A DNA stretch of 64,000 nucleotides from Bacteroidaceae bacterium. GTDB lineage: Bacteria > Bacteroidota > Bacteroidia > Bacteroidales > Bacteroidaceae. Numbering within the stretch: the stretch's first letter is position 1; every line of letters starts with the position of its first letter. Of this stretch, positions 1 through 64,000 are shown piece after piece. The notes beneath the pieces were generated by a model. The model saw only the letters and a list, made by a program, of their open reading frames with translations, searched no databases and was not told the DNA's origin. The stretch spans positions 2,531 through 66,530 of the forward strand of contig JAKSIQ010000007.1 of assembly GCA_024398755.1 (NCBI GenBank), read 5' to 3'. Made by a program: the position numbers and the translations under genes.

Positions 1-969
1 CTTGTAAGCGGCAAGCTTCGGAGTCTGGTTGCCACCGCCGAATCCGAACATTCCGAATCCGCCAAAGCCGCCCATGCCCATTGCAGGCATACCGGCAGGA
101 GCACCAGCACGTGCACCGGCAGCAGGAGCAGCTGCACCGGCAGCAGGTCTTGGCATACCGCCCATGTTCATGCCGCCCATCATACCCATGCCACCCTGGC
201 CAGGAACGGAAATACCGCCGGCACTCATGATGACAGCCTTGTGGAACAGACCGCGAGCCAGAGGAGATTCACAGATTGTGCGAACTGAACCGCCACCTGC
301 GCTCTGACCGAATATCATTACGTTATTGGGATCGCCACCGAACTGCTCGATGTTCTTCTGAATCCACTTGAGGGCTTCAATCTGGTCAAGGATACCGTAG
401 TTACCTGAAACACCGTTCTCGCTTTCAGCTGAAAGATCCGGATGTGTCATGAAACCGAAAATTCCCAGACGATAGTTGATTGATACAAGAACCACGTCCT
501 TACCTGCCCATTCCTGAGCGTCGAATTCAGGTTCTGAACCCCAACCTTCGCGGTAGCCGCCACCATGAATCCAAAGAGCTACAGCCTTCTTGGCATCGGT
601 CTGGCCAGGATACTTGGTCCATACGTTTGCATACAGGCAATCCTCTGAGAAAGGAGCTTCGTCACCGTAACCCCACTCTGTGTAATAGCCACCCTTATAC
701 TGGATGTGCTGGTATGAAGGATGCTCGAAACGGTCAGCCTTCTTAACGCCTTCCCATGGTTCAACCGGCTGCGGAGCCTTCCAACGGTTTTCCTTAATAG
801 GAGCTGCAGCATAAGGAATGCCACGGAATACGAATACTCCCTTTACTTTGTCAGCGCTGACGCCCTGAACCTGACCACCTTCGATAGTCAGTACCGGACT
901 GAGCTTCTCCTGATTGCAGCAGCTTGCCAGAAGAGCAGCAATACCTGCAAAAAACAGAATTCTTTTCAT
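1..969 (-). CDS. Type-B carboxylesterase family lipoprotein, N-terminal part only (C-terminus lies beyond window start)
   Basis: Absent from the ORF track because there is no stop in the window. Hand translation from ATG at 969 gives MKRILFFAGIAALLASCC (lipobox), FRGIPYAAAP, ALWIHGGGY, GNYGILDQIEALKWIQKNIEQFGGDPNNVMIFGQSAGG (GxSxG nucleophile). It stays in frame to base 1. Confidence 0.8.
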   Translation of the reverse strand, partial: MKRILFFAGIAALLASCCNQEKLSPVLTIEGGQVQGVSADKVKGVFVFRGIPYAAAPIKENRWKAPQPVEPWEGVKKADRFEHPSYQHIQYKGGYYTEWGYGDEAPFSEDCLYANVWTKYPGQTDAKKAVALWIHGGGYREGWGSEPEFDAQEWAGKDVVLVSINYRLGIFGFMTHPDLSAESENGVSGNYGILDQIEALKWIQKNIEQFGGDPNNVMIFGQSAGGGSVRTICESPLARGLFHKAVIMSAGGISVPGQGGMGMMGGMNMGGMPRPAAGAAAPAAGARAGAPAGMPAMGMGGFGGFGMFGFGGGNQTPKLAAYK

Positions 970-1129
970 AATTGGTTTATTGATTGGTTAATAAAAAATG
1001 TACTGCAATTCATTTGCATTATTACCAAATGTTCTTAATGCGAAAGACAAATGTAGTTCTTTTTATAAATAAGGTGTTTAACTTAGCCAAAAATTTACAA
1101 AATATTTAGTCCATATAGTAAAAAGGCAG

Positions 1130-1137
1130 TACTTTTG
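1130..1137 (+). promoter_or_regulatory. Candidate Bacteroidetes -7 promoter box (TACTTTTG) upstream of tRNA-Leu
   Basis: Exact match to TAnnTTTG, 60 nt upstream of the tRNA. Its context AAAAGGCAGTACTTTTGCC is nearly identical to the metK box at 52131. Confidence 0.4.
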
Positions 1138-1196
1138 CCACGCTGAGACGTCCAGAAGCACATGGTAAAACATGCTTCCGAATCTCAGACTGGTCA

Positions 1197-1281
1197 GCTC
1201 GAATGGTGGAATGGTAGACACGAGGGACTTAAAATCCCTTGGCCTTTATCGGCTGTACGGGTTCGAGTCCCGTTTCGAGCA
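1197..1281 (+). tRNA. tRNA-Leu, anticodon UAA (class II, long variable arm)
   Basis: Hand-folded cloverleaf. Acceptor GCTCGAA/TTCGAGC. D arm GTGG-AATGGTAGA-CAC. Anticodon stem AGGGA/TCCCT with loop CTTAAAA. Variable arm TGGCCTTTATCGGCTGT. T arm ACGGG-TTCGAGT-CCCGT. Discriminator A. CCA is not encoded. Confidence 0.9.
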
Positions 1282-1310
1282 CTTGGAATTTGCAACCAAG
1301 GCAATTTTTT
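1282..1310 (+). terminator. Weak hairpin plus T6 after tRNA-Leu
   Basis: CTTGG...CCAAG stem followed by GCAATTTTTT. The stem is short and the loop is 9 nt. Confidence 0.3.
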
Positions 1311-1363
1311 CCGCCGCCTTCATTACCGCTAAACCGGCGTTTTCACCAATACAATACATCATT

Positions 1364-2272
1364 ATGAGAAAAACCGTTTTCACCGCAGTTTTTACATTTG
1401 CTGCAGCACTTGTTTCGTGTTCCGGACAGGCACCGGAAACCTACACTGAGAACCAGATTCTTGAAGAAGGTGGCCAGGGACCGTACAAGGCCATCATGGT
1501 TACCGAGCCATCGCTCGAAGCCCACACCATTTTCCGTCCACAGGATCTGAGCGCATTCGGAAAGAAGAATCCCATGCCAATTCTGGTCTGGGGTAACGGA
1601 GCCTGCACCAACTCACCTTGGGAGCATAAGCTTTTCCTGAACGAGATAGCATCGAACGGCATTTTCGTCGTTGCCACCGGCGTTTTTCCGGTAGAAGGAC
1701 AGGGGCACAGCTACTACGGACCAATGTCGAAATCCGAGCAGCAGATAGAGAGCATTGACTGGGCCATAGCACAGAATTCAGATAAGAACAGCCCCTACTA
1801 CGGCAAACTGGATGTTGAAAACATTGCTGCCGCAGGAATGTCATGCGGCGGTCTTCAGACTCTGGTCAACAGCGGCGATCCACGACTGAAGACTGTTATG
1901 ATCTGCAACAGCGGCAGTTTCATCAACCCCGCAGGTGCTGTTCCCGGCATGCCGATGCCATCGAAGGACGATTTGAAGAACATCCACACACCTATCATGT
2001 ATCTGCTTGGCGGCCCGACCGACATTGCATACGAAAACGGTATGGATGATTTCAGCCGCATTGACCATGTTCCTGCATTTGCAGCCAATTATCCCGTAGG
2101 ACATAACGGTACATACGCACAGCCTCACGGCGGCGAGTTTGCAGTTGTAGCAACCGCATGGCTGAAATGGCAGCTGATGGGTGACAAGGAAGCCGGCACA
2201 ATGTTCACAGGCAACCCATGCGGACTGGCTTCACGTCCCGACTGGACAGCCGACAAGAAAATGATTGACTGA
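1364..2272 (+). CDS. Alpha/beta-hydrolase fold lipoprotein (putative esterase/lipase)
   Basis: Start moved to the ATG at 1364 (MRKTVFTAVFTFAAALVSCSG, lipobox) because the ORF-track start at 1172 runs through the tRNA. Has a GMSCGG nucleophile elbow and PILVWGNGACTN. Confidence 0.7.
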   Translation: MRKTVFTAVFTFAAALVSCSGQAPETYTENQILEEGGQGPYKAIMVTEPSLEAHTIFRPQDLSAFGKKNPMPILVWGNGACTNSPWEHKLFLNEIASNGIFVVATGVFPVEGQGHSYYGPMSKSEQQIESIDWAIAQNSDKNSPYYGKLDVENIAAAGMSCGGLQTLVNSGDPRLKTVMICNSGSFINPAGAVPGMPMPSKDDLKNIHTPIMYLLGGPTDIAYENGMDDFSRIDHVPAFAANYPVGHNGTYAQPHGGEFAVVATAWLKWQLMGDKEAGTMFTGNPCGLASRPDWTADKKMID

Positions 2273-2309
2273 CGCCGCAGTCCTATACTGAAGCGACGGC
2301 ATACAAGCA

Positions 2310-2612
2310 TTACAGTCTGTCGTAATGGTCTTTACGCTTGGGATTCATGGGGAACAGCCCTTTTTTGACTCTGAGTTCCTGTTCATAGACTTCTTTTATG
2401 CCCCAGAACAGTGAAAAAGCCAACGCTCCCATAATGGTTGCTATTACCTGATTGTCAATAAAAACCGATGAAACGGCACTTGCTATTCCTCCAATAGCCA
2501 GCAGGACATTCAGTTTCCGACCCAGATAGTATTCTCCTTTAATAACCAGAGGATGGCAAAGACCGATGATCAGGAATGTTGCTGCACCGACAATAATACC
2601 TTGGAAGTGCAT
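2310..2612 (-). CDS. Small integral membrane protein (about 3 TM segments; resembles DUF4491 of Bacteroidetes)
   Basis: 100-aa ORF with hydrophobic segments and a basic C-terminal tail. The family assignment is from memory only. Confidence 0.55.
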   Translation of the reverse strand: MHFQGIIVGAATFLIIGLCHPLVIKGEYYLGRKLNVLLAIGGIASAVSSVFIDNQVIATIMGALAFSLFWGIKEVYEQELRVKKGLFPMNPKRKDHYDRL

Positions 2613-2629
2613 TACCGAATCATTTTAAG

Positions 2630-3238
2630 TTACAGGACCTTGATAAGCTCGACGTCGAAAATCAGTGCGGCGTATGGAGGAATGTCCTGACCGGCACCGC
2701 GCTCACCGTAAGCAAGGTTGTAAGGAATGAAGAAACGGTACTTTGAACCTTCGCTCATAAGCTGCACACCCTCGGTCCATCCGCTGATTACCTGACGCAG
2801 ACCGAAATCGGCCGGTTCGCCGCGGCGGTATGATGAATCAAATACGGTACCGTCAATCAGTGTGCCTTCGTAGTGGCAACGTACGGTATCGCTGGCCTTA
2901 GGCTTCTTTCCGGTGCCTTCGGTCAGAACCATGTACTGAAGTCCGCTTGCAGTAACAGTCACACCCGGCTTGCCTGCATTCTCCTTCAGGAACTTTTCGC
3001 CTTCTGCCTTGGCGGCCTTACCCTTCTGTGCTGCCTCCTCGTTCTGCTTGCGCTCCAATTCTGCAAAGAACTGGTTCAGAACCTGCTGGGCTTCGCTTGC
3101 TGAAACCTTAAGCTGAGCACCGTCAAGAGTGTCCTGCACGGCTACAGCAAAATCCTGTACTGACAGACTGTCCTTGAGACCCATCTGCTTCAACTGCCGG
3201 CCAATGTTCATGCCCAGCGAATAACTTACCTTATCCAT
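2630..3238 (-). CDS. fklB: FKBP-type peptidyl-prolyl cis-trans isomerase with N-terminal dimerisation domain
   Basis: Start at M39 of the ORF (MDKVSYSLGMNIG), with a TAACTTTG box 22 nt upstream. C-terminal FKBP motifs: YEGTLIDGTVFDSS, GWTEGVQLM, LIFDVELI. No signal peptide. Confidence 0.85.
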   Translation of the reverse strand: MDKVSYSLGMNIGRQLKQMGLKDSLSVQDFAVAVQDTLDGAQLKVSASEAQQVLNQFFAELERKQNEEAAQKGKAAKAEGEKFLKENAGKPGVTVTASGLQYMVLTEGTGKKPKASDTVRCHYEGTLIDGTVFDSSYRRGEPADFGLRQVISGWTEGVQLMSEGSKYRFFIPYNLAYGERGAGQDIPPYAALIFDVELIKVL

Positions 3239-3259
3239 AATGTAAAATTTAGTCCGCCG

Positions 3260-3267
3260 CAAAGTTA
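3260..3267 (-). promoter_or_regulatory. Candidate -7 box TAACTTTG for fklB
   Basis: Exact TAnnTTTG on the minus strand, just upstream of the ATG at 3238. Confidence 0.4.
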
Positions 3268-3406
3268 CGAAGAACTCCCAATATACCACCATCCCGCCAA
3301 TAACATATACGGAAAAAGAGACATTGACATGAAAAGCAATGGCCCCCTGCAAGTAGGCAGGAGGCCATATAAGCGTGACAAGTCGCGTATGCTTTTGCTG
3401 AATATG

Positions 3407-4162
3407 TCAGTCTTTCAGCTTGGCAGCGATGAACTCGCGGTTCAGGCGTGCGATGTTGCTGATGGAGATGCACTTCGGGCACTCAGCCTCGCAGGCACGG
3501 GTATTGGTGCAGTTACCGAAGCCCAGTTCGTCCATCTTGGCCAGCATGGCCTTGGCACGGCGGGCAGCCTCAACCTGACCCTGCGGAAGCAGAGCAAGCT
3601 GGCTTACCTTGGCACTGACGAACAGCATTGCAGAACCGTTCTTGCAGGCAGCTACGCAAGCACCGCAACCGATGCATGATGCAGCATCCATAGCCAGATC
3701 GGCCTTCTCCTTAGAGATAGGAATTGCGTTGGCATCTGGTACTCCACCGGTATTGATTGATACATAACCACCGGCCTGCATGATCTTGTCGTATGCACGA
3801 CGATCAACCATAAGGTCACGGATTACCGGGAAGCCTGCTGAACGCCAAGGCTCAACGGTAATGGTTTCGCCATCCTTGAAGCGGCGCATGTAAAGCTGAC
3901 AGGTTGTAGCGCCTGTGGCCGGGCCGTGCGGATGACCGTTGATGTAGAGTGAGCACATACCGCAAATGCCTTCGCGGCAGTCGTGATCGAATACGACAGG
4001 CTCTTCGCCTTTGTTGATGAGCTGCTCGTTCAGAATGTCAAGCATCTCGAGGAATGAGGTATCGGTAGGGATATCCTTCATTTCATACACCACGAACTGG
4101 CCCTTTTCCTTAGGACCTCTCTGGCGCCATATTTTAAGTTTGAAGCTTATGCAATTTTCCAT
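3407..4162 (-). CDS. frdB: Fumarate reductase / succinate dehydrogenase iron-sulfur subunit
   Basis: 2Fe-2S motif [10 protein letters not shown] and 4Fe-4S motifs [11 protein letters not shown] and CEAECPK. Last gene of the frdC-A-B order. Confidence 0.9.
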
Positions 4163-4176
4163 AATTGTCCTCTTTT

Positions 4177-6135
4177 TTAGTTCTTATAGTTACGGGTCTG
4201 TACCTTGATGTATTCGTAGTTCAGAGGTTCCTTGAGCAGTTCAGGAGCCTTGCCTTCGCCCTGATAGTTCCAGCAGGCAACGTATGAGAACTGGTCGTCG
4301 TGACGCAGAGCCTCGCCTTCGGGAGTCTGATGCTCTTCACGGAAATGACCGCCGCATGACTCTTCACGGTTCAGACCGTCGTAAGCCATGAGCTTGCCGA
4401 TTTCAATGAAGTCAAGCAGACGCAGAGCCTTTTCAAGTTCTACATTCAGTGTCTGTGCATTACCAGGAACGCGCAGGTCTGACCAGAAGGTCTTCTCAAC
4501 TTCGTCAAGCTTTGCAAGAGCGGTCTTCAGAGATTCCTCCGTGCGGCCCATACCTACGTATTCCCACATGATGTGACCCAGTTCCTTATGGATTGAATCT
4601 ACAGAACGCTTTCCGTTGATGCCCATAATCTTGGCAATCTTGGCCTTGACGGCATTTTCGGCAGCCTCGAACTCAGGCAGGTCGGTGCTGAAGCGCGGAA
4701 CCTGGATCTGGTCTGACAGATAGTTCTGGATGGTATACGGAAGTACGAAATAGCCGTCGGCCAAACCCTGCATGAGGGCCGATGCGCCCAGACGGTTGGC
4801 TCCGTGGTCTGAGAAGTTGCATTCGCCGATAGCGAACAGGCCCGGTATTGAGGTCTGCAGTTCGTAGTCAACCCAGATACCGCCCATGGTGTAGTGGATG
4901 GCCGGGAAGATCATCATCGGGTTCTCGTACGGGTTCACATCGGTGATTTCCTCGTACATATCGAACAGGTTACCGTACTTGTCGGCTACGGCCTGCTTGC
5001 CAAGACGCTGGATAGCGTACTTGAAGTCAAGGAATACGGCAAGACCGGTGTTGTTTACGCCGAAGCCCTTGTCGCAACGCTCCTTGGCTGCACGTGAAGC
5101 CACGTCACGCGGTACCAGGTTGCCGAATGCAGGATAGCGGCGCTCCAGGTAGAAGTCGCGGTCCTCGTCTGGAATATCGTTAGGATTCAGGGTACCTGCC
5201 TGCAGAGCCTTGGCATCTTCAAGTTTCTTAGGAACCCAGATACGGCCGTCGTTACGCAGTGACTCTGACATCAGAGTGAGCTTTGACTGCTTGTCGCCGT
5301 GTACAGGAATACAGGTCGGGTGAATCTGTGCGAAAGCAGGGTTGGCGAACCATGCGCCCTTGCGGTAGCACTGCATGGCGGCTGAACCGTTGCTGGCCAT
5401 GGCGTTGGTTGACAGGAAGTAGGTGTTGCCGTAACCGCCTGTGCCGATAACCACTGCATGAGCTGAGCAGCGCTTGATTTCACCGGTAACCAGGTCACGA
5501 TAGATGATACCACGTGCACGCTCCTTGCCTTCAGCGTCCTTTATCATTACAAGGTCAAGCATTTCGCAACGTGTGAACAGCTCTACATTGCCCTGCTGTA
5601 CCTGATAGCTCAGTGCTGAGTAGGCACCCAGAAGCAGCTGCTGTCCGGTTTGACCGCGGGCATAGAACGTACGCGATACCTGAGCACCGCCGAATGAACG
5701 GTTGGCCAGGGTTCCGCCGTATTCACGGGCAAACGGAACGCCCTGTGCAACGCACTGGTCTATGATGTTGTTCGATACCTCGGCCAGACGGTAAACGTTG
5801 GCTTCACGTGAACGGTAGTCACCGCCCTTGATGGTATCGTAGAACAGACGGTATACTGAGTCACCGTCGTTCTGGTAGTTCTTGGCAGCGTTGATACCGC
5901 CCTGTGCAGCGATTGAATGGGCACGGCGCGGTGAATCCTGAATGCAGAAGCACTTTACCTTGAAACCAAGGTCACCGAGGGTGGCGGCAGCACTTGCGCC
6001 GGCCAGACCTGAACCTACTACTATGATGTCAAGCTTGCGCTTGTTTGCAGGATTGACAAGTTTCTGATGAGCCTTGTAGTTTGACCATTTTTCAGCCAAC
6101 GGGCCCTCTGGAATTTTTGAATCTATTGTAGCCAT
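4177..6135 (-). CDS. frdA: Fumarate reductase / succinate dehydrogenase flavoprotein subunit
   Basis: Start at M21 ([11 protein letters not shown]), 14 nt after the frdC stop. FAD motifs: [33 protein letters not shown]. Confidence 0.9.
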
Positions 6136-6148
6136 AATTGTATACTGT

Positions 6149-6832
6149 TTAGAGACTCTTGAAATAGAATGCCAGAACAACGGCAATGAAGCCAAGGATT
6201 ACAATGGTAACGTAGATGTTGCCAATGACTTTCCAGCGGCAGAACCATGTCTTGCCGTTCCAGCCCAGTGTCTGAAGTGCGCTCCAGAATCCGTGTGACA
6301 GATGGAACCACAGTGCTGTCAGCCAGATTATGTACATGATGACGATGTACAGGCTTGAGAAGTTATATTCAATAAGGGCTGCACCGTCGGTCGGGCTGAT
6401 GGTCTTTCCGTCAATTACAGCACCTGCTGTGCCCATGATTTCCTGAAGCTGCATGTTTGCCCAGAAGTCGGTAAGGTGAAGAACAAGGCCAAGAACAACA
6501 ATGATACCCAGAACCAGCATGTTCTGTGATGCCCATTCAACATTCTTAGGTCTTTCGGTAACAGCGTACCTCTGTGAACCGCGGGCTTTCAGGTTCTTGA
6601 TTGTAAGAACGAAAGCGAAAATGAAATGAAGGGCTACCAGGATAGCCAGACCTACTGTTCCAACCAGCGCATACCAGTTGGCTCCAAGAAATTCACACAC
6701 AGCGTTGTAAGCATCGCCCGAAAACAGAGCCACGCAGTTCATAGCCATGTGGAAAGTCAGGAAAAAGATCAGAGCACCACCTGTGATGCTCATGACCACT
6801 TTTCTTCCGATTGATGAATCAGTTAACCACAT
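6149..6832 (-). CDS. frdC: Fumarate reductase cytochrome b membrane subunit
   Basis: 227 aa with multiple TM segments and conserved His residues. The N-terminus [15 protein letters not shown] is typical of Bacteroides FrdC. It lies upstream of frdA. Confidence 0.8.
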
Positions 6833-6883
6833 AAGTTTTGAATTTGTTTGTTATTGAATTGTTTGAATTTGTCCAAAAGTCCG

Positions 6884-6891
6884 CAAATATA
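6884..6891 (-). promoter_or_regulatory. Candidate -7 box TATATTTG for frdCAB
   Basis: Exact TAnnTTTG on the minus strand, about 52 nt upstream of the frdC ATG. Confidence 0.4.
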
Positions 6892-6906
6892 CTCATTTCC
6901 GTCTGA

Positions 6907-9007
<2,101 letters not shown>

Positions 9008-9024
9008 ATATTTTTGATCGTTAT

Positions 9025-9477
9025 TTATTCCTTGTTTTTGCTGTCCATGACAATTGTTACAGGACCGTCATTCAACAGACTGACCTTCATATCAGCACCA
9101 AATATACCCATTTCAACTTTACTGCCCAACTCCTGCTCAAGAGATTTGCAGAAATCCAGATACATGGGCTTTGAGAAATCTCCCTTCGATGCACGTATGT
9201 ATGAAGGTCTGTTTCCTTTTTTCGTACTGGCCATCAGTGTGAATTGGCTGATTGAAAGAATCTGTCCGCCTACATCCTTGACTGAAAGGTTCATGACTCC
9301 CTGTTCATCGTCGAAAATTCTCATTCCAACGATCTTTTTCACAAGCCATTCAATATCCTGTACCGTATCGGAATCCTCTATTCCGACAAGCACAAGAAGA
9401 CCTTTTCCAATCTCTCCGACCACTGTGCCGTCAACTCTGACATTGGCCTGTGATACACGTTGTATTACTGTTCTCAT
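9025..9477 (-). CDS. dtd: D-aminoacyl-tRNA deacylase
   Basis: 150 aa. MRTVIQRVSQANV, ILSISQFTL, NDGPVT motifs. Confidence 0.9.
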   Translation of the reverse strand: MRTVIQRVSQANVRVDGTVVGEIGKGLLVLVGIEDSDTVQDIEWLVKKIVGMRIFDDEQGVMNLSVKDVGGQILSISQFTLMASTKKGNRPSYIRASKGDFSKPMYLDFCKSLEQELGSKVEMGIFGADMKVSLLNDGPVTIVMDSKNKE

Positions 9478-11288
9478 ATCCTGAAATGGTCAAACACAAT
9501 CTGCGCCTTTGACTTACCTATTGTACGTGCCAGTTCATCGAATGTAGCCGCACTTACACGTTTCACGCTTTTGAAAGTTCTGATAAGAGTCTCTGCAGTA
9601 GTCTGACCTATTCCGCTAATTTCCGTAAGCTGACTTGAAATCATGGATTTGCTGCGTTTGTTCTTGTGAAAACTGATGGCTACACGATGAACCTCGTCCT
9701 GCATCTGTTCCAACAGTCTGAAAAGTTCACCGTCCGGTTTCACACCTGCCTGAGCACCTGTCCTTGCTGAAATCAGGCCCTCAGTACGATGCCTGGAATT
9801 CTTGACCAGGCCGCCAATTTCAAGGCTAATACCCAATGAATCAGCCACTTGCAAGGCTACAGACATTTGCCCCTTACCTCCATCAACCAATACAAGATCA
9901 GGCAGTTTTCCGCCTTCTTCTACAGTACGTTTCCATCGGCGTGTAAGCACTTCATGCATTGAAGCGTAATCATCGCCACCGACTCCGCTCTTTATATTGT
10001 AAAGTCTGTATTCCTTTTTCAGGGGTTTGCCTCCTTCATATACCACACAAGCTGCTACGGCATTGGTTCCCTGAATATGGGAATTGTCAAAGCATTCTAT
10101 ACGCATTGGCGGTTTTTCCATTCCCAAAAGCGAAGCAAGTTCTCCCAAAAGGCGAACTTTTTTCTGCTCCGGATTCAATTTGTCTGACCGTTTCAACCGA
10201 TCGGCTCTGTATTGTCTGACATTCAGTTCTGAAAGATCAAGCAGTTTTTTCTTTTCTCCACGCTGCGGAACTGTCCAGAAAATGCCGTTCAATTGGGCAG
10301 AAGGCTCAAACGGAACAATGATTTCACGGGCAGTGCTTTTGTAACGGGTCTTCATTTCAACCATACCGAGCAGAAGCACATCTTCAAGGCTTTCATCCAT
10401 TCTGCGTTTGTATTCGAATGTGAATGCCTGATTTATACAACCGTTGGAAACATGCATGTAATTCAAAAATACAAAACTCTCATCTTCTCCTATGCTGAAT
10501 ACGTCAACATTGTCAAGACTCATGTCAACCACACGGCTCTTTTCAGTGAACGCCTGGATAATATCATATTTTTCTTTAAGTTTCTGGGCTTTCTCAAATT
10601 CAAGTTTACCTGCAAGTTCCTTCATCTGCTCTACAAGACTCCGGCTGAGGTCTGCGCTGCGCCCCTTCAGAATTTCTCTGATCTCATTGATTTGACCGAT
10701 ATATTCCTCGTGGCTCTGCTTTCCGATACATGGTGCAAGACATCTGTGGATATGATACTCCAGACATTCGTGATATTTATTGGCATGGATTCCATCGGTG
10801 CTTATTGGCAGGCGGCATGTCCTTACATGATATGCTTTCGAAATAAGATCCATAAGCATATTCAAAGTCCCGACATGACTGTACGGACCGAAGTATTCCA
10901 TACCTTTGGCAGAAGTGTTCCTCACTTTGAACACACGAGGAAACTCTTCCCGTGTAATGCAGATTGAAGGATATGTCTTGTCATCCTTCAGAAGAATGTT
11001 GTATCTGGGCTTATACCGTTTTATCAGATTGTTCTCAAGAAGCAATGCATCCCATTCTGTTTCAACCACAAGATATTTCAAATCCCAGATGTGGCTGACA
11101 AGCAGCTTGGTCTTTTGAGTCTGACCTTCACGGAGAAAATATGAACTGACCCTTCTTTTCAGATTCTTTGCCTTTCCAACGTATATCACAGTTCCGGTTT
11201 CATCAAGATACTGATAGCACCCCGGCTTCTCGGGCAGGTTCTGCACTATAGGCTTGATATGCGTTTCGTATGCTTCGGTGAATCTCAT
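9474..11288 (-). CDS. uvrC: Excinuclease ABC subunit C
   Basis: GIY-YIG N-terminus (PGCYQYLDETGTVIYVGKAKNLKRRVSSY), a UVR domain and a C-terminal HhH. Its stop overlaps the dtd start (ATGA). Confidence 0.95.
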   Translation of the reverse strand: MRFTEAYETHIKPIVQNLPEKPGCYQYLDETGTVIYVGKAKNLKRRVSSYFLREGQTQKTKLLVSHIWDLKYLVVETEWDALLLENNLIKRYKPRYNILLKDDKTYPSICITREEFPRVFKVRNTSAKGMEYFGPYSHVGTLNMLMDLISKAYHVRTCRLPISTDGIHANKYHECLEYHIHRCLAPCIGKQSHEEYIGQINEIREILKGRSADLSRSLVEQMKELAGKLEFEKAQKLKEKYDIIQAFTEKSRVVDMSLDNVDVFSIGEDESFVFLNYMHVSNGCINQAFTFEYKRRMDESLEDVLLLGMVEMKTRYKSTAREIIVPFEPSAQLNGIFWTVPQRGEKKKLLDLSELNVRQYRADRLKRSDKLNPEQKKVRLLGELASLLGMEKPPMRIECFDNSHIQGTNAVAACVVYEGGKPLKKEYRLYNIKSGVGGDDYASMHEVLTRRWKRTVEEGGKLPDLVLVDGGKGQMSVALQVADSLGISLEIGGLVKNSRHRTEGLISARTGAQAGVKPDGELFRLLEQMQDEVHRVAISFHKNKRSKSMISSQLTEISGIGQTTAETLIRTFKSVKRVSAATFDELARTIGKSKAQIVFDHFRI

Positions 11289-11390
11289 ATAAAAACCGTT
11301 ATTCAGTACTGTGTAACGCAGATTTCAAATTATTGTTTCACGTGGAACATTTCTCGGAATATTCAAAAAAACAACGCCACAAAGGCATTG

Positions 11391-13265
11391 TCACCTGTTC
11401 AGCAGAACAAGAAGGACATTGATATCACTCGGAGAAACACCTGGAATACGGCTGGCCTGTGCCAGAGTCTCAGGGTCGTGTGAAATAAGCTTCTGGCGGC
11501 ATTCGGTTGAAAGCGACTGCAACGAGGCATAGTCAAAACGCCCTCTTATTCTGATGTCTTCAAGACGTTTCATTTTTGCTGCAATCTGCCTTTCACGATC
11601 AATATAACCGCTGTATTTGATTTGAATCTGGGCCGCCTCAACAATTTCATCCCTGCGTTGCGGATCAATTTTGTCAAGTCGGGCATGCAAAGCATTAATA
11701 TGCGGTGCAAGATTATCAAGAGTAAGCTCTGGGCGCTCTATCAGATCACGTATTTTGCAGCCTTCACGCAAAGGCGCTGTTCCCAATTGCTCGAGAGCAG
11801 GATTTATCAATGCCGGTTTTATAGGATATGTACTGGCAAATTCAATGAGTGACGCTATCTCGTCACGTTTGGAGCACATGGCTTCGTATCTGTCTGCTTT
11901 TGCAAGTCCGACATTGTACGAACGTTCGGTCAGGCGCAAATCGGCATCGTCCTGACGCAATAGTATTCTATATTCGGCCCTGGACGTAAACATTCTGTAT
12001 GGTTCGTCCACGCCTTTGGTTATAAGGTCATCAACAAGAACTCCAATATATGATTCGTCACGCCCCAAAGTGAACGGAACCCCGCCATGGCATGAGATAT
12101 GAGCATTGATACCGGCAAGTATGCCCTGCCCGCCCGCTTCCTCATATCCGGTCGTTCCATTTACCTGACCGGCCATGAAAAGACCGCCAACCACATTCGA
12201 TTCAAGATTGGCAGACAGTTGTGTCGGATCAAAATAGTCATATTCTATTGCATAGCCGGGACGGTATATGACAAGATCGCGGAACGCAGGTATTTCTTTC
12301 AGAGCACGTATCTGAACATCCATCGGCATGGAAGACGAAAAACCGTTCAGATACATTTCTCTGGTTTCAGTTCCTTCCGGCTCCAGAAACAGCTGATGCT
12401 GTTCCTTGTCCGGGAATGTGACAAGCTTGGTTTCTATGCTTGGACAATATCTTGGACCGATGCTTTTAATCTGACCGTTGAAAAGCGGTGAATCCGGCAG
12501 ACCTTTACGCAATTCCTCATGAACGCGTTCATTTGTGAAACATGTCCAGCAGCATAACTGTTCAAGATGCCTCTCGCTACCCATGAAAGAGAAACGATGG
12601 AAGTCATTTTCGCCTTCCTGTGGTTCCATGTCTTCAAAATGCACGCTTCGGCTGTCAATTCTGACCGGAGTACCGGTTTTCATTCTGCCGCTGCGTATTC
12701 CATGACGCGTTATCGATTCTGTAAGCCCGTACGATGCCGGCTCGGCTGTACGACCGCCAGGAATCTGGCATCGGCCAACATGTATAAGTCCGTTCAAAAA
12801 GGTTCCGGCGGTCAGAATAACACATTTGCACTGGAAAACGGCTCCCAACTGTGTTCTGACACCTGTTACATGGCCGTCAGAAACCAGCAGTTCTGTAACC
12901 ATATCCTGCCAGATATGCAGATTTTCCTGATTCTCAAGAACATTGCGCCATGCCCAAATGAACTTTCCACGGTCACATTGTGCTCTGGGGCTCCACATGG
13001 CAGGACCTTTAGACCGGTTCAGAATACGGAACTGTATGGCCGAACGGTCTGTTACAAGACCCATATGTCCGCCCAATGCATCAATTTCGCGGACAATCTG
13101 ACCTTTAGCAATGCCTCCGACAGCAGGATTGCAACTCATCTGACCGATTTTGTTCATGTCAATGGTAATGAGACAGGTTTTTGAACCCATCCCAGCCGAA
13201 GCGGCGGCGGCTTCACAACCGGCGTGACCCGCACCAATGACTACTACATCATACTTGAAATCCAT
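11391..13265 (-). CDS. mnmG: tRNA uridine-5-carboxymethylaminomethyl(34) synthesis enzyme
   Basis: YDVVVIGAGHAGCEAA FAD motif. Full-length GidA-like, 624 aa. Confidence 0.95.
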   Translation of the reverse strand: MDFKYDVVVIGAGHAGCEAAAASAGMGSKTCLITIDMNKIGQMSCNPAVGGIAKGQIVREIDALGGHMGLVTDRSAIQFRILNRSKGPAMWSPRAQCDRGKFIWAWRNVLENQENLHIWQDMVTELLVSDGHVTGVRTQLGAVFQCKCVILTAGTFLNGLIHVGRCQIPGGRTAEPASYGLTESITRHGIRSGRMKTGTPVRIDSRSVHFEDMEPQEGENDFHRFSFMGSERHLEQLCCWTCFTNERVHEELRKGLPDSPLFNGQIKSIGPRYCPSIETKLVTFPDKEQHQLFLEPEGTETREMYLNGFSSSMPMDVQIRALKEIPAFRDLVIYRPGYAIEYDYFDPTQLSANLESNVVGGLFMAGQVNGTTGYEEAGGQGILAGINAHISCHGGVPFTLGRDESYIGVLVDDLITKGVDEPYRMFTSRAEYRILLRQDDADLRLTERSYNVGLAKADRYEAMCSKRDEIASLIEFASTYPIKPALINPALEQLGTAPLREGCKIRDLIERPELTLDNLAPHINALHARLDKIDPQRRDEIVEAAQIQIKYSGYIDRERQIAAKMKRLEDIRIRGRFDYASLQSLSTECRQKLISHDPETLAQASRIPGVSPSDINVLLVLLNR

Positions 13266-13282
13266 TATGGCTTCAAAGATTC

Positions 13283-14254
13283 TTATCTGATTCTATCGAT
13301 TATGAGATTCAGAAAAGCTGCAAATGCAGCACGCTGTTGTGTTGAAACAGATGCTGGCAATACAGACAATGCCTGCAACTTTAACTGACGCATTTTTTCT
13401 ACAGCATAGTCCATTCCACCGTTGGATATACTATACCGTGTAATCTCTGATATTGTTTCCGGCGAAGCCGAAAGCGAACGTACTGACTTGACCTCTTCAG
13501 ACCAGTCACGTTCACTGTGGTTGATGGCATAGATGGACGGAAGCGTGAATTTGCCTTCTTTCAGATCATTGCCGCTTGCTTTACCGGTCTCACTGCAATC
13601 GTGATAGTCAAGAATATCATCCATTATCTGAAAACACAGTCCTGCCTTATGTGCAAAGTCGCCATATGCTGAAATATCTGCTTCGGATGCACCGGAAAGC
13701 TTTGCAGCCAAACGGGCGCTTACAGAAAACAGATAGGCCGTTTTTCTGGATATGATATCAAAATATACTTCTTCCGACAGAACAGGTGAATCCAAAGCTC
13801 CAATCTGGATTATTTCACCTTCGGAAAGAGTACCTATCAGCTTGGAAATTTCATCTATACAGTCAACATTGCCGGCCATTACAATCTGCTGCAGTGCCTG
13901 AGAGACAATGAAATCACCCAAAAGAACTGCCATCTTATTGTCAAATGCCGAATTGACCGATGGTTTTCCGCGACGCAGTTCACTTTCGTCAACTACATCA
14001 TCATGTATCAGACTACCCTGGTGCAACAGTTCAACCGAAGATGCAAGATGATAAATGCTGTCATTTACACAACCGTTGCATTTCGCCACAAGAAGCACAA
14101 GAATAGGACGCATCATCTTGCCTTTTCTGGTAAGAAGAAACTTAAGAAGTGTATCTATCTTCTTATCGGACGATGAAAAAACAAGAGAATAACGGCGTTT
14201 GAATTCTTCAAGTTCCTGACAGACAGGCGCAACAATTGTACTCAGATAATCCAT
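13283..14254 (-). CDS. Polyprenyl diphosphate synthase (trans-IPPS, long-chain type)
   Basis: First and second Asp-rich motifs: LIHDDVVDE and QIMDDILD. Confidence 0.85.
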   Translation of the reverse strand: MDYLSTIVAPVCQELEEFKRRYSLVFSSSDKKIDTLLKFLLTRKGKMMRPILVLLVAKCNGCVNDSIYHLASSVELLHQGSLIHDDVVDESELRRGKPSVNSAFDNKMAVLLGDFIVSQALQQIVMAGNVDCIDEISKLIGTLSEGEIIQIGALDSPVLSEEVYFDIISRKTAYLFSVSARLAAKLSGASEADISAYGDFAHKAGLCFQIMDDILDYHDCSETGKASGNDLKEGKFTLPSIYAINHSERDWSEEVKSVRSLSASPETISEITRYSISNGGMDYAVEKMRQLKLQALSVLPASVSTQQRAAFAAFLNLIIDRIR

Positions 14255-14341
14255 AACAGCGCAAAATTAGCAAAAATAGATGGTAAAGGAGAATTTGATT
14301 TTGTACTTTTGAGAAACTAACCGAAAAGGCTTTTTGCAAAT

Positions 14342-17230
14342 ATGGACAAACTGTTTCTGATAGATGCCTACGCGTTGATTTTCAGATCATATTACGCATT
14401 CATAAAAAACCCGCGAATCAATTCGAAAGGACTGAACACCAGTGCAATTCTAGGTTTTGTAAATACTCTTGAAGAAATTCTGGCCAAAGAAAACCCCAGC
14501 CATATTGCAGTGGCGTTCGACCCGAAGGGCGGTACTTTCCGTCACGAACTGTACAAGGAATACAAAGCCCAAAGAGAAGAGACTCCCGAAGTAATACGTC
14601 AGTCAGTACCAATAATAAAGGACATTCTGAACGCGTACAACATCAGAATATATGAAGTCCCCGGATTTGAAGCTGACGATGTCATTGGAACCCTATCACA
14701 CCAGGCCGATACTCTTGGAGGAATAACCACATATATGATGACTCCCGACAAGGACTATTGCCAACTTGTTTCCGACAGTTCTTTCGTATACAGACCAAGA
14801 TTTGGAGACAAGGGGTATGACATTCTGGGTATTCCACAGGTGTTGGAAAAATACGGACTGGAAAATACACTGCAAGTCATTGACATGCTCGGACTGATGG
14901 GTGACAGCGCTGACAATATTCCAGGCTGCCCTGGTGTTGGAGAAAAGACTGCCATAAAACTTATAAATGAATTTGGCGGAATAGACGGACTGCTGGCAAA
15001 TACCGACAAACTGAAAGGAGCGCTGAAAGACAAAGTGGAAAAAGGTCGCGAACAGATTATCTTCAGCCGCATGCTGGCAACAATAAAAACCGATGTGCCT
15101 GTTGAACTTAATATGGACGATTTGAAGAGACGCGAACCTGATACCGCAAAACTTACACAACTTTTCCAGGATCTTGAATTCCGTTCTCTTTTCAAGAAAC
15201 ACACCGTTGCGCCCGGAACCGATACTGAATTGCCGCTAGAAAAAATACAATCCATTGAACAGAATGACAATCGGCCGACAAATTCAAAAAGGTCAAAAAA
15301 AGAACAGGGATTTCACGGTGATCTGTTCGGCGGAGAATCAGAAGCTGAAAGTGACCGGAACAACGTCGATTTGTTCAGCCAAACTCAGGAGTCTGACGGA
15401 AACAAAAGTGTTTTTCAAAATCTCAGCGACATAAACTCTATTGGTCATAACTATTATCTTATTGATAATGAAGTAGATGCACGTAGAATTAGTGAAATTT
15501 TACTTACAAGTGATTATATCTGCTTTGATACTGAAACCACAAGCACAAACGCAATTCAAGCCAAAATTGTTGGAATTAGTTTTTCAATAAAAGAACATGA
15601 GGCTTGGTTCGTCAGTCTGACAGGTACCGAAGATGAAAAACGCCGGATATTGGAAATATTCAAACCTGTTCTTGAGAATCCGAATATTTTGAAGATAGGA
15701 CAGAACTTGAAATATGACATACTTGTTCTTTCCGGATATGGAATAGATGTTGAAGGCCAGATGTTCGATACAATGATAGCCCACTATGTATTACAGCCTG
15801 AAATGAAACATGGCATGGACTATCTGGCAGAAATTTATCTCGGCTACAGAACCATTCCCATAGAAAGTCTTATTGGAGAAGGAAGGTCTCAGAAGAATAT
15901 GTCTGAATTGTCTGCCTTACAGATATATGAATATGCATGCGAAGACGCAGACATTACACTTCAGCTGAAACCGATTCTGGAAAAGGAACTGGAAAAGGAC
16001 GGTACTGTGAAACCATTCACTGAAATAGAAATGCCGCTTGTAAAGGTTCTGGCATATATGGAACGAAACGGAGTGAGAATAGATCCTGCATCGCTGGCTG
16101 AAACATCAGAACTGTTCTCCAGACGCATGGCAGAAATTGAAGAAAAGATTTATTCTTTAGCCGGAACAAAATTCAACATACTGTCACCAAAACAGGTAGG
16201 TGAAATTCTGTTTGAAAGCATGCACATAATGGACAAACCTAAAAAAACAAAGACAGGCCAATATGTGACATCAGAAGAAGTACTTGAAACATTAAGAGCT
16301 GACAATCAAATTGTTGACGAAATACTTAAATATCGCGGTCTGAAAAAACTGCTGGGAACATATGTCGATGCTTTACCACAGATTGTAAATCATGATACAG
16401 GAAAAATACACACATCCTTCAACCAGGCTGTAACTGCAACAGGACGCTTGAGTTCCACAAATCCGAATCTTCAGAATATTCCAGTGCGCGATGAAGATGG
16501 AAAAGAAGTCCGCAAGGCTTTCATTGCCGAAGATGGATGCAAATTCTTCAGTGCGGATTATTCGCAGATTGAATTACGTATCATGGCACATCTCAGCGGT
16601 GATGAAAGTATGATTGAAGATTTCCTGAAAGGACATGACATCCATACTGCCACTGCTGCAAAAGTGTTCAAAAAAAGAATTGAAGATGTAACAAAACAGG
16701 AACGCAGTAGAGCCAAAACAGCTAACTTCGGAATCATTTACGGCATTTCTGCTTTCGGTCTTGCACAACGTATGGGAGTAAGCCGGACTGAAGCCAAACA
16801 GATTATTGACAGCTATTTCGTAACATACAGCGGAGTGAAGAAGTATATGGAACATTCCATTGAAATAGCCAGAAATAACGGGTACATCACTACCCTTACC
16901 GGACGTAAGCGCTATCTGCCCGATATACTTTCACATAATGCAACTGTAAGAGGTTTTGCAGAAAGAAATGCCATAAATGCCCCTATTCAAGGCAGCGCTG
17001 CCGATATCATAAAAAAGGCAATGATTGCAATATTCGACCGTTTCAAAAAAGAAAAATTGAAATCAACCATGATACTCCAAGTACATGATGAACTCAATTT
17101 CAATGTAGTTCCAGGAGAAGAGGAAATTGTACAGTCAATAGTAATTGAGGAAATGCAGAATGCCTGGCCTATGAGAATACCGCTTATTGCAGATTGCGGA
17201 TGGGGGAACAACTGGCTGGAAGCTCACTGA
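14342..17230 (+). CDS. polA: DNA polymerase I
   Basis: 962 aa with a 5'-nuclease N-terminus, a 3'-5' exo-like region and a Pol A palm (DYSQIELRIMAH, QVHDEL). Confidence 0.95.
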   Translation: MDKLFLIDAYALIFRSYYAFIKNPRINSKGLNTSAILGFVNTLEEILAKENPSHIAVAFDPKGGTFRHELYKEYKAQREETPEVIRQSVPIIKDILNAYNIRIYEVPGFEADDVIGTLSHQADTLGGITTYMMTPDKDYCQLVSDSSFVYRPRFGDKGYDILGIPQVLEKYGLENTLQVIDMLGLMGDSADNIPGCPGVGEKTAIKLINEFGGIDGLLANTDKLKGALKDKVEKGREQIIFSRMLATIKTDVPVELNMDDLKRREPDTAKLTQLFQDLEFRSLFKKHTVAPGTDTELPLEKIQSIEQNDNRPTNSKRSKKEQGFHGDLFGGESEAESDRNNVDLFSQTQESDGNKSVFQNLSDINSIGHNYYLIDNEVDARRISEILLTSDYICFDTETTSTNAIQAKIVGISFSIKEHEAWFVSLTGTEDEKRRILEIFKPVLENPNILKIGQNLKYDILVLSGYGIDVEGQMFDTMIAHYVLQPEMKHGMDYLAEIYLGYRTIPIESLIGEGRSQKNMSELSALQIYEYACEDADITLQLKPILEKELEKDGTVKPFTEIEMPLVKVLAYMERNGVRIDPASLAETSELFSRRMAEIEEKIYSLAGTKFNILSPKQVGEILFESMHIMDKPKKTKTGQYVTSEEVLETLRADNQIVDEILKYRGLKKLLGTYVDALPQIVNHDTGKIHTSFNQAVTATGRLSSTNPNLQNIPVRDEDGKEVRKAFIAEDGCKFFSADYSQIELRIMAHLSGDESMIEDFLKGHDIHTATAAKVFKKRIEDVTKQERSRAKTANFGIIYGISAFGLAQRMGVSRTEAKQIIDSYFVTYSGVKKYMEHSIEIARNNGYITTLTGRKRYLPDILSHNATVRGFAERNAINAPIQGSAADIIKKAMIAIFDRFKKEKLKSTMILQVHDELNFNVVPGEEEIVQSIVIEEMQNAWPMRIPLIADCGWGNNWLEAH

Positions 17231-17781
17231 CCGGTCTGGTGAAATACCGATTCCAAATGTCTGGCAAATTCCCAGACGGCAATTCCTGCACTGACAGATA
17301 CATTCAGCGAATGTTTTGTACCGAATTGTGGTATTTCAAGTGAAAAATCACTTGCATCTACAACTTCCTGACTTACACCATGAACTTCATTGCCTAATAC
17401 AAGTGCATACTTTTTTTCTAATGAAGGAATGAAAGTATCAAGTTTTACACTTTCATGTACCTGCTCAAGTGATACTATGGTATATCCCTGTCTTTTCAAA
17501 TCAATGACTGTTTCAACAGTATCCTTTGAATAAGACCACGATACAGTTTCTTCAGCACCTAATGCTGTTTTATGAATTTCCACCAGATTGTTTTCCGGAG
17601 TAGCGGTTATACCGCAAAGAATTATTTTTTCAAGACGGAAAGCATCGGCAGTTCTGAATACTGAACCAACATTATATAAACTCCTTACATTATCCAGAAT
17701 CAATGTAAGTGGAAGTTTTCTGCTATGAATGAACTGTTCTACATCCATTCTTCCCATTTCTTCTATTTCAAGTTTTTTCAT
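17224..17781 (-). CDS. TrmH/SpoU-family RNA 2'-O-methyltransferase
   Basis: SPOUT motifs: NVGSVFRTADAF, LVLGNEVHGVS, SLNVSVSAGIAV. Confidence 0.8.
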   Translation of the reverse strand: MKKLEIEEMGRMDVEQFIHSRKLPLTLILDNVRSLYNVGSVFRTADAFRLEKIILCGITATPENNLVEIHKTALGAEETVSWSYSKDTVETVIDLKRQGYTIVSLEQVHESVKLDTFIPSLEKKYALVLGNEVHGVSQEVVDASDFSLEIPQFGTKHSLNVSVSAGIAVWEFARHLESVFHQTGQ

Positions 17782-18119
17782 TGGAACAGTCTGTTGAAAA
17801 TATGTTTATAATTCAATATTTCTGTTGATAAGAAACAACACTTATGGTGAAAAACAGTTTATAAATTCAATATAAATAATGAGTGTAAAAATTGCTATTG
17901 AAAAAACATCATATATACAGAATAAAAAATGAAAAACACATGTTGACAAGCATATTTTATATCAATGGTTTTCCAACAGATAATCAACAGGTAAAAAACA
18001 TAAAAAACTATGATACAAGTATTCCATTCAATGATTTCATGATATTATCAACAATATGAACAGACATAAAATAACAAATTGGAATTAAAAATTTAAATAG
18101 ACATACATATTCATATTTG

Positions 18120-20471
18120 TCATCTGATGACTGTTATTGAAACGCTTTCTGATAATGATTCTTCAGAATTTGTGACTATTGCCTGATAAACTCCAGTCGG
18201 TACTTTTCTTCCAGCCTGATCATTAAGATTCCATGAAACACTGCCTCCATTGGAGCGGCTCTGGAATAAAAGTCTTCCTTCTCCATTCACTATTTTTACA
18301 ATTGAATTTTCAGTCAGTCCTGTGATGGTTACAAAGTCTTCATATTCCGGCAAGACAGGATTAGGATAAACGCTCATATTTGAACTTACAAGCGTTTTCT
18401 CGGCTTGTCTGGCTTGTCCTCCATACTGGGCTATTCCGAGCTCAGTACAGAAGAAAACAGACCCGTCACGACTGTCTTCTGTTATAGTAATGATATTGTT
18501 GCTTGGAAGCGGACTGTTGTCTGTAGTGAAATGTTCAATGGTTTCTGTTCCATCTTCACTTAAAAGGAAAACTCCGTCATTCATTGTGCCTATCCATTTT
18601 CTGTTTCCTTCATCAATATGGATAGTTGTTGTAAAGGTGCCATCAAACAGATAGTCTGCCAGATTGCTGCCATCATTTCTGCTGATTTTGATTCTTTCGA
18701 ATACGGAATTGTCATTATTTATGAAAGAATCGGGATTACGTAAAACAAAAATACCATAATTCGTACAAATCCACATGTCACCGTTCAAATCGAAATCATA
18801 GTCAAAAATGTCATTGATTTCTTCGGTTTTACCGTCCTGATTGGTGAATTTCGGACCGGAAAATCTGATTCTGTCATCAGCTGTATTGTTTATGGTTCCA
18901 TTGTAATCAATGGCAACGATTCCAGGTATATATCTTGATGAATTTATCCATATTACTCCATTTTTGTCCTGTTTCATCTGTTTGTACGTAGGTAAGCCGG
19001 AAAGTTCAGGATAATACAGTTTTTTCCATGTTCCTTCGGGAGTAAGTATTTTGATTATGGTATCAATTTCATTGTTTGTCATCCACAGATTACCTGACTT
19101 GTCAAACATCAGACTGCTTACGCTGACGTAGTCATAAGGATGTGACGGAATTATGGTTTCAAGTCCGCTGTTGTCCCATGTATAATGATGAACGAATCTG
19201 CCGTCTTCAAATTCATACAATCCCTGTCTTGCAGAACCTACAAATACTCTTGAAGGATTATTGGGGTCTTGTGCAGCTTCGGTAAGGTCTATATATTTCA
19301 ATCCTGTAATATCACTTACATTTTCATCAAAGTAATTCCAATTGTCATCTTCAAATGTCATTACAGTACCGGGCCAGACAATACCCTGATAGTTCTGACA
19401 TCCTCCAATTGCAAGCATCTTTCCGGGTGCAGGCCAGGAAACTGAATGAATCCAATTGCGGCGTGGACTGTTCGGTTTGATGTATGCTGCTGTACATACC
19501 GCTTTCCCATCGGAACCTGACAAAGGATCTTCAATTCTGTAACGCGCCAATCCGTCTATACCGTGCACAGCCCATAATTCATTATTCCATATTACCGCAT
19601 TATTTGTTTTGAACGGTAATTTGAATGAAACGAAACTGTCAGGTGATACATATTTGTAAGCGGTGCTGTCGGTATTGACAACCATACCTTCTTTACTGAT
19701 GACAGGCAGGTTGTCAACTTTTGTGGAAATGAGTTTTTTCAGATACCAGTAATATGTATCGGTAATTCTAAAAAATGCATGTTCGTATGAATAGGCGAAA
19801 ATGGAATTGTCATAGGTGACAGCACCGGCAAGTTTAATAGTTCTGACGGTTCTCCATGAATTTGGATCGAGAAGGTTGACTTGTCCTATGGTGGCTCCCA
19901 TAATGGAATCGGCAGTCACACAGAACAGTTCATTTCCAAGTTTTACTGCAGAATTGACCTGTGAAGTGAAATTGTAACAGGCACTGATTTCACGTTTTCC
20001 AACGTTGAACTGGACAAGTCTGTCTCCAATTGGAATGAAAGCGGTATCACCGTATATGTTCATATTGCCAACTTTTACGCTTCCTGAATTGCTTATTACA
20101 ATGTCGGGGCAGTTGTACATGGTACCATCTTCATAAAGAAGGTCAATATTGCCGTTGGAATAGGCCAGAATAAGAGTGTTCACCGTTTCACAGAAGGCAA
20201 TAGAGGCTATGTTGACATCGGACAGACCGCCTGTCTTGTCATAGGTGAAGACAGCGTTTTCATTGTCGGCGGGACTGTATGAATAAAGTGATCCGTCACT
20301 CAGAACAAACAGTTGTCCGAAAGCCGGTACTATGCGTTCCGCATTGTTATACGCGGGATGCAGTTTCCATGTGCCTATTGGCAGAGTTTCGGCATGTCCA
20401 GTTGGAAAAGACAAAAGGAGCACCGCTGCAAGTGCTGCAGCGAATGCTCCCTTATGTGTGAATCTTATCAT
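18120..20471 (-). CDS. Double beta-propeller protein with T9SS C-terminal sorting domain (PorZ-like)
   Basis: Signal peptide, about 690 aa of Reg_prop-like repeats, and a CTD with [15 protein letters not shown] and a terminal SITVIR. Size (783 aa) and architecture match P. gingivalis PorZ as I remember it. Confidence 0.55.
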
Positions 20472-21037
20472 AAGCTTTTCAAATATTCAGCCAGTTTCCC
20501 TACGGCTCTGGCACGGTGACTTATGTTGTTTTTTTCCGGCCCCATTTCTGCAAAGGTCAGGTTGTACCCTTCCGGTACGAATACAGGATCATAACCGAAT
20601 CCGCCGTTTCCGTGACGTTCTTCCAATATGCTGCCTTTTACAATTCCTTCGAACAGAAGTTCCTTTCCGTCAAGAAGTAACGCAACAACCGTACGGAATT
20701 GTGCGCTACGGTCCGACTTGTTCTCCAGTTCACTCAGCAATTTGCGCATATTGGCTTCTGAATCATGGTCTCCGGCATAACGGGCCGAATGGACTCCGGG
20801 TGCTCCGTCAAGAGCCGTGACTTCCAGACCGGTATCATCGGCAAAACAGTCAAGTCCGTAGTGGTCTTTGACCCAGTGGGCCTTCTGCAGTGCGTTGCCT
20901 TCAAAGGTATCGGCTGTTTCAGGAATGTCGTCATGACAGCTTATTTCAGCCAGTGAGACCACCTCGAAGCCGGGTCCCAGAATCTGGCGCACTTCGTCCA
21001 GTTTGTGGGCGTTGTTTGTTGCAAAGACCAGCTTCAT
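20468..21037 (-). CDS. rdgB: Non-canonical purine NTP pyrophosphatase (dITP/XTP)
   Basis: [28 protein letters not shown] motifs. Confidence 0.9.
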
Positions 21038-21042
21038 AAGCG

Positions 21043-23862
21043 TTATCCGATTACAATGTTGACAATCTTGCGCGGAACGACAATAACCTTGCGTATGGTC
21101 TTGCCTTCAATGTAACCCTGTGTCTTTTCGTTGGCCAGAACCTGGGCTTCAATGGTCTTGGCATCCATATCGGCTGCAAAGTCCATGGTGAAACGTGTCT
21201 TGCCGTTGAACGATATGGAATAGGTTATGCTGTCTTCCTTCAGGTAGTCTTCGTTATATTTTGGCCATGCTGCATCGCATACGCTGCCTTCACCGCCAAT
21301 CATCTCCCAAAGTTCTTCAGCAATGTGCGGTGCGAACGGGGCGATAAGCCTGACAAGGTCTGAAAGTACGGCCCTGTTGCTGCACTTGAGCCCTGAAAGT
21401 TCGTTCACGCATATCATGAAAGCGCTGACCGATGTGTTGAACGAGAAGTTCTCAATGTCTTCGGTAACCTTCTTGATTAGCTTGTGGATTGACTTGAGTT
21501 CATCTTTTGAGGCTTCGCCATCGGTCAGGCACGACTTGCCGTCACGGTCGGTGAACAGATTCCACATTTTGCGTATGAAACGGTGACAGCCGTCAATACC
21601 GTTGGTGTCCCAGGGTTTTGACTGCTCGAGCGGACCAAGGAACATCTCGTACATGCGCAGGGTATCGGCTCCGTACTTTTCAATAATGACGTCGGGGTTC
21701 ACTACGTTGAACATTGACTTTGACATCTTTTCAACTGCCCAGCCGCAGATGTACTTGCCGTCTTCAAGGATGAATTCGGCGGTTTCGTATTCCGGACGCC
21801 ATGCCTTGAAGGACTCGACGTCAAGAATGTCGTTGCTTACAATGTTGACATCGACATGGATTGGAGTGGTGTCATACTTGTCTTTGAGGCCGAGCGACAC
21901 AAATGTGTTGGTGTCCTTTATGCGGTAAACGAAATTGCTGCGGCCCTGTATCATGCCCTGGTTGATGAGCTTTGCGAAAGGCTCTTCAACTACGCTCACG
22001 CCCAGGTCTTTGAGGAACTTGTTCCAGAAACGCGAATAGATAAGATGGCCGGTGGCATGTTCGCTTCCGCCCAGATACAGGTCAACGCACTTCCAGTATG
22101 CATCGGCACTGCTGCTGACAAGTGCCTTGTCGTTGTGCGGATCCATGTAGCGCAGATAGTAGGCGCTTGAACCTGCAAAGCCCGGCATGGTGTTGAGTTC
22201 CAGCGGGAATACGGTGACATTGTCTATGAGTGACTTTGAAACGACTTTCTTTGTCTTGGTGTCAAAGGCCCATTCGGTGGCGTGGCCAAGTGGTGGCTCA
22301 CCGCTTTCGGTCGGCTTGTAGTCCTTGATTTCAGGAAGCTGCAGAGGCAGGCACTCTTCGGGGAGCATGGTGGGTATTCCGTTTCTGTAATATACAGGGA
22401 AGGGTTCGCCCCAGTAGCGCTGGCGGCTGAATATGGCATCGCGCAGACGGTAGTTGACCTTGACGCGGCCTATGCCTTTTTCTGTAACGTATTTCTTGGT
22501 TGCGGCTATGCTCTCCTTGACGGTCAGACCGTTCAGGTTCAGTTCAGAGTTGGCGGAATTCATCATTATGCCTTCCTTGGCGTCGAAGCTTTCCTCGCTG
22601 ACATCGCATCCTTCAATGAGCGGGCGGATTTCAAGTCCGAAATGCTTTGCAAAAGCGTAGTCACGGCTGTCATGTGCAGGAACGGCCATGATGGCGCCGG
22701 TTCCGTAACCTGCCAGAACGTAATCGCTGATCCATACAGGAATTGATTCACCGGTAAGCGGGTTGATGGCGTAGCTGCCGCTGAATACGCCGGTAACGCG
22801 GCGGTCGGCAATGCGTTCGCGTTCGGTGCGCTTCTTAACGGCGGCAACGTATGCATCGACCTCAGCCTTCTGTGCGGCGGTGGTAAGCTGCGGAACGAGT
22901 TCGCTCTCAGGAGCCAGAACCATGAAGGTAACGCCGAAAATGGTATCGGCACGTGTGGTGAATATGGTGAACTGAATGTCGCTGTCCTTGACCTTGAACT
23001 GCATCTCGGTACCTTCGGAGCGGCCAATCCAGTTGCGCTGTGTCTCCTTGATGGAGTCTGACCAGTCAATGCTGTCGAGTCCGTCAAGCAGGCGCTGTGC
23101 GTATGCTGAAACGCGCAGACACCACTGGCGCATCTTTTTCTGTTCTACCGGGAAGCCGCCGCGGACCGATACGCCCTCAACCACTTCGTCGTTGGCAAGA
23201 ACAGTGCCCAGTCCGGCGCACCAGTTCACCATGGTCTCGCCCTGATAAGCTATGCGGTAGTTCATGAGGGTGTCCGACTTCTGTTTCTCGTCCATGGCGT
23301 TCCATTCGGCCGGTGAGAATGTCAGTTCTTCGCTGCAGGCAACGTCAAGAGCGGCGGTACCCTGCTTTTCAAAATGTTCAATCAGCTTTTCTATGGGCTG
23401 TGCACACTGGCACTTGTTGCAGTAGTACGAATTGAACATCTTCTGGAATGCCCACTGTGTCCAGTGGTAGTAGCCGGGTTCACAGGTGCGGACTTCGCGG
23501 TCCCAGTCAAATGAGAATCCTATCTTGTCCAGCTGCTCGCGGTAGCGGGCTATGTTCTTTTCGGTCGTTACGGCAGGATGCTGTCCGGTCTGGATGGCAT
23601 ACTGTTCGGCAGGCAGACCATAGGCGTCGTAACCCATAGGGTTGAGCACGTTGAAGCCGCGCTGGCGCTTGTAGCGTGCGTAAATGTCGCTTGCAATGTA
23701 ACCTAACGGGTGTCCTACATGCAGTCCGGCTCCCGACGGGTAGGGGAACATGTTAAGTACGTAATACTTGGGTTTTGAAGCATCCTCGGTCACTTTGTAG
23801 GTTCCGCGTTTTACCCAAAGTTCATGCCATTTGCTCTCAATCTGTCTGAAATCGTATTCCAT
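21043..23862 (-). CDS. leuS: Leucyl-tRNA synthetase
   Basis: HVGHPLGY (HIGH) and KMSKS motifs, 939 aa. Confidence 0.95.
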
Positions 23863-23949
23863 TTTTATGTTGTATGACTTTTAAACGAAAGTGTTGCCAA
23901 ATATTCTACAAGCCGCAAATTTACGCAAATATTGGTGACTGACCTCTTT

Positions 23950-25980
23950 TTATTTAAGGAAATCGGCGGCACGGAATTTCCAGATGGCCTGGACGGTGAC
24001 ATCTTCCTTATGGCTTTGGTCCAGTTTTGCCGCTCCGCTGCCCATGCTTTCGCGGTCTGAATATATGGTGCTGCCTGTTTTTGCCACCAATTGGAATCCA
24101 TTTGGAAGAGCGGCTTTTATCATGGCAGAGAGACGGCATCCTTTACCTGACAGTGTCATGAACCCGAAACCGTACCTCGGCCCGTTTTCATAAATGCTTA
24201 CAGCGCTGTCATAACTGTCAGTGGAAAACAGACATCCTGAAACATAGATATCCAGCGCCCATCCGCTGCCTGTGTGGCCATTGTATTTCAAATATCCGGC
24301 CAGCGCCCTGCCCCATGAGCGTGTGGTTCCCGGAAAGGTGGAACAGTTCAGCAGAAGACTGCTTCTGGCGTTCCATGAGTCAGACATTCCGGTTTCGTGA
24401 CCTAACTTGAAACGCCATGTCTGACGGTATTCCAGCCGGCCGGTTTCCCTGCAATCCTTCTGAACGGCCTTATAGTTGAAACTGCCAGACAAAGTGCCGT
24501 TCAGAACATGTCCAATGCTTGTATTTGACTTGAACTGCATTCCGTGCGATGCAGCGCTTGCCTGGTAACATGGCTCGGGATGACCGAAACAGTCAACCGT
24601 ACAGCCGGCTTTGAATCTTCCGGATTCCCTTCTGACCGATGCCAGCAGACCGTATTCGTTTGAAACGTCCGACTGTGCCATGGCACCGGAGTGCAGCGAC
24701 TCGTACCGTGGGCTGTAGTATCTGGCAGACAGCGTCAGTTCGTGGTGTCCGTCCAGTCTTATCAGGATGTTGTCAAGTGTGGCAATAGAGCGTTTCCCAA
24801 GGTCCGCGGCCGTCTCGCCCCATACTGCGAAACCGGGTCTGTGGATTGCGAAATCGGCTGACAATCCTGCCATAAACCCGGTACCGTCGGACAGCCTTCT
24901 TGAAAACTTCTCAAGCAGGATGGCTGAACCGATGGTAATGCCCTGGTGTTCATATTGTACAGCGGCTCCTGCTGTGTTCTGGCGGCAGTTGTGCTTGCGG
25001 CTGAATTCCAGTTGTGTGCGATGGTAACCGTCGGTCTTGAATGACGAGATGCTGCCGTCATCGGCAAGTACGGCATCGGTCAGCTGGCTCGATGCAAACA
25101 GGGCAAAACCGGTCCGCCCGTGTTCCCACTGGACTGCGGCACCTGTCAGACAGCCGGTCTCGCCACATGATGAATGCGGCCTTATTGAAAAGCCTTTGCG
25201 GGCTGCGGCATCGGCCCCTGATGCCATGCCGAATCCGTTTCCAACAAGAAGTCCGCAGCCGGCCGATACCTTGTATCGTCCAAAAGCGGCAGCTTTCAGC
25301 CTGCCTATGTCGTTCAGAAACAGATAAGGCGAATAGAAGTCATAACCGGCGGGGTGTTTTTCAAAAAACGGCTCGCCTGCATCCTTCTGTGCCGTGAGAC
25401 CGAATTTGATCCTTGAATTCCAGTCCAATGACAGATGCAGGCTGTGACCGACCCGTGTGCCAAGGTACTCGCGGTTCGGATACCGTTTCAGCACATCGGC
25501 AGTGTGTTCCCTGTAGCCTTCGCGCGTGTAGAGCGGAATGCCTGCATCCTGAACCGCCTCCACTCTGCCGTATCTGAAAACGTCCTTGAGCCTGATTTTT
25601 TCATGTTCTTCAGGTCCGGGGCCGATGTAGATGAACTGTCGCAGCAAACGGCGCTTTTCATAATCCAGACCGTAAACCATCTGCAGTTCGCCTGGGCTGA
25701 GCATGGGGCCGTGCAGATAAATGTAGGCGCAGATTTCCTCTATGTCTTTTTCCGAGAGGAAAGTCAATGGTTCAAGCTGTTGTCTGGAAACCCGGTTAAT
25801 GTTCAAAGGGTTGTCGTGAAGTTCTTCAAAATACAGGATTGCCTGCTGAATGTCATTGTCTTCTGTGATGTTGCCCAACAGATGTTCAAGTACTGTGTTC
25901 CAGTCGGTGCTGTCCTGTGAAACAAGCCTGCATGGGGCAAAGAGTGCCATAGCAAGGCAGATGATGCCTGATTTTCTCAT
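23950..25980 (-). CDS. Secreted helix-hairpin-helix (ComEA-like) domain protein with large C-terminal beta-rich region
   Basis: Signal peptide MRKSGIICLAMALFAPCRLVSQ. HhH-like segments (NINRVSRQQLEPLTFLSEKDIEEI; SPGELQMVYGLDYEKRRLL). About 500 aa with alternating Gly/aromatic residues. Confidence 0.6.
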   Translation of the reverse strand: MRKSGIICLAMALFAPCRLVSQDSTDWNTVLEHLLGNITEDNDIQQAILYFEELHDNPLNINRVSRQQLEPLTFLSEKDIEEICAYIYLHGPMLSPGELQMVYGLDYEKRRLLRQFIYIGPGPEEHEKIRLKDVFRYGRVEAVQDAGIPLYTREGYREHTADVLKRYPNREYLGTRVGHSLHLSLDWNSRIKFGLTAQKDAGEPFFEKHPAGYDFYSPYLFLNDIGRLKAAAFGRYKVSAGCGLLVGNGFGMASGADAAARKGFSIRPHSSCGETGCLTGAAVQWEHGRTGFALFASSQLTDAVLADDGSISSFKTDGYHRTQLEFSRKHNCRQNTAGAAVQYEHQGITIGSAILLEKFSRRLSDGTGFMAGLSADFAIHRPGFAVWGETAADLGKRSIATLDNILIRLDGHHELTLSARYYSPRYESLHSGAMAQSDVSNEYGLLASVRRESGRFKAGCTVDCFGHPEPCYQASAASHGMQFKSNTSIGHVLNGTLSGSFNYKAVQKDCRETGRLEYRQTWRFKLGHETGMSDSWNARSSLLLNCSTFPGTTRSWGRALAGYLKYNGHTGSGWALDIYVSGCLFSTDSYDSAVSIYENGPRYGFGFMTLSGKGCRLSAMIKAALPNGFQLVAKTGSTIYSDRESMGSGAAKLDQSHKEDVTVQAIWKFRAADFLK

Positions 25981-26043
25981 GGTAAAAAGATTTTGGTTGC
26001 CGTAAAGATACTGGTTTTATACCTGATTTGTAACTTTGTGGCA

Positions 26044-26670
26044 ATGAAAACCGGCAAATTTCTTTTTTTGTCACTGGCTCTGCTTGTAGCGGTGCCTCAG
26101 GTATCCGTTGCCGGTATTTTCAGCCGTAGCAAGGAGAAAACAGCCGCTAAAGAAAGGTCTGGGCTCGGAAAAGTGTCGAAAGGCGATACCATACCCACGT
26201 TCGAACTTATGGAAATAATGGTGTACGGACGTCGCACATATTCCAGCAGGCGTCAGCAGAGACAGTATGACAAGCTTACCCGCAACGTCATCAAAATGTA
26301 CCCCATTTCCAAGGAGATCAAGGCAATACTGGTTGAAACATATCTGTATCTGCAGAATCTGCCCGATGACAAGGCTCGTGAAAAACATATCAAGGCTGTA
26401 GAGGACGGCGTATGGGAGCAGTACTATCCGGTCATGCGCCAATGTACTCTGGCTCAGGGCAAACTGCTCATCAAACTGATTGACCGCGAGTGCAACCAGT
26501 CAGGTTACGACCTGATAAACGCTTTTGCCGGTCCGTTCAAGGCCCATTTCTACCAGGCGTTCGCCGCGCTGTTCGGTGCATCGCTCAAAAAGGAGTACCA
26601 GCCTGAATTTGATGACGAAGACCAGATAATAGAAGAGATAATCTGGATGATAGAAAACGGCACAATCTGA
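26044..26670 (+). CDS. Secreted hypothetical protein (resembles DUF4294)
   Basis: Start moved to MKTGKFLFLSLALLVAVPQVSVAG (signal peptide). The family call is from memory. Confidence 0.5.
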   Translation: MKTGKFLFLSLALLVAVPQVSVAGIFSRSKEKTAAKERSGLGKVSKGDTIPTFELMEIMVYGRRTYSSRRQQRQYDKLTRNVIKMYPISKEIKAILVETYLYLQNLPDDKAREKHIKAVEDGVWEQYYPVMRQCTLAQGKLLIKLIDRECNQSGYDLINAFAGPFKAHFYQAFAALFGASLKKEYQPEFDDEDQIIEEIIWMIENGTI

Positions 26671-26699
26671 AAAAGGTTGGATGCTTTACGAAAATTGGC

Positions 26700-26707
26700 T
26701 ATATTTG
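26700..26707 (+). promoter_or_regulatory. Candidate -7 box TATATTTG for ychF
   Basis: Exact TAnnTTTG, 30 nt upstream of the ATG at 26737. Confidence 0.4.
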
Positions 26708-26736
26708 CATATTGTATATAAAACAATATAACAAAC

Positions 26737-27837
26737 ATGGCATTGCAATGCGGTATTGTGGGCCTTCCCAATGTAGGTAAATCCACTCTTTTCAACTGTC
26801 TGTCAAGCGCAAAGGCGCAATCGGCAAATTTTCCCTTCTGCACAATCGAACCCAATGTCGGAACCATTACCGTTCCCGACGAACGTCTTAACCGTCTGGC
26901 CGAAATAGACCATCCGCAGCGTGTCATTCCGACTACTGTTGAAATAGTCGATATTGCCGGCCTGGTAAAGGGAGCCAGCAAAGGCGAAGGTCTTGGGAAC
27001 AAGTTCCTTGCCAACATTCGTGAGACCGATGCCATAATCCATGTGCTGCGTTGCTTTGACGATGACAACATAACCCATGTGGACGGCAGTGTGAATCCCG
27101 TCCGTGACAAGGAGATAATTGATACTGAACTACAGCTCAAGGATCTGGAAACGGTAGAAAGCCGTATTGTCAAGGTCCAGAAGCAGGCCACGACAGGCGG
27201 AGACAAGAACGCTAAGGCACTGCTGGAACTTCTGTTGCAGTACAAGGAGGCTCTGCTTCAGGGCAAGAGCGCACGTACCGTTGAAATAACGAAGGAACAG
27301 CAGCCGCTTGTGCGCGACCTGTTCCTGCTCACCACAAAACCTGTTCTCTATGTCTGCAACGTGGATGAAAAGAGCGCGGTTTCAGGCAATGACTACACCA
27401 AAGCCGTTCAGGGGGCCATCAAGGACGAAGGCGCACAGATGATAATGGTTGCAGCCGGTCTTGAGGCCGACATTGCCGAACTGGAAACATACGAGGAGCG
27501 TCAGATGTTCCTTGAAGAGGCCGGCCTGAAGGAATCGGGTGTCGTGCGTCTCATCAAGGCAGCATACAAGCTGCTTGACCTGCAGACATTCTTCACTACC
27601 GGAGCCGATGAATCACGCGCCTGGACATTCCGTCGCGGCATGAAGGCACCGCAGTGTGCAGGTGTCATACATACTGATTTTGAAAAGGGCTTCATAAGGG
27701 CCGAGGTCATAAAATATGATGATTATGTGAATCTGGGCAGTGAGGCTGCGGTCCGTGAGGCCGGCAAACTGAGTGTAGAGGGCAAGGATTATGTGGCTCA
27801 GGACGGCGACATAATGCACTTCAGATTCAACGTATAA
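26737..27837 (+). CDS. ychF: Redox-regulated ribosome-binding ATPase YchF
   Basis: GIVGLPNVGKSTLFN P-loop, a TGS-like C-terminus, 366 aa. Confidence 0.95.
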   Translation: MALQCGIVGLPNVGKSTLFNCLSSAKAQSANFPFCTIEPNVGTITVPDERLNRLAEIDHPQRVIPTTVEIVDIAGLVKGASKGEGLGNKFLANIRETDAIIHVLRCFDDDNITHVDGSVNPVRDKEIIDTELQLKDLETVESRIVKVQKQATTGGDKNAKALLELLLQYKEALLQGKSARTVEITKEQQPLVRDLFLLTTKPVLYVCNVDEKSAVSGNDYTKAVQGAIKDEGAQMIMVAAGLEADIAELETYEERQMFLEEAGLKESGVVRLIKAAYKLLDLQTFFTTGADESRAWTFRRGMKAPQCAGVIHTDFEKGFIRAEVIKYDDYVNLGSEAAVREAGKLSVEGKDYVAQDGDIMHFRFNV

Positions 27838-27848
27838 ATACGGCAGTT

Positions 27849-28724
27849 ATGGCACAAGCACTCTTTCAGGCACTATATCTGGTTTGGAATCCCAAAATGG
27901 AGCTGTGTCGTGTTTTCGGCTTCCCTATAAGATATTATTCACTTATGTGGGTGATAGGTCTGGCGGCTGCATATTTTCTGGTGCGCCGTTTTTACAAGGA
28001 CCGCGGCATAAAGGAAGAGATATACGAGCCTCTGTTCATTTACGGCTTCATTGGCATTCTGGTTGGTGCCAGACTCGGACACTGCATTTTTTATGAGCCG
28101 CAGGATTATCTGACCAGTTTCAGGGGTATTGTAGAGATGCTGCTTCCGGTAAGGTTCTATCCTGAAGGCATGAAGATGGTTGGTTACCAGGGGCTGGCAA
28201 GTCACGGAGGCACAATAGGCATATTTCTGGGAATTCTGCTGTACTGCCGCAAATATGGGGTGAAACTGCTGGAATGCGTTGATATGGTGGCAGTCGCCAC
28301 ACCGGTTACCGCCGCTTGCATCAGGCTGGGCAATTTCATGAATTCCGAGATAGTGGGCAAGGCTACCGGAACGGAATACGGCATAGTGTTCATTCAGAAC
28401 GGAGAGAATTTTCCACGGCATCCCGCCCAGCTCTATGAGGCAGTGGCCTATCTTGTGATATTCGTCATAATTCTGCTCATGTATTCCAGACACAAGGAGA
28501 AAGTTGGAACAGGATTCTATTTCGGTTTCTGTCTGGCCACAATATTCGTCTTCCGCTTCTTCGTTGAATTCTGCAAGGAAGTGCAGGTTGATTTCGAGAA
28601 GGGTATGGCGCTTGACATGGGACAGATACTCAGCATTCCAATTGCTGCGGTGGGATTATATTTCCTGATATCGGGTCTGAAAAAGACTCCTGCTCCCATT
28701 ACGAAACCAAAGTCAAAAAAGTGA
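27849..28724 (+). CDS. lgt: Prolipoprotein diacylglyceryl transferase
   Basis: Polytopic membrane protein with IRYYSLMWVIG, GARLGH and HPAQLYEA motifs. Confidence 0.85.
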   Translation: MAQALFQALYLVWNPKMELCRVFGFPIRYYSLMWVIGLAAAYFLVRRFYKDRGIKEEIYEPLFIYGFIGILVGARLGHCIFYEPQDYLTSFRGIVEMLLPVRFYPEGMKMVGYQGLASHGGTIGIFLGILLYCRKYGVKLLECVDMVAVATPVTAACIRLGNFMNSEIVGKATGTEYGIVFIQNGENFPRHPAQLYEAVAYLVIFVIILLMYSRHKEKVGTGFYFGFCLATIFVFRFFVEFCKEVQVDFEKGMALDMGQILSIPIAAVGLYFLISGLKKTPAPITKPKSKK

Positions 28725-28765
28725 GAAAATAACCTGATAACCTTTAACTGTAAAACCATTAACTT

Positions 28766-30184
28766 ATGCTTTTGAATTCAGGCTCTCTGGCAGTCACATC
28801 GTTTTCTACGCCCGATGTATGGCATGCCATCGTACAGTTCATCATTGTTGCTGTAGCAGTACTGTTCGGCAACATTCTTAGAAGGAAAGTGAAAATATTG
28901 AAACGCAGCCTTATGCCCAGCGCACTTCTTGGCGGTCTCATAATTCTGCTTCTGAAGTTGTGGCCGGCATTCAATGACATCATTGACAAGAGGATGATGG
29001 AGGTTGTCACATATCATACTTTGGCATTGGGATTCATTGCCATGTCACTTAGGGCATCAAAAGATTCCAACCGTGCCAATACCCGCACCGTCATCAATAC
29101 AGGCACACTTACCATCGGCACATACATTATTCAGGGTATCGTGGGTCTGCTGGTCACCATACCTATGTTCATCTGGTGGAGGAATCCGGACATGAGCCGT
29201 GACATATTCTATTCCGGTGGCCTGCTGCTTCCTATGGGCTACGGTCAGGGCCCCGGCCAGGCTCTGAATTTCGGAACCATCTACCAGCTGGGTGCCGGCG
29301 AGCAGGGCATCAATTTCCAGGGTATCGATTTCGGACTGTCAATTGCCACAATAGGTTTCCTTGTTGGCAGTGTTGTAGGAGTCATATACATGAACATTCT
29401 GAACCGCCGCAGGAAGCTTACCATGAATGGTGGTGAGGAAGTTGCAGTCCATACCATCGAGGATTATGAAAGCCGCAATGACATTCCACATTCGGAGTCT
29501 GTTGACAAACTCACTGTGGTATCGGCAATCGTGCTTCTCACATACGGTCTCGTTTATCTGCTCATGTCATTCATAGGCGGTCTTGATCTGGGTAATTTTG
29601 GCGAAAAGACACTCAAGCCTCTGGTTTACGGATTCAATTTCTTCTGGGGCATACTGTTCGGTTCTCTGGTCAAGATGATCATCAAGAAGCTCCTCAAGAT
29701 GGGTGTAATGCACCGTGAATATCTGAACGAGTTCCTGCTGAACCGCATCAGCGGATTCATGTTTGACATCATGATTGTTGCCGGCACAGCTGCAATCAGC
29801 TTCGAGAACCTGAAGTCAATATGGCTGCCTCTGACAATTGTGTGCGTAGCAGGCGCTTTCATTACTTTCATTTATGTGCGTTGGGTGTCATTCCACATTT
29901 ATCCCACATACAAGTATGAAGGTTTCTTTGCAATGTTCGGAATGCTTACAGGTACCGCCAGCAACGGAATGATTCTGTTGCGTGAAATTGACCCGCATTA
30001 CGACACTCCTGCAGCCAACAATCTTGTGCTTCAGAACATTCCGGCCATGATTCTGGGTTTCCCGGTTCTTCTGTTGCTCGGATTTGCGCCCAAGAGCATG
30101 AATGCCACTATGATTACTTTGGGAATACTTGTTTTGGCATTCATAGCGGCTACACTGTTCCTGTTCAGAAAGAATAGAAAATAA
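28766..30184 (+). CDS. Sodium/glutamate symporter family (GltS-like) permease
   Basis: Polytopic. N-terminal LRRKVKILKRSLMPSALLGGL and C-terminal FGMLTGTASNGM resemble E. coli GltS segments. Confidence 0.65.
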   Translation: MLLNSGSLAVTSFSTPDVWHAIVQFIIVAVAVLFGNILRRKVKILKRSLMPSALLGGLIILLLKLWPAFNDIIDKRMMEVVTYHTLALGFIAMSLRASKDSNRANTRTVINTGTLTIGTYIIQGIVGLLVTIPMFIWWRNPDMSRDIFYSGGLLLPMGYGQGPGQALNFGTIYQLGAGEQGINFQGIDFGLSIATIGFLVGSVVGVIYMNILNRRRKLTMNGGEEVAVHTIEDYESRNDIPHSESVDKLTVVSAIVLLTYGLVYLLMSFIGGLDLGNFGEKTLKPLVYGFNFFWGILFGSLVKMIIKKLLKMGVMHREYLNEFLLNRISGFMFDIMIVAGTAAISFENLKSIWLPLTIVCVAGAFITFIYVRWVSFHIYPTYKYEGFFAMFGMLTGTASNGMILLREIDPHYDTPAANNLVLQNIPAMILGFPVLLLLGFAPKSMNATMITLGILVLAFIAATLFLFRKNRK

Positions 30185-30202
30185 TTGTTCCGGATTGGTC
30201 AG

Positions 30203-32827
30203 ATGGCAGACAGCAAAGAGGGCCTGACGCCCATGATGAAGCAGTTCTACAACCTCAAGGAGAAACACCCTGACGCTGTTCTGCTGTTCCGTTGTGGCGA
30301 CTTCTACGAGACATACGCTCAGGATGCCGTAACGGCAAGCGAGATACTTGGCATCACTCTGACGCGCCGCAACAACGGCAAGAACGGGGCCATGGCCATA
30401 GAGATGGCTGGTTTTCCGCATCATGCCCTTGATGCATATCTGCCCAAACTGATTCGCGCGGGGCGTCGTGTAGCCATCTGTGACCAGCTGGAAGATCCTA
30501 AAATGACCAAGACCCTTGTCAAACGCGATATTACCGAACTGGTTACTCCGGGTGTGGCAATGAGCGACAATGTACTGCTGAACAAAGAGAACAATTTCCT
30601 CTGTGCGCTGTACTATGGTAAAACGGCATGGGGTATTTCGTTCCTTGACATATCTACCGGAGAGTTCATGCTTTCTGAAGGTTCGCGTGACCATATTGAC
30701 AAGCTTCTTACTGATTTTGCGCCAAAGGAAACGCTTGTCCGTCATGGCATGCGGTCAAAAGTCCAGGAACTGTTCGGTCCGCGCTGGTGTTACCGGGAAA
30801 TGGAGGATTGGGTGTTCACCGCCGATACAGCCCGCGAAAAGCTATGCCGCCATTTCAAAGTCCGTAATCTGAAAGGGTTCGGAGTTGACCATCTGGAAAA
30901 CGGCAAGATTGCAGCGGGAGCGATTCTTGAATATCTTGCCCAGACTCTGCACAACAATCTGAGTCATATCACATCAATACAGCTTATTGATCAGGAAAAT
31001 TTTGTCCGTCTTGACAAGTTCACTGTCAGAAACCTGGAGCTGCTTCAGTCAGGTTGCGAAGACGGCGTTTCGCTTTTGGATGTGATTGACCGTACCAGTT
31101 CTCCAATGGGTGCGCGCCAGCTGCGTCGTTGGATGCTTTTCCCATTGAAGAATGTCACTGAAATAAACGAACGGCTTGACGTTGTTGACTGCATGTTCCG
31201 TAATCCGGAACTTCAGCAGGAGCTTCAGCAGGCTCTTTCCCGAATGGGCGATGTTGAGCGTCTCATTTCAAAGGCGGCCGTATGCCGTATCAATCCTCGT
31301 GAGGTGCTTGGATTGGGGCAGGCGTTGTCGCTTATGGAACCAATAAGCCGCGCATGCATTGACAGCGGCAATGACAAACTGGAATCCATTGGAAAAGGTC
31401 TGGACCTGTGCCCTGACCTTTGTCGCAGAATTCTGACCATGCTGAATCCTGATGCACCAATGCTGCTTAGCAAAGGAGGTGTGATAGCATCGGGCGTATC
31501 GGCCGAACTTGATGAATACCGCCAGATTGCCTATAACGGTAAGGACTATCTTATGCAGATACAGCAGCGGGAGTCGGAACTTACGGGAATTCCAAGCCTG
31601 AAAATTGCTTATAACAATGTGTTCGGCTATTATCTGGAGGTAAGGAACACTTTTAAGGATAAGGTTCCTGAAACATGGATCAGAAAACAGACTCTGGTTA
31701 ATGCAGAACGCTATATCACACCGGAACTGAAAGAGTTCGAAGAGAAAATACTGAGCGCCGAAGACATGATATCAGCTCTTGAATCACGGCTCTTCGCACA
31801 ATTGGCACAGTCAATACTGGAATTTGTGCCTTCCATACAGAATGATGCCGTACTTCTGGCACGTCTTGACTGCCTGTTGAGTTTCGCCCAGGTTTCGCGG
31901 GAACGAAAATATGTACGTCCGGTAGTTGATGACAGTCAGATCATAGATATAAAGGGTGGCCGTCATCCTGTCATTGAAACACGCATGAATCCGGGTGAAA
32001 GTTATATTGCCAATGATCTGCTTCTGGACAGTGAAAAAGAGCAGATTCTGATAATAACAGGCCCTAACATGGCTGGTAAATCCGCGTTGTTGCGTCAGAC
32101 CGCGCTTATTGTGCTGCTGGCCCAGATGGGCTGTTATGTGCCGGCACAAAGCGCCAGAATAGGTTTGGTTGACCGTATCTTTACCCGTGTCGGTGCCAGC
32201 GACAACATCAGTGCGGGCGAATCGACCTTCATGGTTGAAATGACCGAAGCATCGAGCATTTTGAACAATCTGAGTCCGCGCAGTCTGGTTCTTTTTGACG
32301 AACTGGGGCGCGGTACATCGACATACGACGGCATATCAATTGCGTGGGCCATTGTCGAATACATACACAATCATCCGTCAGCACATGCCAGAACGCTGTT
32401 TGCCACCCATTATCATGAACTCAATGAGATGGCCGCGTCATTGGTACGCATACGTAACTTCAATGTTTCCGTAAAGGAAGTTGACGGCAAGGTGCTGTTC
32501 ATGCGCAAACTGGTACCGGGTGGCAGCGAACATTCTTTCGGAATTCACGTGGCCCAACTTGCGGGCATGCCGCCAAGTATAGTGAAACGTGCCGGAACCA
32601 TTCTGAAAGAAATGGAATCGAACGGTCAGGACAAAAGCATTTCGCGTCCGGGACCTGAGACAGCAGCAGGTGCAGCAGGCATGCAGATGAGCTTTTTCCA
32701 GCTTGATGATCCCGTTTTGTGTCAGATCAGGGACCAGATTCTTATGACCGATGTAAACAACCTCACTCCGGTTGAAGCATTGAACAAATTGAATGACATA
32801 AAGACCATTCTCAAAGGAAAGAAGTGA
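30203..32827 (+). CDS. mutS: DNA mismatch repair protein MutS
   Basis: Start taken at the ATG at 30203 ([19 protein letters not shown]); the ORF-track start is a TTG. Walker A GPNMAGKS, plus STFMVEM and DELGRGTST. Confidence 0.95.
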
Positions 32828-32834
32828 CGTTATC

Positions 32835-33611
32835 ATGTCAACCGTAATTTACAGTTCACCAATATTCGGACCGGTTCATAGCCGCCGACTGGGTATTTCT
32901 TTAGGTATAAATCTGATGCCTTCCGATGGAAAGATCTGCACGTTTGACTGCATTTACTGTGAGTGCGGATTCAACTCGGAACGCAGACCGTCATCCCGTC
33001 GTCCCTCCAGAGATGATGTGCGTCAGGCCCTTGAGACCAGACTCATCGATATGAAGAATAACGGTCCGGAACCTAATGTCCTGACTTTTGCAGGCAATGG
33101 CGAACCTACCGCTCATCCTGAATTTCCCGGCATTGTCAATGACGTTCTGTCGCTTCGTGACAAGTATTTTCCGAAGGCCCAGGTCAGTGTCTTGAGCAAT
33201 GGGACACGTATTTTTGATAATGACGTGTTTCAGGCGCTGCTCCGGCTTGACAACAACATACAGAAATTGGATACTGTCAATCAGGATTATATCGGCCTGT
33301 TAGACAATCCTGTCGGAAAGTATGATGTGGAGAAGGTAATTGAGCGTCTGTGCGATTTTAATGGCAGGGTAATGATTCAGACCATGTTTCTTACCGGCGC
33401 ATTCAACGGACACGACATGACCAATACCTCAGAAGAATTTGTAAAACCCTGGATAGACGCATTGTTGAGAATCAAACCATATAAGGTGTTCATTTATACG
33501 GTAGCGCGTGAAACTCCTGTTGCCACATTGGCAAAAGCCTCAGCTGAAACCCTTGACGGCATTGCTGCCAGGTTGCGTGGGCTCGGTTTTGAAACTGTCG
33601 TATCATATTAA
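32835..33611 (+). CDS. Radical SAM protein (small, COG0731-like)
   Basis: CTFDCIYCEC = CxxxCxxC cluster motif, preceded by GPVHSRRLGISLGINL. Lies 7 nt after mutS. Confidence 0.7.
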   Translation: MSTVIYSSPIFGPVHSRRLGISLGINLMPSDGKICTFDCIYCECGFNSERRPSSRRPSRDDVRQALETRLIDMKNNGPEPNVLTFAGNGEPTAHPEFPGIVNDVLSLRDKYFPKAQVSVLSNGTRIFDNDVFQALLRLDNNIQKLDTVNQDYIGLLDNPVGKYDVEKVIERLCDFNGRVMIQTMFLTGAFNGHDMTNTSEEFVKPWIDALLRIKPYKVFIYTVARETPVATLAKASAETLDGIAARLRGLGFETVVSY

Positions 33612-33622
33612 GATCATTTCTA

Positions 33623-35020
33623 ATGAAAAGAATTGCTGTAATACTGTCATTGATATTCCTCCTGTCGTCGACCTCATATTCAGAGTCTCCAATCAGGGAA
33701 GAACTTGACAGTATTGTGGGTAAATGTCTGCCAAAGGGGACCGATGCCGCCATTATGGTATATGATCTTACTGATGGAAGGCCTGTCTATTCACTTCGTG
33801 AAAACGTGATGTGCCGGCCGGCGTCTGTTCAGAAGGTCATCACTTCGATTGTAGCCTTATCGGATCTGGGTGCTGATTTCCAGTTTGAAACCCGTCTGGA
33901 AATGTGCGGGCGCTTGTGTCCGGACGGCACTCTTGATGGTGATATTTATCTTGTGGGAGGTCTCGATCCGGCTCTTACGTCTGCGGAATTGAAACGCATG
34001 GTTACCGATTTGAAAACAGCGGGAGTCAGAAAGATTGCCGGCACACTGTATGCTGATGTCAGCATTATGGACAGCATTCCATGGGGGCCGGGCTGGAGTT
34101 GGGACGATGCACCATTTAGTTATCAGCCATTTATATCTGCGCTTATGGTTGACGAAGGCTGTATGCGTGTTCAGGTAGTTCCAACAAAGAAAGGCAACCG
34201 TGCCGAAGTTCTGCTGTTCCCAAAGAACAGTTTCATCAATGTCATAAACACTTCTGTTACAGATGACAAATCGGCTGGTCTTCTTTCCATGGATTATGAC
34301 TGGCTTCATGCCGGAAACACCGTAAAAATAAGCGGAAATGTCACGAAGGCCACATCTGAATCGTTCAGTGTGCGCCATTCGCATGATTTTGCCTTTTCTT
34401 TGTTCCGGGAATACCTGGATGATGCAGGCATCTCCTTCTGTGATTTCGGGTACGGCAAATGTCCGGTTGTAACCAGCAATGTCAGTAGGGTGTCACATTC
34501 ATTGAAAGATGTAATGAGACAGACTTTGAAGGAAAGTGACAACTTGTATGCCGAGTGTATGTTTCTGCGTACCTGCAATTTCAAGACAGGGAGACAGGCC
34601 TGTTTCTCAGAAGCGGCAAAATACACCCAGTCTTTTGTTGACAGAAAGTTCGGATTCGGTGCTCAGGAGTTGAATATAGTTGATGGATCAGGTCTTTCCA
34701 TGTATGATTTCATGACTCCTGCATTTCTTGTTGACATGCTTTCACTGATATATAAGGAAAAGGACCTTTTCAATATCATTTACGATTCACTTCCTATATC
34801 AGGTATTGACGGCACGTTGAAAACGCGTATGTCGGACAAGTCAACAATCGGCAGGATTCATGCAAAGACGGGTTCTGTAACCGGAGCGTCCACTCTGGCC
34901 GGATATGTCCAGAACAGAAGCGGCCATGTTCTTGCTTTTGCAATAATGAATTCCGGTGTCAAAGCATCTCCAAGCCGGAATTTTCAGGATACGTTCTGCA
35001 AAGCGTTGAGTCAGTTCTGA
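33623..35020 (+). CDS. dacB: D-alanyl-D-alanine carboxypeptidase/endopeptidase (PBP4 family)
   Basis: Signal peptide. SVQK (SxxK), SDN and KTGS motifs in the order expected for class C PBP4. Confidence 0.8.
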   Translation: MKRIAVILSLIFLLSSTSYSESPIREELDSIVGKCLPKGTDAAIMVYDLTDGRPVYSLRENVMCRPASVQKVITSIVALSDLGADFQFETRLEMCGRLCPDGTLDGDIYLVGGLDPALTSAELKRMVTDLKTAGVRKIAGTLYADVSIMDSIPWGPGWSWDDAPFSYQPFISALMVDEGCMRVQVVPTKKGNRAEVLLFPKNSFINVINTSVTDDKSAGLLSMDYDWLHAGNTVKISGNVTKATSESFSVRHSHDFAFSLFREYLDDAGISFCDFGYGKCPVVTSNVSRVSHSLKDVMRQTLKESDNLYAECMFLRTCNFKTGRQACFSEAAKYTQSFVDRKFGFGAQELNIVDGSGLSMYDFMTPAFLVDMLSLIYKEKDLFNIIYDSLPISGIDGTLKTRMSDKSTIGRIHAKTGSVTGASTLAGYVQNRSGHVLAFAIMNSGVKASPSRNFQDTFCKALSQF

Positions 35021-35022
35021 CG

Positions 35023-35631
35023 TTACAGCGTTTTAAATGCGTAACCTTGTTCTGTGAGCCAGTCAACGGCTTTTGGCAGGACAATTTTCAAATTGCGTTC
35101 ACTTTTGAGCGAATCGTGAAACACAATTATTGATCCGTTGCGGGTATAATGCTTGACAATCCACAGTATCTTGGACGGTTTGATTTTGGGATTGTAGTCT
35201 CTTGTTATGACGTCATAGAATACAATGTCATACTCTTCTTTCATATAGCGGTAACTCCATCGGCGCATTATTCCGTGTGGAGGTCTGAATAGCCGTGTCT
35301 TGAACAAAGAGTCGCATTTCCTGACGTTGTCAATGAAATCAGGATTGCGCATGTGCATGGAACGCACATGGTTGAAAGTGTGATTGCCTATAGCATGTCC
35401 ACGCTGGACAATCTGTTCGTACAGATCAGGATACTTCTGTACATTGTGTCCAACCATGAAGAATGTGGCTTTGATTCCCCTGCTGTCAAGAAAATCAAGA
35501 ATCCATGTAGTAAGTTCTGGAATAGGACCGTCATCGAAAGTAAGATAAACCGAGCGGTCTTCCGGATTTTTCCGGAAGATACCGTTCGGGTAAATTCTGC
35601 TCAATAGCCAGGTCGGTCTCTCGAAGAACAT
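35023..35631 (-). CDS. Polysaccharide deacetylase (CE4 NodB-type)
   Basis: TFDDGP, GNHTFNH and LFRPPHG motifs. Its ATG shares one base with the upstream stop (TAATG). Confidence 0.8.
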   Translation of the reverse strand: MFFERPTWLLSRIYPNGIFRKNPEDRSVYLTFDDGPIPELTTWILDFLDSRGIKATFFMVGHNVQKYPDLYEQIVQRGHAIGNHTFNHVRSMHMRNPDFIDNVRKCDSLFKTRLFRPPHGIMRRWSYRYMKEEYDIVFYDVITRDYNPKIKPSKILWIVKHYTRNGSIIVFHDSLKSERNLKIVLPKAVDWLTEQGYAFKTL

Positions 35632-38600
35632 TATCTTCTTCTCTTTTTGTATTCCAACGGATCAATTCCTGTCCTTCTCTGGAATTCCTGGCATAAGACA
35701 CTGAACTCATCTGCAATGGGATTGAAGATCTCATTCTTAAGAATATTCCTCATCAATGGGAATACAAATGCGTCAAGGTCTTCTGCAAGGCTTATGAAAC
35801 TGTCTGCAGAATAAGCCAGATGTTTGTCGTTCATGCTTATGAACCAATACATCTGATGTATGTAATTGTCTGTGATACCGGTTAATATTGAGGCGCTCTT
35901 TTCAATGTTTCCTATTGAAAGATAATTGCGTGCTGCGTTGATGTCAACAGTTTCGTTACGCGGTAACAATTCCTCTGAAATACCGGAATCAATGATATTC
36001 AGAATCCTTGCGGCTTCTTCAATTTTCCCTTCCATAACAAGTTCTCCTACCAGAGAATCAAAAATACGTCTGTGTGAAATGCACATACGCCTTATGGTCT
36101 GGTCAATGTATATGTCTGGGTTGTCAAGTCCTCCGAATTTGAATTTCAACAGATTGGCATACATCTTATCGGTATCAACCACACCCGTCATGTCAGCAAG
36201 CTCTTTCCAGTTGAATGGAGTTATTCTGAATGCAAGACCTTCAAGAACAAAATGATTCTTCAATCCCAGATAGCTGCTTTCAGGAACAGTAGTCGCTATA
36301 TACAAAGGTCTTTCCCAATTGGCATTCGCGATTATGTCAAGCATCATAAGTTCGTTCTTGTACAAATATCGTTTGCCTTTCAGAGAAATGATCATGCGGT
36401 CAGGCATGTTGGCCTTGGTCTCTTCAACTGTTGCGCCTTTTATGCAGTCAGGTATTTTCATTCCTGACCTGATAACGGCGTCCTTATCAATCTTGAGCCA
36501 TATTGTATCTGCCGGGATAATGTGGTTCTTTTTTACCCAATAATCAAGGACATAATGAAGTTCCAATGATTTGTCAACAACTTCAGCGCTGTTGTTTTTG
36601 AGTAGTGCCTGTTTAGCTGTCGGTTCCACAGGAACATAATCATTTGTTCCTGTCTCGTAGTCAATGCGTTCAAAAGAGATTGGCAGAGCCGGTGAATCGT
36701 AAGCAGGGCGCTTCATCTGGTCAATGTACCAGTCGGTCATCAGATAGCTCAGATTACAGCAGCGTGCATCTGTTCTGAAGCCCTCGGTCTCAAAATTGTA
36801 CCACAATGGGAATGTATCGTTATCACCGTTTGTGAAAATTATCGGAGTTCCCTGTTCCGGCAGTGATACCAGATAGTTCTGGCCGAAGTCGCGGCATGCG
36901 TATCGGTTGCTGCGGTCGTGATCATCCCATGTCTGTCCAACCATCTGTATTGGAACGAAAAGACAGAGTACGAATGCTACAACCGGTGCTGCTTTTTCTC
37001 CCATCAGTTTTCCAAGCCATTCTGATACAGCGGCTACACCCAAACCAATCCAGATTGCAAACGCGTAGAAGGAGCCGGCGTAAGCGTAGTCACGTTCACG
37101 TGGCTGTAGGGGGGTCTGGTTAAGGTAGACAACAATAGCAAGACCTGTCATGAAGAACAGGGCCAGAATTACTGTGAATTGGCGAACACCATCTTTTCCC
37201 TTGCCGAACTGCCAGCACAGTCCTATAATGCCAAGCAGAAGAGGCAGGCAGTAGAATACGTTGCGTCCTTTGCCTTTAAATGCGTCAGGCATGATATCCT
37301 GAACACCTCCAATCAGCATACGGTCCACAAATTTGATTCCTGTAATCCAGTTGCCGTTTTGCGCTTCACCGTAATCGTTCTGGATGTCATTCTGTCGTCC
37401 GGCGAAATTCCACATGAAATAACGCCAGTACATGAAGTTGACCTGATAACGGAAAAAGAACTTCAAGTTTTCAAGTTGTGTTGGAATCGTAATTCTCTGC
37501 ACCTGTCCGTTGCCTGGATTATAATTTACGGTGTGACCTTTTATGCCTCCGCACCATGCTTTGTATTGTTGTATGTGTTTGCCTTCAGAACTGTACATAC
37601 GTGGGAAAAGCATGTTTTGAGCGTAAATATATTCACGCTTTTCATCCATCACGTAATAACTGTCCTTTTCATTCGGACCTGATTTTTCCTTACGGCCGTA
37701 TGTTTTTCCTTTGGACTTGTATTTCGGATAGCCGGTATTCATGTCATAAGCCAGCTGGGAAGCGTAGGTCTGTCCGTAGAACAGCGGGCGTGAACCGTAC
37801 TGTTCGCGTGCCAGATAGTCACCAAGTGAGAAAATGTCCTCTGGTGAGTTCTGGTCCATAGGCGGATTGGCGGTTGAACGTACCACGATGACTGCGTATG
37901 ACGAATAGCCTATCACTATTGACATTACGCACAGCATTATGGTGTTCAGCAGGCTTGCACTTGGTTTTGCCTTTTCTGCAATCGACTTGGAGAACAGGTA
38001 GATTGCGCCTGCGGCAAGAACAACAATACCGAATACAATACCTCCTGCCTTATGACCGTAGAAGGGGATGCCTGCCAATGCTATGGTGAGCAGGAATGAC
38101 AGGTACATCTTTGACTGACGGTCACCGCGCTGTGTCTCATAAACACTCCATATCAGAGCGCCTACAAGCAGAATTATGTAAATTATGAGTCCGGTGTTGA
38201 AAGGCAGTCCAAAGCCATTCACGAACAGCAGTTCGAACCAGCCGCCTACCTTCACAATGCCGGGGACAATTCCGTACAGCACAGCTGCTATTATCACTCC
38301 GGAAAGACAGAATGCCAGGATGCCGCCTTTCCATGTCGGATTATCAGCCTTCTTGAAATAGTAGACCAGTACAATTGCTGTAATGCACAGCAGGTTCAGC
38401 AGGTGTACTCCTACTGATACGCCAATAAGGTAGGCTATCAGGACCAGCCAGCGTGAACTGTGCGGATTCTCGCAGTCTTCCTCCCATTTCAGTATGAGCC
38501 AGAAGGTTACAGCGGTGCAGAACGATGAATAAGCATAGACCTCGCCTTCAACCGCACTGAACCAGAAGGTGTCGCTCCAAGTGTAAGCCAGAGCACCTAC

Positions 38601-38969
38601 TATACCCGATCCGAATATGCTCACCATCTGCCATGCCGTGGGCTCTCCGTTTCTGGCAACCAGTTTCTTTGCGAGCATGGTTATGCTCCAGAACAGGAAC
38701 AGTATGCACAGGGCGCTGAGAAGGGCGCTCATGGTGTTGACCATCATGGCAACCTGGCTCGGGTCGTTGGTAAGCTGTGAGAACAGGTTTGCGGTAAGCA
38801 TGAATATCGGTGCCCCAGGCGGGTGTCCTACTTCAAGCTTGTAGCCTGTCGTTATGAACTCAGGACAGTCCCAGAAGCTGGCAGTGGGTTCAATGGTCGA
38901 GCAGTATGTGAATGCCGCAACCAGAAAAACCAACCATCCTATAATGGTGTTCAGTCTTTTGTACGTCAT
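35631..38969 (-). CDS. Large polytopic DUF2723 / TMEM260-like putative GT-C glycosyltransferase
   Basis: 1112 aa. N-terminus TIEPTASFWDCPEFITTGYKLEVGHPPGAP, about 10 or more TM segments, and a soluble helical C-terminal half. Confidence 0.7.
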   Translation of the reverse strand: MTYKRLNTIIGWLVFLVAAFTYCSTIEPTASFWDCPEFITTGYKLEVGHPPGAPIFMLTANLFSQLTNDPSQVAMMVNTMSALLSALCILFLFWSITMLAKKLVARNGEPTAWQMVSIFGSGIVGALAYTWSDTFWFSAVEGEVYAYSSFCTAVTFWLILKWEEDCENPHSSRWLVLIAYLIGVSVGVHLLNLLCITAIVLVYYFKKADNPTWKGGILAFCLSGVIIAAVLYGIVPGIVKVGGWFELLFVNGFGLPFNTGLIIYIILLVGALIWSVYETQRGDRQSKMYLSFLLTIALAGIPFYGHKAGGIVFGIVVLAAGAIYLFSKSIAEKAKPSASLLNTIMLCVMSIVIGYSSYAVIVVRSTANPPMDQNSPEDIFSLGDYLAREQYGSRPLFYGQTYASQLAYDMNTGYPKYKSKGKTYGRKEKSGPNEKDSYYVMDEKREYIYAQNMLFPRMYSSEGKHIQQYKAWCGGIKGHTVNYNPGNGQVQRITIPTQLENLKFFFRYQVNFMYWRYFMWNFAGRQNDIQNDYGEAQNGNWITGIKFVDRMLIGGVQDIMPDAFKGKGRNVFYCLPLLLGIIGLCWQFGKGKDGVRQFTVILALFFMTGLAIVVYLNQTPLQPRERDYAYAGSFYAFAIWIGLGVAAVSEWLGKLMGEKAAPVVAFVLCLFVPIQMVGQTWDDHDRSNRYACRDFGQNYLVSLPEQGTPIIFTNGDNDTFPLWYNFETEGFRTDARCCNLSYLMTDWYIDQMKRPAYDSPALPISFERIDYETGTNDYVPVEPTAKQALLKNNSAEVVDKSLELHYVLDYWVKKNHIIPADTIWLKIDKDAVIRSGMKIPDCIKGATVEETKANMPDRMIISLKGKRYLYKNELMMLDIIANANWERPLYIATTVPESSYLGLKNHFVLEGLAFRITPFNWKELADMTGVVDTDKMYANLLKFKFGGLDNPDIYIDQTIRRMCISHRRIFDSLVGELVMEGKIEEAARILNIIDSGISEELLPRNETVDINAARNYLSIGNIEKSASILTGITDNYIHQMYWFISMNDKHLAYSADSFISLAEDLDAFVFPLMRNILKNEIFNPIADEFSVLCQEFQRRTGIDPLEYKKRRR

Positions 38970-39010
38970 GATTAACGGTAAGTTATTGTTATTCTCAAAT
39001 GTAATTCCGA

Positions 39011-40282
39011 TTAAAGATCCTGGCCTATGTCGCGGCGGTTGTACTTGCCCTGGAACTTTATCAGTTCAGCGCTTTCAAACGACTGCTTCAAAGCTTCAGC
39101 CTTGTCCTTTCCGTATGAACTGACGGCTATGACGCGTCCTCCGGCGGTCACAACCTTGCCATTGGCGTCAAAGGCGGTTCCTGCATGGAATACAATGCTG
39201 TCCTTGACCTTGTCAATGCCTGTAATCTCAAATCCCTTTTCGTAGTGTTCGGGGTATCCGCCCGATACCAGCATGACACATACGGCCGAGCGCGGGTCTT
39301 CTTCCACCTGCATCTGGCCCAGTCTGCCTTCGGCAACGCCCTTGAACAGCTCAACAATGTCGGTCTTCAGGCGCAGCATTACGGTTTCGGTTTCCGGATC
39401 GCCCATGCGGCAGTTGTATTCAATGACCTTGGGCTGTCCTTCAACGTTAATCAGGCCGAAGAAAATGAATCCCTTATAAACAAGACCTTCTTTGGCAAGA
39501 CCTTCAACGGTAGGACGTACAATCTGTTCGTCAACCTTCTTCATCCATGCCTCGTCGGCAAACGGAACGGGTGAAACGGAACCCATGCCGCCGGTATTCA
39601 GGCCGGTGTCATGTTCGCCAATGCGCTTGTAGTCTTTTGCGACAGGCAGAATTTTGTAGTTCCTGCCGTCGGTCAGAGCGAATACCGAGCACTCTATGCC
39701 GCTCATGAATTCTTCAATGACCACCTGGGCCGATGCCACACCGAACATGCCGCCAAGCATCTCCCTAAGTTCCTTGCGGGCTTCTTCCAGCGTAGGCAGA
39801 ATGAGCACGCCCTTGCCGGCGCACAGGCCATCGGCCTTCAGAACATACGGAGCCTTCAGCGTTTCAAGGAACTTGAGTCCTTCTTCCAATGATTCTCCTG
39901 TGAATGTGCGGTATGCGGCTGTAGGTATGCCGTGTCTTATCATGAACTGCTTGGCAAAGTCCTTGCTGCCTTCAAGCTGTGCGGCAGCCTTTGACGGGCC
40001 GATAACAGGTATTCCTGCCAGCTGGGCATCGTTCTTGAAATAGTCCCAGATACCTTTGACCAATGGGTCTTCAGGTCCTACAACCACCATGTCTATGCCG
40101 TTTTCAAGCACAAATGACTTTATTGCGTCAAAATCAGTGGCCTTGATGTTGACATTCTGTCCCACGTTTGCAGTGCCGGCGTTGCCCGGTGCAATGAACA
40201 GTTTGTCAAGAAGTGGACTCTGTGCAATTTTCCAGGCCAGAGCATGCTCGCGGCCTCCGCTTCCAAGTAACAGGATTCTCAT
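39011..40282 (-). CDS. purD: Phosphoribosylamine-glycine ligase
   Basis: [18 protein letters not shown] and ATP-grasp motifs, 423 aa. Confidence 0.95.
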
Positions 40283-40300
40283 GATTCTATATTGTTTCTA

Positions 40301-41842
40301 TTAGTTTCCTTTTCTGAAATTACCTCCCTTTCTCGGACCGTTCTTCGGACCGTTCTTCTTGTGGTCTCCACCCTTACCTGAGAACGGCTTCCGACCGCTT
40401 TCGCTTCCACTTCCGAACGGTTTGTGCTCACCACCGGCGCGGCGGAACGGTTTGCGTTCTCCGTCTTCACTGTGGTTCTGGAACGGCTTGCGTGAATAAC
40501 TGCGGCCTTCGCGGTCAAATCGGCCTTTACCGGAGAATCTTCCTTTTGGAGACTCCTGTGCGGCTTCATCACGTCCGTTGTCACTTACCAGAATACCGTC
40601 TTCAACTTTCTGCAGACGTTCTGCCTGACGTGCCTTGTGGCGCAGGGTCTGTCCGCGACGGCTTACCGGTTCGCTCTTGTCAAGGAAAGAACCCTTGCCA
40701 CGGAAGTCATTATATCGGCCGTCAAAAATCTCGTATTTGCGCAGTTCGCATGGCAACTGTCCGTTGAACAGGGGTATCTTGGCGCTCGGCTTCAGGCCAA
40801 TCTTGTCAAAGCACTCAAAATGGTAGCTGATGACCCATGCCTGACCGCCCTTGAAGGCGTGTTTCAGACGTTCGCCTATCATTGCATACAGTTCCAGCAG
40901 GTGCTCGTCGTTAAGACGCTCGCCATAAGGCGGATTGGTAATCATTACGGCCGGTTCGGAAATCGGCTCGAAGTCTTTGAAATCGGCCACCTCGAACCTG
41001 ATTACCTCCTGCAGACCGGCTGCCTTGGCATTGGCCTTGGCAATGTTTATGGCCTTGGGGTCCTTGTCGCGGGCAATTATGCTGTGTTCAAAAAGACGTT
41101 CCTGGCTGTCATCATTATAGATGGTCTCGAACAGGTCGCGATCAAAGTCCTTCCACTTTTCAAATGCGTAGCTGGTGCGGAACAGGCCAGGAGCCATGTT
41201 TCTTGCTATGAGCGCGGCTTCAATTGCAATGGTGCCGCTGCCGCACATAGGATCCACAAAGTCGCACTGGCCGTCCCAGCCTGACATGAGCACCATGCCG
41301 GCGGCAAGCACTTCGTTGATGGGAGCTTCGGTGGCAGCCATCTTGTAGCCGCGCTTGTGCAGGCTCTCGCCGCTGCTGTCCAGTGACAGTGAGCAGTCAT
41401 CGTGCGATATGTGTATGTGGAAAGTCAGATCAGGATTGGCTACGCTCACGTTGGGGCGCTTGCCGTATTTCTCGCGGAACCAGTCGGCAATGGCATCCTT
41501 AACACGGTATGCCACGAACTTTGAGTGCCGGAAATCCTCGCTGTTGACAACGGCATCGACTGCAAAACTGTCTGAAAGGTCCATGTACTTGTCCCATTCA
41601 ACGGTCTTGCAGATGTCGTACACCTGGTCGGCATCATCGGCCCTGAAATGGAGAAACGGTTTTAGAATGCGCAATGCTGTGCGCAGATAGAAGTTGGCCT
41701 TGTACATAAGGGCTTTGTCGCCCTTGAAAGATACCATGCGGTTGCCTATGCAGATGCTGTTGGCGCCCAGATTGGTCAGCTCCTTTGCAAGAATCTCTTC
41801 CAGCCCCTGGAAGGTCTTGGCTATCATTTCAAATTCGGTCAT
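40301..41842 (-). CDS. THUMP-domain class I SAM-dependent RNA methyltransferase with a ~135-aa basic C-terminal tail
   Basis: Start at M10 (MTEFEMIAKTFQGLEEILA). DPMCGSGTIAIEA (SAM motif I) and NPPYGERL (motif IV). Tail rich in R/K/G with four KPF repeats. Confidence 0.8.
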   Translation of the reverse strand: MTEFEMIAKTFQGLEEILAKELTNLGANSICIGNRMVSFKGDKALMYKANFYLRTALRILKPFLHFRADDADQVYDICKTVEWDKYMDLSDSFAVDAVVNSEDFRHSKFVAYRVKDAIADWFREKYGKRPNVSVANPDLTFHIHISHDDCSLSLDSSGESLHKRGYKMAATEAPINEVLAAGMVLMSGWDGQCDFVDPMCGSGTIAIEAALIARNMAPGLFRTSYAFEKWKDFDRDLFETIYNDDSQERLFEHSIIARDKDPKAINIAKANAKAAGLQEVIRFEVADFKDFEPISEPAVMITNPPYGERLNDEHLLELYAMIGERLKHAFKGGQAWVISYHFECFDKIGLKPSAKIPLFNGQLPCELRKYEIFDGRYNDFRGKGSFLDKSEPVSRRGQTLRHKARQAERLQKVEDGILVSDNGRDEAAQESPKGRFSGKGRFDREGRSYSRKPFQNHSEDGERKPFRRAGGEHKPFGSGSESGRKPFSGKGGDHKKNGPKNGPRKGGNFRKGN

Positions 41843-41890
41843 CAGTATGTTTGATGAAATAGTGCACAAAGATACTACAAAATTTTGTCA

Positions 41891-41898
41891 TAACTTTG
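41891..41898 (+). promoter_or_regulatory. Candidate -7 box TAACTTTG for the aldose epimerase gene
   Basis: Exact TAnnTTTG, 48 nt upstream of the ATG at 41946. Confidence 0.4.
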
Positions 41899-41945
41899 TA
41901 TCTGGCAATCGGAACATTTCAGAACAGGTTCCGATTTCAAAAAAC

Positions 41946-42836
41946 ATGAACATGGTAATAGGAAACGGCATTATTGAGGCTCAGATTAACGAGATGGGAG
42001 CCGAACTCACGAATCTGAAGAGGTCTGATGGTCAGTTTGAATACATTTGGCAGGCCGATGCCGCCTTCTGGGGCCGTCATGCGCCCATGCTGTTTCCCAT
42101 CGTGGGCAAGGTATGGGACGGCCATTTTCAGGTTGGGGACAAGAGTTATCCAATGTCGCAGCACGGTTTTGCCCGTGACAGCCGGTTCTCCGTACTGAAT
42201 GCCGCCGGTGACAGTGTGGCCCTTGTGCTTGAATCGGATGCTGAAACCTTGAAGAAATATCCGTTCCCGTTCCGCATCGAGGCCGAGTACCGCGTGGCGG
42301 ACTGCTCGCTTGAAGTGTCGTGGCGTGTCACCAACACCGGTTCGGGAGAATTGTTCTTCCAGATTGGAGCCCATCCGGGTTTCAACCTGCCGGACCACAA
42401 TCCCGCCGATTACATACACGGTTATTTCCGCCTGCTGTCAGAAGGGGAGCCGGTCCGCAGTCTTATTGTCGGCAAGCTGACTCCTGACGGCTACCGCAGC
42501 GATGAGGCAGGCCTTATGTCGCTTGATACCGATGCCATGTTGCCGGTTACACCCGGTCTGTTTGCGGCCGATGCGCTCGTTCTTGAGGAACATCAGACCG
42601 ACTGTGTGGAACTGTATGACAAATACGGGAACCGCATGCTGAGTCTGGAATGCCCCTGCGCACCCGTCTGGGGCCTGTGGTCGCCTCCTGCAAAGAACGC
42701 CCCGTTTGTCTGTATCGAACCATGGCAGGGCCGATGTGATGCCGCCGGCTTTACCGGTCCCGTCAGCGAACGCGACTACATCAAGTCGCTTGCCCCCGGC
42801 CGCACTTACACCTTCGCCTACCGCATCACCATCTGA
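41946..42836 (+). CDS. Aldose 1-epimerase family protein (galactose mutarotase-like)
   Basis: Start moved to MNMVIGNGIIEAQINEMGAEL, because the ORF-track start overlaps the divergent methyltransferase gene. Has FPIVG, HGFAR and EPW motifs. Confidence 0.75.
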   Translation: MNMVIGNGIIEAQINEMGAELTNLKRSDGQFEYIWQADAAFWGRHAPMLFPIVGKVWDGHFQVGDKSYPMSQHGFARDSRFSVLNAAGDSVALVLESDAETLKKYPFPFRIEAEYRVADCSLEVSWRVTNTGSGELFFQIGAHPGFNLPDHNPADYIHGYFRLLSEGEPVRSLIVGKLTPDGYRSDEAGLMSLDTDAMLPVTPGLFAADALVLEEHQTDCVELYDKYGNRMLSLECPCAPVWGLWSPPAKNAPFVCIEPWQGRCDAAGFTGPVSERDYIKSLAPGRTYTFAYRITI

Positions 42837-43045
42837 TTTTTTCCGCGTGCTACCCCTCACGATAGGGAAGGAATGCGCCCTGCAGCCCCACTTCTTTTAG
42901 CATTTGAGACTATGGAATTGAGGCTGTGGAATTTACTTGCTAAAATAGACATTATAAATTTTGCATGTTTATAATGTAAATCGCAATTAAATACCTGTGT
43001 ATAAGCGTTATATAGTGTATTTACTGTCTGCTAAATGGTTAATAG

Positions 43046-43090
43046 AAATGTTAATGTATGCCAATTATTTAACTTATCGGCTTAACATTT
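43046..43090 (+). promoter_or_regulatory. Conserved 9-bp inverted repeat AAATGTTAA-N27-TTAACATTT (operator-like), copy L
   Basis: Both arms and the 27-nt spacing are identical in copy R. The right arm ends 16 nt before the -7-like box. Confidence 0.4.
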
Positions 43091-43105
43091 CTCCATTTCC
43101 TGCAT

Positions 43106-43113
43106 CATATTTG
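43106..43113 (+). promoter_or_regulatory. Near-consensus -7 box CATATTTG, copy L
   Basis: One mismatch to TAnnTTTG. It lies inside the longest identical run shared by the two arms, 68 nt upstream of the ATG at 43181. Confidence 0.35.
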
Positions 43114-43180
43114 CGAACACCGCGAAAGAAAGAGAGCGGCGGACAAAACGGAATAACAAAAACAATTAAAAATAAGAATT

Positions 43181-43534
43181 ATGAAAAAGAACATCATCGC
43201 AGCAGCATTGGTAGCAGTTTTCGCAGTAGCTAACGTAAACGCACAGAACTTCGAGTCAGAGGAACCGCAGGCAGAAGTAACAAGTATTGAAACCATAGTC
43301 AGTCAGCTGAATGAAGAAGATGCACAGAGCTTCATCACAATGTACCAGAGAATGATGAAACAGATTGAATGCATCTGCGCACAGAAACTGAGTGACGGGG
43401 AAAAAGCCGGCAGCATAGAAGACATCAAGGATTTCTACTATGAAATGTTCAGCAACATTCTTGTGACAGAGCAGAACGATGCCGCCATGAAGAGCGTATC
43501 ACTTGAATACATTTACAACCGCATTGCAAAGTAA
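43181..43534 (+). CDS. Small secreted protein, paralog A (117 aa, unrecognised family)
   Basis: Signal peptide MKKNIIAAALVAVFAVANVNA|QN. The acidic, probably helical mature part contains DAQSF, MYQ, FSNILVTEQN and EYI..RIAK, all shared with paralog B. Confidence 0.65.
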   Translation: MKKNIIAAALVAVFAVANVNAQNFESEEPQAEVTSIETIVSQLNEEDAQSFITMYQRMMKQIECICAQKLSDGEKAGSIEDIKDFYYEMFSNILVTEQNDAAMKSVSLEYIYNRIAK

Positions 43535-43566
43535 AACCTGTTAAAACAGGGCCTGAGAAATCGGAC

Positions 43567-43605
43567 AGAAGGCTGGTCGCAAGACCGGCCTTCTCGTTTT
43601 TTTTT
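43567..43605 (+). terminator. Rho-independent terminator after paralog A
   Basis: AGAAGGCTGGTC-GCAA-GACCGGCCTTCT forms a 12-bp stem with one G-U pair and a GNRA-type loop, followed by CG and T9. Confidence 0.7.
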
Positions 43606-43607
43606 CA

Positions 43608-43615
43608 TATTTTTG
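43608..43615 (+). promoter_or_regulatory. Candidate -7 box TATTTTTG for the GH31 gene
   Basis: Exact TAnnTTTG, 27 nt upstream of the ATG at 43642 and directly after the terminator. Confidence 0.4.
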
Positions 43616-43641
43616 CAGTAGTTGATACAATAATTATCTGA

Positions 43642-46068
43642 ATGGCTATGTTCAAATTTATCAATTACCGCATAATGGCGGCTGTAGCAATATGCTTGTG
43701 CCTGAATTCCTGTGCAAAAAAACAATACCCTGGCCCTGCCAACGGCATTTTTCACGACGGACTGGAGTTTGAAACCGTCCAGGGGCTGGTAACGGTCACA
43801 GCTCTGACCGACAACGCATTCCGCATAAGGTGCATACCAAAGGGCATCGAACTGCCCGAAATGCAGGAACTGATCTATACTGAAAAGATCGAAAAACCGA
43901 AAATCACTTTCATTGACGGATACCTGGCAGGGAGGTACGCCGGAAGATCAGGCGGCCGTCATCCGAAAGCCACCTTCAAAGGCGGAAACCTGAAACCGGG
44001 ACCCACAGACCGCTATGAGCTGGGTACGGAAAACGGGAGGGGCAAGGTCCTGATTGACGGAGTAACCGGCCTGATGACTTTCACGGATGCCGATGGCAAC
44101 ATTATTCTTGAAGAAGTTCCAGACAGCCGATGCATTACGGCGGGCAGGACCGGCAGTCTCAATTCGCTGTCGGTAAGCCAGGGCTTCAGGACCGATGCGG
44201 ACGAATTCATTACCGGTCTGGGGCAGTTCCAGGACGGTTATCTGAACAACCGCGGACTGACACGCCGCCTGACTCAGGTGAATACCCAAATTTCCATACC
44301 CATGATCATATCCAACAAAGGATATGGCATATTGTGGAACAACTATGGTCTGACCGATTACAATCCGAGCGACTTTACGGTCGAGCTGAAACAGGGCGGG
44401 GAAAGCGGACAGACGGTAACGGTTAATGCTACAGGCACATTGGGCAATGTTCGCGAACGCCGTTCGTTCAACGATTTCACGGGCGAATTTACTGTAAAGG
44501 AAGACGGGCAGTACTCCATTCTGCTGGATGTGGGCCAGGCCATGGCACGCAAGCAGTTCATGACCATTGACGGCGATACGGTATTCAACGTCAACAACAC
44601 CTGGCTCCCGCCAACGACATCGGCCATCGTCAGCCTTGAAAAAGGCACACATAAGGTAAGGGTGAGCGGTTCTCGCGGAGACAAGCCGACAGTCGGAGTG
44701 CGCAAGGTCACAGATCGGACCGTGTTCTCAAGCCCGGTTGCCACGGCACTGGACTACACAGTATTTCTGGGTACTCCCGACGAGATAATATCGGACTTCC
44801 GCACCCTGACAGGCCATGTGCCGGCCATGCCTGAGTGGGCTTTCGGCTACATTCACTGCCGCGAACGCTATGACAGCCAGACGGAACTGCTTGAAAACGC
44901 CACACGCTTCCGCACCGACAGCATTCCCGTTGACGTCATTGTACAGGACTGGCAGTGGTGGGGCAAGTACGGCTGGAACGCCATGCAGTTTGACGAGGAC
45001 AAATACCCGGACCCGAAGGCTATGACTGACAGCCTGCACGACATGGGCATAAAGCTGATGCTTTCAGTATGGTCCAAGATAGACAGGAACTGTCAGGTAG
45101 GAAGTGAAATGCTGGAAAAGGGATATTACATTGACGGGACCGACTGGATTGACTTTTTCAATCCCGATGCAGCGAACAAATACTGGCAGGAATTCAGCGC
45201 AAGACTGCTGCCGACCGGCATTGACGCATGGTGGCAGGATGCCACCGAGCCCGAAAACGATGACCTTTCAGGGCGTATGGTTACCGATCCGGTGACAGGC
45301 GGCATGATTCCCGGTGAGTTCTACCGCAACGCATACCCCAACATGGTAAACAAGACGGTATACGAAGGCCTGCGCAAGGACCAGCCGGACCGCGACCCCA
45401 TGATTCTTACCCGCAGCGGCTTTACAGGCATTCAGCGCTATGGTGCCGTCAACTGGTCAGGAGACGTCGGGAACGATTGGGAGACTCTGCGGCGCCAGAT
45501 TGCCGGAGGTCTGTCGCTGATGGCAACCGGCCAGCCATGGTGGACATTTGATGCAGGCGGATTCTTCCGTCCCGGCAACCAGTACACCGATGCCGACTAT
45601 CAGGAGCGCATGATCAGATGGATACAGACATCGGTCTTCCTGCCGTTCATGCGCGTCCACGGCTATATGAGCCAGACCGAGCCCTGGAGATACCCCGATG
45701 AGACCCGCCGCATATTCGAGAATCAGATAAGACTGCGCTACAAACTGCTTCCGTACATTCTTGAAAGCGCGAAAATGGTCACGGAGCAGGACTACACCAT
45801 GATGCGGCCGCTTGTCTTTGACTTCCCCCATGACAGTGAAGCGCTGAAACAGCAGACACAGTTCATGTTCGGCCCCAGTCTGATGGTATGCCCTGTAACG
45901 GAACCGGGTGTAAAGGAATGGAAAGTCTATCTGCCCAAGAGCGACAGGCTGTGGCATGAAATGAACACCGGTGCTACATACGACACCAGCACCGGGGGAA
46001 TGTATGTCTCAATACCGGTCACTTTGGAATATATCCCGGTCTTCAATACTACAAATGATGCAAGATAA
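43642..46068 (+). CDS. Glycoside hydrolase family 31 lipoprotein (alpha-glucosidase/alpha-xylosidase type)
   Basis: Lipobox LCLNSC. GH31-like motifs: DVIVQDWQWW, GIDAWWQDATEPE (nucleophile region), FLPFMRVHG. 808 aa. Confidence 0.8.
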   Translation: MAMFKFINYRIMAAVAICLCLNSCAKKQYPGPANGIFHDGLEFETVQGLVTVTALTDNAFRIRCIPKGIELPEMQELIYTEKIEKPKITFIDGYLAGRYAGRSGGRHPKATFKGGNLKPGPTDRYELGTENGRGKVLIDGVTGLMTFTDADGNIILEEVPDSRCITAGRTGSLNSLSVSQGFRTDADEFITGLGQFQDGYLNNRGLTRRLTQVNTQISIPMIISNKGYGILWNNYGLTDYNPSDFTVELKQGGESGQTVTVNATGTLGNVRERRSFNDFTGEFTVKEDGQYSILLDVGQAMARKQFMTIDGDTVFNVNNTWLPPTTSAIVSLEKGTHKVRVSGSRGDKPTVGVRKVTDRTVFSSPVATALDYTVFLGTPDEIISDFRTLTGHVPAMPEWAFGYIHCRERYDSQTELLENATRFRTDSIPVDVIVQDWQWWGKYGWNAMQFDEDKYPDPKAMTDSLHDMGIKLMLSVWSKIDRNCQVGSEMLEKGYYIDGTDWIDFFNPDAANKYWQEFSARLLPTGIDAWWQDATEPENDDLSGRMVTDPVTGGMIPGEFYRNAYPNMVNKTVYEGLRKDQPDRDPMILTRSGFTGIQRYGAVNWSGDVGNDWETLRRQIAGGLSLMATGQPWWTFDAGGFFRPGNQYTDADYQERMIRWIQTSVFLPFMRVHGYMSQTEPWRYPDETRRIFENQIRLRYKLLPYILESAKMVTEQDYTMMRPLVFDFPHDSEALKQQTQFMFGPSLMVCPVTEPGVKEWKVYLPKSDRLWHEMNTGATYDTSTGGMYVSIPVTLEYIPVFNTTNDAR

Positions 46069-46555
46069 CAATAACGAACTGTTGTCGGAGGTTGATGAAA
46101 ACGGCAATGTGATTGGCTGTATTACCAGGGGCGAGGCCCATGACGGATGCAAGAAGCTGCATCCGGTGATACACCTGCACGTATTCAATTCAAAAGGAGA
46201 ACTGTATCTGCAGCATCGTCCCAAATGGAAGCTCATACAGCCGGACCGATGGGATACCGCATGCGGCGGTCATGTGGCCTACGGAGAAAGCATTGGCCAG
46301 GCATTTGAACGTGAAGTTTCCGAGGAACTGGGCATCAGCGTTGCCAATGCCGAACCGCTTGGAGCATACGTTTTTGAAAGCGCCCGTGAACGCGAACTGG
46401 TCAACGTGTTCAAGGCAGTCTATGACGGACCCATCAACCCGGACAAGGATGAACTGGACGGCGGCCGGTTCTGGACGCGCACCGAAATTCTTGACTCAAT
46501 GGGGAAAGGAACGCTTACTCCCAACTTCGAATCGGAATACCGCCGCTTCTTCTGA
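46055..46555 (+). CDS. Nudix hydrolase (IDI-like subfamily possible)
   Basis: Start at MMQDNNNELL, overlapping the GH31 3' end by 14 nt. Nudix box GGHVAYGESIGQAFEREVSEELGI. Confidence 0.8.
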   Translation: MMQDNNNELLSEVDENGNVIGCITRGEAHDGCKKLHPVIHLHVFNSKGELYLQHRPKWKLIQPDRWDTACGGHVAYGESIGQAFEREVSEELGISVANAEPLGAYVFESARERELVNVFKAVYDGPINPDKDELDGGRFWTRTEILDSMGKGTLTPNFESEYRRFF

Positions 46556-46611
46556 GCCGGACCGTTCAGCTAACCGGACTTTTCCTCGAACCAGGCTTTG
46601 CAGGTAGAATC

Positions 46612-47073
46612 TTACCAGGAAAGCATTATGCGGAATGACATGCGGTCAGGAATGCCTCCGGCAAAATCGCTGTCGGTGACATATACCGTCAGACCTCCGT
46701 CCCAATATTCGCAATCAATGGTGCTGGTCCACCTGTCACCCTGTTCGTTCTCGTAATGGCGGACGCATGGCAGGGTCATCTGAGAATCACGGCCTGTGTA
46801 CAGATAGCAGTTTATCTGACCCCAGTTTAGAACGTTGCAGGTGATTTTCGGAATTCTGACATCGGCCTTGTAATATGTATTCAAACCATGACTGTCAGAA
46901 ACCTTTGTCCAATGGTCGATGTAGAATTCGCCGCTGTACATATTGACTTCTTCCGCAATCTCGCTGCGTAAAGTGCGTGTGTCATTATCGCATGACATCA
47001 GTCCGAATGTCATGAATGCAATCGCAACCGTTGTAATGATCTTTGTTTTCATAAGCTTTGATTTATTTTTCAT
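46612..47073 (-). CDS. Hypothetical small lipoprotein
   Basis: MKTKIITTVAIAFMTFGLMSC lipobox. Beta-rich and Cys/Trp-containing. No family recognised. The start could be 47073 or 47052. Confidence 0.5.
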   Translation of the reverse strand: MKNKSKLMKTKIITTVAIAFMTFGLMSCDNDTRTLRSEIAEEVNMYSGEFYIDHWTKVSDSHGLNTYYKADVRIPKITCNVLNWGQINCYLYTGRDSQMTLPCVRHYENEQGDRWTSTIDCEYWDGGLTVYVTDSDFAGGIPDRMSFRIMLSW

Positions 47074-47292
47074 GACAAAGATTGCAGTGGAAATTTACCC
47101 GCAAAAGGGAAATTTCCTAAAGTCTTCGGGGAAATATCCTACAAAACGCAGTGAAGGCCGTTATCACAACGGCCTCCACTTACAATAATCAAAAATCCAA
47201 TTTAATGCCGGCCATTGAACCCGGCCGGAAGGTTTGGCGCCGTTTTACGGCTGGCGCCCGCCGTTCCTATTTATAACTCTTTCTAAAAAAAC

Positions 47293-47646
47293 TTACTTTG
47301 CAATACGACCGTTGATGTATTCCATTGAAATGCTGTTCATAGCAACTTCGTTCTGTTCTGTTACCAGAATGTTGCTGAACTTTTCAGAATATTCATCCTT
47401 TATGTTTTCAATCTTTGCGGTCTTCTGATCCTCGCTGATTTCCTTTGAGCATACAGCCTGGATTTCGTTGAGAAGTTTCTGATACATAGGCAGGAAGCTC
47501 TGTGCGTCGTCCTGGCTGAGTTCGGCAACTACCTGCTGAATGCTGTTGATTTCATTCTGAGTCTCTTCAACTGCCACGTTCTGTGCGTTTACGTTGGCTA
47601 CTGCGAAAACTGCTACCAATGCTGCTGCGAAAATGTTCTTTTTCAT
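47293..47646 (-). CDS. Small secreted protein, paralog B (117 aa)
   Basis: Start moved to M27 of the ORF (MKKNIFAAALVAVFAVANVNA|QN). Same length as paralog A and collinear with it. Confidence 0.65.
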   Translation of the reverse strand: MKKNIFAAALVAVFAVANVNAQNVAVEETQNEINSIQQVVAELSQDDAQSFLPMYQKLLNEIQAVCSKEISEDQKTAKIENIKDEYSEKFSNILVTEQNEVAMNSISMEYINGRIAK

Positions 47647-47710
47647 AATTCTTATTTTTTTGTTTTTACTTTTCTGTTTTGTTGTTTGCCGCTCTCTTTC
47701 GCGGTGTTCG

Positions 47711-47718
47711 CAAATATG
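47711..47718 (-). promoter_or_regulatory. Near-consensus -7 box CATATTTG, copy R
   Basis: Same sequence and context as 43106-43113. Confidence 0.35.
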
Positions 47719-47733
47719 ATGCACGAAACGGAA

Positions 47734-47778
47734 AAATGTTAAGTCATAAAGTTAATTATTTGGCATACATTAACATTT
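47734..47778 (-). promoter_or_regulatory. Conserved inverted repeat AAATGTTAA-N27-TTAACATTT, copy R
   Basis: Identical arms and spacing to copy L. The spacer sequence differs at several positions. Confidence 0.4.
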
Positions 47779-47958
47779 ATATTAACCATTTAGCATGCGA
47801 TAAATATACTACATAATGTTTATATACAGGTATTTAATTGTGATTTATATTATAAACATGCAATATTTATGCTATCGTTTTTAGCAAGTACGCAGGATAG
47901 GGATGCAACACATCAAAAAATACTGTAGGTACAATTTGGAAAACTTGTAATGCACTTC

Positions 47959-47966
47959 TACTTTTG
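47959..47966 (+). promoter_or_regulatory. Candidate -7 box TACTTTTG for the helicase gene
   Basis: Exact TAnnTTTG, 39 nt upstream of the ATG at 48005. Confidence 0.4.
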
Positions 47967-48004
47967 TAACAAAGAACGCATAACACCAAATACAGATTCT
48001 ATCC

Positions 48005-50191
48005 ATGGAAAGCAATTATCAGACAGAGCTGGCCCGCGGCTACATTAACCGGACAAATGTGTCGGTCTTTCTTACCGGCAAGGCGGGAACCGGCAAAACC
48101 ACGTTTCTCAAGAGCATAGTTGAAACCACTCCAAAGCGTTGCGTTGTGCTGGCGCCTACGGGTGTCGCTGCGGTGAATGCCGGAGGCCAGACCATACACT
48201 CCTTTTTCCAGCTGCCTTTGTGCCCGTATCTGCCGGACTGCAAGGAGCTGGTCACCGAATACCAGCTGCCGGAATCACATCGCCAGCTCAAGAAAGAGCG
48301 CATCAATATAATAAGGACGCTGGACCTTCTTATAATTGACGAAATATCGATGGTCCGGGCCGATCTGCTTGATGCGGTTGACAACACCCTGCGCCGTTAC
48401 CGCCGCTCCACCCTTCCGTTCGGCGGAGTACAGCTGCTGATGATAGGCGACGTCCAGCAGCTGCCGCCGGTAGTCAAGGAATCGGAGCGCCCCTATCTGG
48501 AACAGGTGTATCCGTCGGCCTTCTTCTTCAGCGCCAAGGTAATGCAGCGCCTGCGCTATGTCACAATACAGCTTACCCATGTGTTCCGCCAGTCCGATGC
48601 GCAGTTCCTTGACATACTGAACGCAATACGTGACGGCAACATAACGGACGGTATGCTTGAACACTTGAACAGCCGCGTCGATTCATCGTTCCGTCCGGAA
48701 AAACGCAAGGGCGGGCAGTGGATACGCCTGACCACCCATAACATGCAGGCCGATGCCGAGAACCTGCGCAATCTGGAGCGGCTGAAGGGCCGCATCGAAT
48801 ATTACGACTGTGATATTGAGGGCAACTTTCCGCAGTCGGCATATCCGGCCGATGAAAGCCTGGGCCTGAAAGTGGGTGCGCAGGTCATGTTCGTGCGCAA
48901 TGACAGCCGTTACGGACAGTATTACAATGGAAAGATCGGTATTGTCGATGAACTTGACGATGACCACATCATGGTCAGAGACCAGGACGGAGGCCTGATA
49001 GCCGTAGAACGCGAAACCTGGGAGAACACCCGTTACGAGCTGGACAGTGAAAGCGGCGAAATCCGTGCCGTGACCGATGGCAAATTCACCCAGTTCCCGC
49101 TGCGTCTGGCCTGGGCTGTGACTGTGCACAAGAGCCAGGGCCTGACTTTTGACCATGTGGTGATAGATGTGGCTCAGGCCTTTACCTACGGTCAGGTCTA
49201 TGTGGCGCTTTCCCGCTGTCGCACTCTTGATGGCATAGTGCTGATATCGCCCATCAGAAGCCAGAACCTGTTCGCCATGGGCCGTACCATGAGCGACTTC
49301 TGCAACTCGTTCCCGGATGAGGAAACCGTTCAGAAGAGCCTCGGCCCCTGCCAGACCGGATATTATTTCGACACGCTGTTCTGCCTGTTTGATTTCTCCG
49401 GCATGGTGCGCCTTTACAGCTGGGCATACGGAATATTTGCGAAGGAACTCAAGGCGCTGTATCCGGCGCAGACGGACACGATGCTCAAGCTGTATGACCG
49501 GTGCAACGAACTTGAAGTCGTGGCATCGAAATTCCGCCATCAGCTGCAGCAGATCCAGGCCGTCACCTGCGGTGACACTTCCAGCCCGCAGCTGAAAGAG
49601 CGCATAAACAGTGCTGTGGGCTATTTCCTGCCCGCTTTGCAGGACATGTCGGCCCAAACCGCCAATATGCTTGCGGTCGATGTTGACAACAAGGAGGTCC
49701 GCAAGAGTCTGGCCGATGCCTCATCGGAACTGCTTCTGGCGTTGGGTCAGACCGTGCAGTGCATGCTCTCGGTGCAGAAGGACGGGTTCAGCGTTGATGA
49801 GTTCAACCGCATTCGCACCAGGGCACTTCTGAACCAGGCAGACAACGCAACTGAATCAGGCAGGAAAACCACTAATTCAGGGAAAAACAGTTCAGGGAAA
49901 GCCGTTTCAGGTAAATCATTACGGCAGCCGGCAAAGCCATCGGCCTCGGAAATTTACGGTGACATCGGCCATCCGGAACTTGTACAGCCGCTTGTGGCAT
50001 GGCGTCGCGAAAAGTACATCGATCTTGGAGTGCCGGCCTACGTGGTGCTGTCGCAGAAAGCTCTTCTTGGCATTGCCGATGCCTGTCCCGAAACGAAGTC
50101 GGAACTGCTGGCCGTAAAGGGTTTCGGCAAAGTCAAATGGGAACTGTACGGCCAGGAGATTCTTGACCTTGTGGCCCGCAACAGAGAGTAA
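48005..50191 (+). CDS. PIF1/RecD-like SF1B DNA helicase with C-terminal HRDC domain
   Basis: Walker A GKAGTGKTT, Walker B LIIDEISMV, QLPPV, and AVTVHKSQGLTFDHV. HRDC-like end: LVAWRREKYIDLGVPAYVVLSQKALLGIA...LLAVKGFG. Confidence 0.8.
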   Translation: MESNYQTELARGYINRTNVSVFLTGKAGTGKTTFLKSIVETTPKRCVVLAPTGVAAVNAGGQTIHSFFQLPLCPYLPDCKELVTEYQLPESHRQLKKERINIIRTLDLLIIDEISMVRADLLDAVDNTLRRYRRSTLPFGGVQLLMIGDVQQLPPVVKESERPYLEQVYPSAFFFSAKVMQRLRYVTIQLTHVFRQSDAQFLDILNAIRDGNITDGMLEHLNSRVDSSFRPEKRKGGQWIRLTTHNMQADAENLRNLERLKGRIEYYDCDIEGNFPQSAYPADESLGLKVGAQVMFVRNDSRYGQYYNGKIGIVDELDDDHIMVRDQDGGLIAVERETWENTRYELDSESGEIRAVTDGKFTQFPLRLAWAVTVHKSQGLTFDHVVIDVAQAFTYGQVYVALSRCRTLDGIVLISPIRSQNLFAMGRTMSDFCNSFPDEETVQKSLGPCQTGYYFDTLFCLFDFSGMVRLYSWAYGIFAKELKALYPAQTDTMLKLYDRCNELEVVASKFRHQLQQIQAVTCGDTSSPQLKERINSAVGYFLPALQDMSAQTANMLAVDVDNKEVRKSLADASSELLLALGQTVQCMLSVQKDGFSVDEFNRIRTRALLNQADNATESGRKTTNSGKNSSGKAVSGKSLRQPAKPSASEIYGDIGHPELVQPLVAWRREKYIDLGVPAYVVLSQKALLGIADACPETKSELLAVKGFGKVKWELYGQEILDLVARNRE

Positions 50192-50213
50192 TCCGAAGCA
50201 GACTTCAGTCAAA

Positions 50214-52016
50214 TCATTTGTCCCACTCCAGGACTGTGATGTTCATGCCGAACACGTAACTGTAGTCAACACGGTCTGAAAGCTTGTTGACAAGATACAG
50301 GCGTGTGTCGCGCTCTGACGGAACATAATCGGGCTTTTGGATGTTCTGTGTCATGTCGGCGTCGAACTCAAGCGGATTGTCGGGAGTTCCGTTATCCTTG
50401 ATTATAAGACGGAAAACCTTGTCGGTTTCAATGAATGACAGGTCAAAGGAACTGATGTTCCTGCGCAGTCTCTTTTCTCCGACACTTGCACACAGTTCAA
50501 TGCAGCAGTATTGTATGTGATCTATTATTTGTTGGGGTATCTGGCAGACCTCGGTAAATACATTCAGATCATGCATCATGCTTTCCATTTTCGTCAGCTT
50601 GAAATCCATGCTGTAGTCAAAACGGACATTGACTGTAGTGGTGTCGAGCATAAGGAAACGCATGACGCCTTTGTTGCGCCTGTGGAATCCGTATGCGTAC
50701 AGCAGCGCACCAATAACCATTGGAATGCTGCCGGTTACAAATCCCAGCCACAGTTTCTGGGCCGATACGGCCGACCATGCCATCATGTTCAGCGCAGTCA
50801 GTATACCTATGCCGAAGATAACTACAATTTTTCCTTCAACGTGTCCCATCAACTGCATGACAACTGTCGAATAAACGGCCAGGAAGGCGAAACACAGGTA
50901 AAATACGCCGAAGCAGGCAAACGGCATTCTGCAGGAGTCGCTCATTTCGGGCGTGTTCATGCCGAAGCAGACAAGAATAAGCTGCGGGAACAGAGCCATT
51001 ACCAAAGCCAGAATGCTGAAGAACACCAGTGTCATCCTGATGCATCGTTCCATTACAAACCTGATGCCTTCATTGTCAGATTCTCCCTGCATGCGGCAGA
51101 TGTGTGAAATGCCGGCAATGCATATTCCGACAACCAGTCCGAATGTGACCGATTCAACCTGAATGCACAGACCGAACTGTGACAGGGCCAGTGCTCCCAG
51201 TGAATGTGAAATCAGAGTGTTGCAGAACAGAACGAACAGATTTATGACAATATAGAAGATATTGAAACCGAATCCCTGTTTCAGATTCTGTCCCAGCATA
51301 CTCCAGAAAGTCGTGTCAAAAGCCCTGCTGTTGAAACGGTATGAACTTTTGCCTTTCAGGAAGTGAGGTATGTATATGGCCAGATTCGTGATTCCAGAAA
51401 TGACGGTTGACCATGCCGCGCCGGCAATACCCCAGTTGAAGACGGCAATGAATACAATGTCAAGAATCACATTCACCGAGTTTGATATGATGACACTTCT
51501 GGTAACAAGTTCCGGATGTCCTTCAACCGAAATGAAATTGTTCATTGTGGTGCAGAACGGCACGAACAGGAAATAGGCCAGCATAATGCCCAGATATATT
51601 CTGACTTGTGCCGCTCCGTTCTCGCCAGGGCAGAGAAATCTGCTTATCCCGTTCAGGTTCAGCGCTATTGTCATAATTGCAACGAGTGCAACCGCTACGG
51701 CCGACGTCAGAGAAATGGTGAAAATCCTGTTTGCCTGATCCCTGTTACCCGATGCGAGCTGCTTTGCGGCCAGAACACTTCCGCCCATGTTGCATATCAG
51801 CGTCAGAACGCTTACCGCATTTACCAGAGGCATGACGGTGTTAACCGCATTGAACGCATCGGTCCCCAACAGATTGCCGGTGCAGAGTCCGTCCACAAGT
51901 GTGGTTATGAGCGGTGCTATGGCTGTAAGAGTTGTGGAAACCAGTGTGGTCTTGAAACTGAAATCCAGCAGAAGGTGGTTCCTTCTTGCCGTTCCGTCTT
52001 CAATCTGTCTGCTCAT
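50214..52016 (-). CDS. MATE-like polytopic transporter with an additional ~155-aa cytoplasmic C-terminal domain
   Basis: Start taken at M63 of the ORF (MSRQIEDG); 52091 is also possible. About 12 TM segments over about 440 aa, followed by a soluble domain at 50214-50684. Confidence 0.65.
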   Translation of the reverse strand: MSRQIEDGTARRNHLLLDFSFKTTLVSTTLTAIAPLITTLVDGLCTGNLLGTDAFNAVNTVMPLVNAVSVLTLICNMGGSVLAAKQLASGNRDQANRIFTISLTSAVAVALVAIMTIALNLNGISRFLCPGENGAAQVRIYLGIMLAYFLFVPFCTTMNNFISVEGHPELVTRSVIISNSVNVILDIVFIAVFNWGIAGAAWSTVISGITNLAIYIPHFLKGKSSYRFNSRAFDTTFWSMLGQNLKQGFGFNIFYIVINLFVLFCNTLISHSLGALALSQFGLCIQVESVTFGLVVGICIAGISHICRMQGESDNEGIRFVMERCIRMTLVFFSILALVMALFPQLILVCFGMNTPEMSDSCRMPFACFGVFYLCFAFLAVYSTVVMQLMGHVEGKIVVIFGIGILTALNMMAWSAVSAQKLWLGFVTGSIPMVIGALLYAYGFHRRNKGVMRFLMLDTTTVNVRFDYSMDFKLTKMESMMHDLNVFTEVCQIPQQIIDHIQYCCIELCASVGEKRLRRNISSFDLSFIETDKVFRLIIKDNGTPDNPLEFDADMTQNIQKPDYVPSERDTRLYLVNKLSDRVDYSYVFGMNITVLEWDK

Positions 52017-52130
52017 AGTCGTATATGAAATGCATTCTTTGACAAGACCAAAGATAATGCATTTTGCTTTCCAATGATTTATTCTTTTCATTTTGTATAC
52101 ATACTTGCACCGTATAATATGAAAAAGCAG

Positions 52131-52138
52131 TACCTTTG
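52131..52138 (+). promoter_or_regulatory. Candidate -7 box TACCTTTG for metK
   Basis: Exact TAnnTTTG. Its context GAAAAAGCAGTACCTTTGCACC is almost the same as the tRNA-Leu box. It would give a leader of about 170 nt. Confidence 0.4.
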
Positions 52139-52312
52139 CACCGACAATGTGGAAAGATTTGACCGCATTCGGGTTCCGGCCTGATGCGCCGACAGCTTGC
52201 AACCACTGAAAAAAATGCTAAAAGTCAACATTTCAAGACTCCCGTATGGAGTCGTTCAGCAGGTTTCCCCATTGTCATGTTTTATGCCAATGGGTAATTT
52301 TTTTTGTAAATC
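52139..52312 (+). promoter_or_regulatory. Long structured metK 5' leader (riboswitch/attenuator candidate, class unassigned)
   Basis: No co-directional gene lies upstream. Contains hairpin GACTCC-CGTAT-GGAGTC (52237-52253) and a terminal hairpin plus T8 just before the ATG. Confidence 0.4.
52268..52305 (+). terminator. Terminator-like hairpin plus T8 inside the metK leader
   Basis: CCCATTG...CAATGGG forms a 7-bp stem, extendable by CAT/ATG, followed by TAATTTTTTTT. It ends 8 nt before the metK ATG. Confidence 0.45.
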
Positions 52313-53605
52313 ATGTCATATTTATTCACATCCGAATCGGTGTCTGAAGGACACCCTGACAAAGTTGCCGATCAGATATCGGACGCAGTCGTAGACGAAA
52401 TGCTTGCCTTTGATCCGAATTCAAAGGTGGCTTGTGAAACACTTGTAACCACCGGTCAGGTTGTAATGGCCGGCGAAGTCACATCGAACTCCTACATAGA
52501 CCTTCAGGAGACAGCCCGCAGCGTAATTCGCCGTATAGGCTATACAAAGTCGGAATACAAGTTCGATGCTGACAGTTGCGGAATATTCAGTGCAATACAC
52601 GAACAGAGCCCCGACATAAGCCGTGGTGTGAACCGTCAGGACCCCATGGATCAGGGTGCAGGCGACCAGGGTATGATGTTCGGTTACGCAACCAGCGAAA
52701 CCGAAAGCTACATGCCGGTATCGCTGTTTGTAGCCCACAAGATACTGAAGGTGCTGGCTGAAATCCGTCGTGAAGGTAAGGAAATGACTTATCTGCGTCC
52801 GGATTCAAAGAGCCAGGTGACTGTACAGTACAGTGATGAAGGCCGTCCCGAACGCATTGACACGATTGTGGTGTCAACCCAGCACGACGATTTCATCAGC
52901 CCTGTTGACAACACGGAAAAGGCTCAGTTGGAGGCCGATGCAGCCATGCTGGCAAAAATCCGCGAAGACGTAATCAACATACTCATTCCACGTGTCATCT
53001 CACGTATCGGTCGTGAAGAGGTCAAGGCCTTGTTTGACAATGATATCAAGTATTTTGTAAATCCTACGGGCAAGTTTGTCATAGGAGGTCCTCATGGAGA
53101 CACAGGTCTTACCGGGCGCAAGATAATTGTCGATACCTATGGAGGCAAGGGAGCCCATGGCGGTGGCGCATTCAGCGGCAAGGATCCCAGCAAGGTTGAC
53201 CGCAGTGCAGCTTACGCAGCACGCCATATTGCCAAGAACCTTGTAGCCGCCGGAGTAAGCGATGAGATACTGGTTGAGATTTCGTATGCTATAGGCGTTG
53301 CAAAACCAATAAACATCTGGGTCAACACATACGGAAAGAGCCATGTCAGCATGACCGACGGTCAGATAGCTGAAAAGGTGAATCAGATATTCGACCTTCG
53401 TCCGAAGGCAATAGAGCAGCGTCTCAAACTCAGAAATCCTATATACAGCGAGACCGCCAGCTACGGTCACATGGGACGTCGTCCCAAGGAAGTCGAAAAG
53501 ACCTTCCGCAGCTGCAACGGTCAGACCAAAACCGTCAAGGTCGAACTGTTCACATGGGAAAAGCTAGACTACGTTGACAAGGTTAAGCAGGCTTTCGGCC
53601 TGTAA
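52313..53605 (+). CDS. metK: S-adenosylmethionine synthetase
   Basis: [25 protein letters not shown] and [19 protein letters not shown] motifs, 430 aa. Confidence 0.95.
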
Positions 53606-53628
53606 TGCATGGTGGCGGGGCAGCCGGT

Positions 53629-54213
53629 TCAAATGCACGGAAGTGTGAGACCGGCTGCTACATCAGCTGCGGTTTTACTGCCGCAAACGGTTTCCAGTAT
53701 TGCCAGACCGAAATCAATTGAGTGGCCGGGCCCGCGGCCGGTAATTATGCGGTTCCAGGTTACGGCCGGTTTCTTCATGAAATTTGCGCCCATGGAAACA
53801 AGCAGGTCCTGACAACCGTCGTAGCATGTGAATGTGGCTTTTTCAATTCCTTCAAGTTGACTCAAGACGAAATTCGGAGCAGCGCAGATGGCCGCTACGG
53901 CACCGCCAAGGCTGTAATGTCTGTTCATCAGTCCTATCAGTTCACGGCATTCGCCAAGGTTTTTTGAGCCTGGCAGTCCTCCCGGAAATATCAGCATATC
54001 CTGTGCAGTGCATGTCTTGCTGTCCTCCAGTTTCAGCAGTTCTGTCAGAGTCATATCGGCCAGAACTGTAATGCCATGAGCCGAGTCTACTTCCTTACTG
54101 TCGTTTATACTGATGGTTTTCACATCGGCTCCACCACGTACAAGAATGTCTCTGGTTGCAAGGGCTTCAATGTCTTCAAATCCGTTCGCAAGAAAAATGT
54201 ATACGCCTTTCAT
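53629..54213 (-). CDS. DJ-1/PfpI family protein
   Basis: Nucleophile elbow AAICAAP, and GRGPG near the C-terminus. 194 aa. Confidence 0.85.
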   Translation of the reverse strand: MKGVYIFLANGFEDIEALATRDILVRGGADVKTISINDSKEVDSAHGITVLADMTLTELLKLEDSKTCTAQDMLIFPGGLPGSKNLGECRELIGLMNRHYSLGGAVAAICAAPNFVLSQLEGIEKATFTCYDGCQDLLVSMGANFMKKPAVTWNRIITGRGPGHSIDFGLAILETVCGSKTAADVAAGLTLPCI

Positions 54214-54278
54214 CTTTAATTATTTAGTATTACAATTCCAAATATAGAAAAGTTTTTTGTCTTCAGTATCATAATTGA

Positions 54279-54286
54279 TATCTTTG
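54279..54286 (+). promoter_or_regulatory. Candidate -7 box TATCTTTG for the SLC13 permease gene
   Basis: Exact TAnnTTTG, 20 nt upstream of the ATG at 54306. Confidence 0.35.
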
Positions 54287-54305
54287 CTGTAATAATTTTG
54301 GACAA

Positions 54306-55832
54306 ATGGTAATTTGGGGTCTTTCATGGCAGGCGTGGTACACCATAATTGTGGTGTTGACCCTGTTTTTGGTGTTGTCATTGACAAGAACCAGAACAGA
54401 CATGGCTTTTCTGTGTACTATGGTTGCGCTATTTGTGCCTGGTGTACTGGACATTAATCAGGCATTCGGAGGCTTCGATTCCGAATCGGTTCTTGTTGTA
54501 GCCTCGATGTTCGGTGTCATTGCGGGTCTGGACCATACGGGTGTGTTGAACTGGATTGTCAGACATCTGTTGGGGACTCCGAAAACGCATACCGGCGCTG
54601 TGTTGAGAATAATGGCTCCTGTTGCATTTCTCAGTTCATTTCTCAGCAATACAACTGTTGTTGCACTGTTTGTGGGAATAGTAAAGAAATGGGCTAAAAA
54701 ACTTGGGCTTTCTCCGTCAAAGTTGCTCATACCGCTCAGCTATGCGGCTGGAATGGGTGGTATCTGTACCCTTATTGGCACACCGCCAAACTTGCTCATT
54801 TCCGGAATGCTGGCTCAGGAAACCGGAAACAGGCTTGGTGTATTCGCTCCATTTTTTGTCGGTATTTTCTGCCTGATTGTCGGTGTCATAAGCATAATGC
54901 TGATGCGAGGCCTGCTTCCCAGCAGGAAAACGCCTTTGGATGCGGCTTCCGAGGCAGGTCTGTCAACTGAACTTACTGTACCGTCAAAAAGCATATATGT
55001 CGGGTGGGGTCTGGCCGATGCATGCCAGGATGCCGATATTGTTTTTGACAGCAGCAAGTTCATTGCAATCAGGCGTTTTGACGGACTGATTGTTTCTCCT
55101 GTCGAACCAGACGAGCCTGTCATGGGTGGAGACCGTATTCTTGTTGACGGAACTGCAGTCGAACTTAAAAGGATTTCTCAAAAAATGGGTTTCAAAAATG
55201 AGTATCTGAAAGTTGCGGTCGATCAGGATGATGATGTCAGGGGCAGTTGGAAGACTCTTACCTCGTTCCTGATACTGGTGGCGGCAATTGCTCTTTCCGC
55301 CTTTAATGTCATACCGCTCATCGTTGCGTGTATGACTGCAGCCGTGCTCATGATGGTTCTAAGATTCTGTACACCAACCCAGTCATACAAGGCAATAGAC
55401 TTTGGTATCCTGATAGTGTTTGCCGGCAGTATTGCCATCGGAAACGCCATAAAGCAGACTGGTCTTGCCCAGATGATTGCAGAAGGACTGCTCGGGGTCT
55501 GCGGAACTAATCCGTATGTGCTTCTTGCGGCAATCTGTCTTGTTGCCACATTCGTTACGGAATTCATCTCGAACACTGCAGCAGGTGCAATTTTCTATCC
55601 CATTGCCATGGCTGCCGCCACGTCAATCGGAGCCAATCCTGTGACTTTCTGCATTGCTCTGATGGTTGCGGTATCGTCAAGTTTCGCCACTCCTATCGGG
55701 TCGCCGACACACATGCTGGTGTATATGCCGGGTGGTTATAAATTCGGAGACTTCCTGCGTGTAGGTCTGCCCATGAACTTCATCATTCTGGCAGCCAACA
55801 TCTTCATCACTCCAATTATTTATCCTTTCTGA
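54306..55832 (+). CDS. SLC13/DASS-type anion permease with central TrkA-C (RCK-C) domain
   Basis: Polytopic, with repeated FLSNT / FISNTAA hairpin motifs. The soluble insert (AIRRFDGLIVSPVEPDEPVMGGDRILVDG) is typical of TrkA-C. Confidence 0.75.
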   Translation: MVIWGLSWQAWYTIIVVLTLFLVLSLTRTRTDMAFLCTMVALFVPGVLDINQAFGGFDSESVLVVASMFGVIAGLDHTGVLNWIVRHLLGTPKTHTGAVLRIMAPVAFLSSFLSNTTVVALFVGIVKKWAKKLGLSPSKLLIPLSYAAGMGGICTLIGTPPNLLISGMLAQETGNRLGVFAPFFVGIFCLIVGVISIMLMRGLLPSRKTPLDAASEAGLSTELTVPSKSIYVGWGLADACQDADIVFDSSKFIAIRRFDGLIVSPVEPDEPVMGGDRILVDGTAVELKRISQKMGFKNEYLKVAVDQDDDVRGSWKTLTSFLILVAAIALSAFNVIPLIVACMTAAVLMMVLRFCTPTQSYKAIDFGILIVFAGSIAIGNAIKQTGLAQMIAEGLLGVCGTNPYVLLAAICLVATFVTEFISNTAAGAIFYPIAMAAATSIGANPVTFCIALMVAVSSSFATPIGSPTHMLVYMPGGYKFGDFLRVGLPMNFIILAANIFITPIIYPF

Positions 55833-55907
55833 ATGGACAAGCCGGTCATGTCGGGTTCTTAACTTGCGGCTGATTATCGTCTAATATTAGTGATAGGTTT
55901 ATAAAAG

Positions 55908-56669
55908 ATGAATATTATGAGAAGGACTCTGATATTTGCAATACTTGCAACAGTTGCAGGTCTTGCTGCAAATAAGGCCTACGCGAAATCAGCCGATTCG
56001 CAGGTACTGGTTGCCGGTCAGGAAATCAACTATTCACTTTCTTTGGGTCCCATAAAGGCCGGTCAGGCAAAACTTGTCACCACCCGCACCACATGGAAAG
56101 GTGAACCGGCCTACAGAATTGAACTTCTGGCCATGACCGGCAAGGCAGTCAGCAAGATATTCTCAATGAATGATACGCTTCGTAGCACAGTTCTTCCTGA
56201 CCTTACTCCTAAAGCCTTCTGGAAGCACAGTCAGGAAGCCGATTATGAATCGGTCGAAAACGTCAGTTTTGAAGACGGTATCGTCAGGCTTGAGAAATTG
56301 CGCAAGGGAACGCTCAAAACCAACACTGTCAAATGCAGTGAGCCGGTTTATGACATGGTCAGCCTTGTCATGGTGGCGCGCAGCCTTGATTTCTCAAAGT
56401 TGAAACAGGGCCAGCGTTTTGAATTCAAGGTTGCCAGCGGTCTGTCAGTATCGACCGAATACCTGGAATACCAAGGCCGTGAAAGACTGAAAGCGGCGGG
56501 AAAGCAGAACGATTGTCTGAAGTTCGCGCTCATTGAACCGAAAATGGAAAAGGGCAAACTTAAGGAAACCGAACTTATGGTAATCTACATATTGCCCGAT
56601 TCTACCCACCTGCCCGTTGGAATAGATTTCAATCTGAAATTCGGTACAGCCAAAGCCCGTCTGCTCTGA
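55908..56669 (+). CDS. Secreted hypothetical protein (resembles DUF3108)
   Basis: Signal peptide MRRTLIFAILATVAGLAANKAYA. Beta-rich. The family call is from memory. Confidence 0.5.
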   Translation: MNIMRRTLIFAILATVAGLAANKAYAKSADSQVLVAGQEINYSLSLGPIKAGQAKLVTTRTTWKGEPAYRIELLAMTGKAVSKIFSMNDTLRSTVLPDLTPKAFWKHSQEADYESVENVSFEDGIVRLEKLRKGTLKTNTVKCSEPVYDMVSLVMVARSLDFSKLKQGQRFEFKVASGLSVSTEYLEYQGRERLKAAGKQNDCLKFALIEPKMEKGKLKETELMVIYILPDSTHLPVGIDFNLKFGTAKARLL

Positions 56670-56689
56670 AATGACGGCAGATATGTAAT

Positions 56690-57337
56690 TCAGTGAAGAT
56701 TACCGGAATGCTGGCGTTCTGATAATTCCTCGGAGTAGATCTTGTCGAATATCTGCCGCAGTCTCTCTTTGTCGCGTATAATGCATCGCAACTCTTCCAG
56801 CTTGGCCGCATTTTCAGATTCCGGTATCCAGAGCTTCAGATAGCCGTTTTCGGCATATTTTTCATGAAGGTGTTCCACTGTCCTGTTCCACTGACCTTCA
56901 CGCACCAATTCAGGATAATGTTCCAGTCCGTATTGGATTGTCCTTCTTATGACGGTTTCCGGAATGATCTGCCGGTCAGCTTCAGCAATTATCATTCCGT
57001 ATATGCTTCGCGGACAATCCGATGATGATGCCCTATGGTCTTCGGCCGCCTGAGCTATCGTTTCTATCTGACTCTCATCGAACCACTGTTTCAGTTCCTT
57101 CATTTCCCGTATAATGCGTCCCGATTCCAGATGGTGTGTCTTGCGGTCAACTTCAAGACCAAGATCATGGCAGGCTGCCGCTACGGCTATCATGCGTAGG
57201 TCCACATTGTAATGTGATGCCAGGCTGAGAGCCGTTTCCATTACGTAACGGACATGGCTTTGCTGGTGCCCCTTGTCAAAGGCATCGTATCTCGGAATCA
57301 CTGATTCCTCAATCCAGTTCAGAAGATTGGTCAGCAC
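56690..57337 (-). CDS. HD-domain phosphohydrolase
   Basis: His and HD motifs ([21 protein letters not shown]). Its start overlaps the metG stop by 7 nt. Confidence 0.7.
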
Positions 57338-59391
57338 ACCTGACTTCCCGGTTTGACGGGCTTTTCAACTGTGGTTACAGCCAGTGTACCGTCTGCGTCA
57401 AGGGCGCTCAGAATCATTCCCTGGCTTTCAATGCCGCGGATCTTGCGGGGAGCAAGGTTTGCAATGAAGCATACCTGCTTGCCTACCAGTTCCTCGGGCT
57501 TGTACCACTGTGCAATGCCTGACAGGATTGTGCGGCCTCCCAGACCGTCATCAATCTTGAACTGCAGCAGCTTGTCGGCCTTGGGCACCTTGGTGCATTC
57601 AAGCACTGTGCCTACACGGATATCGAGTTTCTCGAATTCCGGGAATTCTATGTTGGCCTTGATGGGTTCGGCCGGTTTTTCGGCGGCTGCCTTCTTTTCG
57701 TTATCTTCTTTTGTCTTGAGCAGCTTCTGTATCTGTGCGTCAATCACATCGTCTTCAATCTTCTCGAACAGAAGTTCGGCCTTGCCCAGTTTGTGACCGG
57801 CGGGCAGCAGGTCGATGCTTCCCAGACGGTTCCACTGTACGCCTTCAAGATTTATCATGCCGCGCAGTTTTTCGCTTGAGAACGGCAGGAACGGTTCGAA
57901 TGCTATGGAAAGGTTGGCACAAAGCTGCAGGGCAATGTTCAGAATGGTCTCAACACGCTTCATGTCGGTCTTGGCCAGTTTCCAGGGCTCGGTATCGGCC
58001 AGATACTTGTTTCCAATGCGCGCCAGATTCATGGCTTCCTTCTGGGCCTCGCGGAACTTGAAGTTCTCAAGCAGGTTCTCCAGTTGTGACTTGACATCGG
58101 CAAACTCCTTGAGTGTGTCCTTGTCATAGTCGGTCAGCTCTCCGCATGCCGGAACGGTTCCGTCAAAATACTTTTGTGTCAGAACCAGCGCACGGTTCAC
58201 AAAGTTGCCGTAAATGGCAACCAGCTCGTTGTTGTTGCGTGCCTGGAAATCCTTCCATGTAAAGTTGTTGTCCTTGGTCTCGGGAGCGTTTGCGGTAAGG
58301 ACATAACGCAGAACGTCGGCCTTGCCGGGGAAATCCTCAAGATATTCGTGTACCCATACGGCCCAGTTGCGCGATGTCGAAATCTTGTCATCCTCAAGGT
58401 TCAGGAACTCGTTGCTCGGCACGTTGTCAGGCAGAATGTAGCTGCCTTCGGCCTTCAGCATCGACGGGAACACAATGCAGTGGAACACAATGTTGTCCTT
58501 GCCGATGAAATGCACCAGACGTGTGCTGTCATCCTTCCACCATGTCTCCCAGCTGCCGCGTTCAGGATGCGCGTCGCAGTATTCCTTGGTGTTGCTTATG
58601 TAGCCTATGGGCGCATCGAACCACACATAGAGAACCTTGCCTTCGGCGCCTTCAACCGGAACCGGTATGCCCCAGTCAAGGTCACGGCTCACGGCACGCG
58701 GCTGCAAGCCCATGTCAAGCCAGCTCTTGCACTGGCCATATACGTTGGGGCGCCACTCCTTATGACCCTCGAGAATCCATTTTTCCAGCCATTCCTGATA
58801 CTGTTCCAGAGGCAGATACCAGTGTGTGGTCTCCTTCATGACCGGCTTGCAGCCCGTAACGGTACTTACCGGATTTATAAGATCGGTCGGCGACAGTGAC
58901 GTTCCGCACTTCTCGCACTGGTCGCCGTATGCCTTCTCATTGTGGCAGTGGGGACATTCGCCGGTAATGTAGCGGTCGGCCAGGAACATCTTTGCCTCGG
59001 GGTCATAGTACTGCTCGCTGGTCTTCTGTATGAATTTGCCGTTGTCGTAAAGCTTGCGGAAGAAGTCCGATGCCAGCTTGCTGTGGGTCTCGGAACTGGT
59101 GCGGCCGTAAATGTCATACGATATGCCCATACCCTTGAACGTGTCCTTCATCTGATAGTGGAAACGGTCAATGACATCCTGCGGGGTCACGCCTTCCTTC
59201 TTGGCGCGTATGGTAATGGGCACTCCGTGTTCATCGCTTCCACCAATGAACATCACGTCCTTGCCCATGAGACGCTGATAGCGTACGTAAATGTCGGCCG
59301 GAACGTATGCGCCGGCAAGATGTCCAATGTGCAGGGGGCCGTTTGCGTATGGCAGGGCCGATGTAACCAGTGTCCTTTTAAACTCCTTCAT
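57331..59391 (-). CDS. metG: Methionyl-tRNA synthetase with C-terminal tRNA-binding (EMAP-like) domain
   Basis: [14 protein letters not shown] (HIGH), KISTSRN (KMSKS variant), a Zn knuckle CPHC...CEKC, and a C-terminal LDIRVGTV. Confidence 0.95.
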
Positions 59392-59422
59392 TTTATTGTA
59401 AGTTATTATTTGTTCTTAATTG

Positions 59423-59430
59423 CAAAATTA
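59423..59430 (-). promoter_or_regulatory. Candidate -7 box TAATTTTG for metG
   Basis: Exact TAnnTTTG on the minus strand, 32 nt upstream of the ATG at 59391. Confidence 0.4.
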
Positions 59431-59489
59431 CACTTTTTTTCTGAATCTCTGGTTTGTGTGGAAACGTCTGCCCGTTTTTCATCTTCTAT

Positions 59490-60638
59490 TCAAATATTGT
59501 CTGCGGATTGATGATGTCTGAGATATTGCATCAGTTTGTGAAGGATATAGGACAGTATCAGAAGGATGATTGTTATTAATAAGTAGGAGACTATGCTTTC
59601 TGGATCGAGTCCGGCTCTGATAATAACGTTTTTTAGAACTACGATGACAGGTAACTGCATCAGAAAAATTTCAAGACTTATTTCCCCGCCAATCTGAATA
59701 GCCTTGCTGTGAAGCAATTTTGTCAATATGCCATCTTGATTGTCCGTAAATATGAGCATCATCATTGCTGGTGGCAGGAACAGCCAAAACATAGCGCTGG
59801 CTTTTATCCAAAGAGGCGCGATATAATATATTGGAATGCTTGCTGCAACAAGAGCCACTGCTGTCATCTGCATTGCTGATACTTTGGTGGAGGATACATC
59901 ATAATGTCCTGATGTGATGTACTTTCCGTATTTCTGGAATATTCTGAAGCATAATATGCCGATGAAAAAATCAATAAGCCGTGCAGGTGGAAATACGTAT
60001 AGCAGATACTGCTCTGTAACAAGATGCGCAAATGAGCAATATACAGCCAATATGCAGGACATTATGGCTATAAGTTGTTTTTTCCCGCTCTTCATACCTG
60101 CCGGATAGAGCAGCGGAAAGGACAGGTAGCAGAATAATAAGCTGCTGAGAAACCACGATGTACCGTTCATTCCGAAGTGGTATGCCGGATCGGGTATCCA
60201 GCTCTGTATCAAAAGCAGGTTGGCCGCCAGCAGACGCATATTGACAGAATGTGTGCTGAGTATGCCAATAGCCAGAAACGGTATCAGTGTGATAATATAA
60301 ATCGGGTAGAATTTCTTAAGCTGTCGTGCCGGCAGGGCTAAAGGATTCGTATCCTTTTCCGGGCGTTTGGAATATGACATTGAGCATACAAAACCACTGG
60401 TTATGAAGAAGAAGGCTACACCGCATTCGCCACCGAAATCAAAGCCAGCCAGGTGCGAGAAAACTATGAGCATGCAGAAGATGAACCGCATGGCCTGAAG
60501 GTTTCTGTTATAGTTCTTATCTGCGTCTATATCTGCGTGATGCATCTCTTTCATACGGTTCCGGATATGCAAAGTTACACTTTTATCACGAACCATTGTA
60601 AGTGTCTCAGCGTTGATATGATGTTCCCGTTGTGTCAT
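59490..60638 (-). CDS. Acyltransferase family 3 membrane protein (O-acyltransferase)
   Basis: About 10 TM segments. N-terminal NRNLQAMRFIFCMLIVFSHL is typical of acyltransferase_3. The start is uncertain (M1, M15, M29 or M32). Confidence 0.7.
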   Translation of the reverse strand: MTQREHHINAETLTMVRDKSVTLHIRNRMKEMHHADIDADKNYNRNLQAMRFIFCMLIVFSHLAGFDFGGECGVAFFFITSGFVCSMSYSKRPEKDTNPLALPARQLKKFYPIYIITLIPFLAIGILSTHSVNMRLLAANLLLIQSWIPDPAYHFGMNGTSWFLSSLLFCYLSFPLLYPAGMKSGKKQLIAIMSCILAVYCSFAHLVTEQYLLYVFPPARLIDFFIGILCFRIFQKYGKYITSGHYDVSSTKVSAMQMTAVALVAASIPIYYIAPLWIKASAMFWLFLPPAMMMLIFTDNQDGILTKLLHSKAIQIGGEISLEIFLMQLPVIVVLKNVIIRAGLDPESIVSYLLITIILLILSYILHKLMQYLRHHQSADNI

Positions 60639-60640
60639 TC

Positions 60641-62176
60641 CTACTTTCTCCAGTCCGCCCGGTCCAGTGAGCGGTAGCTTATGGCTTCGGCAATGTGATG
60701 GCTCTGCACCATGTCGTTCCCTTCAATGTCCGCAATTGTCCTTGCAACTTTCAGAATGCGGTTGTAGGCACGTGCCGACAGATCCAGCCGGATCATTGCA
60801 TCGCGCAGCAGCAATAATCCTTCTCTGTCCGGCAATGCGTATCTGCTGACCATGGACTGCGTCATCTGCGAGTTGCTGTAGATTCCCTTCTCGTTACGGA
60901 ATCTGTCCGCCTGAATTGCGCGTGCTGTTTCAACCCTGCTCCTGATGGAGCTGCTGGACTCAGTCCTGTAATCACGGCTCATCACCTCGAACGGTACCGG
61001 CAGAATTTCACATTGTATGTCAAATCTGTCCATCAGCGGGCCCGAGATTCTGTTCCTGTACCGGCTGATCATGTCGGGACGGCAGGTGCAGGGGCGTGTC
61101 GGATGGTTGCAGTAACCGCACGGGCATGGGTTCATGCTGGCCACAAGCATGAATGAAGCGGGGTATTCGACACAGTACTTTGACCGTGAAACCGTAATGC
61201 GTCTGTCTTCAAGAGGCTGTCGCAGCATTTCCAGCACCGTGCGGGAAAATTCCGGAAGCTCGTCAAGATAGAGTACACCATTATGTGCCAGACTTATTTC
61301 ACCCGGTTGTGCGTTGGTCCCTCCGCCTGTCAGTGCCACGCCCGATATGGTGTGGTGGGGGCTGCGGAACGGCCGTTCGGTCATGAGAGAACCGCCCGAT
61401 TTGGAAAGACCGGCTACCGAATGGATTCTGGTCGTTTCAAGGCTTTCCTCCAGGCTCAGGGGCGGCAGAATTGAAGGCATTCGCTGTGCGATCATGGATT
61501 TGCCGCTTCCCGGAGGACCGCTCATTATAATGTTGTGTGATCCTGCCGCAGCTACCTCCATGGCACGTATTACGGCCATCTGGCCTTTGACATCGGCATA
61601 ATCCGGAAGAGATGGTGCTGTCGCTGACGCATTCATGCCCTGTTCTCCATTGAACGGTTCCATGCGGACTGTACCGTTCAGAAAGCCGATGACCTGTTTC
61701 AGATTGTCGGCCCCTATTATTTCAAGACCTCCGATTGCGGCGGCCTCAGGAGCATTGCCAATTGGCAGAATCATGCCTTTGAAACCGCTTTCCTTTGCCT
61801 TGAGAGCCATGGACAGGGCGCCTCTGACAGGAAGCAGAGTGCCGTCAAGGCTCAGTTCGCCCATAATCAGATATTCATCAAGGTGTTCTGTGCTGAGCAT
61901 GTCTCCACCGGCCAGAATTCCTATTGCCAGCGGCAGATCGTAGGCGGCCCCTTCCTTGCGTATGTCGGCTGGCGACATATTCACAATTATCTGCCGTGCC
62001 GGAAACTTCATGTCCAGGCACTGCAAGGCCGATACTATGCGTTCATGACTTTCCCTGATGGCACTGTCAGGCAGACCTACCAGGAAGAAACGGATACCTC
62101 GTGAAGTGCTGACTTCTATAGTCACCACAAATGCGTCTATCCCTTGGACAGCCGCACCGAATACTTTTACTAGCAT
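60641..62176 (-). CDS. comM: YifB/ComM family Mg-chelatase-like AAA+ ATPase
   Basis: Lon-protease-like N-domain, Walker A GPPGSGKS, Walker B VLYLDELPEF, 511 aa. Confidence 0.9.
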   Translation of the reverse strand: MLVKVFGAAVQGIDAFVVTIEVSTSRGIRFFLVGLPDSAIRESHERIVSALQCLDMKFPARQIIVNMSPADIRKEGAAYDLPLAIGILAGGDMLSTEHLDEYLIMGELSLDGTLLPVRGALSMALKAKESGFKGMILPIGNAPEAAAIGGLEIIGADNLKQVIGFLNGTVRMEPFNGEQGMNASATAPSLPDYADVKGQMAVIRAMEVAAAGSHNIIMSGPPGSGKSMIAQRMPSILPPLSLEESLETTRIHSVAGLSKSGGSLMTERPFRSPHHTISGVALTGGGTNAQPGEISLAHNGVLYLDELPEFSRTVLEMLRQPLEDRRITVSRSKYCVEYPASFMLVASMNPCPCGYCNHPTRPCTCRPDMISRYRNRISGPLMDRFDIQCEILPVPFEVMSRDYRTESSSSIRSRVETARAIQADRFRNEKGIYSNSQMTQSMVSRYALPDREGLLLLRDAMIRLDLSARAYNRILKVARTIADIEGNDMVQSHHIAEAISYRSLDRADWRK

Positions 62177-62205
62177 GGAAAGATTTTATAATAGTGCTGT
62201 TCATG

Positions 62206-63267
62206 TTACCATCTTATTTTCCGCATGTCACCATTTCTGACAGGAAGTTTCTGCTCCAGTTGGAATATGACATCCGAAATGTCCTGCGACTTGAATGAGA
62301 ACCTTTTTGTTTCAGTAAGAAATATGTAAACCGGCAGATCGAAGTCTGAAGTAATATTCAGCAGTCTGCTGTTCCAGCCTGACGGGTCATTGTATGAGTA
62401 CCATTTTAGCGTGTCATGCTGGATAGTCTGTTTCCATCGTTTGGTATTTACATCGACCGAAACATCCGCCAAATCAAGATGCCGGCCGATGAACAAATCC
62501 ACCAATGTATCCATATCATTGCGTGCGTCAATTCCGGCTTCTCCATTCCAGGTTGCCCAAAGGCATACAAGCATGAAATTGTTCCTGTCTCCGACATTGG
62601 CAAAGTCATATTTCACTCCAGCCGTATCATACACGTCCATGCTGTTCAGATAACGGTTAATTTCAGGCTCATCTGACTTGAGTTCCGGTTTCAGGTATGT
62701 CAGAAAAGGGGTGTCCTGCATTATTCCGCTCATTTTCTCAACCAGATTCATCACATCCTGGCTTTCTGCATGCCATTTCTTCAGCGCGTATGCATAGATG
62801 ATATAAGGTGTGACCTCCGAGAACGGGTCATTCCCAATGAAGGAGTCAATTCTTGCTGCGGTCTGTTCAAAGCAGTCGTCATCGGCTGCCTTTAATGCGA
62901 AGTCGTGGAACGATTCATTCTCAATGCTTCCAGTAACTGATGGAATACCGCCATCGGCAGCATCGGGTATGAAGATGCGCGCTTCAATGCCACGTTCGGC
63001 AAATACCGGGTACTCGCTGCCGTCCGGCAATAGAAGTATCAGAGTGGTCGCTGTATCCGGTCTGAATGACCATTCGAATTTTCCGCCGTCAGGGCGTATG
63101 GTGTCAACCCTGTCAAAACGGTTGTCAAGACCGACAACCAGTATGCTGTCATCGGAACCGCTTCCAACAGTACCGTCAAGCGTGAACATATCCTTGTTCC
63201 TGCAGCCTGTAAGCAGCAGAAGGGTACATGTCAAGGCAATGACGGCAATGGAAAAGGTTCTTCTCAT
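62206..63267 (-). CDS. Lipoprotein with DUF4369-like N-domain and thioredoxin-like C-domain lacking the CxxC motif
   Basis: Start at M13 (MRRTFSIAVIALTCTLLLLTGC). The position where TlpA-like proteins have WCxPC reads LWATWNGEAG. Confidence 0.6.
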   Translation of the reverse strand: MRRTFSIAVIALTCTLLLLTGCRNKDMFTLDGTVGSGSDDSILVVGLDNRFDRVDTIRPDGGKFEWSFRPDTATTLILLLPDGSEYPVFAERGIEARIFIPDAADGGIPSVTGSIENESFHDFALKAADDDCFEQTAARIDSFIGNDPFSEVTPYIIYAYALKKWHAESQDVMNLVEKMSGIMQDTPFLTYLKPELKSDEPEINRYLNSMDVYDTAGVKYDFANVGDRNNFMLVCLWATWNGEAGIDARNDMDTLVDLFIGRHLDLADVSVDVNTKRWKQTIQHDTLKWYSYNDPSGWNSRLLNITSDFDLPVYIFLTETKRFSFKSQDISDVIFQLEQKLPVRNGDMRKIRW

Positions 63268-63277
63268 TGGCAGTTGT

Positions 63278-64000
63278 TTATTTGGCTGCGCGTTTGCGCT
63301 CAAGTTCGTTCAGAATGACCTTGCGCATACGCATGCTCTTGGGAGTCACTTCAACGTATTCGTCATTCTTTATATATTCCAGAGCTTCTTCAAGAGAGAA
63401 GATTACAGGAGGTGCAATGTGTGCCTTGTCATCGCTTCCGCTGGCACGCATGTTGGTAAGCTGCTTGCTCTTGGTTACGTTTATTACCAGGTCGTTCTCG
63501 TGCACGTGCTCACCTACAACCTGGCCGGCATAAACCTGATCCTGCGGGTTAATGAAGAACTTGCCGCGATCCTGCAGCTTGTCAAGTGCGTAAGCGAATA
63601 CGGTACCTGTCTCCATGGCAACCATCGAACCGTTTGTACGGCGTTCAATGTCACCCTTGTAAGGCTGGTATTCCTTGAAGCGGTGTGCCATGATGGCCTC
63701 GCCCTGCGATGCTGTAAGCACATTGGTTCTCAGGCCGATAATGCCGCGTGAAGGTATGTCGAACACAATGACTACGCGGTCGCCCTGGGTGTCCATCGAT
63801 GTCATTTCGCCCTTACGCTTTGTGCAAAGGTCAATCATCTTGCTGGCGAATTCCTCGGGGACGCTTATGGTCAGTTCCTCGATAGGCTCGCAGTTCTTGC
63901 CGTCAATCTCCTTCATGATAACCTGAGGCTGTCCTACCTGAAGTTCATAACCTTCGCGGCGCATGGTCTCAATCAGGATTGACAGGTGCAGCACACCACG
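63278..64000 (-). CDS. typA: Translational GTPase TypA/BipA, C-terminal part (N-terminus beyond window end)
   Basis: The frame is open to base 64000 (RGVLHLSILIETMRREGYELQVGQPQVI). The C-terminus ends ...LNELERKRAAK. Confidence 0.9.
   Translation of the reverse strand, partial: RGVLHLSILIETMRREGYELQVGQPQVIMKEIDGKNCEPIEELTISVPEEFASKMIDLCTKRKGEMTSMDTQGDRVVIVFDIPSRGIIGLRTNVLTASQGEAIMAHRFKEYQPYKGDIERRTNGSMVAMETGTVFAYALDKLQDRGKFFINPQDQVYAGQVVGEHVHENDLVINVTKSKQLTNMRASGSDDKAHIAPPVIFSLEEALEYIKNDEYVEVTPKSMRMRKVILNELERKRAAK

Follow-up and report, generated by a model that had tools for sequence, protein, structure and literature searches.

Two repeats, each with a small gene of its own, face one another across a short group of other genes in a Bacteroidaceae bacterium (contig JAKSIQ010000007.1), and this layout raises the question of whether they form a DNA switch, an architecture not yet described, or something more ordinary. 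We addressed it in the window, which here means the whole stretch of 64,000 nucleotides that was analysed. An earlier note had described the locus as a self-contained inverted segmental duplication around a 'cassette' of three genes, with identical runs that could allow gene conversion or flipping. Our results suggest that the layout arose by ordinary recombination between old paralogs and is not a programmed DNA switch.

Anatomy of the locus

Gapped blastn aligned 42934-43534 (+) with 47890-47293 (-), that is 601 and 598 nt, over 605 columns at 75.9% identity (E 5e-120), which upholds the inverted alignment proposed by the earlier note, and this pair of arms was the sole self-match in the 64-kb window. 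A repeat finder returned two inverted pairs, 42934-43132/47692-47890 (199 nt, 86%) and 43168-43288/47539-47659 (121 nt, 82%). The longest identical runs between the arms were 34, 27 and 24 nt, the first being the maximum that had been claimed. The abrupt shared edges of the homology were also seen in the MAFFT alignment, in which both outer edges begin TACTTGCTAA and both inner edges finish ATTGCAAAGTAA. Concerning the ends of the units, the earlier description was right that the homology stops at the shared inner edge, but the unit itself runs on to its own hairpin terminator, placed just past the detectable arm homology (43567-43594 on the plus strand; 47180-47150 on the minus strand). Each arm is thus a complete transcription unit with a regulatory module of ~245 nt, a 5'UTR hairpin, a 117-codon gene and its own terminator, the promoter and terminator being predicted. 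The features are as follows.

42934..43180 (+), left regulatory module of the type-A unit, 247 nt (alignments, segment identities)
43038..43086 (+), operator-like symmetric motif GTTAA-N7-GTTAA-N7-CAA-N4-TTAAC-N7-CTTAAC (motif scan)
43106..43139 (+), promoter -7-like box CATATTTG, then 5'UTR hairpin (consensus scan, folds)
43181..43534 (+), gene for the type-A small secreted protein, 117 aa, residues 1-22 forming the signal peptide (ORF, protein comparison)
43567..43594 (+), terminator hairpin of the type-A unit, 12-bp stem, then a T-run and GH31 promoter-like TATTTTTG
43642..46068 (+), GH31 glycoside hydrolase, 808 aa, lipoprotein-type signal peptide (Pfam Glyco_hydro_31_2nd 2e-88)
46055..46555 (+), Nudix hydrolase gene, overlaps the GH31 end (Pfam NUDIX 6.8e-16)
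46612..47073 (-), gene for a small lipoprotein, 153 aa (146 aa if translation starts at the second Met; ORF)
47107..47120 (-), palindrome TTAGGAAATTTCCC upstream of the lipoprotein gene (read from sequence)
47150..47292 (-), type-B unit, 3' region with two conserved hairpins and the terminator at 47180-47150 (terminator scan, folds)
47293..47646 (-), gene for the type-B small secreted protein, 117 aa (ORF, protein comparison)
47647..47890 (-), right regulatory module, 244 nt (contains the operator-like motif, 47786-47738)

The inner segment, 43535-47292 (3758 nt), carries the GH31 gene, the overlapping Nudix gene and the oppositely oriented lipoprotein gene, as had been read from the letters, and the Pfam match of 2e-88 confirmed the GH31 assignment. 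The GH31 protein matched the NCBIfam alpha-glucosidase and alpha-xylosidase models below the model cut-offs, and the lipoprotein had no Pfam or NCBIfam match. These three inner genes are independent and form no functional 'cassette', contrary to the unit seen in them before: the Nudix gene is absent from L001 and L008, the homologs of the lipoprotein gene in other species are solitary and in unrelated contexts, and its own palindrome TTAGGAAATTTCCC is conserved upstream of the homologs in L011, L139 and L143. Pfam scans of ORFs of at least 150 aa over 1-56.7 kb found no integrase, transposase, invertase or SusC/SusD, in line with the earlier reading; the window beyond 56.7 kb is housekeeping DNA, syntenic in L001. 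A polysaccharide utilisation locus was looked for, and no SusC/SusD pair was found next to GH31 in the window scans. A composite transposon or IS-flanked segment was considered and rejected, the arms encoding a 117-aa secreted helical protein without a transposase domain.

Ancestry of the two small genes

Both 117-codon genes, placed by the earlier note at 43181-43534 (+) and 47293-47646 (-), are present as ORFs, their proteins are 60% identical (E 1e-38), and the arms are true paralogous modules, each of non-coding DNA and a small gene. The type-A protein is 81-85% identical to proteins of the type-A carriers L001, L002, L003, L007, L008 and L010, and the type-B protein is 75-79% identical to proteins of the type-B carriers L004-L006 and L011 and ~61% identical to type A. 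The dN/dS values were 0.08-0.14 for type A against its orthologs, 0.04 for type B against L011, and 0.04-0.18 over all pairs compared, and the pS of the mature part between the arms was 0.82, which is saturated. On these sequence comparisons, A and B are old paralogs in separate lineages, each with its own orthologs and both under purifying selection.

The AF2 model of the type-A protein is a helical bundle with a pLDDT of 84-93 in the mature part, and the small proteins are probably distant relatives of CpxP/Spy (LTXXQ). By hhalign, the small-protein family matched its distant member P0028 at 96.6% probability (E 5.6e-10, 100 columns), a score inflated by the aligned signal peptides. P0028 itself matches LTXXQ at 5.6e-9 and also CpxP/Spy models, and was the only PF07813/CpxP/Spy matcher among the 18 family members scanned. 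The window proteins resemble CpxP/Spy/LTXXQ (PF07813) in their mature size of ~95 residues, signal peptide, all-helical fold (AF2) and L[VT]TEQ motif. They differ in that both had no direct match among Pfam and NCBIfam models, PF07813 and CpxP/Spy included, that the Foldseek search of the AF2 model against the PDB listed no CpxP or Spy chain (best match E 0.63), and that the family is very small, with 25 representative clusters among 1.84 billion. A PDB sequence search with the family profile gave nothing significant, scanning metagenome_contigs with a protein pattern of the small gene found no relatives, and exact look-ups of the two small proteins returned gene-sized records only.

Regulatory DNA of the repeated unit

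The distal part of the left module (42934-~43048) is genome-specific, with 84% identity arm against arm and 45-55% against every other locus; the proximal part is kept in all relatives, at ~80% against the A-clade loci. The operator-like motif occurred twice in the window, once per arm, where 0 occurrences were expected, and was found in every small-gene unit of L001-L011. The consensus scan for promoters returned TTAACA-18-CATATT at 43082-43111, and this stretch with the box CATATTTG is the putative promoter of the left module, with a predicted transcription start near 43112. In the folds, the 5'UTR hairpin CCGC...GCGG has its arms at 43120-43123 and 43136-43139, and in L001 and L008 compensatory changes preserve it in the units without an ORF. 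The type-A terminator is homologous to the one behind the A gene in L010, and the intergenic junction of the right module with PIF1 has its homolog in the PIF1-module 1 junction of L010. The type-B 3' region is 80% identical to L010 2345-2470, and its three-hairpin fold gave z scores of -2.7 (window) and -2.2 (L010 homolog).

The 5'UTR and signal-peptide codons are highly identical (pS 0-0.2), and because this identity is common to all species it points to constraint, not conversion. Stable RNA structure as the cause of this conservation was unsupported (z 0.5 to -0.7), and Rfam gave no match within 41-50 kb with E values up to 1 admitted. An exact scan of metagenome_contigs for TCWTATTTGCGAACACCGC returned at least 120 stretches; the module was in none of the matches listed, which were nearly all one unrelated human-gut sequence that holds the 19-mer by chance. 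Terminal inverted repeats of the unit, suggested by a by-eye likeness of the start of the module to the promoter region of GH31, were rejected, as L010 is without this likeness.

The repeated unit might be an undescribed regulatory device at the nucleic-acid level, an operator with a leader or small RNA that would co-regulate the rare CpxP/Spy-like protein with GH31, its copies driving local rearrangement as a by-product. We consider this reading doubtful. Two findings speak for it. Between species with otherwise saturated synonymous sites, the nucleotide sequence of the module, of the 5'UTR and of the first 22 codons is frozen, and an ORF-less unit with compensated hairpins is retained just upstream of GH31 in five loci of three or more species. 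For Bacteroidetes gene regulation, the rare small secreted protein family and the unusually frozen stretch of promoter, leader and signal peptide may merit attention; neither of them alters a major open question.

Arrangement of the units in related species

The full-length loci of L008 and L010 have the order PIF1, A, ORF-less B unit, GH31 (+Nudix), lipoprotein gene on the opposite strand, aldose epimerase; L001 has the same layout without PIF1, and the L002 and L003 loci break off inside GH31. An A unit followed by a tandem ORF-less B unit was found in five loci. In L011 the order is PIF1, B, lipoprotein gene, Y, B', GH31, Z, Nudix, aldose epimerase, with the two units direct and 98.2% identical over 669 nt, an identity consistent with possible concerted evolution in another species. 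The inverted layout was absent from all six related species sampled (MAGs), and in the synteny comparison a conserved inverted pairing of the small genes, which had been put forward for checking, was seen in no relative, a result that goes part of the way to the refutation named in the earlier note. Nor does the self-contained inverted segmental duplication agree with these layouts, in which the units lie in tandem in five loci and direct in L011, or with the separate orthologs and saturated pS of 0.82 given above.

By blastn against L010, the window flanks matched on the minus strand and 43049-47134 on the plus strand. In the relatives that span the segment (L010, L008, L001), the GH31-to-lipoprotein segment is opposite to the PIF1 and aldose-epimerase flanks, and the orientation of the enclosed segment does differ between related genomes, as the suggestion of flipping would have it. 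The interval inverted relative to these three loci includes the A unit, so a simple arm-to-arm crossover was not the sole event. The neighbour of GH31 is a B remnant in the A-clade and A in the window, and three double-cut-and-join steps (hand count) lead from the window layout to the A-clade layout; the rearrangement history is therefore incompletely reconstructed, and a single-path history was attempted and not achieved across these three steps. In the flank trees the window branched outside the A-clade, and L011 lay further out. Three different layouts thus occur among sister species, with most breakpoints at unit edges in the comparisons made.

Exchange between the arms

Analysis of mosaic quartet sites showed that in the distal module 19 sites grouped arm with arm and 1 grouped by type, the former count being inflated by alignment noise because this part aligns poorly to other loci, whereas in the mature coding part 3 sites grouped arm with arm and 34 by type (Fisher p 4e-11 across both parts). 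The contrast of 84% versus ~50% identity is independent of this noise. By these counts the two arms pair with each other in their outer ~115 nt and with their respective types in the mature coding part. The maximum chi-square breakpoint lay between 43099 and 43157, and 0/10000 permutations reached the observed value. The mosaic indicates gene conversion between the arms, in agreement with what the earlier note had suggested.

Origin of the layout

We think it likely that A and B are two old paralogs of one self-contained unit, which was duplicated ancestrally, rearranged so that the copies face each other, and later homogenised by conversion in its outer modules. The unit would already have been duplicated in the ancestor of this uncultured Bacteroidaceae group. 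A rearrangement in the window lineage would have set both units facing across the independent GH31, Nudix and lipoprotein genes, the simplest being one inversion of [unit-GH31-Nudix] from an L011-like arrangement. Homologous recombination between the arms may afterwards have preserved the likeness of the modules over their outer ~115-170 nt, and the mature coding parts would have stayed distinct under purifying selection. The agent would be recombination of the RecA type, and the order of rearrangement events is the one that we infer. The middle segment may flip occasionally, and judging from the anatomy such flips would be functionally neutral, because the arms point inward with near-identical promoters and a terminator at each unit end.

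A more dynamic version would make 43535-47292 a currently active flip-flop, with RecA crossovers in the 24-34-nt runs and a population that holds both orientations. The three identical runs, the exchange between the arms recorded in the mosaic and the different orientation of the segment between species would fit such activity. The same-species public contigs from the lipoprotein and aldose epimerase look-ups would fit it as well: all of them stop inside the shared 34-nt run, and for this reason they can neither phase the orientation nor exclude a mixed population. Nevertheless, we regard current flipping as unlikely. The arms are only 76% identical, and their longest identical run of 34 nt is near the minimal length for efficient RecA recombination in E. 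coli. The distal modules differ by 16%, so that the last exchange there was not recent, and a flip alters no promoter-gene pairing and would thus give no selectable phenotype. In SRR21151029, the contigs from both sides showed one junction type per side.

Very improbable, and on the sequence comparisons already contradicted by the relatives, the orthologs and the saturation, is a duplication made by the inversion itself through staggered breaks, so that the arms would be one gene copied at two breakpoints. This model is documented in Drosophila (Ranz et al. 2007, PMC1885836), and the sharp homology edges on both sides and the inversion of the middle segment relative to the A-clade recall it. 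However, the uninverted relatives already have both units (an ORF-less B in five loci, two units in L011), the coding part of each arm is closer to orthologs elsewhere than to the other arm, the synonymous sites between the arms are saturated, and the module in L010 has the same outer edge, TACTTGCTA.

A programmed site-specific invertible element of the Bacteroides inverton/shufflon type, by which GH31 and the lipoprotein gene would undergo phase variation, has an extremely low probability, even if this Bacteroidaceae genome does have inverted repeats on both sides of genes for surface lipoproteins. No serine or tyrosine recombinase was among the Pfam-scanned ORFs of the window, though one encoded elsewhere in the genome might act in trans; the arms are diverged gene copies of 601/598 nt with a module and not short recognition sites, and the layout is absent from all six related species sampled. 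To judge by the anatomy, both promoters point inward with a terminator behind each, and an inversion would switch nothing.

An assembly artefact or a chimeric contig, which a metagenome-assembled source might suggest, hardly deserves credence: no identical stretch between the arms exceeds 34 bases, which is too short to confuse a k=141-type assembly, and independent Logan assemblies from other runs reproduced 41807-43226 and 47626-44952 at 99.2-100% identity, which covers two junctions (aldose epimerase-left module and B-lipoprotein-Nudix-GH31) and speaks against an assembly artefact.

Comparison with known systems

Bacteroides invertons and shufflons, reportedly described by Cerdeno-Tarraga et al. 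in 2005, are said to be site-specific invertible promoters and gene-shuffling loci. The window resembles them in having inverted repeats close to genes for surface or secreted proteins, and in belonging to a Bacteroidales genome. It differs in that there is no recombinase gene in the scanned ORFs, the arms are long and 24% diverged, no promoter changes its target on inversion, and the layout is unconserved in relatives. Long inverted repeats around Bacteroidales surface-protein genes are therefore not necessarily phase-variation switches, which is a warning for annotation.

Staggered-break inversions leave inverted duplications at their breakpoints (PMC1885836). The window segment is likewise bracketed by inverted copies with sharp edges, but these copies are older than the inversion and have separate orthologs. 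Nor do the uninverted relatives have the single copy that this model predicts; they carry two units, or one and an ORF-less one.

The Salmonella tufA/tufB genes, for which Abdulkarim & Hughes in 1996 are said to have described inverted paralogs with RecA-dependent gene conversion and occasional inversion, offer a further comparison. The window likewise has two inversely oriented paralogs on one replicon, sequence evidence of exchange between the arms, intervening DNA inverted between lineages and no dedicated recombinase (none in the Pfam-scanned ORFs). It differs from tufA/tufB in that conversion affects only outer non-coding DNA, with coding parts at 60% amino-acid identity and not near-identical, and in that the interval is only 3.8 kb. 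Arm-to-arm conversion is also reported for palindromes (PMC3723533). These comparisons replace the undescribed architecture of the earlier note with a familiar case of recombining inverted paralogs, and the inverted layout is a real feature of known kind. It is a small-scale example of a core-genome neighbourhood being rearranged by duplicated promoter-gene units, here in uncultured gut Bacteroidaceae, and of how conversion can homogenise regulatory DNA while coding parts diverge.

The inverted repeat and its units

A repeat finder located two pairs of inverted blocks, 42934-43132 / 47692-47890 (199 nt, 86%) and 43168-43288 / 47539-47659 (121 nt, 82%), which gapped blastn merged into a single match between 42934-43534 and 47890-47293 (605 columns, 75.9% identity, E 5e-120), the sole self-match in the 64-kb window. 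In the MAFFT alignment homology began sharply at TACTTGCTAA on the outer side and ended at ATTGCAAAGTAA on the inner side; the three longest identical runs between the arms were 34, 27 and 24 nt, and each arm contained one 117-codon ORF, the products being 60% identical. These results confirm the inverted repeat described in the earlier note. Logan assemblies made independently from other runs matched window segments 41807-43226 and 47626-44952 with 99.2-100% identity, so that an assembly artefact is hardly credible. The same-species Logan contigs from several runs all broke within the 34-nt run common to both arms (L134-L137 begin at 47626 and L145 stops at 43226), as expected from a k=31 graph, and the orientation of the middle segment is therefore not readable from public short assemblies.

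Both arms are complete transcription units. The features are as follows.

42934-43534 (+): left arm, type A
47890-47293 (-): right arm, type B
One per arm: regulatory module, ~245 nt, holding the symmetric motif
43038-43086 (+) and 47786-47738 (-): symmetric motif GTTAA-N7-GTTAA-N7-CAA-N4-TTAAC-N7-CTTAAC
Each arm: promoter-like TTAACA-18-CATATT(TG), a consensus-type match
Each arm: short 5'UTR hairpin, between the promoter-like box and the 117-codon gene
43166-43246 and 47661-47581: frozen 5'UTR/signal-peptide stretch, also in related loci L001-L011
43567-43594 (+) and 47180-47150 (-): terminator, a strong hairpin beyond detectable homology
43535-47292: interval of 3758 nt with GH31 (Pfam 2e-88), Nudix overlapping the GH31 end, and a lipoprotein gene in opposite orientation
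47107-47120 (-): conserved palindrome TTAGGAAATTTCC upstream of the lipoprotein gene, also at ~9930-9950 in the distant loci L139 and L143

The symmetric motif matched twice in the window against 0 expected. A 19-mer of the module, TCATATTTGCGAACACCGC, also occurs by chance in an abundant, highly conserved human-gut sequence unrelated to this locus (nearly all of at least 120 metagenome stretches with the 19-mer, L014-L133). Type B has a 3' insertion of ~80 nt with two hairpins before the terminator (window 47190-47292 (-), L010 2345-2440; fold z -2.7 and -2.2), and both stems carry compensatory changes between window and L010; it had no Rfam match.

The arms as old paralogs

MAGs and metagenomes yielded related loci. 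Type A, the left gene, shared 81-85% identity with the only small gene of L001, L002, L003, L007, L008 and L010, and type B, the right gene, 75-79% with genes of L004-L006 and L011; identity between types was ~60%. Synonymous sites between the arms were saturated in the mature part (pS 0.82). The arms are old paralogs, each with its own orthologs. In all comparisons of the small genes dN/dS was 0.04-0.18, and both copies are thus functional. The flank genes gave the tree (L004,(L011,(window,(L010,L002,L001,L008)))).

Codons 1-22, together with the final ~15 nt of the 5'UTR, were nearly invariant in nucleotides across L001-L011, with pS of 0-0.2 against saturation across the remainder of the gene. 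Because this is common to all species, it reflects nucleotide-level constraint rather than conversion; the stretch showed no unusual RNA structure (fold z 0.5 to -0.7).

Exchange between the arms

Identity varied from one part of the arms to another.

Identity by region
Distal module (42934-43048): arm vs arm 84%; each arm vs every other locus 45-55%
Proximal module: arm vs arm 79%; vs A-clade loci (L001, L002, L003, L008, L010) ~80-82%
Signal-peptide codons: arm vs arm 95.5%; vs other loci 94-100%
Mature coding part: arm vs arm 64%; each arm vs own type 74-82%

In the quartet of both arms, L010 and L011, 19 informative sites of the distal module grouped the two arms and 1 grouped by type, against 3 and 34 in the mature part (Fisher p 4e-11). 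The distal counts are noisy owing to poor alignment to other loci, of which the 84% vs 45-55% contrast is independent. The best breakpoint fell between 43099 and 43157, its chi-square being reached by 0/10000 permutations, and eight further quartets agreed. The outer junction of the right arm with PIF1 intergenic DNA was homologous to the L010 module 1 junction, while its distal module was similar to the left arm of that genome alone. This mosaic is most simply read as arm-arm conversion in the window lineage after the A-clade split, and the gene conversion suggested earlier thus holds up.

Layouts in relatives

We read all layouts with PIF1 at left.

L008, L010: PIF1, A unit, ORF-less B unit, GH31, lipoprotein (reverse), AldEpi (aldose epimerase)
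L001: the same without PIF1
L002, L003: left part the same; contigs end within GH31
L011: PIF1, B, lipoprotein, two extra genes, B', GH31, one extra gene, Nudix, AldEpi
Window: PIF1, B, lipoprotein, Nudix (reverse), GH31 (reverse), A (reverse), AldEpi

Within the A-clade, L010 has a Nudix gene, and L001 and L008 have none. The ORF-less unit was found by reading L010 against the window right arm, and sits after the A gene and ahead of GH31 in 5/5 A-clade loci (L010 2121-2470; L001 and L008 ~10470-10700; L002 ~5085-5440; L003). It retains the module, 5'UTR hairpin, B-specific ~80-nt 3' insertion and terminator, the ORF being absent between ...GATAAG and TAAGTTTTT. Its stems are kept by compensatory changes (CCGC/GCGG, GCCGC/GCGGC, GTGGC/GCCAC), and the deletion junction in L010, L002 and L003 differs from that in L001 and L008.

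Paired units thus occur in relatives, but among the loci compared only the window has them inverted; both units predate the window layout, and the self-contained inverted duplication proposed earlier falls. Segment 43049-47134 is flipped relative to the flanks vs L010, L008 and L001, which bears out an evolutionary inversion of the interval. By hand count on a breakpoint graph, one inversion of [unit-GH31-Nudix] separates the window from L011 and three double-cut-and-join steps separate it from the A-clade, with most breakpoints at unit edges in these comparisons. In L011, from a horse-faeces MAG, two directly oriented type-B units (9760-10425 and 12681-13349; 669 nt, 98.2% identical) flank the lipoprotein gene plus two additional genes, reflecting either recent duplication or strong concerted evolution.

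The enclosed interval and the small protein

A Pfam scan of ORFs of at least 150 aa in 1-56.7 kb found housekeeping genes only, with no recombinase, transposase or SusC/SusD, and within that scan the absence of integrase, transposase, invertase and SusC/SusD noted earlier stands; the other 7 kb shares synteny with L001 housekeeping genes. A programmed inverton is very improbable. After an arm-arm flip each end would keep an inward, near-identical predicted promoter followed by a terminator, so no gene would be switched. Nudix is missing from L001 and L008, the lipoprotein gene is solitary in unrelated neighbourhoods of more distant species, and a separate promoter-like box for GH31 follows the terminator; the genes do not form a unit. 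Palindrome TTAGGAAATTTCC travels with the lipoprotein gene into unrelated contexts in other species. The MatE-family transporter ORF 50214-52202 (-) gave a weak C-terminal match to HATPase_c_2 (histidine-kinase-like ATPase; E 7e-4), an unusual fusion if real.

The small protein has a signal peptide and was modelled by AF2 as a helical bundle (mature part pLDDT 84-93). Its family is rare, with 7 proteins in a word-indexed search of 5.8 billion sequences and 25 when HMMER was run in full against 1.84 billion cluster representatives. Neither window protein matched anything in Pfam, NCBIfam or PDB. The most distant family match, P0028, hit LTXXQ (5.6e-9) and CpxP/Spy models, and hhalign related the family to it at 96.6% probability; kinship with CpxP/Spy is only probable because that alignment takes in signal peptides.

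Interpretation

Paralogous modules, arm conversion and evolutionary inversion survive from the earlier interpretation; self-contained duplication and a new kind of system do not. The best explanation, a probable one, is that rearrangement set old paralogous units in inverted orientation and that homologous recombination continues to swap sequence between them. Ongoing flipping of the interval at a measurable rate is compatible with this explanation and is itself unlikely. That the copies arose by staggered breaks (PMC1885836) is scarcely plausible, the units being older than the layout. A more novel but unlikely reading makes the repeated unit a regulatory device not yet described, also surviving without its ORF; such a device would comprise operator, leader and frozen first 22 codons. 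The closest known kind is a recombining pair of inverted paralogs. The tufA/tufB genes are inverted paralogs that recombine. Palindrome arms are a further case of recombining inverted copies (PMC3723533).

Follow-up and report, generated by a model that had tools for sequence, protein, structure and literature searches.

Probable concerted evolution of a 5′ module shared by paralogous genes for exported proteins in Bacteroidaceae

Inverted repeats at the 5′ ends of genes can mediate DNA inversion in Bacteroides. The invertible promoters and SusC/SusD shufflons of these bacteria depend on dedicated or global invertases that act at short conserved inverted repeats, and one promoter is switched between genes. 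Among mycoplasmas, the vpma genes of Mycoplasma agalactiae and the vsp genes of M. bovis encode variable lipoproteins with a conserved 5′UTR and signal-peptide region and divergent mature parts (PMC2268961). These systems have one promoter, several silent genes, and an adjacent Xer1/Mbr tyrosine recombinase, with sites at positions −1 to −72 (PMC2268961). Homogenized inverted paralogues are also described in Saccharomyces, where the Centroid genes are reported to bound a flip/flop region (PMC9731477).

Here, we describe a bacterial locus in which two inverted paralogues, copies A and B, resemble each other far more in their noncoding leaders and signal peptides than in their mature proteins. 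The locus was found in a 64,000-nt window (the whole stretch of DNA that was analyzed) and lies on a 68-kb contig of a metagenome-assembled genome (MAG) of 1.97 Mb that is 87% complete. We interpret the phenomenon as concerted evolution of a 5′ module that is shared by paralogous genes for exported proteins. Our best explanation, to which we give a probability of roughly 0.7, combines a leader homogenized by recombination with an independent constraint on the proximal leader and the signal-peptide codons. The locus separates within-genome homogenization from purifying selection on regulatory DNA, which are easily confused. The two processes act on adjacent pieces of one 316-nt stretch, and they can be told apart by comparison with orthologues.

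Layout of the locus and identity of the two copies

Copies A and B are convergent and lie 4.3 kb apart. Copy A spans 42934 to 43534 on the forward strand and consists of a leader (42934 to 43180) and an A-type coding sequence (CDS) of 117 amino acids (43181 to 43534). Copy B spans 47890 to 47293 on the reverse strand, with its leader at 47890 to 47647 and a B-type CDS, also of 117 amino acids, at 47646 to 47293; both CDSs come from the list of open reading frames (ORFs). The first part of copy A encodes a Sec signal peptide (43181 to 43246, forward strand) with cleavage between VNA and QN, and the signal peptide of copy B is encoded at 47581 to 47646 on the reverse strand. An intrinsic terminator, with a 12-bp stem followed by T8, stands 3′ of copy A (43567 to 43594, forward strand). 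On the basis of Pfam matches, the segment between the copies (43642 to 47073) carries a GH31 glycosidase gene (43642 to 46068) and a Nudix hydrolase gene (ending at 46555) on the forward strand, and a small lipoprotein gene (46612 to 47073) on the reverse strand. The outer neighbors, likewise assigned with Pfam, are an aldose epimerase gene beside copy A and a PIF1-type helicase gene beside copy B. A repeat finder recovered two pairs of inverted-repeat arms, one of 199 nt with 86% identity (42934 to 43132 and 47692 to 47890) and one of 121 nt with 82% identity (43168 to 43288 and 47539 to 47659). No family members beyond copies A and B were found in the 1.97-Mb, 87%-complete assembly.

The identity of the two copies changes abruptly along their length. 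In a computed global alignment, the upstream flanks are 34% identical, and similarity sets in sharply at TACTTGCTAAAA (42934 in copy A and 47890 in copy B). It then runs at 84% (96/114) over the distal leader (42934 to 43047), at 88% (112/127) over the proximal leader (43048 to 43180), and at 96% over the first 69 nt of the CDS, where there are three differences. The signal peptides are equal at 21 of 22 residues, the sole change being I6F. Directly 3′ of CAGAAC (about 43252), which is past the signal-peptidase site, similarity collapses. The mature parts share 63 to 64% of their nucleotides, 52% of their amino acids, and 41% of their third codon positions, and the 3′ flanks are 36% identical. 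The longest exact run common to the two copies is ~34 nt. The initial annotation had described the leader and signal peptide as more conserved than the mature protein, and the computed alignment bears this out; all of its figures hold, those for the first 69 nt and the signal peptides included, and the FSNILVTEQN core that it pointed to is found in both copies. The whole 5′ part differs from the mature part in identity at P = 2 × 10−12 (Fisher test). Leader identity is also clearly higher than identity at the synonymous sites of the mature part: the comparison with third codon positions gave P = 7 × 10−16 (Fisher test), and dS between the mature parts is saturated (undefined), with dN = 0.32 (NG86).

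The proteins belong to a family with few recognizable relatives. No Pfam family above the cut-off and no PDB sequence match was found for either protein, and Foldseek returned no significant fold match (best E-value, 0.9). In an AlphaFold model (pLDDT 74), the Sec signal peptide is followed by a small bundle of helices; a likeness to periplasmic helical proteins of the Spy/CpxP kind is at most an impression. Only 26 family clusters (at 50% identity) emerged when 1.8 billion representative proteins were searched with a profile. The named records come from uncultured Bacteroidaceae and Bacteroidales MAGs from rumen and from horse, deer, yak, and buffalo gut. The small secreted proteins encoded at the locus thereby define a family of narrow distribution in rumen and hindgut Bacteroidaceae that had not been described before. 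Copies A and B would be old paralogues of this uncharacterized family of ~95-aa helical secreted proteins, each with its own promoter-leader. Within the mature part, orthologous pairs have dN/dS values of 0.03 to 0.17, which indicate purifying selection. The earlier suggestion of diversifying selection on the mature domain is thereby contradicted.

Up to three full family loci were recovered per genome, and the 5′ module gave up to six DNA matches per genus genome, the shortest of which may be generic initiation-region sequence. The family loci are housekeeping in character, adjoining uxuA/uxuB, nadE-yebC-pheT, purF-glmS, and metK. A family gene is cut by a contig end, or lies within 300 nt of one, in 20 of 54 loci, and the cuts often fall directly past the signal peptide. 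Given these genes at contig ends, the shared 5′ part behaves as a dispersed repeat in assemblies. In practical terms, family genes act as scattered repeats at which genomes rearrange and MAG assemblies break.

Origin of the leader shared by copies A and B

The close clade comprises nine lineages of A-type and B-type genes. The A-type set consists of A, G031, L088, L089/90, and L093x1; the B-type set consists of B, G028 (two copies), L091/92, L093x2, and L095, the last of which is nearly identical to G028. Mature parts sort by type. At the nucleotide level, A is 79 to 82% identical to its A-type orthologues (G031, L088, L089/90, and L093x1), and B is 75 to 81% identical to its B-type orthologues (G028, L091, L093x2, and L095). 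The A/B split therefore predates these species. The mature tree agrees, placing A with A-type and B with B-type genes at 100/100, and a clade of A plus B is rejected for the mature part (AU test, P = 1.5 × 10−4). The leader tree conflicts with it: A and B form a clade at 100/100, and an A-type clade is rejected (AU test, P = 0.016).

The distal leaders of copy A (42934 to 43047, forward strand), which is AT-rich and starts at the unit boundary TACTTGCTAAAA, and of copy B (47777 to 47890, reverse strand) are 84% identical to each other, whereas copy A reaches only 39 to 56% against the orthologous leaders of G031, L088, L089, G028, L091, and L093, and the range for either copy against any orthologue is 35 to 56%. 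This contrast is the plainest mark of within-genome homogenization. Note that unrelated AT-rich DNA scores 35 to 55% in these alignments, so that a distal leader absent in orthologues is one indistinguishable from background. Orthologous distal leaders elsewhere do align, at 73% for G031 with L089 and 67% for G028 with L091. These values are difficult to reconcile with selection alone, which would have strong purifying selection act on the whole 316-nt 5′ module as a cis-regulatory or RNA element, with no need for exchange between the copies. The distal 114 nt are unconserved in every orthologue, yet they are 84% identical between A and B.

The proximal leader tells a similar story for copy B. 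It is 81 to 86% identical to A-type leaders and 70 to 78% identical to B-type leaders (two alignments), with the exception of L093x2, at 85%. Diagnostic sites were those fixed differently in A-type and B-type relatives, and at 8 of 10 such sites in the proximal leader, copy B carries the A-type state, although its CDS is B-type. It has turned to the B-type state at the site aligned to 43196, and the switch falls between 43161 and 43196, around the ATG; the 5′ edge of the tract lies at 42934/47890. Both leaders, A and B, carry mostly A-type states at the diagnostic sites. Under selection alone, the proximal leader of copy B should not be nearer to A-type than to B-type orthologues.

The family as a whole provides a further yardstick. 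Between-genome pairs at 60 to 65% mature identity show ~0.65 identity in the distal leader, 0.69 in the proximal leader, and 0.67 in the signal peptide. The A/B pair is an outlier from this trend, at 0.82, 0.86, and 0.95, respectively. As a control, L093 harbors one copy of each type, A and B, in direct orientation, and these are 50% identical in the distal leader, 75% in the proximal leader, and 93% in the signal peptide. The leaders of the L093 pair are not homogenized. Both the L093 values and the outlying position of the A/B pair, together with the conflict between leader and mature trees, weigh against selection alone. Proximal-leader motifs and signal-peptide codons are truly conserved between species, and 44 of the 48 distinct leaders have a 5′ hairpin, as selection alone would predict; we nevertheless consider it quite improbable as an account of the whole module.

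A reciprocal crossover could explain part of the same pattern. On this account, one inversion with its crossover in the signal-peptide island joined the A-type leader from the helicase side to the B CDS, and the leaders are alike only through recent descent from one duplicated leader. By position, the leader of copy B is indeed orthologous to the leaders that adjoin the helicase gene in G031, L089, and L093x1 (82 to 86% identity), it has A-type states, and its switch point lies at the ATG and signal-peptide island. The intervening segment is also oppositely oriented in relatives. A crossover accounts for the mosaic structure of copy B, but not for the epimerase-side leader of copy A, which shares the lineage-specific distal leader at 84%. 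Because the A and B distal leaders are alike and unlike any orthologue, some leader-to-leader copying is still required, and we regard the crossover by itself as an unlikely explanation.

Homogenization of the leader by recombination fits these data better. We infer from the comparisons above that the likeness of the A and B leaders arose through within-genome homologous recombination (gene conversion). The ~245-nt leader would have been homogenized in the lineage of this genome by RecA-type homologous recombination between the inverted copies, with a conversion tract running from the outer homology edge (42934/47890) to about the start codon. The initial annotation had offered gene conversion localized to the 5′ part as one explanation. 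This idea is upheld for the noncoding leader by the orthologue-lacking distal leader, the tree conflict, and L093, but it does not extend to the signal-peptide codons, where nucleotide-level selection is the better explanation. In G028, the two copies are 96 to 100% identical over the leader and the entire CDS, stop codon included. Conversion therefore recurs in the family and its extent differs; in the window, it would have been limited to the leader. The A and B leaders are still 12 to 16% different, and the homogenizing event was therefore not recent. Part of the similarity that they retain may be due to selection.

Constraint on the proximal leader and the signal-peptide codons

Leader anatomy was derived from an alignment of 50 distinct family leaders. 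The unit common to them is ~245 nt long, and its first box aligns with TACTTGCTAAAA. The best conserved noncoding block across the genus is an operator-like palindromic array, GTTAA-N8-GTTAA-N19-TTAAC-N8-TTAAC, which was located by a regular-expression search of both strands at 43038 to 43086 in copy A and at 47738 to 47786 (reverse strand) in copy B. The array occurs at the A and B leaders only, with no other instance in the whole assembly, and it is probably bound by a protein, for which the single LytTR-domain protein encoded on contig C10 is one candidate. Downstream in copy A, CATATTTG (43106 to 43113, forward strand) is a candidate promoter −7 box that aligns with a family-wide TCTTAnnTACGAAC block. 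The consensus of the Bacteroidetes −7 box is TAnnTTTG, which CATATTTG matches at 5 of 6 positions, and the box of copy B (47711 to 47718, reverse strand) sits at the same place. A short hairpin of the form CCGC-loop-GCGG follows at 43120 to 43139 (forward strand), where the mRNA presumably begins; its counterpart in copy B lies at 47689 to 47704 (reverse strand). The leader ends in an A/C-rich tract that runs into AAAAATAAGAATT-ATG. To our knowledge, the Bacteroidetes phylum does without Shine-Dalgarno-driven initiation. The −7-like box, the operator array, and the 5′UTR are common to copies A and B, and the proximal-leader motifs are conserved across the genus. The proximal leader therefore reads as a putative promoter, operator, and 5′UTR module of the whole family. 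The family's dedicated promoter/operator architecture would consist of the GTTAA array, the −7-like box, the 5′ hairpin, and the A-rich tract.

The RNA side of this module appears to be modest. Of 48 distinct family leaders folded one by one, 44 give the 5′ hairpin (z < −1.5), and its stem sequences differ. RNAalifold gave no consensus for this region on the MAFFT alignment, so the case for the hairpin comes from per-sequence folds only. Leaders of the main family have an upstream hairpin followed by a T-run, with a covariation of 0.345 against 0.18 in shuffles and ~0.1 in slid controls; this upstream hairpin is absent from the clade of the window. A large structured leader RNA, such as a riboswitch or attenuator, is not supported: an Rfam scan of 41000 to 49000 at E ≤ 1 gave no match in either leader, whole-leader folds are inconsistent between copies A and B (z = −2.4 and −0.4, respectively), and only one short hairpin recurs. 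Hidden coding capacity was rejected by inspection. The overlapping ORF in the +3 frame (42997 to 43233) has lost its stop in copy B, and antisense frames are open only because the 5′UTR is A-rich.

A second, stronger constraint lies around the signal peptide. The signal-peptide island comprises the last ~22 nt of the A-rich 5′UTR plus 23 codons up to CAGAAC, at 43159 to 43252 (forward strand) in copy A and 47575 to 47668 (reverse strand) in copy B. From about −22 to +72, it is 93 to 100% identical in eight of the nine lineages, with L093x2 at 86 to 93%. In the same lineages, the flanking proximal leader is 70 to 95% identical, and the mature part falls to as low as 61%. This conservation includes genomes with a single copy and the unhomogenized L093 pair. 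The value of dS is 0.07 to 0.14 in the signal peptide, as against 0.66 to saturation in the mature part, and third positions are variable at 4 of 23 sites in the signal peptide versus 80 of 94 in the mature part (P = 1 × 10−9). Even at codons whose amino acid is invariant, synonymous variation is seen at 4 of 17 signal-peptide codons versus 28 of 32 mature codons (P = 1.4 × 10−5). Protein constraint therefore does not account for the pattern, and the same comparison at amino-acid-invariant codons rules out gene-wide codon bias. In sum, synonymous sites of the signal peptide evolve at least 5 to 10 times more slowly than those in the remainder of the gene. The main family shows a weaker form of the same gradient from signal peptide to mature part, and L097, which is more distantly related, combines a similar proximal leader with another signal peptide.

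Within-genome concerted evolution cannot slow divergence between species. Direct nucleotide-level selection on the island is therefore the most plausible reason why the signal-peptide codons are held constant. In all relatives, and separately from the homogenization of the leader, selection would keep the proximal leader constant and, most of all, the signal-peptide codons; the constrained part of the proximal leader would be the palindromic GTTAA array, the −7-like box, the 5′ hairpin, and the A-rich translation-initiation tract. As one alternative, the initial annotation had placed a cis-regulatory or RNA element, together with the export signal, under strong purifying selection. We find this apt for the proximal leader, which is conserved genus-wide, and more strongly so for the signal-peptide codons, where the constraint acts at the nucleotide level, but not for a large structured RNA.

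Several sources of the freeze were considered. Signal peptides have no such generic effect on synonymous sites in the neighboring lipoprotein and GH31 genes, and no conserved overlapping ORF was found at the island. A trans-encoded antisense RNA was rejected: the sole match, a 16-mer, falls within a coding region of 685 aa on contig C19, and we judged it to be chance. That the ~94-nt island is a functional nucleic acid element in its own right is a tentative idea, which we would sooner doubt than accept. Such an element could be bound by a post-transcriptional regulator specific to the family, or it could act in the mRNA as a signal for targeting or translation; the freeze could point to RNA-level control of export or translation. 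Alternatively, the island could be a homology anchor for the exchange of mature-domain cassettes between leader positions. If true, this would explain the synonymous freeze, the presence of A-type and B-type parts behind varied leaders, and the assembly breaks there.

Segment orientation and comparison with known systems

Gene order around the family genes differs among relatives. In most of them (G031, L088, L089/90, and L091), the helicase gene is followed by a family gene (X) and the GH31 gene, both pointing away from it, and then by the lipoprotein and epimerase genes on the opposite strand; L088 has this arrangement without the helicase, and L091 has it with a B-type gene as X. The window instead reads, from the epimerase gene, A, GH31, and Nudix on one strand, then the lipoprotein gene and B on the other, and finally the helicase gene. 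Its block is inverted, with copies on both sides. G028 has the helicase gene, B, and the lipoprotein gene, and elsewhere B followed by GH31, whereas in L093 the helicase gene is followed by A, an LRR-protein gene, B, and GH31. The rearrangement breakpoints among relatives coincide with family genes, and A-type and B-type coding parts stand behind different leader positions in different genomes. Breakpoints at family genes and exchanged leader positions are the expected product of homologous recombination between dispersed or inverted copies. The gene conversion may be linked to the inversion of the bracketed 4.3-kb segment.

An assembly flip of the 4.3-kb segment across the near-identical signal-peptide island is a formal possibility for how the arrangement in the window was produced. 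The longest exact shared run is, however, only ~34 nt, and the adjacency of the helicase gene with B and the lipoprotein gene is also seen in the independent G028 assembly. Regardless, leader homogenization holds under either orientation of the segment. The mosaic structure of copy B (A-type leader and B-type CDS) and the direction of donation would fail if the assembly were flipped.

A programmed, site-specific inversion was also weighed, in which the 5′UTR and signal-peptide region would be a recombinase target and the 4.3-kb segment would flip in the population. Inverted copies do bracket a segment whose orientation varies between genomes, family genes are often at contig ends, and the nucleotide-invariant signal-peptide island has so far no other explanation; the vpma and vsp genes, with conserved 5′UTR and signal-peptide regions that contain recombination sites, offer a precedent (PMC2268961). 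Against this, the 68-kb contig lacks a tyrosine recombinase, the three PF00589 matches lying elsewhere (contigs C12 and C42) in the 87%-complete assembly, and no serine recombinase (PF00239) matched anywhere in that assembly. The same promoter-like box and operator array are present on both copies, so a flip would switch no expression. There are only two copies, their mature parts are under purifying selection, and the differences in arrangement are between species; exact-pattern scans of metagenome contigs gave no match that would constitute population evidence for inversion. We judge a programmed inversion to be highly improbable. Homologous recombination between the copies, by comparison, would account for the rearrangements as well as the shared leader.

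How, then, does the locus compare with described systems? It shares a phylum with the invertons of Bacteroides, but none of their features (invertase, short repeats, and promoter switch) were found here. The closest described pattern is that of vpma and vsp, which likewise have paralogous exported proteins, a conserved 5′UTR and signal-peptide region, divergent mature parts, and inversions between copies (PMC2268961). However, the vpma and vsp products are repeat-rich surface lipoproteins used for phase variation, whereas the proteins here have an SPase-I signal peptide and mature parts under purifying selection. Furthermore, each copy here has its own promoter-like leader, there are two copies, and no recombinase lies on the contig. 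A programmed switch of the vpma/vsp type is thus not supported.

A signal far more conserved than the mature region is also reported for conotoxins and for amphibian and mussel antimicrobial peptides (for example, PMC3862624, PMC5577615). Those precursors are eukaryotic and exon-structured, with mature peptides under positive selection, whereas the genes here are bacterial and monocistronic, with a mature dN/dS of 0.03 to 0.17. In having homogenized inverted arms that bracket a segment found in both orientations among relatives, the locus resembles the Centroid genes (PMC9731477) and the palindromes of the human Y chromosome (PMC8600007). Those arms measure kilobases and are nearly identical over whole genes. 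At the locus described here, in contrast, homogenization is confined to a leader of ~245 nt with arms at 84 to 88% identity, and the coding parts keep their old divergence.

Homogenisation of paralogous copies differs between genomes

The two loci associated with the GH31 and lipoprotein genes are completely homogenised in the related genome G028, and only partly so in the window. G028 carries the B-type gene as two direct copies (locus L032, 3298-3651 and 6219-6572), one preceding GH31 and the second preceding the lipoprotein gene; their coding sequences and proximal leaders are 100% identical, and their distal leaders are 96% identical. Another relative, L093, has an A-type and a B-type copy in direct orientation (4467-4820 and 7001-7363), whose leaders are unhomogenised. 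Here, the A-type copy adjoins the helicase gene, followed by a gene for an LRR protein, and the B-type copy sits before GH31. The leader positions of the A-type and B-type coding parts differ between genomes.

In the window, the start of the Nudix gene and the 3' end of GH31 overlap (46055-46068). The corresponding block has no Nudix gene in the relatives G031, L088, and L093. At L097 (1936-3114), a more distant relative, two GH31 genes lie in tandem downstream of the family gene, and a tyrosine recombinase gene lies about 4 kb upstream of it, probably as part of an unrelated inserted element.

Contig ends in or near family genes

Counted over loci L036-L087 and L005-L024, the family gene was truncated by a contig end, or lay less than 300 nt from one, at 20 of 54 loci. 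Most often the cut lay either within codons 25-40 or roughly 15 nt upstream of the start codon. In many MAGs, the family paralogues thus appear to have in common a stretch around the signal peptide that is long enough to break assembly.

Candidate regulatory elements in the leaders

Outside the clade of the window, the distal part of most family leaders contains a 13-bp hairpin with a T-run after it (columns 77-112 of alignment A4, roughly positions -190 to -150 relative to the start codon), and this hairpin is backed by covariation among main-family leaders (score of 0.345 versus 0.18 when shuffled). It is also present at main-family loci where the upstream gene is divergent. It could act as an insulating terminator, or it could form the 3' end of a tiny RNA. 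Neither the leader of copy A nor that of copy B has it.

Both window leaders have a palindromic GTTAA array (43038-43086 and 47738-47786), and a whole-assembly search found no occurrence of it beyond these two. The genome encodes one LytTR-domain protein (C10:227-523, on another contig of the assembly), which is unlinked to the arrays. The GTTAA(G/C) core of the array is reminiscent of LytTR-type binding sites.
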